Source of the DNA: Eledone cirrhosa
Lineage: Eukaryota
Length of the DNA: 31,864 nt
Assembly (NCBI GenBank): GCA_964016885.1
Contig: CAXHJY010001522.1
Location: 1-31,864 of the forward strand
Direction: 5' to 3'
Numbering within the stretch: the first letter of the stretch is position 1; each line of letters starts with the position of its first letter. The notes beneath the pieces are model-generated. The model worked only from the letters and a program-made list of their open reading frames with translations, did no database searches and was not told the origin of the DNA. Of this stretch, positions 1-31,864 are shown one piece after another. The translations under genes and the position numbers were made by a program.

Positions 1-559
1 TCTAGGAATAATGTAGGGTGGTCACACCTGGAACACCCCTCAATTATAAATCTGCAGATAATGGCAGACCCGAGACTAAATAACTATAACAACCTATCTG
101 TAGATTGAATATGTTTCAATAAAAACAAACAAAAACATTCCCATTAACTCACATGTTTACCCCCCCCCCCCCCCCCATACACCAACATATTTTTATTCCC
201 TGTTTTAGAAGACAATATTAGTTATTATATTGTGTCTTCTAATTTATCCATTTTTACCAATTCAGTTAAAAGTAAACTTTATAGAAATCAACAAGATACT
301 GTAATCTTATACTCACCAACCAACTTCAAACCATTTTCTTCCTAATTGTTTTGCTACCTTCCACAGGACTTTTTTTTCTCTTTAAGATTTTGAGACCCTG
401 AAAATATATTTCCCAAGTTTTTTTTCCCAACTCACTCAACAAACATTAGGAAATAAGTGATTATATTCCCAATTATGCGTTCGGGGTGCTAACTAAAAGT
501 ATTGCGTGGAAAATTGGCTGTATTATTACTATTACTATTATTATTATTACTATTACTAT

Positions 560-1333
560 CGAATTAAAGAGATTTCTTCATTTAGAAGCCATTTCTGTAT
601 TAAATATGGTATATAATCTAACAATACCCCTCATATTAAGGATTTTTAGTCTTGTAGAAGCCATTTCTGTAGTAAATATTGCTTTATACTACTATTTGAT
701 TTGAATTAAAGAGTTCTAGTCCTTTAGAACCGATTTCTGTATTAAATATGGCATATAATGTAATAATAACCTTCATATTAATGAGTTTTATTCTTGTAGA
801 AGCTATTTCTGTATTAAATATTGCATATACACTACCATTTCAATCGAATTAATGAGATACCTCCATTTAGAAGCCATCTCTGTATTAAATATGGCACATA
901 TACTACTAATACCCCTCATATTAATTAGTTTTAGTCCTCTAGAAGCTATTTCTGTATTAAATATTGCATAGACACTACTATTTCCATCAAATTAACGAGT
1001 CCCTGAATTTAAAAGCCATTTCTGTATTAAATATGTTATATAATCTACTAATACCCTCATATTAATGAGTCCTTTAGAAGGCATTTCTGTATTAAACATA
1101 GGATATATACTACTATTTTATTCAATTTAAAGAGTTCTAGTCCTTTAGAAGCCATTTCTGTATTAAATATGGCATATAAACTGTAATACCCCTCATATTA
1201 ATGAGTTTTAGTCTTGTAGAAGCCATTTCTCTATTAAATATGGCATATAATCTACTAATACCCCTCATATTAATGAGTTTTAGTCCTGTAGAATCCATAT
1301 CTATATTACATATTGGATATAAACTACTATTTC
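560..1333. repeat. AT-rich tandem repeat, ~71-bp unit (two alternating subtypes), ~11 copies
   Basis: Motif GAAGCCATTTCTGTATTAAATAT or a close variant recurs at ~585, 657, 728, 799, 870, 942, 1012, 1078, 1149, 1219, 1291. Confidence 0.9.
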
Positions 1334-1657
1334 CACAGTAACGTTAGGAAGGCCCAGAACAAGTATATGAAATGCTACACTTAGTACACAGTAATGTAAG
1401 GAAGGCTCTGAACAAAGATGTTAAAATCTACACTCAGTACACAGTAATGTTAGGAAGGCCCAGAACAAGGATGTTAAAATCTACACTCAGTACACACTAA
1501 TGTCAGGAAGGCCCCGAACAAGGATATAATATGCTACACTTAGTACACAGCAATGTTAAGATGGCCCTGAACAAGGATATAAAATGCTACCCTTAGTACA
1601 CAGTAATGTCAGGAAGGCCCTGAACAAGGATATAATATGCTACACTTAGTACACAGA
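1334..1657. repeat. Minisatellite, ~53-bp unit, ~6 copies
   Basis: CACAGTAATGTTAGGAAGGCCC.GAACAAGGAT...CTACACTTAGTA recurs about every 53 bp (1334, 1387, 1440, 1493, 1546, 1598). Confidence 0.9.
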
Positions 1658-1769
1658 GGTGTAGCAGGCAGGTATGACCCCATCACTCATTATAAAACCT
1701 GGTAGAGTACATCACCTCTCCAGGTCTTAATAAAACAGACAGAGAGTGAGAAAGAGATATAGAGGAAGA

Positions 1770-1910
1770 ATTAACCCCTAGTATTTGACTGGTACGTTAT
1801 TATCAACCCCGAATGGAAGAAAAGTAAAGTTGAACTCAGATTGAAGAACTGGAAAAAATACTACAAAGAATTCTATGTGATGTTCTAACAACTTTACCAG
1901 ATTACCTTAT
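1770..1910 (-). mobile_element. Degenerate tRNA-derived SINE fragment
   Basis: ACTGGTAC.TTATTATCAACCCCGAATGGAAGAAAAGTAAAGTTGAACTCAGA is a diverged match to the copies at 13346-13485 and 27558-27617. Confidence 0.55.
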
Positions 1911-2201
1911 GTATATATATTTGTCTCTAGAGATAAGAAACACTGAAGAAGTTTAGTATGAACCCCCTTAGAGTATCTCCTGAGCAGGATTGAACCCCAG
2001 ACCAGAACCTCCACCATCTCTCGTATCTCCCACCAGACCACCATGAAGGATATAAGAATCTACTGAAATTTAATACTTATAAACCTACTTTCAAAATAGA
2101 AATAAAAATGATGTGGTGTTGGTCATGCCTTTCTTAATGTATTTGGTTTAAAAGGTAGTTAAACCTAAAATTTCAATATTCAAATAATTATTGAATAGAT
2201 A

Positions 2202-2910
2202 CACGTCGTTGTCAACGACATATTGAGAAGAAGCCTGGACGCAGCTGGCTTCCCATCACAACTGGGGCCAACAGGTCCCGGAGATGGCAAGCGCCCCGAC
2301 GGAATCACTCTCTTCCCATTCGAAGGACGTAGGTCCCTCATCTGGGACACCACCAGCTACGACACAATCTCCGCCTACAACTTCGTTTCCAAGTCGTTTC
2401 GGTCACAAACCCCGGCATCGCAGCCCACCTCGCAGAAGAACGTAAAATAAACAAATACCGAGGATTGTCCGGCCACTTCCTCTCTGCACCAGTCAACGTC
2501 GAGACCCCAGGAGTACTTGGACCTTGTACTGCCGAGCTCCTCCAAAAGATCGGAGAGTCAGCAGCCCATCTGAGGAGGGAACACCGCGAGGTTGGGTGGT
2601 TGTTGCATTGGGTATCTCTGGCCATCGTCCGCGAGAATATTTTTGCCGTCTTATCCGTGGGGCGCAGCATTTCTGCCCTCTTGCCCTAGACTCAAAGCTC
2701 AACCACCCTCCCCTCTCTCCTGCGACACCGGACCTCTTGCCATCCCCTCTCCTTCCCGTTCTGTTTTTTCTTTCTTTCTCTCTTCGATTTAATCAACTTT
2801 CCCCTCCCCCAAATTACTGGCCTTCCACCTTTACTAGAAACCATCATTATTATTGTTATTCTTACTGTAAATAATATCATGTTTATACAGTTTTGATAAG
2901 AAATAAATTG
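2202..2910 (+). mobile_element. 3' fragment of a restriction-like-endonuclease (RLE) non-LTR retrotransposon, CRE-like, frameshifted, with putative 3' UTR
   Basis: Translation HVVVNDILRRSL...DGKRPDGITLFPFEGRRSLIWDTT, then after a frameshift near 2395 AAHLAEERKINKYRGL...VETPGVLG...WVSLAIVRENIFAVL (stop 2689). RPD..D and K..KY motifs are typical of the RLE domain; the clade call is from recall. Confidence 0.75.
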
Positions 2911-3147
2911 TTCATTACAAACTTGTTTATATAATTATTAATTCTCAAAACACACACACTCATACGTATATATATATGATAAATATTCAGGACCCCGACG
3001 GCTGAGCTGTGGCTGTTTCAACAACTATTTTGGGATTCAACAAGCTGAAATTTTTTTATAACTGATATAAAGCACTCAACAGTTTAGTGGAGTAAATACA
3101 CAATATATTAATAAATGGAAAGACAACCTTAACGGTTGGAGCTTCCT

Positions 3148-3149
<2 letters not shown>

Positions 3150-3228
<79 letters not shown>

Positions 3229-3230
3229 TA
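3150..3230. repeat. (GA)n microsatellite
   Basis: Directly visible dinucleotide run. Confidence 0.95.
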
Positions 3231-3607
3231 TCCAGTACACTCTGTAAAGTGGTCATTAGGTTAAGATTAAACTGAAATCATACCTCCATTGGCATTGGTG
3301 TATATTTTCTGTTTGAATTCATTTCATTTTTCTTGTTTTTCTTCTATTCCATCTAAATATGAAAAAAATTATACAGGTCATTTCATCCTATCAAGAGGTC
3401 AATTTAAAAATACACTGAGATAGTACCTTAAAATAATGGTCAAAGAATTGTTTTGAAATAACTTACCTCTCTCTTACTGGTCATACCTGCAAAACATATT
3501 TAGCCAATCTCTCAGACATTTAAAAAGCTTTCAGGATGTCTATAAATATATAATTATATATATATACATACATACATACATACAGAGAGAATGAGAAAGA
3601 TACATAC

Positions 3608-3647
<40 letters not shown>

Positions 3648-3726
3648 ACATACATACATACATCCCTATCTATCTATCTATCTAGGGCGGGTAAAATTCC
3701 CGATATCCATGGACAATATCTCTTCA

Positions 3727-4456
3727 GCGTTCGTTTTTGGCCTCATCCGAGGAGTAATTTGCGTTGCTCCAGCGGTAACGAACGTCTTCTCGCGTCGCCG
3801 TTGGCAAAACGAGGGTAGCTACGGCTAAACCCAAGCCCGCCGCGGCGGTGGCGACGCAACGCGAGGTCAGAGGCATGACCCGACCGGGTCCACAACGAAA
3901 AGCCAAAACCTTCGTCGCAGCAGAAAGAGTGCGCGCGTCGTCGACCCGTCGTATATCGTCGTCAAGGCGTTTCTCCTGCGTTAAAATGACGGCTATTACG
4001 ATGGACGCGTATCTACTGCTGTGACGGAAAGCGGCTAATCGTCGAGGCCGAGGAGGAAGCGGCGGCGCGAGGCGTTCGTTTTTGGCGTCAACCGAGGAGT
4101 AATTTGCGTTGCTCCAGCGGTAACGAACGTCTTCTCGCGTCGCCGTAACGCGAGGTCAGCGGCATGACCTGACCGGGTCCACGACGAAAAGCCGAAACCT
4201 TCGTCGCAGCAAGGAAGAGTGCGCGCATCGTCGCCGTCGTAGATCGCCGTCAAACGCGGTGCAGGGCAATTAGGCGTTTCTCCTGCGTTAAAATGACGGC
4301 TATTACGACGGACGCGTATCTACTGCTGTGACGGAAAGTGGCTAATCGTCGAGGCCGAGGGTCGGCGAGGAGAAGGCGGCGCGAGGCGGGAAGGCGTTCG
4401 TTTTTGGCGTCAACCGAGGAGTAATTTGCGTTGCTCCAACGGTAACGAACGTCTTC
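3727..4456. repeat. CpG-rich tandem duplication, ~322-345-bp unit, ~2.2 copies
   Basis: GCGTTCGTTTTTGGC.TCA.CCGAGGAGTAATTTGCGTTGCTCCA.CGGTAACGAACGTCTTCT starts at 3727, 4072 and 4394. Confidence 0.9.
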
Positions 4457-4594
4457 TATCATGGGTCCGGTCGGGCGACGGCGGTCTGGAAAGGCAATTC
4501 TTTTGCCGCGACGGAAGCGCAATCGAAAGGCGGATCACGAAATGCGGCTAGCCGTCGAGAAAACGAAAACCAAAGAGGTTGGGGTTAGGGTAAG

Positions 4595-4757
4595 GGCCAG
4601 GTTTAGATGCGCGATGCTGCATGGTAGTGAGACACGGGCAGCAACTGCAGAGGACATGCGACGGCTGGAGAGAAATGAAGCAAGCATGCTCCGTTGGATG
4701 TGCAATGTCAATGTGCGGGAACGACCAAGCATAGACGAGTTGAGACAGAAACTGTAG
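4595..4757 (+). mobile_element. RTE-clade LINE C-terminal fragment
   Basis: CAMLHGSETRAATAEDMRRLERNEASMLRWMCNV..RERPSIDELRQKL matches the RTE post-RT motif (LYGSETW...E..MLRW). Confidence 0.85.
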
Positions 4758-5159
4758 ATCGGGCCATTGGAGACTAAAGACTAGCATGGAATGCTTGGAA
4801 AATTAGTGGGAGTAGAGAAGAATATACAGCCGCCGCCGCTAAGAGAGAAGCTAGACGTCAGGTGTACTTTGCATGGCAAGGAGGCTGATCGACGGGAAGA
4901 AGATCAAAGACGTGCGGTGTTCCGTATTGCGAGGCAGTGTGTCAGTGCAAATCAGGATTAAGTCTGTCCGCAATGATGCCGCTGGCTGTACTTTGTGTCA
5001 CGAATGAGTGTTGATGAGTAGAAAAGAGGACAAAACTCTATTCCGTCAGGGAAATGGCCATGTTCGATATGTAGAAAAGGAACTGGCATAAATTATATAA
5101 AATGTACACAATGCAGATCTAACTAACAGCATATTTTGATTATAATAAAACAAATAATA

Positions 5160-5200
<41 letters not shown>

Positions 5201-5711
5201 CAATCGGGATCACTTTGACTTCATGGAAGTTCCAAATCCTTTTCACCTCCCACTTTAGGTCCTGGTATCGGTTAATTTTCTCCCTCTCCTTCTCTTGCAC
5301 TCTCGTGTTGAACGGGCAGGCCACATCCACAATCAGACACGATCTTTTTTCTTTGTCCACAACCACCAGGTCAGGTCTATTGTGTTCCAGTTTTTTGTCC
5401 ATCTCCAAAAGTTTCCAGGGATGGTTAAAGAAAATCGGCCCCTTCACGCTTTTTGGAACGCTTCAAAAGGCATGCTTGCTTGGAACAGCAAGAACCCTCC
5501 GATACGTCCTGAATATCTGAGGCTGCAGGTAGTGGCTTGATATTCATTCCAACGGACTTTCCAGTTAACCAACATCAATGACTGAGATTCAAGGAATAAC
5601 AACAATAATAATAATAATAATTATCATTGTTCTTTTCTTCTATTGTATCCTCTGCCGTCTGTCATCTGAATAAGAAAAGAAAAGAAAAGAAAAAAAAAAC
5701 AATGTTAAAAA
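4754..5711 (+). repeat. Local duplication, copy 1, of 6684-7171 (RTE fossil + flank), interrupted by an RLE-LINE insertion
   Basis: Near-identical from GTAGATCGGGCCATTGGAGACTAAAG to ...AACAATGTTAAAAA in both copies. Copy 1 has ~20 extra bp near 5003-5022, a longer TAA run and ~400 extra bp inside that run. Confidence 0.92.
5201..5620 (+). mobile_element. 5'-truncated, 5'-inverted R4/Dong-like RLE non-LTR retrotransposon inserted in (TAA)n
   Basis: Minus strand ~5400-5201 reads DKKLEHNRPDLVVVDKEKRSCLIVDVACPF...EKINRYQDL..EVKRIW...VKVIPI. Plus strand 5401-5520 reads ISKSFQGWLKKIG...LQKACLLGTARTLRYVLNI*, then a short 3' UTR and a TAA tail. TAA repeats flank both sides. Confidence 0.85.
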
Positions 5712-5810
5712 TGTTGCATTTAGATACACTATGTCTGATAGCCACTAATACTAACTACTGTACTGTACATTAGATAATGTAGTCCTAGATAGGGTTTGAA
5801 ATGTTGGAAA

Positions 5811-5975
5811 TACACAAGGTTTGGCTGAAAACTTTGTAAGCTGACTGTGAAGGATTGATCATAGATCTGTGAAATCTTACATTAATTTCAATTCTTCTTA
5901 ATAACCACATTGTTTCATTCCAGGGACTATGTTGAAAAATAAACCTCATTTGGCGATTCCGTGAGAGTATTCCTG
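5811..5975 (-). mobile_element. Partial copy of the mariner-type MITE at 16038-16236
   Basis: Reverse complement matches the 16038-16236 interior (CCAAATGAGGTTTATTTTTCAACATAGTCCCTGGAA...TTAATAAGAAGA.TTGAAATTAATG); one degenerate TIR, GGTTTGGCTGAAAACTT. Confidence 0.75.
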
Positions 5976-6382
5976 CACGTCTCACTCCGTCTCAAGATAA
6001 CCGAGACATCACCAACAACCAACCCACGCTGTGGGAAACATTCCTCCCCGGGGCACACCCTGGTACTTCACACCCCATCTGTCTGTCTCGCTGCCTAACT
6101 ACCGAGAAATCCGGCTTCTGTGCTTGCCTGATTTGTAGGTTATTAGGCGGCAGTGAGGCAGGTTTGTGGAAGTTGGTTTTGCAAATGGTTAAAACACTTG
6201 CATCACAAAATTCAAGAAGCATCACTCCTTGTTTTATCTTTCTTGTCTTTACCTAGGCCTGCATAAGTTAGTGTTAGGGTTAGTGTTACAGTTGGGTTAG
6301 TGTTAATTGCTTCTGCTAGGTAAAGAAAAGAAAGACTTCATTTACAAGCAATTTTTACAAACAGCCACAATGACAGGACGGA

Positions 6383-7033
6383 GACATCGTTATGCTAGCA
6401 GGGGATTTCAATGGTCATGTTGGACAGCTCCAGGTATGATTGAGACATACAGGAAGATGTGGAAAAAAGAAAGGTCTGGAAGCTAAAAGAGATTTCACTA
6501 AAATAGAAATTTAGGAAAGCCCTTCAATATGTGTATGACGAAAAAGAAGACGATTCACAGTCGTATGACATACATGAGAACTCGATTTTCTTATGTGACA
6601 ACTTATTGCAGGCTACTGATTAAACTTGTGGCTGGATCAGAGTTCCAACCAGACAGAGAGTGACATGGTGGTGGGACAGCACGGTAGATCGGGCCATTGG
6701 AGACTAAAGGCTAGCATGGAATGCTTGGAAAATTAGTGGGAGTAGAGAAGAATATAAAGCCGCCGCTAAGAGAGAAGCTAGACGTCAGGTGTACTTAGCA
6801 TGGCAAGGAGGCTGATCGACGGGAAGAAGATCAAAGACGTGCGGTGTTCCGTATTGCGAGGCAGTGTGTCAGTGCAATTCGGGATTAAGTCTGTCCGCAA
6901 TGATGCCGCTGGCTGTACTTTGTGTCACGAAAGAGGACAAAACTCTATTCCGTCAGGGAAATGGCCATGTTCGATATGCAGAAAAGGAACTGGCATAAAT
7001 TATATAAAATGTACGCAATGCAGATCTAACTAA
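6383..7033 (+). mobile_element. Internally deleted RTE-clade LINE fossil
   Basis: DIVMLAGDFNGHVG (APE motif), TWWWDSTVDRAI...KREARRQVYLA (linker) and SGKWPCSICRKG..IKCTQC (Cys-rich motif), with stops and deletions. Confidence 0.85.
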
Positions 7034-7171
7034 CAGCATATTTTGATTATAATAAAACAAATAATAATAGTAATAATAATAATAATTATCTTTGTTCTTT
7101 TCTTCTGTTGTATCCTCTGCCGTTTGTCATCTGAATAAGAAAAGAAAAGAAAAACAAAACAATGTTAAAAA

Positions 7172-7175
<4 letters not shown>

Positions 7176-7206
<31 letters not shown>

Positions 7207-7655
7207 GTTAGGGTTGGGGTTGGGTTAGGGTTAGGGTTGGGTTAGGGTTATACGTTTATATCTCTCTCTCTCTGTCTCTCTCTCTACTACTAGAGAGAGA
7301 GGGGGGGGGGAAATAGAGAGGGGGGAATAGAGAGAGAGAGGGGAGAGAGAGAGAGAGAAGAGAGAGAGAGGTTAGGGTTGGGTTAGGGTTATACGTTTAT
7401 ATCTCTCTCTCTCTTTGTCTCTCTCTCTACTACTAGAGAGAGAGAGAGGGGGTGAGAGAGAGAGAGAGATGGGTTAGGGTTAGGTTAGGGTTAGGGTTGG
7501 GGTTAGGGTTGGGTTAGGGTTTGGTTAGGGTTATACGTTTATATCTCTCTCTCTTTGTCTCTCTCTACTACTAGAGAGAGAGAGGGGGGGGGGGAGAGAG
7601 AGACAGAGAGAGAGAGGGGGGATAGAGGGAGAGTGAGAGACAGGGAGAGAGACAG
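7176..7655. repeat. Composite (GA)n/(TTAGGG)n/(TC)n repeat, ~141-bp unit x3, interstitial telomeric sequence
   Basis: TTAGGG/TTGGGG runs at ~7205-7250, 7370-7390 and 7471-7532, each followed by ATACGTTTATATCTCTC...CTACTACTAGAGAG (7245, 7386, 7528). Confidence 0.9.
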
Positions 7656-7675
7656 ATATATATATATACACACAC

Positions 7676-7706
<31 letters not shown>

Positions 7707-7821
7707 CACACGTGTGTGTGTATATATATATATATATAAATACACACACACGTGTATATATATATATATATATACACACACGTGTGTGTATATATATATA
7801 AATATATATACACACACACAC

Positions 7822-7863
<42 letters not shown>

Positions 7864-7927
7864 GTGTGTGTGTATATATATATATATACATAAATACACA
7901 CACACGTGTGTATATATATATATATAC
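7656..7927. repeat. (TA)n(CA)nCG(TG)n palindromic compound microsatellite, left part
   Basis: Repeated CACACGTGTG cores separated by TA runs. Confidence 0.95.
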
Positions 7928-7928
7928 A

Positions 7929-8081
7929 GCACAAGATGAAAGTTTCAGTCTGCGTGATGATGGGCAGATCTGGAGGTTTGTCAAGGCGGGTGAAACGTGG
8001 AAGAGAGATACCAGCTGGTCTGAGTGTGATCTACCCACAATAACTGGCAATGTAAAAACTGCTACAACTCTGGGAAACTAA
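7929..8081 (+). CDS. C-terminal remnant of LINE ORF1 (AQDESFSLRDDGQIWRF...TATTLGN*)
   Basis: Open frame from the truncation point to TAA 8079-8081, directly upstream of and overlapping the ORF2 frame. Identity is inferred from position only. Confidence 0.6.
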   Translation, partial: AQDESFSLRDDGQIWRFVKAGETWKRDTSWSECDLPTITGNVKTATTLGN

Positions 8082-8137
8082 ACCAGAACAACCTGCCACC
8101 CTCTACACACCATCATAGACTGCGAGCAGGGTACAAA

Positions 8138-10903
8138 TTGTTGTCCTTAAATGCTCGCAGTTTATGCAACAAGATACATCTGTTCGAATCCTACGTCAGA
8201 AGCATCGACCCTGACTTCATCACAGTCACGGAAACATGGGCACATTCCTTACTCTGTGATGGGGTTTTCACCATTACTGGGTACAACCTTTTCCGCAAGG
8301 ACCGCATTAACCGCCGTGGTGGTGGTGTGATGGTCTACGTTCGTTCAAACTTTTCGGTAATTCCTTGCGTTGATTTGAACGAATCACAGGAAGAAGTTTT
8401 TTTCTGTGACATACGTATGACCATGTCAACACTTCTGCTTGGTGTTGTTTATCGCCCCCCAAACTACCATCAGGACACACAGCTTTGCGATATCCTCAGA
8501 GTTGCTGCCAAGAAAACAGCCACTTATGTGTTTATTGCAGGTGACTTCAATCATCCTGAGATCGATTGGGAAACCTTTCGTTGGCCACAGGGTGCAAACG
8601 ATTTCCTTGAACTAGTGCTGGACTCAAACTGGTCACAAGTAGTCACCTCTCCAACAAGAGGTGACAACACTTTGGACCTGATCTTCACCACTACTCCTGA
8701 AGTGGTTATCAGTTGTACTACTGAGGAACCTCTAGGCGACTCTGATCATGCTATGATCATTGCCAATCTGGCACTTGAGGGCAGCAACAAAAACCAGAGC
8801 CATCTCCAATCTGCTTGCTTTGATTGGAAGAGGGCGGATTGGAACTTGTACTGCACTGAGCTACAGCGCCCAAACTGGCATGAGATGTATAACTCTGGAG
8901 ATGTGAACTCTATACTCCAGAGCATCCTGGACTCAATATGGATAGCGTGTGCAGCATCAGTGCCACGGAAGCGGAAAAATAACCACCCCAAAAGTGCAAT
9001 CTGGGAAACTTCAGCAGTCCGACTTGCCAGGAAAGAACGTCGGAACGCTGAACGGGAATATAAACTGCATAGATCAGATGCCAACAGAAAAAAGCGGAAT
9101 AAATCTTCTAACCATCTCAAGCAAGTGACAAAGAAGGCAGTGCTTGAATTTGAACAGTGCATCGCAACCAATCCTGACAGTAAGGTGTTCTGGAAATATG
9201 TTCATTCAAAGCAGAGACCTCACTCTCCAGTTGGTCCTCTTCGCAATCCCCACACAAGCCAGATCACTGACGATCCCAAGGAATGCGCAGAACTCATTGC
9301 TGAGTGCTATGCAAGTATTTTTACTGTTGAAAACCAGAATGTACCATCTCCACCATCTCTAACATCAAATTCCATAACAACTATGGAATTTACACCTGCA
9401 ATGTTGCGACGTCACCTTAAGAATAAGCGCAACTATGCCTCCCCTGGTCTTGATGGTGTGACATACCTGCTTCTCAAACGTGGTGGGGATTTCCTTTTGC
9501 GCCAGCTTTCTTTTTTCTTTCAATACTGTCTCAGCAATGGTGCTACTCCGGAGCAGTGGAAAACTGCCAGTGTCATTCCCCTGTTCAAAAAGGGCAACCG
9601 CATGTCACCTGTCAACTATCGTCCAGTCAGTCTTACTAGCTGTATGGCCAAACTGATGGAATCCTGTGTCAGAGAAACACTTTGGAACTTCTGGAGCTCT
9701 CACAGCCTCATCCGGCCCTCACAGTTTGGATTTATCCCTAACTCCAGCTGCTGTGATCAGCTTATCGAGTTCCTTGAGGACATCACCCGGATCACTGACA
9801 GCGGCTCATGGGTGGATGTTGTTTACCTTGACTTTGCTAAGGCTTTTAATTCTGTGCCACACAAAAGACTTATGGCAAAACTCTCTGCAATGGGTGTGAG
9901 GGATGATCTTTTCGACTGGCTGAAATCCTTCATTCTCAGCCGAAGGAAAGTAGTCACGGTTCTAGGACAGCATTCTTCACCATATGAGATGTCATCTGGT
10001 GTACCACAGGGATCTGTTCTTGGTCCTCTTTTGTTTGTGGCATATATTAATGACATAGATGCCAACTTACAGAATGCCACGGTACTAAAATATGCAGATG
10101 ACATCAAGCTGTACCTTGAAATCAAAAGGACTGATCCTGAAATTTACAACTCTTTCCTAAAATCAGACCTGGACACAATGCAGCAATGGATCACAGACTG
10201 GCAACTGAAGCTGGCTGTGGACAAGTGTACCACCATGCATTTTGGAAGGAAAAATCCAGCGTCCACATACTCCCTCCACAACACTGACATCAAAAAGTCC
10301 TCTTGTGAACGTGACCTGGGCATTACTGTCGGCAACGATTTGCGTTGGACAAAGCATGTCTCTAAGATTGTCAAGAAGGCCGAGGGTGTCTTGGCATCAC
10401 TCAGCAAGACCTTTGTTAGCCGCTCTCCAGCCATCTATTTAAAACTGTATACAGCTATGGTGCGACCACACTTGGAATTCGCATCATCAGTCTGGAACCC
10501 CTATCTTGCTCGGAACATTGACCTCCTGGAAGCTGTTCAGAGACGTGCAACCAAGCGCATACCCTCCATCAGACACCTACCATACTCTGAACGCCTTGCT
10601 TCCCTGGGCATGGATTCATTGAAGCTCCGACATCTGGCAGTGGACTTGGTGAATACCCACAAAGTTTTTAACCATCTCGCCAACTGCAACCCTGAGCGCC
10701 TCTTTGATCTCCATGTGTCTAACACACGTGGACATGCCTACAAGATAAGAAAACAGCACAGCTCCCATGACTTTCGCAGACATTTTTTCACGCTCAGAGT
10801 TGCTGAAACATGGAACAAACTGCCTGCGTCAATTGTTAGCTGCCGAGACACTGCATCCTTTAAGACACTCATGCTTCCCGAAATACGCCAAAACTACACC
10901 TGA
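8138..10903 (+). CDS. LINE ORF2p: apurinic-like endonuclease + reverse transcriptase (frame is open from 8030; no ATG before the APE domain)
   Basis: APE motifs LNARS, VTETW, YRPP, AGDFN, LDL, SDH; RT motifs NYRPVSLTS, QFGF, YLDFAKAF, GVPQGSVLGPLLF, YADD; CR1-type C-terminus RGH.YK....RRHFFTLRV..WNKLP. 921 codons without stops. Confidence 0.95.
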   Translation: MLSLNARSLCNKIHLFESYVRSIDPDFITVTETWAHSLLCDGVFTITGYNLFRKDRINRRGGGVMVYVRSNFSVIPCVDLNESQEEVFFCDIRMTMSTLLLGVVYRPPNYHQDTQLCDILRVAAKKTATYVFIAGDFNHPEIDWETFRWPQGANDFLELVLDSNWSQVVTSPTRGDNTLDLIFTTTPEVVISCTTEEPLGDSDHAMIIANLALEGSNKNQSHLQSACFDWKRADWNLYCTELQRPNWHEMYNSGDVNSILQSILDSIWIACAASVPRKRKNNHPKSAIWETSAVRLARKERRNAEREYKLHRSDANRKKRNKSSNHLKQVTKKAVLEFEQCIATNPDSKVFWKYVHSKQRPHSPVGPLRNPHTSQITDDPKECAELIAECYASIFTVENQNVPSPPSLTSNSITTMEFTPAMLRRHLKNKRNYASPGLDGVTYLLLKRGGDFLLRQLSFFFQYCLSNGATPEQWKTASVIPLFKKGNRMSPVNYRPVSLTSCMAKLMESCVRETLWNFWSSHSLIRPSQFGFIPNSSCCDQLIEFLEDITRITDSGSWVDVVYLDFAKAFNSVPHKRLMAKLSAMGVRDDLFDWLKSFILSRRKVVTVLGQHSSPYEMSSGVPQGSVLGPLLFVAYINDIDANLQNATVLKYADDIKLYLEIKRTDPEIYNSFLKSDLDTMQQWITDWQLKLAVDKCTTMHFGRKNPASTYSLHNTDIKKSSCERDLGITVGNDLRWTKHVSKIVKKAEGVLASLSKTFVSRSPAIYLKLYTAMVRPHLEFASSVWNPYLARNIDLLEAVQRRATKRIPSIRHLPYSERLASLGMDSLKLRHLAVDLVNTHKVFNHLANCNPERLFDLHVSNTRGHAYKIRKQHSSHDFRRHFFTLRVAETWNKLPASIVSCRDTASFKTLMLPEIRQNYT

Positions 10904-11183
10904 TGTGCCCCTTCCATACACATGCACACATGTGTGCACTGTTCATTTTACTGATGTTTGTGCATTGCCCTATGTACTGTACATGCACTTTTTTGATGGG
11001 TTGTGGTGCACCTGAGCACTGTACACAATATTTCATTATTGTTATTGTTATTATATCATGACTCATACACTGTTTATTTTCCTGACATTTGTACATTATT
11101 CTATGTACTATACATGCACCTTTGATGAGTTGTAGTGCACCTGAGCACTGTACACAATCATTTCATTATTATTATTATTATTA

Positions 11184-11279
11184 TATACACACACACGTGT
11201 GTGTGTATATATATATATGTATATATATATATATACACACGTGTGTGTGTATATATATATATATACACACACACACGTG

Positions 11280-11310
<31 letters not shown>

Positions 11311-11314
11311 TCAC

Positions 11315-11363
<49 letters not shown>

Positions 11364-11453
11364 CACACACACGTGTGTATATATATATATATAAATATAT
11401 ACACACACACGTGTGTGTGTGTATATATATATATACACACACACGTGTGTGTG

Positions 11454-11536
<83 letters not shown>

Positions 11537-11587
11537 GTGTGTGTGTGTATATATATATATATATACACACACACGTGTGTGTGTATT

Positions 11588-11649
<62 letters not shown>

Positions 11650-11683
11650 CACGTGTGTGTGTATATATATACACACACACACG

Positions 11684-11722
<39 letters not shown>

Positions 11723-11725
11723 GTG

Positions 11726-11797
<72 letters not shown>

Positions 11798-11798
11798 C
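11184..11798. repeat. (TA)n(CA)nCG(TG)n palindromic compound microsatellite, right part
   Basis: Same CACACGTGTG + TA architecture as 7656-7927. Confidence 0.95.
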
Positions 11799-12024
11799 AA
11801 ACGTACAAAGTTATAATTAGATGTGATGCAATTTCTGTAACGGTTCAAGAGAGCGTGAAGTAGACGTAAGTGTTAGCATTACTCTTTCTCTTTTGATAAG
11901 AGAAAGAGTAAGAAATTTAAGGTCGCACGCTTTAAAATATCTCTCTGTATGTCTGGCTGTCTGCAACACGTCAAGTCTTAATTGTGTGTGTGTGATATAT
12001 ACGATATTCTGTGTCTGTGTCTGC

Positions 12025-12058
<34 letters not shown>

Positions 12059-12165
12059 TATACATAAATACATATATATATATATATATATATTTGATAT
12101 TAAACAAATGGAAATTACATTTATAAAACCATATTTATTTCATTATATATATTTCAGGGATATCA

Positions 12166-12245
12166 TATTTAATATTTAATATTTAATATCTAATATCTAA
12201 TATTTAATATTTAATATCTAATAGTTAATATTTAATATTTAATAT
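12166..12245. repeat. (TTTAATA)n heptamer repeat
   Basis: Directly visible, with some TCTAATA variants. Confidence 0.9.
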
Positions 12246-12318
12246 CGTAAAATACAGTACCAGTAATACACTGCGTAACGTAGAAACAATTATTATATAT
12301 ATATATATATACACACAC

Positions 12319-12359
<41 letters not shown>

Positions 12360-13237
12360 CATGTTAACGTGATTCAGGTAATTATAAAATCAAATCATGG
12401 TTATCAAATAAATTGGATTTAATAATTTATATTTCATAGTAAATAGTTATGAATTTAAAAAAAGCCAACAATCTTTTAAGACCATGTTGAAATAAATTTT
12501 AAAATACTTACAGTTTCAGTTGGAAAAAATTAAATTGCTTCTTAAAGACTATTTCACGAACATTTTCAGTGGAGATGGTCAAATTTGGAATTCTATGCTT
12601 GGCAAAGCTCAACTCGATAACAAAAAAAATATATATATATGTGTGTGTATATCTCTGGACGCAAGCTAGAGCTGGCGAATATGATGTTACTGTTTAGATT
12701 ATTTCAGCCTTAATGAATCTTTCAATTTAAGAGAGAGGGAGCTGATGAAATATAGAGAGAGTGAAACTGCTTTAATTAAGTCTATCTATCTAAAAAGAGA
12801 GAGAGTAAGACTTTTAACGTCGCACGCTTTAAAATATGTGTCTGTATGCCTGACTGTCTGCAACCCGTCGTCACAGCGCGTATACATATTTTTTTTATTG
12901 ATCACATAATCTATTTATTTGGTCAAATCTCGAATTTCTTCAAATGAAGGTTTATCTTAACTCCGAGTAATGTTACTGAACTAATTAAATTGATTTCTAA
13001 TATTTATATACACATTATCGATATTTAAAAATTACTAAAATAATTATTTTTTAACTGTTTATATTCAAATATTAAAAGGCGCAATTTCGCGATGTTTTCA
13101 CACGTACAGTTAAACAGACACACATCATACTTGTGTATACCTTATGAACAAGGCCAGCAATTAGAAAGACACCTATATCTAATATGTATTGAGTACCTTA
13201 GTTACTGTGGTTAATACCGACTCAACCAGTGACCTAC

Positions 13238-13303
<66 letters not shown>

Positions 13304-13345
13304 GTAGGTTCCCCCGAACCATGCATGTGTGTGTCATTTGGCAGA

Positions 13346-13485
13346 GGAGGGGAAAGTCGATTAAATCGACCCCAGTACATTACTGGTGCTTTATTTTATC
13401 GACCCCGTAAGGATGAAAGGCAAAGTTAACCTCGGCGTGATTTGAACTCAGACCATAAAGAGACGTAACTCTATGCTGGAAAGCA
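13346..13485 (-). mobile_element. tRNA-derived SINE fragment (octopus-type)
   Basis: Reverse strand reads TCTGAGTTCAAATCACGCCGAGGTTAACTTTGCCTTTCATCCTTACGGGGTCGATAAAATAAAGCACCAGT: B-box-like GAGTTCAAATC plus a conserved central block; several copies in the window. Confidence 0.8.
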
Positions 13486-13529
13486 TGGCGACCGACTTGG
13501 GTATAGCGTCGGTTAGCAGGCCAAGCCAT

Positions 13530-14100
13530 GGACCTGGGTGCTTTTTGAAATGACACCTACATGACCACTTTACAGTGTGGACTGGGTGCTTTGTTGTGAC
13601 AGCTACATGGCTACTTTACATTGTGGACTGGTTACTCTCCGTCATGACACCTACATGAACACTTTACAGGGTGGACTGGGTGCTATTTGTCATGACACCT
13701 ACATGACCACTTTACAGAGTAGACTGGGTGCTTTTTTAGTGACACCTACATGACCACTTTACTGTGTGGACTGGGTGCTTTTTATCATGACACCTACACA
13801 ACCACTTTACAGGGTGGACTGGGTGCTTTTGGTTCTGACACCTACACAACCACTTTACAGTGTCGACTGGGTGCTTTTTGTTATGACACCTATACAACCA
13901 CTTTACAATAATGACTGGTACTTTTTGTTGTGACACCTACATGACCACTTTACAGTGTGGACTAGATGTCTTTGTTGTGACACTTACACAACCTCTTTAC
14001 AGAGTGGACTGAGTGCCTTTTGTTATGACACCAACACATCAACTTTACAGAGTGGACTGGGTGCTTTTGTTGTGACTTGTACACTACCACTTTACAGTCT
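13530..14100. repeat. Minisatellite, ~46-48-bp unit, ~12 copies
   Basis: TGACACCTACATGACCACTTTACAGTGTGGACTGGGTGCTTTT repeated in tandem. Confidence 0.92.
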
Positions 14101-14199
14101 AAAGGTGGTGTGTACAGAAGTGGGAGTGTGGGAGTTTGGAAAGGAGTATAGTGGTTAGGAGGGGCCTACTAGATGTATGTTTGAGTCCGTGCACATTGG

Positions 14200-15005
14200 A
14201 AAGCAGGCCTTCTGTATTGCTGCATACATCTCAAGATCTCTATCCTGTGTCATTGTCTTTGAGAGTTGCAATTGTGCAAAGTCATCTTTTATCACCTCAT
14301 CCCAGGTCATCCTGGGTCTTCCGCCTTCATAACTTCCATCAACTTTGATTGCCCAGCACATTTTTATACAGCTGTCATCCTTTATACCCATCACATGACC
14401 ATACCAATGTAATCTACTCTCTTGTATACTGCATATGATCCCTCTCATACCTAATTTCACTCTCATTTACACTCTGCCCAACCCTAGGGAGGTTGCCACA
14501 CCATGGCATAACTGAAGACTTCTCTTGAGCCCAATATTTTTCTTTCATTGAGATGAGAAAACTGCTTGAAATGTGAGGAGTATTAATGGAGAGAAATAGC
14601 TAAGGAGTGGTAGTGGAAGGGGCATGGCTGGGGTGTAGATTGCAGACCACACATAAGTATCAAGCAGTCTAGCCTCCATTCTGAGAGAGAAGCCCTTTGT
14701 TGTCAACAGATGGAACAGTACTCTAAACTTCTTCCAGCCTGTCCTTATCCTGGGTATTACACTTTTAGAGATTCTTCCTCCACTGCTAACTTGATCACCG
14801 AGATATTGAAATATGTCATCTGTAATTCTAGGGAGCCTCCCTGACAGTTGTAGGAATCTATTTCATGTGTGGTCTGTGTCCTCACTTCTCATGTACATCA
14901 TGTCACATATATAATCTATCTTTCCCATTAACCTGCCTGTAATCACACTGCAAGGCTTGTGTCCACAGATTATACTGTGTTCTTTATGGAATTACTGCCC
15001 ACTAA
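14200..15005 (-). mobile_element. RTE-clade LINE fossil, 3' part
   Basis: Minus-strand KLGMRGIICSIQESRLHWYGHVM...GGRPRMTWDEVIKDD (RTE C-terminus), with upstream degenerate RTE-like stretches (RIRTGWKKFRVL). Confidence 0.85.
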
Positions 15006-15263
15006 AATACACCCAGTACACTCTGTAATGATTACTTCTAAGATAAAATACCAAGATAGATACTTTTAGAACCCCCCACCCTGGTGAACTCTAAGGTCAT
15101 CCAACCTTTCAAACGTGTAGCACGATATTAACGCTGACTTTTCTTCCTCTCCCTTTCTATTTGACCGTGAGGGTAGTAGCACACTGAAAGCTTTACCCCC
15201 CCTCACCAACTGGCCTCAAGTAGACTGAATAGCCAACACTTTAGGGCGACCGGCTGAAGTGGA

Positions 15264-15322
15264 AGATGGCGGCCCGCGTTCCGAAATACGTTATCCCGTG
15301 CAACGCCGGGTACCACTGCTAG
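15264..15322 (+). mobile_element. Helitron-type 3' terminus
   Basis: Hairpin CCCGTGCAACGCCGGG (15295-15310), 8-nt spacer, CTAG (15319-15322), followed by T of a TA run. The 5' end was not identified. Confidence 0.7.
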
Positions 15323-15619
15323 TATATATATATATATATGTATATCAGAGGGTCTTAACGTTTACCCGACAACCACTTCAACACCTATTGGTCAGAGGAG
15401 CATGCCAGTCAGATTTTTATCCTCACCAGAAGATGAGATATTGACATTTGTAAACACACAATCCCCACCCCCTGGGGAAGAATGCACCTCCCAACATAAC
15501 CCAGTAGTTAGTGATTTCATAGACTTAGATGAACTTGAAGACTGAGGGCAACTTGGAGGAGAAGGATATGGAAGTTAAAGGACCCCTCAGCCAGTTCCAA
15601 ATTTAGAGATATTTTGTTT

Positions 15620-17330
15620 GATCTTTACAACAGTAAGGAAGAACAAATAGAAACATACAATATAGGGGAACAGTGGGAGTTCCTTAAAGAACCTTTGCTG
15701 AAGGTGTCAAACTAGATCTGTGGCTGGAGCAGGGCTTCAGAGAGGAGAGTATCTTGGTGGTGAAACACTAGGGTAGATGAGACAGTTAAGGCCAAGAGAC
15801 AGGCATGGAATAATGGCAGAATGGAGGCAGCTGGAGGGTACACTACAGGAAGCTAGGCAAGAAGTATTCTTTGCAAGGAGGGAAGCAGAGAATATATAAT
15901 TTCAGTTGGTTTTATGATGTGAGGATGAAATACATGAGATGTTCAGGATTGTGAGGCAGTGTGTGAGGGCAAATTGTGATGTTGGGGTAAAGTGTGTCCA
16001 GGATGATAATGGGGCATTTGGGCTCACTGATGCTGAATAGGGTCAGCTGAAAAGTTCATAGGCAGACCAAGATACACTCATGGAATGACCAAATGAGGTT
16101 TATTTTTCAACATAGTCCCTGGAAGGAAACAATGCAGTTATTAATAAGAAGAGTTGAAATTAATGCAGGCAAGATTTCACAGCTCTAGCATCATGCTATC
16201 ATTGATAGTCTATGAACTTTTCAGCCAACCTTTGTAACATGGAAATGCCTTTATGAAAGATTACTGAATGAGGAGAATGCATGGGAGGAAGATAGTCTAC
16301 GGAAAGTGGGCCCAACAGAGGGTCCAGCCATACAAGTAAGCAGTAAGGTAATTAAGGATATGAAGTAAGGTAATTAAGGATATGAAGACAGAGAAAGTAT
16401 CTTGTCCATTGGTGATAGTTGCTGAGATACTGAAAGTATCTGGGATGGTGGGTCACATCTTAACCACTGGTATCGTACAGCATGTAATACAAAATGGTGT
16501 CATACCAAATAAATGGTGTAGTATCATCATCATCAACTGCTACAAGGGCAAAGGAGATGTACTAGAGCTAGAAAACTATAGAGATATTAGATGGACCACT
16601 TCATGAAGGTGTTAGATTTATAACACAGCTGATTAGGGACCAAGTTAACCTAGATGAGATGAAGTTTGGATTTGTGCCAGGTAAAAGTACCACTGATGTC
16701 CTCTTCCTTGTGTGGCAACTGCAAGAGTAGTACCTAGCTAAAATAAGCCCCTCTACTTGGCATTTGTTGACCCAGAGAGAGCTTCTGTGAGACTTCCCCC
16801 TTCCCTAATCTGGTGTATAACTTAGAAAACTAGGGGTATATGAGTGGCTTGTGAGAGCAGTAAAAGCCATGTATGGAGGAGCAGTCAGTAAGGTTAAAAG
16901 TAATGATGGCTATAGTGAGGAGTTGAGTGAACAAGTCTATCAGGGCTCTGTTATTAACCCTCTATCAGGGCTCTGTAATTAACCCTCTTCTGTTTATTAT
17001 CATCCTGCAGGCTATTACATATTACTGGCTGTCCATGGGAACTCCTGTATGCACATGATTGAACCCTTGTCACTTAATCTGTGGTAAAATTAGAGGAGAA
17101 ATTCCAAACCTGGAAGCATGGTCTAGAATGAAAGTGATGTAAGATAACTTGGCAAAATAGAAAGGAAAACAGGGCCTAGATCCCCACAAGAAAATGGCCT
17201 TGATCATTCTAAAGGAAAGGAGTAGGTAGAAATTCCAAACTATGGATAAACAAGAGATGTAGTTGGATCTCAGTGAGATTAGCAACAAAATGTAAGCTGT
17301 GTATGTTCTTGATGCACAAGAGCAATAAGT
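15620..17330 (+). mobile_element. RTE-clade LINE fossil (linker + RT), interrupted by a MITE
   Basis: Degenerate peptides GVIPNKWCSIIINCYKGKGDVLELENYRDI, LDEMKFGFVPGKSTTD.LF, KNKPLYLAFVD, QGSV, CPWELLYA, with many stops and frameshifts. Confidence 0.88.
16038..16236 (+). mobile_element. Tc1/mariner-type MITE (~200 bp)
   Basis: Terminal inverted repeats AGGGTCAGCTGAAAAGTTCATAG ... CTATGAACTTTTCAGCCAACCT with TA near both ends; interrupts the RTE fossil; second copy at 5811-5975. Confidence 0.8.
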
Positions 17331-17363
17331 AGCAAGAGCTCACAAAATAATAAGCTACTTTTA

Positions 17364-17584
17364 CCCTTTAGCATTTTTATTACTCTATATATACTATTGT
17401 ATTTTTGTGGTAAAGGCTTTATCTTACATAATTATCTCATATAATATCGAATCTATGAGATTTTGATATTATTTATATTGAGAACAATACCTTAACGTCA
17501 GTATGAGTGGCCAGTTATGGCTGGTTTGAACAGAAAGATGTGAGAGTATTCTGGCTAGGTATGGCTGGTTTAAATGCTAAAGGG
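17364..17584. mobile_element. piggyBac-type MITE (221 bp)
   Basis: TIRs CCCTTTAGCATTT / AAATGCTAAAGGG; right flank TTAA (17585-17588), left flank TTTA (one mismatch to the TTAA target duplication). Confidence 0.78.
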
Positions 17585-17671
17585 TTAAATGTCCAGAAGG
17601 CTCTGTAGAAACCGGTTCATAATTTCTGTTAACTTAATTAACCAAATTAATCCAGCAGTTACCTCCCTTTA

Positions 17672-18003
17672 CAGACTGAGTTCAAATCCCGTTGAGGTTA
17701 ACTTTTCTTTCATCCTTACGGGGTCGATAAAATAAAGTACTGGGGTAATTGCTGACCTTGTGCCTAAAGTAGAAACAATTATTATTTGTATAAATAATAA
17801 AGTACCAGTAATGTACTGGGTAATTGCTGACCTTGTGCCTAAAGTAGAAACAATTATTATTTGTATAAATAATAAAGTACCAGTAATGTACTGGGTAATT
17901 GCTGCCCTTGTGCCAAAAGTAGAAACAATTATTATTTGTATAAATAATAAAGTACCAGTAATGTACTGGATAATTGCAGCCCTTGTGCCAAAAGTAGAAT
18001 CCA
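17672..18003 (+). mobile_element. SINE fragment whose 3' part is amplified as a 75-bp tandem repeat (~3.5 copies)
   Basis: CTGAGTTCAAATCCCGTTGAGGTTAAC...CATCCTTACGGGGTCGATAAAATAAAGTAC, followed by GTACTGGGTAATTGCTG.CCTTGTGCC.AAAGTAGAA at 17738, 17813, 17888, 17963. Confidence 0.8.
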
Positions 18004-18149
18004 CAATTGACAATGTATATAATGCTGAACCCAGTGCCATTATTAAATGTGGAAATATCCACTTTATAAATAAATTAATGTTTTGAAATTACACTGAAAG
18101 AATCTCTTCAGCAATTTCTACTGAAAAAATCTTTTTCCTTTCTACTGTT

Positions 18150-18193
<44 letters not shown>

Positions 18194-18412
18194 TCAGAGC
18201 AAACATCACGGACGCTCTATCTCAAAATTATTTTTGAAAAGCATTAGAAATGCGCAACCGGTAAAACTTAAAACCAAAACTTAATACTAACCAATACTAT
18301 TACTAATTATCACTTATTCCTAATTAAACTATTTTTCACTGTGAACAATTTGTCACAATTTTCTATTCCGTTTACCAATATATATATATATATATACATA
18401 CACATATATATA

Positions 18413-18470
18413 CTAGCAGTGGTACCCGGCGTTGCACAGGATAAGGTATTTTGGAAAGCGGGCCGTCAAC
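18413..18470 (-). mobile_element. Helitron-type 3' terminus abutting the 1584-bp array
   Basis: Reverse complement GTTGACGGCCCGCTTTCCAAAATACCTTATCCTGTGCAACGCCGGGTACCACTGCTAG(T) is homologous over ~58 bp to 15264-15322 and ends in a TA run. Confidence 0.7.
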
Positions 18471-18547
18471 AGAACTAATCATGGAAAAGTGCATGCCTGG
18501 ACAATATGTAAAGAAATATGTCAAGAAAATAAACCGAATACTCTGTC

Positions 18548-21500
18548 CGTCGTCGGATCGATGTGTAATTACAGGTACATGTGCGGACACTCATTGGCTG
18601 TGCGTGGTATGAATTTCAGCAAGATATCTCCGTAACATCAAGAGTTGTCGCTGTGGAGGCACACCTAGTCAAACGTAAACAAAATCGCGAAGCGTAAACG
18701 CTCCAGACCTTGTTTACGTTTGACTAGGTGTGCCTCCACAGCCATAACTCTTGATGTTACGGAGATATCTTAGTGAAATGCATACCACGCACAGCCAATG
18801 AGTGTCCGCACATGTACTTCTAATTACACATCGATCCGTCAACATCCGGCCGGCCCACGATCGACGCACAGGGCCGAATGGCCCGTTTTCAGTGAATTTT
18901 CACCGGAATCGATCTGTAATTACTGGTACATGTGCGGACACACATTTGCTGTGTGTGGTGTGATTTTCAAGAAAAACTGCCCATGCTAAATGAGGAAGCT
19001 GAAGTCCGCCGGCGAATGGTGTGCTTCGAAGAAAACTAATTCGAAAATGACCGTTTGCAGGCGGAGTAACCTTTTCGATCGTGGGCCAGCCGCCCGTGGT
19101 GGGATCCATCTGTAATTACTGGTACATGTGCGGACACTCATTGGCTGTGTGTGGTGTGATTTTCGAGAAAAACTGCCCATGCTAAATGAATTCCGCCGGC
19201 GAATGGTGTGCTTCGGAGTAACCTTTTCGATCGTGGGCCGGCCGCCCGTGGTGGGATCCATCTGTAATTACTGGTACATGTGCAGACACTCATTGGGAGT
19301 GTGTGGTGTGATTTTCAGAAAGATATCTCCGATATATCAATAGTTAGCTAACCGAGTGAATTCCATTTTAGACTTTCAGATCGACCTGAAACCATACCTT
19401 TCAACCCGATCTGATAGCCAAAATTCTTTGGCGAAATCAGATTTAAAACTGGGTTTTTCGGAATTTCTTTATGAAAATCACACCACACATAGACAAGGGC
19501 CTTGCGAACACGATGCACATATGTCCGAATCGATCCGACAAGATCCGGCCGGCCCACGATCGAAATGGCAATCTCCGCCGGCGATCCGTTATTTTCCGAG
19601 AAGATTTCGACACAAATTTTTTTCACCACACATGCACAATGGCCTTCCGAACATGGTCCACAAATTTCCGATCGATCCGGCAAGATCCGGCCGGACCAGG
19701 ACCGAAAAGGTGATTCCGCCGGCAAATAGTCATTTTCGAATTAGTTTTCTTCGAAGCACACCATTCGCCGGCGGACTTCAGCTTCCTCATTTAGCATGGG
19801 CAGTCTTTCTCGAAAATCACACCACACACAGCAAATGTGTGTCCGCACATGTACCAGTAATTACAGATGTATCCCACCACGGGCGGCTGGCCCACGATCG
19901 AAAAGGTTACTCCGCCTGCAAACGGTCATTTTCGAATTAGTTTTCTTCGAAGCACACCATTCGCCGGCGGACTTCAGCTTCCTCATTTAGCATGGGCAGT
20001 TTTTCGTGAAAATCACACCACACACAGCAAATGTGTGTCCGCACATGTACCAGTAATTACAGATCGATTCCGGTGAAAATTCACTGAAAACGGGCCATCC
20101 GGCCCTGTGCGTCGATCGTGGGCCGGCCGGATGTTGACGGATCGATGTGTAATTAGAAGTACATGTGCGGACACTCATTGGCTGTGCGTGGTATGCATTT
20201 CAGCAAGATATCTCCGTAACATCAAGAGTTGTGGCTGTGGAGGCACACCTAGTCAAACGTAAACAAAATCGCGAAGCGTATACGCTCCAGAGCTTGTTTA
20301 CGTTTGACTAGGTGTGCCTCCACAGCCATAACTCTTGATGTTACGGAGATATCTTGCTGAAATGCATACCACGCACAGCCAATGAGTGTCCGCACATGTA
20401 CTTCTAATTACACATCGATCCGTCAACATCCGGCCGGCCCACGATCGACGCACAGGGCAGAATGGCCCGTTTTCAGTGAATTTTCACCGGAATCGATCTG
20501 TAATTACTGGTACATGTGCGGACACACATTTGCTGTGTGTGGTGTGATTTTCGAGAAAAACTGCCCATGCTAAATGAGGAAGCTGAAGTCCGCCGGCGAA
20601 TGGTGTGCTTCGAAGAAAACTAATTCGAAAATGACCGTTTGCAGGCGGAGTAACCTTTTCGATCGTGGGCCAGCCGCCCGTGGTGGGATCCATCTGTAAT
20701 TACTGGTACATGTGCGGACACTCATTGGCTGTGTGTGGTGTGATTTTCGAGAAAAACTGCCCATGCTAAATGAATTCCGCCGGCGAATGGTGTGCTTCGG
20801 AGTAACCTTTTCGATCGTGGGCCGGCCGCCCGTGGTGGGATCCATCTGTAATTACTGGTACATGTGCAGACACTCATTGGGAGTGTGTGGTGTGATTTTC
20901 AGAAAGATATCTCCGATATATCAATAGTTAGCTAACCGAGTGAATTCCATTTTAGACTTTCAGATCGACCTGAAACCATACCTTTCAACCCGATCTGATA
21001 GCCAAAATTCTTTGGCGAAATCAGATTTAAAACTGGGTTTTTCGGAATTTCTTTATGAAAATCACACCACACATAGACAAGGGCCTTGCGAACACGATGC
21101 ACATATGTCCGAATCGATCCGACAAGATCCGGCCGGCCCACGATCGAAATGGCAATCTCCGCCGGCGATCCGTTATTTTCCGAGAAGATTTCGACACAAA
21201 TTTTTTTCACCACACATGCACAATGGCCTTCCGAACATGGTCCACAAATTTCCGATCGATCCGGCAAGATCCGGCCGGACCAGGACCGAAAAGGTGATTC
21301 CGCCGGCAAATAGTCATTTTCGAATTAGTTTTCTTCGAAGCACACCATTCGCCGGCGGACTTCAGCTTCCTCATTTAGCATGGGCAGTCTTTCTCGAAAA
21401 TCACACCACACACAGCAAATGTGTGTCCGCACATGTACCAGTAATTACAGATGTATCCCACCACGGGCGGCTGGCCCACGATCGAAAAGGTTACTCCGCC

Positions 21501-24500
21501 TGCAAACGGTCATTTTCGAATTAGTTTTCTTCGAAGCACACCATTCGCCGGCGGACTTCAGCTTCCTCATTTAGCATGGGCAGTTTTTCGTGAAAATCAC
21601 ACCACACACAGCAAATGTGTGTCCGCACATGTACCAGTAATTACAGATCGATTCCGGTGAAAATTCACTGAAAACGGGCCATCCGGCCCTGTGCGTCGAT
21701 CGTGGGCCGGCCGGATGTTGACGGATCGATGTGTAATTAGAGGTACATGTGCGGACACTCATTGGCTGTGCGTGGAATGCATTTCAGCAAGATATCTCCG
21801 TAACATCAAGAGTTGTGGCTGTGGAGGCACACCTAGTCAAACGTAAACAAAATCGCGAAGCGTATACGCTCCAGAGCTTGTTTACGTTTGACTAGGTGTG
21901 CCTCCACAGCCATAACTCTTGATGTTACGGAGATATCTTGCTGAAATGCATACCACGCACAGCCAATGAGTGTCCGCACATGTACTTCTAATTACACATC
22001 GATCCGTCAACATCCGGCCGGCCCACGATCGACGCACAGGGCAGAATGGCCCGTTTTCAGTGAATTTTCACCGGAATCGATCTGTAATTACTGGTACATG
22101 TGCGGACACACATTTGCTGTGTGTGGTGTGATTTTCGAGAAAAACTGCCCATGCTAAATGAGGAAGCTGAAGTCCGCCGGCGAATGGTGTGCTTCGAAGA
22201 AAACTAATTCGAAAATGACCGTTTGCAGGCGGAGTAACCTTTTCGATCGTGGGCCAGCCGCCCGTGGTGGGATCCATCTGTAATTACTGGTACATGTGCG
22301 GACACTCATTGGCTGTGTGTGGTGTGATTTTCGAGAAAAACTGCCCATGCTAAATGAATTCCGCCGGCGAATGGTTTGCTTCGGAGTAACCTTTTCGATC
22401 GTGGGCCGGCCGCCCGTGGTGGGATCCATCTGTAATTACTGGTACATGTGCAGACACTCATTGGGAGTGTGTGGTGTGATTTTCAGAAAGATATCTCCGA
22501 TATATCAATAGTTAGCTAACCGAGTGAATTCCATTTTAGACTTTCAGATCGACCTGAAACCATACCTTTCAACCCGATCTGATAGCCAAAATTCTTTGGC
22601 GAAATCAGATTTAAAACTGGGTTTTTCGGAATTTCTTTATGAAAATCACACCACACATAGACAAGGGCCTTGCGAACACGATGCACATATGTCCGAATCG
22701 ATCCGACAAGATCCGGCCGGCCCACGATCGAAATGGCAATCTCCGCCGGCGATCCGTTATTTTCCGAGAAGATTTCGACACAAATTCTTTTCACCACACA
22801 TGCACAATGGCCTTCCGAACATGGTCCACAAATTTCCGATCGATCCGGCAAGATCCGGCCGGACCAGGACCGAAAAGGTGATTCCGCCGGCAAATAGTCA
22901 TTTTCGAATTAGTTTTCTTCGAAGCACACCATTCGCCGGCGGACTTCAGCTTCCTCATTTAGCATGGGCAGTCTTTCTCGAAAATCACACCACACACAGC
23001 AAATGTGTGTCCGCACATGTACCAGTAATTACAGATGTATCCCACCACGGGCGGCTGGCCCACGATCGAAAAGGTTACTCCGCCTGCAAACGGTCATTTT
23101 CGAATTAGTTTTCTTCGAAGCACACCATTCGCCGGCGGACTTCAGCTTCCTCATTTAGCATGGGCAGTTTTTCGTGAAAATCACACCACACACAGCAAAT
23201 GTGTGTCCGCACATGTACCAGTAATTACAGATCGATTCCGGTGAAAATTCACTGAAAACGGGCCATCCGGCCCTGTGCGTCGATCGTGGGCCGGCCGGAT
23301 GTTGACGGATCGATGTGTAATTAGAAGTACATGTGCGGACACTCATTGGCTGTGCGTGGTATGCATTTCAGCAAGATATCTCCGTAACATCAAGAGTTGT
23401 GGCTGTGGAGGCACACCTAGTCAAACGTAAACAAAATCGCGAAGCGTATACGCTCCAGAGCTTGTTTACGTTTGACTAGGTGTGCCTCCACAGCCATAAC
23501 TCTTGATGTTACGGAGATATCTTGCTGAAATGCATACCACGCACAGCCAATGAGTGTCCGCACATGTACTTCTAATTACACATCGATCCGTCAACATCCG
23601 GCCGGCCCACGATCGACGCACAGGGCAGAATGGCCCGTTTTCAGTGAATTTTCACCGGAATCGATCTGTAATTACTGGTACATGTGCGGACACACATTTG
23701 CTGTGTGTGGTGTGATTTTCGAGAAAAACTGCCCATGCTAAATGAGGAAGCTGAAGTCCGCCGGCGAATGGTGTGCTTCGAAGAAAACTAATTCGAAAAT
23801 GACCGTTTGCAGGCGGAGTAACCTTTTCGATCGTGGGCCAGCCGCCCGTGGTGGGATCCATCTGTAATTACTGGTACATGTGCGGACACTCATTGGCTGT
23901 GTGTGGTGTGATTTTCGAGAAAAACTGCCCATGCTAAATGAATTCCGCCGGCGAATGGTGTGCTTCGGAGTAACCTTTTCGATCGTGGGCCGGCCGCCCG
24001 TGGTGGGATCCATCTGTAATTACTGGTACATGTGCAGACACTCATTGGGAGTGTGTGGTGTGATTTTCAGAAAGATATCTCCGATATATCAATAGTTAGC
24101 TAACCGAGTGAATTCCATTTTAGACTTTCAGATCGACCTGAAACCATACCTTTCAACCCGATCTGATAGCCAAAATTCTTTGGCGAAATCAGATTTAAAA
24201 CTGGGTTTTTCGGAATTTCTTTATGAAAATCACACCACACATAGACAAGGGCCTTGCGAACACGATGCACATATGTCCGAATCGATCCGACAAGATCCGG
24301 CCGGCCCACGATCGAAATGGCAATCTCCGCCGGCGATCCGTTATTTTCCGAGAAGATTTCGACACAAATTTTTTTCACCACACATGCACAATGGCCTTCC
24401 GAACATGGTCCACAAATTTCCGATCGATCCGGCAAGATCCGGCCGGACCAGGACCGAAAAGGTGATTCCGCCGGCAAATAGTCATTTTCGAATTAGTTTT

Positions 24501-27134
24501 CTTCGAAGCACACCATTCGCCGGCGGACTTCAGCTTCCTCATTTAGCATGGGCAGTCTTTCTCGAAAATCACACCACACACAGCAAATGTGTGTCCGCAC
24601 ATGTACCAGTAATTACAGATGTATCCCACCACGGGCGGCTGGCCCACGATCGAAAAGGTTACTCCGCCTGCAAACGGTCATTTTCGAATTAGTTTTCTTC
24701 GAAGCACACCATTCGCCGGCGGACTTCAGCTTCCTCATTTAGCATGGGCAGTTTTTCGTGAAAATCACACCACACACAGCAAATGTGTGTCCGCACATGT
24801 ACCAGTAATTACAGATCGATTCCGGTGAAAATTCACTGAAAACGGGCCATCCGGCCCTGTGCGTCGATCGTGGGCCGGCCGGATGTTGACGGATCGATGT
24901 GTAATTAGAGGTACATGTGCGGACACTCATTGGCTGTGCGTGGAATGCATTTCAGCAAGATATCTCCGTAACATCAAGAGTTGTGGCTGTGGAGGCACAC
25001 CTAGTCAAACGTAAACAAAATCGCGAAGCGTATACGCTCCAGAGCTTGTTTACGTTTGACTAGGTGTGCCTCCACAGCCATAACTCTTGATGTTACGGAG
25101 ATATCTTGCTGAAATGCATACCACGCACAGCCAATGAGTGTCCGCACATGTACTTCTAATTACACATCGATCCGTCAACATCCGGCCGGCCCACGATCGA
25201 CGCACAGGGCAGAATGGCCCGTTTTCAGTGAATTTTCACCGGAATCGATCTGTAATTACTGGTACATGTGCGGACACACATTTGCTGTGTGTGGTGTGAT
25301 TTTCGAGAAAAACTGCCCATGCTAAATGAGGAAGCTGAAGTCCGCCGGCGAATGGTGTGCTTCGAAGAAAACTAATTCGAAAATGACCGTTTGCAGGCGG
25401 AGTAACCTTTTCGATCGTGGGCCAGCCGCCCGTGGTGGGATCCATCTGTAATTACTGGTACATGTGCGGACACTCATTGGCTGTGTGTGGTGTGATTTTC
25501 GAGAAAAACTGCCCATGCTAAATGAATTCCGCCGGCGAATGGTTTGCTTCGGAGTAACCTTTTCGATCGTGGGCCGGCCGCCCGTGGTGGGATCCATCTG
25601 TAATTACTGGTACATGTGCAGACACTCATTGGGAGTGTGTGGTGTGATTTTCAGAAAGATATCTCCGATATATCAATAGTTAGCTAACCGAGTGAATTCC
25701 ATTTTAGACTTTCAGATCGACCTGAAACCATACCTTTCAACCCGATCTGATAGCCAAAATTCTTTGGCGAAATCAGATTTAAAACTGGGTTTTTCGGAAT
25801 TTCTTTATGAAAATCACACCACACATAGACAAGGGCCTTGCGAACACGATGCACATATGTCCGAATCGATCCGACAAGATCCGGCCGGCCCACGATCGAA
25901 ATGGCAATCTCCGCCGGCGATCCGTTATTTTCCGAGAAGATTTCGACACAAATTCTTTTCACCACACATGCACAATGGCCTTCCGAACATGGTCCACAAA
26001 TTTCCGATCGATCCGGCAAGATCCGGCCGGACCAGGACCGAAAAGATGATTCCGCCGGCAAATAGTCATTTTCGAATTAGTTTTCTTCGAAGCACACCAT
26101 TCGCCGGCGGACTTCAGCTTCCTCATTTAGCATGGGCAGTCTTTCTCGAAAATCACACCACACACAGCAAATGTGTGTCCGCACATGTACCAGTAATTAC
26201 AGATGGATCCCACCACGGGCGGCTGGCCCACGATCGAAAAGGTTACCCCGCCTGCAAACGGTCATTTTCGAATTAGTTTTCTTCGAAGCACACCATTCGC
26301 CGGCGGACTTCAGCTTCCTCATTTAGCATGGGCAGTTCTTCTTGAAAATCACACCACACACAGCAAATGTATGTCCGCACATGTACCAGTAATTACAGAT
26401 GGATCCCACCACGGGCGGCTGGCCCACGATCGAAAAGGTTACTCCGCCTGCAAACGGTCATTTTCGAATTAGTTTTCTTCGAAGCACACCATTCGCCGGC
26501 GGACTTCAGCTTCCTCATTTAGCATGGGCAGTTTTTCTTGAAAATCACACCACACACAGCAAATGTGTCTCCGCACATGTACCAGTAATTACAGATCGAT
26601 TCCGGTGAAAATTCACTGAAAACGGGCCATCCGGCCCTGTGCGTCGATCGTGGGCCGGCCGGATGTTGACGGATCGATGTGTAATTAGAAGTACATGTGC
26701 GGACACTCATTGGCTGTGCGCGGTATGCATTTCAGCAAGATATCTCCGTAACATCAAGAGTTATGGCTGTGGAGGCACACCTAGTCAAACGTAAACAAAA
26801 TCGCGAAGCGTAAACGCTCCAGACCTTGTTTACGTTTGACTAGGTGTGCCTCCACAGCCATAACTCTTGATGTTACGGAGATATCTTGCTGAAATGCATA
26901 CCACGCACAGCCAATGAGTGTCCGCACATGTACTTCTAATTACACATCGATCCGTCAACATCCGGCCGGCCCACGATCGACGCACAGGGCCGGATGGCCC
27001 GTTTTCAGTGAATTTTCACCGGAATCGATCTGTAATTACTGGTACATGTGCGGACACACATTTGCTGTGTGTGGTGTGATTTTCAAGAAAAACTGCCCAT
27101 GCTAAATGAGGAAGCTGAAGTCCGGCGGCGAATG
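18548..27134. repeat. Macrosatellite of 1584-bp CpG-rich units, each with an ~1-kb palindrome (~5.4 units, 6 palindrome centres)
   Basis: Identical ORFs recur at 18798, 20382, 21966, 23550, 25134 (+1584) and 26914 (+1780). Mirror ORF pairs such as 19987..20178(-)/20382..20573(+) place symmetry centres at ~18696, 20280, 21864, 23448, 25032, 26812. Confidence 0.97.
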
Positions 27135-27350
27135 TAACTTAACCGCAACCTAACTTAACCCCAACTTAACTTAACCCCAACCTAACTTAACCCCAACCTA
27201 ACTTAACCCCAACTTAACTTAACCCCAACTTGACTTAACCCCAACTTAACTTAACCTCAACTTAACTTAACCCCAGCTTAACTTAACCCCCACTTAACTT
27301 AACCCCAACTCAACTTAACCTCAACTTAACTTAGCCCCAACTTAACTTAG
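27135..27350. repeat. 16-bp telomere-like minisatellite (CCCCAACTTAACTTAA)n, ~13 copies
   Basis: Directly visible; the reverse strand is (TTAAGTTAAGTTGGGG)n with TTAGG variants. Confidence 0.9.
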
Positions 27351-27557
27351 GATATTTAAAAAAAAAACAACCTAAGCATATATACGAACGGCGCTGCGGC
27401 TGATAAAAAAAGGAACACGCGCGTTTGTCCCGTCTCCGCCTGTTAGCCGTGCCTGGGACGATGAAAACCACCGCCGAGCGGACGACGGGCCCGGTCGAGA
27501 GAAGCGCTGTTTTCGGAAACCCGCTTCGAAAGCGAACCGGGAATGGTTCGTTTTCCG

Positions 27558-27617
27558 ACCGACCCCGTAAGGATGAAAGGCAAAGTTAACCTCCTCGGCG
27601 TGATTTGAACTCAGACC
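27558..27617 (-). mobile_element. SINE fragment
   Basis: CGACCCCGTAAGGATGAAAGGCAAAGTTAACCTC..CGGCGTGATTTGAACTCAGACC is nearly identical to 13400-13454. Confidence 0.85.
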
Positions 27618-27750
27618 CTAACAACTGATGCAGGTAGTTTGTTCCATGGAGGTTTTAAAAGATGCAGTGTCTCGACAGCTAACAACTGTTGCAGGTAGCT
27701 TGTTCCATGGAGGTTTTAAAGGATGCAGTGTCTCGACAGCTAAGAACTGA
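27618..27750 (-). repeat. 61-bp tandem repeat derived from the CR1 ORF2 3' end
   Basis: Reverse complement CATGGAACAAACTACCTGCATCAGTTGTTAGCTGTCGAGACACTGCATCTTTTAAAAC matches 10809-10868; unit starts at 27618, 27679, 27740. Confidence 0.85.
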
Positions 27751-27843
27751 TTAAATTGTATCATCATAAGTAATAGATAAAATTTAAAGGGAAATAACTC
27801 CGTAAAAAAAAAAAGACGAGGTTATCTCCCTTTGTTATTGCAC

Positions 27844-27903
27844 AGTTAACTTTGCCTTTCATCCTTATGGGGGTCGATAAAATAAAGTACCAGTAATACA
27901 CTG
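27844..27903 (+). mobile_element. SINE fragment
   Basis: AGTTAACTTTGCCTTTCATCCTTATGGGGGTCGATAAAATAAAGTACCAGTAATACACTG, same family as above. Confidence 0.85.
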
Positions 27904-27904
27904 G

Positions 27905-28035
27905 CTGGTGAACCCGCTATATCGCGGTTCACTTTTCGCGGATATTTCTTTGGAACGTATCTAATTTCCTATCGCGGTAATCCTCGCCACATCGCGGATT
28001 ATTCGTTAGAACATATCTAGTTACTTATCGCGGTA
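27905..28035 (+). mobile_element. Probable pogo/Tigger-type terminal region
   Basis: GTGAACCCGCTATATCGCGGTTCACTTTTCGCGG with further iterated ATCGCGG motifs resembles pogo/Tigger TIRs as recalled; no partner TIR seen. Confidence 0.5.
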
Positions 28036-29149
28036 CGTCTGAATAAAAAGTGTTTAAAATTTAAACTTATTAAATAAGTTTCAATGTTATTAAAGTGTAT
28101 ATCGTAAGGAAGGAAGGAACGAAGGAAGGAAGGAAGGAAGGGAGGGAGGGAGGGACATCTTAAGGCTTTAATTATAAACAAATGTTTATATTATTCATTC
28201 CATTACTGTCTTGCTGATTGTGTTTTGATCTAATCTACTACAAAACCTTCATAGATTGACGGGAGATTTGCAGTGTATTACCAAGTGGCTACGGTGCAAC
28301 CCATTTAAACTGATTATTGAAAATATAAGTGGCCCTTAAAAGGGCCGGTGTTGAAACAATTCATGGTTATCAAATTAAGAAAACAAATTTGTATCACACA
28401 CAGACACACACACAAAACAGATTGATTACTTTCTCGCGATCGAAGCGGGAAGGCGTGGACGAATAAAGGAACGTTTGCCGGGTTCGAGGCGGAAGACGGA
28501 AGGCGTCGTGTATACACGCCGTCTTGCCGCCTGTCTTTCCCGGGAGCGACTCGCAAAAGTATGGGTCGGCGGCAGAACCGCCTAGACGGCGGATTGGATT
28601 TCTTTCCGCAGTCTACACACAAAACTTACTTGGAAGACGGATAGGCGGCTTGTATCACATACAGACACACACACAAGCTGTGTACACGTAAAACAACGAA
28701 CCGATCGATCGGCGGCGTCTAACTTTTCTTTTCTTCTCCCTTTCTGGCGCCACGTGGGCGGATTGTATCGTTCGTCAGAAAACTCTCAATAGATTGCAGT
28801 GTGGTAGCTGCTCTACTAAGCACGTAACTCCGAACAATTTGATCACTTTAGTCTCTATCTCTTTCAGGAAATCGAATGGACGACGACGACGACGAATCGT
28901 CGTAGTCGTCACAGAATGGCATTTCCGCTGACGCTGCCGCCGTCGGCGAACGGACGGCAATCGCCAAACTAAGGCATGGGCCTTAAGAAGGTCGAGACGC
29001 TTGTCGAAAAACAACTCGGGTCCGGCTAGGGTTCCGGCTTAGAGGAGGCGTTCAGCCGTTATCGCTCAGAGGCAGCCTAGCAAACCGTTGCTCTGATCCC
29101 GCGATACTCTCGTACTCGACGGGATAGCCGTAGCCGAGTTGATGTCGAT

Positions 29150-31864
29150 TCGAAAATTCTGTCAATTCCTTTAAGTTTCTGTTTTGCAACAATCATAGTA
29201 AAGCCCGGAACCAACTATCCACCGGGCATGGATCGCAACTTCCAGACAAACGTTCTTTCGAATACGAATGTCTCGTTCGAATATTTGCTACTACCACCGA
29301 GATATTTTTCTTTCGCATACGAATGTCTCGTTCGAATATTTGCTACTACCACCGAGATCTTTTTTTCGCATACGAATATTTGCTACTACCACCGAGATAT
29401 TTTTTTTTCGACTCACTGACTCACCAGTTTCCAGACAAACGTTCTTTCGGATACGAATGTCTCGTTCGTTATCGGAATCAAGCAGACGGATCGCCCCCTC
29501 TCCGGAATCGCAAATTCTGTCAATCCCTTTAAGTTTCTGTTTTGCAACAATCATAGTAAAACCCGGAACCAACTATCCACCGAGCATGGATCGCCACTTC
29601 CAGACAAACGTTCTTTCGCATACGAATGTCTCGTTCGAATATTTGCTACTACCACCGACAAACGTTCTTTCGCATACGAATGTCTCGTTCGAATATTTGC
29701 TACTACCACCGAGATATTTTTTTTTCGACTCACTGACTCACCAGTTTCCAGACAAACGTTCTTTCGGATACGAATGTCTCGTTCGTTATCGGAATCAAGC
29801 AGACGGATCGCCCCCTCTCCGGAATCGCAAATTCTGTCAATCCCTTTAAGTTTCTGTTTTGCAACAATCATAGTAAAACCCGGAACCAACTATCCACCGG
29901 GCATGGATCGCCACTTCCAGACAAACGTTCTTTCGCATACGAATGTCTCGTTCGAATATTTGCTACTACCACCGAGATATTTTTCTTTCGCATACGAATG
30001 TCTCGTTCGAATATTTGCTACTACCACCGAGATATTTTTTTTTCGACTCACTGACTCACCAGTTTCCAGACAAACGTTCTTTCGGATACGAATGTCTCGT
30101 TCGTTATCGGAATCAAGCAGACGGATCGCCCCCTCTCCGGAATCGCAAATTCTGTCAATCCCTTTAAGTTTCTGTTTTGCAACAATCATAGTAAAACCCG
30201 GAACCAACTATCCACCGAGCATGGATCGCCACTTCCAGACAAACGTTCTTTCGCATACGAATGTCTCGTTCGAATATTTGCTACTACCACCGAGATATTT
30301 TTTTTTCGACTCACTGACTCACCAGTTTCCAGACAAACGTTCTTTCGGATACGAATGTCTCGTTCGTTATCGGAATCAAGCAGACGGATCGCCCCCTCTC
30401 CGGAATGGCAAATTCTGTCAATCCCTTTAAGTTTCTGTTTTGCAACAATCATAGTAAAACCCGGAACCAACTATCCACCGGGCATGGATCGCCACTTCCA
30501 GACAAACGTTCTTTCGCATACGAATGTCTCGTTCGAATATTTGCTACTACCACCGACAAACGTTCTTTCGCATACGAATGTCTCGTTCGAATATTTGCTA
30601 CTACCACCGAGATATTTTTTTTTTCGACTCACTGACTCACCAGTTTCCAGACAAACGTTCTTTCGGATACGAATGTCTCGTTCGTTATCGGAATCAAGCA
30701 GACGGATCGCCCCCTCTCCGGAATGGCAAATTCTGTCAATCCCTTTAAGTTTCTGTTTTGCAACAATCATAGTAAAACCCGGAACCAACTATCCACCGGG
30801 CATGGATCGCCACTTCCAGACAAACGTTCTTTCGCATACGAATGTCTCGTTCGAATATTTGCTACTACCACCGACAAACGTTCTTTCGCATACGAATGTC
30901 TCGTTCGAATATTTGCTACTACCACCGACAAACGTTCTTTCGCATACGAATGTCTCGTTCGAATATTTGCTACTACCACCGAGATATTTTTTTTTCGACT
31001 CACTGACTCACCAGTTTCCAGACAAACGTTCTTTCGGATACGAATGTCTCGTTCGTTATCGGAATCAAGCAGACGGATCGCCCCCTCTCCGGAATCGCAA
31101 ATTCTGTCAATCCCTTTAAGTTTCTGTTTTGCAACAATCATAGTAAAACCCGGAACCAACTATCCACCGGGCATGGATCGCCACTTCCAGACAAACGTTC
31201 TTTCGCATACGAATGTCTCGTTCGAATATTTGCTACTACCACCGACAAACGTTCTTTCGCATACGAATGTCTCGTTCGAATATTTGCTACTACCACCGAG
31301 ATATTTTTTTTTCGACTCACTGACTCACCAGTTTCCAGACAAACGTTCTTTCGGATACGAATGTCTCGTTCGTTATCGGAATCAAGCAGACGGATCGCCC
31401 CCTCTCCGGAATCGCAAATTCTGTCAATCCCTTTAAGTTTCTGTTTTGCAACAATCATAGTAAAACCCGGAACCAACTATCCACCGGGCATGGATCGCCA
31501 CTTCCAGACAAACGTTCTTTCGCATACGAATGTCTCGTTCGAATATTTGCTACTACCACCGACAAACGTTCTTTCGCATACGAATGTCTCGTTCGAATAT
31601 TTGCTACTACCACCGAGATATTTTTTTTTCGACTCACTGACTCACCAGTTTCCAGACAAACGTTCTTTCGGATACGAATGTCTCGTTCGTTATCGGAATC
31701 AAGCAGACGGATCGCCCCCTCTCCGTAATCGCAAATTCTGTCAATCCCTTTAAGTTTCTGTTTTGCAACAATCATAGTAAAACCCGGAACCAACTATCCA
31801 CCGGGCATGGATCGCCACTTCCAGACAAACGTTCTTTCGCATACGAATGTCTCGTTCGAATATT
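29150..31864. repeat. Satellite with 263+54n-bp units (mostly 317-318 bp), >8 copies, runs off the window
   Basis: AAATTCTGTCAAT.CCTTTAAG at ~29154, 29512, 29829, 30147, 30410, 30728, 31099, 31416, 31733. Internal 54-bp subunit GACAAACGTTCTTTCGCATACGAATGTCTCGTTCGAATATTTGCTACTACCACC occurs in 1-3 copies per unit. Confidence 0.97.

What the first reader, a model, noticed from the sequence alone, without database searches (positions are those of the whole stretch)
18413..27134. Helitron 3' end fused to an 8.6-kb tandem array of kilobase palindromes
Seen: six symmetry centres spaced 1584 bp apart (last 1780). In internal units, near-perfect arms of ~480 bp (e.g. ~19787-20266 vs ~20294-20773) flank an asymmetric ~27-nt spacer that always keeps the same orientation. 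The array starts only ~80 bp inside a hairpin+CTAG terminus (minus strand, 18413-18470) that is homologous to a free terminus at 15264-15322. Established: Helitrons end in hairpin+CTRR, replicate by rolling circle and can seed satellites; long palindromes are usually unstable. Inference: a non-autonomous rolling-circle element carries or generated a fold-back macrosatellite able to form cruciforms or long dsRNA. I do not recognise this family.
Basis: partly seen in the sequence, partly recalled or inferred. Interest (0 to 1): 0.8.

Follow-up and report, generated by a model that had tools for sequence, protein, structure and literature searches.

The report
Helitron carrying tandem kilobase palindromes
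An 8.6-kb run of six mirror-image DNA repeats (arms up to 480 bases, about 98% matched) is joined to the end of a rolling-circle transposon in an animal genome; the join recurs at high depth in sequencing data, so this is likely a young transposon family whose inner repeat folded back on itself, and it would form unusually long hairpins if made single-stranded or transcribed.

Summary
There are six centres (18696-26812), spaced 1584 x4 then 1780. Internal arms are 480 bp with 9-11 mismatches around a 27-nt spacer. A hairpin+CTAG|T end lies 79 bp away.

Artefact is unlikely. Arm mismatches recur unit after unit. Contigs of public runs hold the spacer (X1, X5), an inversion junction with the window's 69-nt gap (X5, X9) and the terminus-linker-arm join (X1, depth 2,693 against 4-9 for flank-bearing contigs).

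Corrections and additions:
- The unit is built of ~196-bp monomers and has a second, older centre (~72%).
- Units alternate A/B.
- The 'free' end at 15322 has its own body.
- In the three low-depth runs a monomer lacking the fold-back is the commonest form.
- Hits under 18 organism labels look like trace carry-over.

Best reading (0.6): a non-autonomous canonical Helitron whose central repeat folded back twice and was then amplified in tandem. Each half is known: Helitron-borne arrays in oyster, ~470-bp dyad monomers in Tribolium. Ten paper searches did not show the combination. The 5' end, mobility with the array, and transcription are untested. New variant of a known kind.

The parts
18380..18412 (.). 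(TA)n-rich target tract; A at 18412 gives CTAG|T on the minus strand
   Evidence: sequence
18413..18468 (-). Helitron (HLE1-type) 3' box: hairpin 18425-18440, 8 nt, CTAG 18416-18413
   Evidence: summed contig depth about 150,000-310,000 over 18413-18460 in X1, falling to 7,800 at 18473-18484
18469..18547 (-). 79-bp AT-rich linker, unrelated to the array unit
   Evidence: no similarity to the unit above shuffles; bridged with box and arm by X1 contig 5
18548..27134 (.). 8,587-bp array: about 5.4 units of 1584 bp, GC 48.5%, CpG o/e 1.15 (flank 0.23); 8-9 monomer-derived segments per unit in both orientations
18548..18844 (.). centre 1 (18696), 134-bp arms; left arm is the family-specific, more monomer-like copy; terminal-type spacer
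   Evidence: X1 contig 5 has no substitution over 18427-18602
19787..20773 (.). centre 2 (20280): 480-bp arms, 27-nt spacer 20267-20293; repeated at 21864, 23448, 25032 (internal-type spacer)
20420..20495 (.). divergent inversion junction between a minus and a plus monomer, 69 nt apart (mirrored in each arm)
   Evidence: same geometry inside single contigs of X5 and X9
20496..21452 (.). second, older fold-back centre near 20980 (+/-1584n), arms about 72% alike with indels
26024..27134 (.). last unit with one extra 196-bp monomer (1780 spacing) and centre 6 (26812); terminal-type variants shared with unit 1; ends at position 115 of a monomer
27135..27349 (.). 16-bp minisatellite, 13.4 copies, abutting the array; likely the 5'-side microsatellite module
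   Evidence: position as in oyster elements; membership inferred
27350..27559 (-). possible left module, GC/CpG-rich, cut by a SINE-like piece at 27560; candidate A|TC starts at 27352, 27403, 27461; membership unproven
15240..15322 (+). second copy of the 3' box (15267-15322) with a different body upstream, followed by (TA)n

Best explanation
This is likely a young non-autonomous canonical Helitron whose central ~196-bp tandem repeat likely folded back on itself twice, giving a 1584-bp unit with an old (~72%) and a young (~98%) mirror centre, and that unit was then likely copied head-to-tail inside the element. Shown: the anatomy (3' box, linker, array, 16-bp minisatellite), two centres of different age, an A/B dimer, and a multi-copy box-linker-arm join. 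Inferred steps: (1) an ancestral element carried direct monomers behind its 3' box, as oyster elements do. (2) Fold-back synthesis, plausibly on the single-stranded intermediate of Helitron replication, copied monomers in reverse; the older event left the centre near 20980, the younger the centre with the 27-nt spacer. (3) The finished unit was amplified as a direct repeat, by unequal exchange or by rolling-circle copying of a circle lacking the 3' terminator. This keeps the spacer orientation and the same arm mismatches in each unit. A late two-unit duplication gave the 3168-bp dimer. (4) A RepHel protein in trans would spread the element; not tested. It most likely has no host function; hairpins and double-stranded RNA would be by-products.
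For: End: hairpin, 8 nt, CTAG, then T, in 2 of 2 copies in the window, with unrelated bodies. This fits the HLE1 definition in PMC11417382. Join: X1 contig 5 covers 18427-18602 with 0 substitutions and 1 gap at depth 2,693, while three listed X1 terminus contigs that differ from the window by 10-11 letters, two of them with long flanks, have depth 3.6-9.35. X12 contig 11 has the same box-linker sequence (18427-18559; only 12 letters into the arm). The terminal arm differs from four plain monomers at 8-9 of 64 positions, the other six arms at 11-13. Direct copying: units 1-5 differ by 0-9 of 1101 bases; lag-3168 copies differ at 3 of 3923; arm mismatches at offsets 49, 442, 447 and 494 recur in all four internal palindromes. 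Unfolded relative: the deepest listed contig of X5, X9 and X12 aligns to the arm up to 18683 and runs on into ordinary monomer sequence instead of the spacer (depth 37.7, 219.9, 94.1; spacer-bearing contigs 4.79 in X5 and 11.7 in X9). Layout left box - microsatellite - array - right box is that of oyster non-autonomous Helitrons (PMC7492417, PMC8268682). One 3' end with many internal repeats is the Xiong et al. pattern as reviewed in PMC12628747.
Against: No 5' TC end was fixed; three candidates lie beyond the minisatellite and none was testable. The terminal hairpin at the array has a T-G pair and is no more stable than shuffles. The box family is much deeper (about 150,000-310,000 summed) than the join (2,693; 7,800 summed at 18473-18484), so the array-linked form is a minority. 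Units 1 and 6 share four variants absent from units 2-5, and the internal type is the one X1 shows; this points to exchange with arrays elsewhere rather than purely local growth. The 27-nt spacer has no source elsewhere in the window (score 17; shuffles mean 20) and is not the monomer's continuation, so a simple fold-back leaves it unexplained. X1 may be the window's source; contig depth is not a copy number (tool warning). No RepHel partner could be sought.
Confidence: 0.6

Rival explanations
1. Satellite first: the dyad unit arose in a stand-alone satellite of the ~200-bp family, as in Tribolium. A piece became joined to a Helitron end by recombination or read-through capture, and the join spread by duplication rather than transposition.
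For: Monomer depth far exceeds join depth (summed up to 990,000 versus 2,693). Internal units are a different haplotype from the ends. One-sided Helitron/array hybrids are described in oyster (PMC8268682, PMC12628747). No 5' end was found.
Against: The terminal arm is a fixed, more monomer-like variant shared with an X1 contig at depth 2,693, not a clipped internal arm. A minisatellite sits where oyster elements have one. The array here is only 8.6 kb, among dispersed repeats.
Confidence: 0.23
2. Ongoing rolling-hairpin-like copying: the Helitron's HUH enzyme acts on a self-complementary single-stranded circle, so palindromes are made and renewed as part of replication.
For: Constant spacer orientation fits copying of a dumbbell circle (inference). 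Centre 6 has nearly perfect arms (3 of 308) and lacks several mismatches of the internal units. Helitrons make single-stranded circles (PMC4778049). CpG is not depleted.
Against: Arms are imperfect at the same sites unit after unit, and the second centre is only 72% symmetric with indels; hairpin-primed synthesis would erase both. No flipped spacer in 6 of 6 centres, and none listed.
Confidence: 0.08
3. A tandem array of Foldback/MITE-type elements with ~500-bp modular inverted ends (Tetris- or Galileo-like), separated by a 27-nt spacer and inserted beside a Helitron end.
For: Cut at the young centres, a unit has long inverted ends made of subrepeats that decay inwards, as in foldback elements (Tetris, Rehavkus; passage).
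Against: The array ends 148 bp left of centre 1 and 322 bp right of centre 6, not at the would-be ends. The related monomer runs straight through the would-be end at 18683 in three runs.
Confidence: 0.06
4. Sequencing or assembly artefact (fold-back reads, or a mis-expanded repeat).
For: The two dimer copies are nearly identical (3 of 3923), so the unit count could be an assembly error. No long read was seen. Spacer contigs hold 29-30 arm letters a side, just under the tool's 31-letter rule.
Against: Arms carry fixed recurring mismatches, there are two spacer variants, and there is an old second centre. Spacer contigs occur in X1 (depth 12,902) and X5 (0 differences). The inversion junction with the window's 69-nt gap lies inside single contigs of X5 and X9, with 129-153 and 34 letters a side.
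Confidence: 0.03

Closest known systems
Non-autonomous Helitrons/Helentrons with central tandem arrays in Crassostrea gigas (Cg_HINE, Helitron-N_Cgi; PMC7492417, PMC8268682, passages seen)
   Same: short conserved 3' box with hairpin, microsatellite on the 5' side, central array of ~200-bp-scale monomers, shared boxes on different bodies
   Different: Cg_HINE arrays keep one orientation to their flanks 'without exception' and have subterminal inverted repeats. Here the end is CTAG|T with no subTIR found, and monomers are folded into a 1584-bp dyad unit. Arrays 'oriented in different directions' are mentioned for shuffled oyster loci (PMC12628747), but not regular dyads.
Dyad-symmetric satellites of Tribolium: T. 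brevicornis 1061-bp monomer (~470-bp inverted subunits), T. madens TmSat2/MAD2 (~300-bp), T. audax TAUD2 (~700-bp), T. freemani macro-dyads (PMC13081366; 10.1101/2024.12.02.626372, passages and one section seen; original papers not seen)
   Same: tandem unit made of long inverted subunits that are built from shorter subrepeats; conserved inversion points with short loops (9-27 bp in T. freemani, 27 nt here)
   Different: Those are major (peri)centromeric satellites; 'Helitron' occurs 0 times in the T. madens paper. Here a short array is joined to a Helitron 3' end. Its 480-bp arms at ~98% match the length that paper calls the most prominent intra-monomer dyad reported.
Canonical Helitron (HLE1), e.g. 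Helraiser (PMC11417382, PMC4778049, passages seen)
   Same: 3' hairpin + CTAG followed by T, AT-rich target
   Different: no RepHel ORF in the array; 5' TC not fixed; carries six long internal palindromes although a hairpin acts as the stop signal in Helraiser
Foldback transposons with modular inverted ends (Tetris, Rehavkus; seen only as cited passages)
   Same: long inverted arms built from tandem subrepeats
   Different: array boundaries do not coincide with arm ends; Helitron-type end

Membership tests
Canonical Helitron (HLE1), non-autonomous | 3' short hairpin followed by CTRR | tested here: met
   hairpin 18425-18440, 8 nt, CTAG; same at 15322; hairpin energy not above shuffles
Canonical Helitron (HLE1), non-autonomous | insertion between A and T | tested here: inconclusive
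   T follows CTAG in 2 of 2 ends; 5' side unknown
Canonical Helitron (HLE1), non-autonomous | 5' TC start | tested here: inconclusive
   five A|TC sites in 27135-27620, three outside the SINE-like piece; no second copy to decide
Canonical Helitron (HLE1), non-autonomous | dispersed copies with sharp ends and unrelated flanks | tested here: inconclusive
   3' box is multi-copy with different bodies, and the join is multi-copy; flanks of array-linked copies not examined
Canonical Helitron (HLE1), non-autonomous | autonomous RepHel partner sharing the ends | not testable with these tools
   no genome held; terminus pattern absent from viral, metagenome and prokaryote collections
Helentron / HINE (HLE2) | subterminal inverted repeats of 11-17 bp at both ends | tested here: not met
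   longest inverted match between 27354-27562 and linker+box is 7 nt exact, 8 nt with one mismatch; 15 shuffles give 8-11; holds only if that stretch is the left module
Helentron / HINE (HLE2) | T|T insertion, no CTRR end | tested here: not met
   both ends read CTAG then (TA)n
Helentron / HINE (HLE2) | microsatellite then central tandem array between two boxes | tested here: inconclusive
   minisatellite, array and right box present in that order; left box unproven
Foldback / MITE tandem array | element boundaries at the inverted ends, with target-site duplication | tested here: not met
   array ends at offsets -148 and +322 from the centres
Tribolium-type dyad satellite | tandem monomer of two long inverted subunits | tested here: met
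   987 of 1584 bp (62%) in ~98% arms plus spacer, the rest in ~72% arms
Tribolium-type dyad satellite | long stand-alone (peri)centromeric arrays | not testable with these tools
   no genome or chromatin data; the array here is 8.6 kb

The most novel reading that the evidence does not exclude
An active Helitron subfamily transposes with a cargo of five or six kilobase palindromes. Its single-stranded intermediate snaps back into long hairpins that neither stop the enzyme nor get cut, and fold-back on that intermediate is what creates dyad satellite units. The family has seeded hundreds of loci and over a thousand hairpin centres that would supply long double-stranded RNA for editing or silencing wherever they are read through.
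Probability: 0.25. Interest if true: 0.75.

Novelty: new variant of a known kind. Interest (0 to 1): 0.52.

Why it matters
Long, nearly perfect inverted repeats with a short spacer are regarded as unstable, and a 2026 paper calls ~470-bp dyad monomers rare and the longest reported (PMC13081366). Here arms of that length sit in tandem behind a Helitron end, with old and young inversion points, an unfolded relative and diagnostic variants in one family. That makes two open questions testable in one assembly. How do dyad-symmetric satellites arise? Can a transposon that moves through single-stranded DNA and stops at a hairpin carry large hairpins? If the host is a coleoid cephalopod (my recall from SINE-like motifs, not confirmed by any search), the family is also a candidate source of long double-stranded RNA in animals known for heavy A-to-I editing.

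Tried and rejected
- Own-genome search and file: none held.
- Expression: no RNA holder listed; this is no evidence either way.
- Cross-species conservation: 20 of 24 rows hold part of the stretch (18 organism labels, 17 studies; 9 rows at half or more). I laid 4 of the 20. X5, X9 and X12 gave 6, 6 and 11 contigs against 1070 in X1, with the same variants and about 1/1,000 to 1/16,000 of X1's depth. Four sister runs (X21-X24) list 0.00, which the tool says is no proof of absence. I read this as likely trace carry-over, or diet or environmental DNA, and do not claim conservation.
- Holes in cover in X5, X9 and X12 are not used.
- Pattern scans: the monomer core gave 0 matches in viral, metagenome and prokaryote collections; the terminus also 0.
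- RNA gene or rRNA origin of the unit: no Rfam match at gathering score; no tRNA.
- Coding: five stop-to-stop frames of 80 aa or more in 18400-20400, none searched against protein libraries; they look like chance frames of a GC-rich repeat.
- Heat-shock-element arrays as in C. elegans Helitrons (recalled): no three-pentamer site in a unit.
- SubTIRs: not found. A fold at 27440-27562 is marginal (z about -2).
- Source of the spacer: none in the window.
- Host lineage: the LINE ORF2 search gave no informative organism name among 120 listed of 419 hits, whose best are unnamed; an RTE fragment found nothing.
- Earlier findings: five look-ups, nothing relevant.
- Literature: ten searches showed no paper on this combination. 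The library lacks most subscription papers, Repbase and Dfam. The O. vulgaris repeat paper (PMC13282606; parts 1-2 of 3 read, supplement searched) lists 84 Helitron and 80 satellite families; 'palindrom' occurs 0 times in the supplement and I saw no such description in the parts read. Its consensus library is on Zenodo and was not seen, so the family may exist there unnamed. bioRxiv supplements were closed.


Full report
SETTING. The window is eukaryotic and repeat-rich: microsatellites, minisatellites, LINE pieces including one intact 957-aa ORF2 frame, and SINE-like pieces. No genome is held. SINE-like motifs near 17720, 27560 and 27850 resemble octopus repeats as I recall them. No call confirmed the lineage, so it stays a guess.

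OBSERVATION. A symmetry scan finds six centres at 18696, 20280, 21864, 23448, 25032 and 26812 (0.95-0.99; next best 0.62), spaced 1584 four times and then 1780. Internal arms are 480 bp with 9 or 11 mismatches around a 27-nt spacer of constant orientation. The end palindromes are truncated to 134 and 308 bp. The longest perfect stems are 135-151 bp in centres 2-6. As RNA, 960 of 988 bases of one palindrome pair. The array spans 18548-27134. A 56-bp box at 18413-18468 (minus strand) matches 15267-15322 and ends hairpin - 8 nt - CTAG, then T and a TA tract, in both copies. The hairpin is weak and not above shuffles. The call of a Helitron end therefore rests on geometry, the CTAG|T boundary, and the box being multi-copy on different bodies, read against the HLE1 definition (PMC11417382, passages).

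The unit is made of 8-9 segments of a ~196-bp monomer family. Their orientation from a young centre is: minus, then three plus, then three or four minus, then plus. Each unit thus has four switch points: the young convergent centre, two divergent junctions, and an old convergent centre near 20980 whose arms are 72% alike over ~995 aligned columns. The 1780 spacing is one extra monomer. Direct copies are almost identical (0-9 differences in 1101) and alternate A/B; copies 3168 apart differ at 3 of 3923. Units 1 and 6 share four right-side variants (offsets 1, 12, 179, 273) absent from units 2-5. The arm next to the terminus differs from four plain monomers at 8-9 of 64 sites, the six other arms at 11-13. 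Beyond the array lie a 16-bp minisatellite (13.4 copies) and 210 bp of CpG-rich DNA cut by a SINE-like piece. No 5' end or subTIR could be fixed. The array keeps its CpGs (o/e 1.15 against 0.23 in the flank), as fits a young or unmethylated repeat (inference).

OUTSIDE EVIDENCE. Twenty of 24 listed runs hold words of 18413-20280. I laid four on 18413-18750 (contigs only, likeness 85; 30 rows shown of about 1,096).
(1) Join: X1 contig 5 spans 18427-18602 with no substitution at depth 2,693, bridging both box-linker and linker-arm by more than 31 letters. Three listed terminus contigs in X1 that differ from the window by 10-11 letters have depth 3.6-9.35. Taken as single-locus depth, that gives very roughly 290-750 joins. 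The tool warns that depth is no copy number, and X1 may be the window's source.
(2) Centre: X1 contig 8 (depth 12,902, internal-type spacer) and X5 contig 22 (terminal type, 0 differences) hold spacer plus 29-30 arm letters a side. That is just short of the tool's 31-letter rule and is what a 31-mer graph should give at a hairpin (inference). The same arithmetic gives 1,400-3,600 centres, and 1.7-4.8 centres per join.
(3) X5 contig 19 and X9 contig 25 each contain a minus and a plus monomer piece 69 letters apart, the window's divergent junction.
(4) The deepest listed contig in X5, X9 and X12 follows the arm to 18683 with 16-17 differences and then continues into ordinary monomer sequence, not the spacer. 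It is 8- and 19-fold deeper than the spacer-bearing contigs in X5 and X9, and the same variants are abundant in X1. An unfolded relative therefore exists and looks commoner than the palindrome.
(5) Loose ends at 18465 in X1 and X5 equal window 15240-15269: the 15322 end belongs to a sister family with its own body.
(6) X5, X9 and X12 show the same variants at 1/1,000-1/16,000 of X1's depth, which I read as trace DNA, not conservation across species.

MECHANISM. Shown: Helitron-type 3' end, multi-copy join, two inversion ages, direct amplification of the finished unit. Inferred: a Helitron with direct central monomers (oyster pattern; PMC7492417 and PMC8268682, passages) underwent two fold-back events. 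Helitrons peel off one strand and form circles (PMC4778049, passages), which gives the opportunity; stem-loop turn-back synthesis is cited for MITEs (passage). Tandem growth by unequal exchange, or by rolling-circle copying after loss of the 3' terminator (Xiong et al., as reviewed in PMC12628747), explains the constant spacer direction and the recurring mismatches. Inverted structures also promote rolling-circle amplification in yeast (PMC6007334, abstract only). Against a pure in-place story: the 5' end is unknown, the internal haplotype differs from the ends, the spacer has no known source, and flanks of other copies were not seen. The main rival (0.23) is a stand-alone dyad satellite joined once to a Helitron end. 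Ongoing hairpin-primed replication (0.08) is disfavoured because it would erase fixed arm mismatches. A foldback array (0.06) is disfavoured because the array does not end at arm ends. Artefact (0.03) could touch only the unit count.

COMPARISON. It works like a satellite-bearing non-autonomous Helitron. One defining HLE1 feature is met, three are inconclusive, one is untestable, and none failed, so I file it as a probable HLE1. It fails the Helentron tests. Helitron-linked arrays are also known in nematodes (PMC4595182, PMC13404089; passages); the palindromes named in those passages are short (10-13 bases in PMC4595182; arms from 4 bp with loops up to 4 in PMC13404089). Long dyad monomers are known from Tribolium. 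T. brevicornis (1061 bp, ~470-bp inverted segments) is called the most prominent case to date, and macro-dyads are said to be documented only in that genus (PMC13081366, passages; 10.1101/2024.12.02.626372, passages and section 18). Oyster arrays keep one orientation to their flanks. Ten searches showed no report of regular kilobase dyads inside a Helitron. An O. vulgaris annotation reports 8 recently active Helitron families and 80 satellite families without such a description (PMC13282606, parts 1-2 of 3 and supplement search); its sequence library was not visible.

VERDICT. Real, high-copy and young; a new combination of two known kinds. No function is shown. Interest 0.52; 0.75 if the element is shown to transpose with its hairpins (probability 0.25).

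Noticed in passing
window 28761-29143 (-): Degenerate 3' domain of eukaryotic large-subunit rRNA (Rfam RF02543, 61.6 bits, gathering score 50). The conserved loop motif is altered, but many stem positions differ from consensus and still pair; CpG o/e 1.46 over 28380-29146.
   Followed up: partly
window 29147-31864: A 317-bp satellite with 54-bp subrepeats abuts the rRNA-like piece. It contains a 20-nt stretch that aligns to a conserved LSU motif and a stretch I recall as SSU-like, which Rfam did not confirm. It may be a satellite built from scrambled rRNA fragments.
   Followed up: partly
window 28307-28351 (-): Histone 3' stem-loop above Rfam's gathering score (36.6 versus 34), with no histone-like frame seen upstream by eye, about 400 bp downstream of the rRNA-like piece.
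   Followed up: partly
window 3682-4600 (-): A third CTAG-ended element with a small hairpin, next to a 4-bp microsatellite, with GC- and CpG-rich direct internal repeats of about 320 bp: probably another Helitron family with ordinary head-to-tail repeats.
   Followed up: partly
window 8030-10903 (+): Open 957-aa endonuclease-reverse transcriptase frame; nearest relatives 61% (full length) and 83% (partial), unnamed. Likely a young LINE.
   Followed up: partly
window 7176-7650: Compound repeat of AG tracts and GGGTTA-like tracts duplicated 2-3 times, loosely similar (75-82%) to the 16-bp minisatellite at 27135-27349.
   Followed up: no
window 27905-28100: Segment that looks like the end of a Tigger/pogo-type MITE (recalled, no call).
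   Followed up: no
runs X4-X20: A very high-copy repeat of one organism shows up under 17 other organism labels; in the three laid it has the same variants at about 0.01-0.1% of the depth. It could serve as a marker of cross-run contamination.
   Followed up: partly
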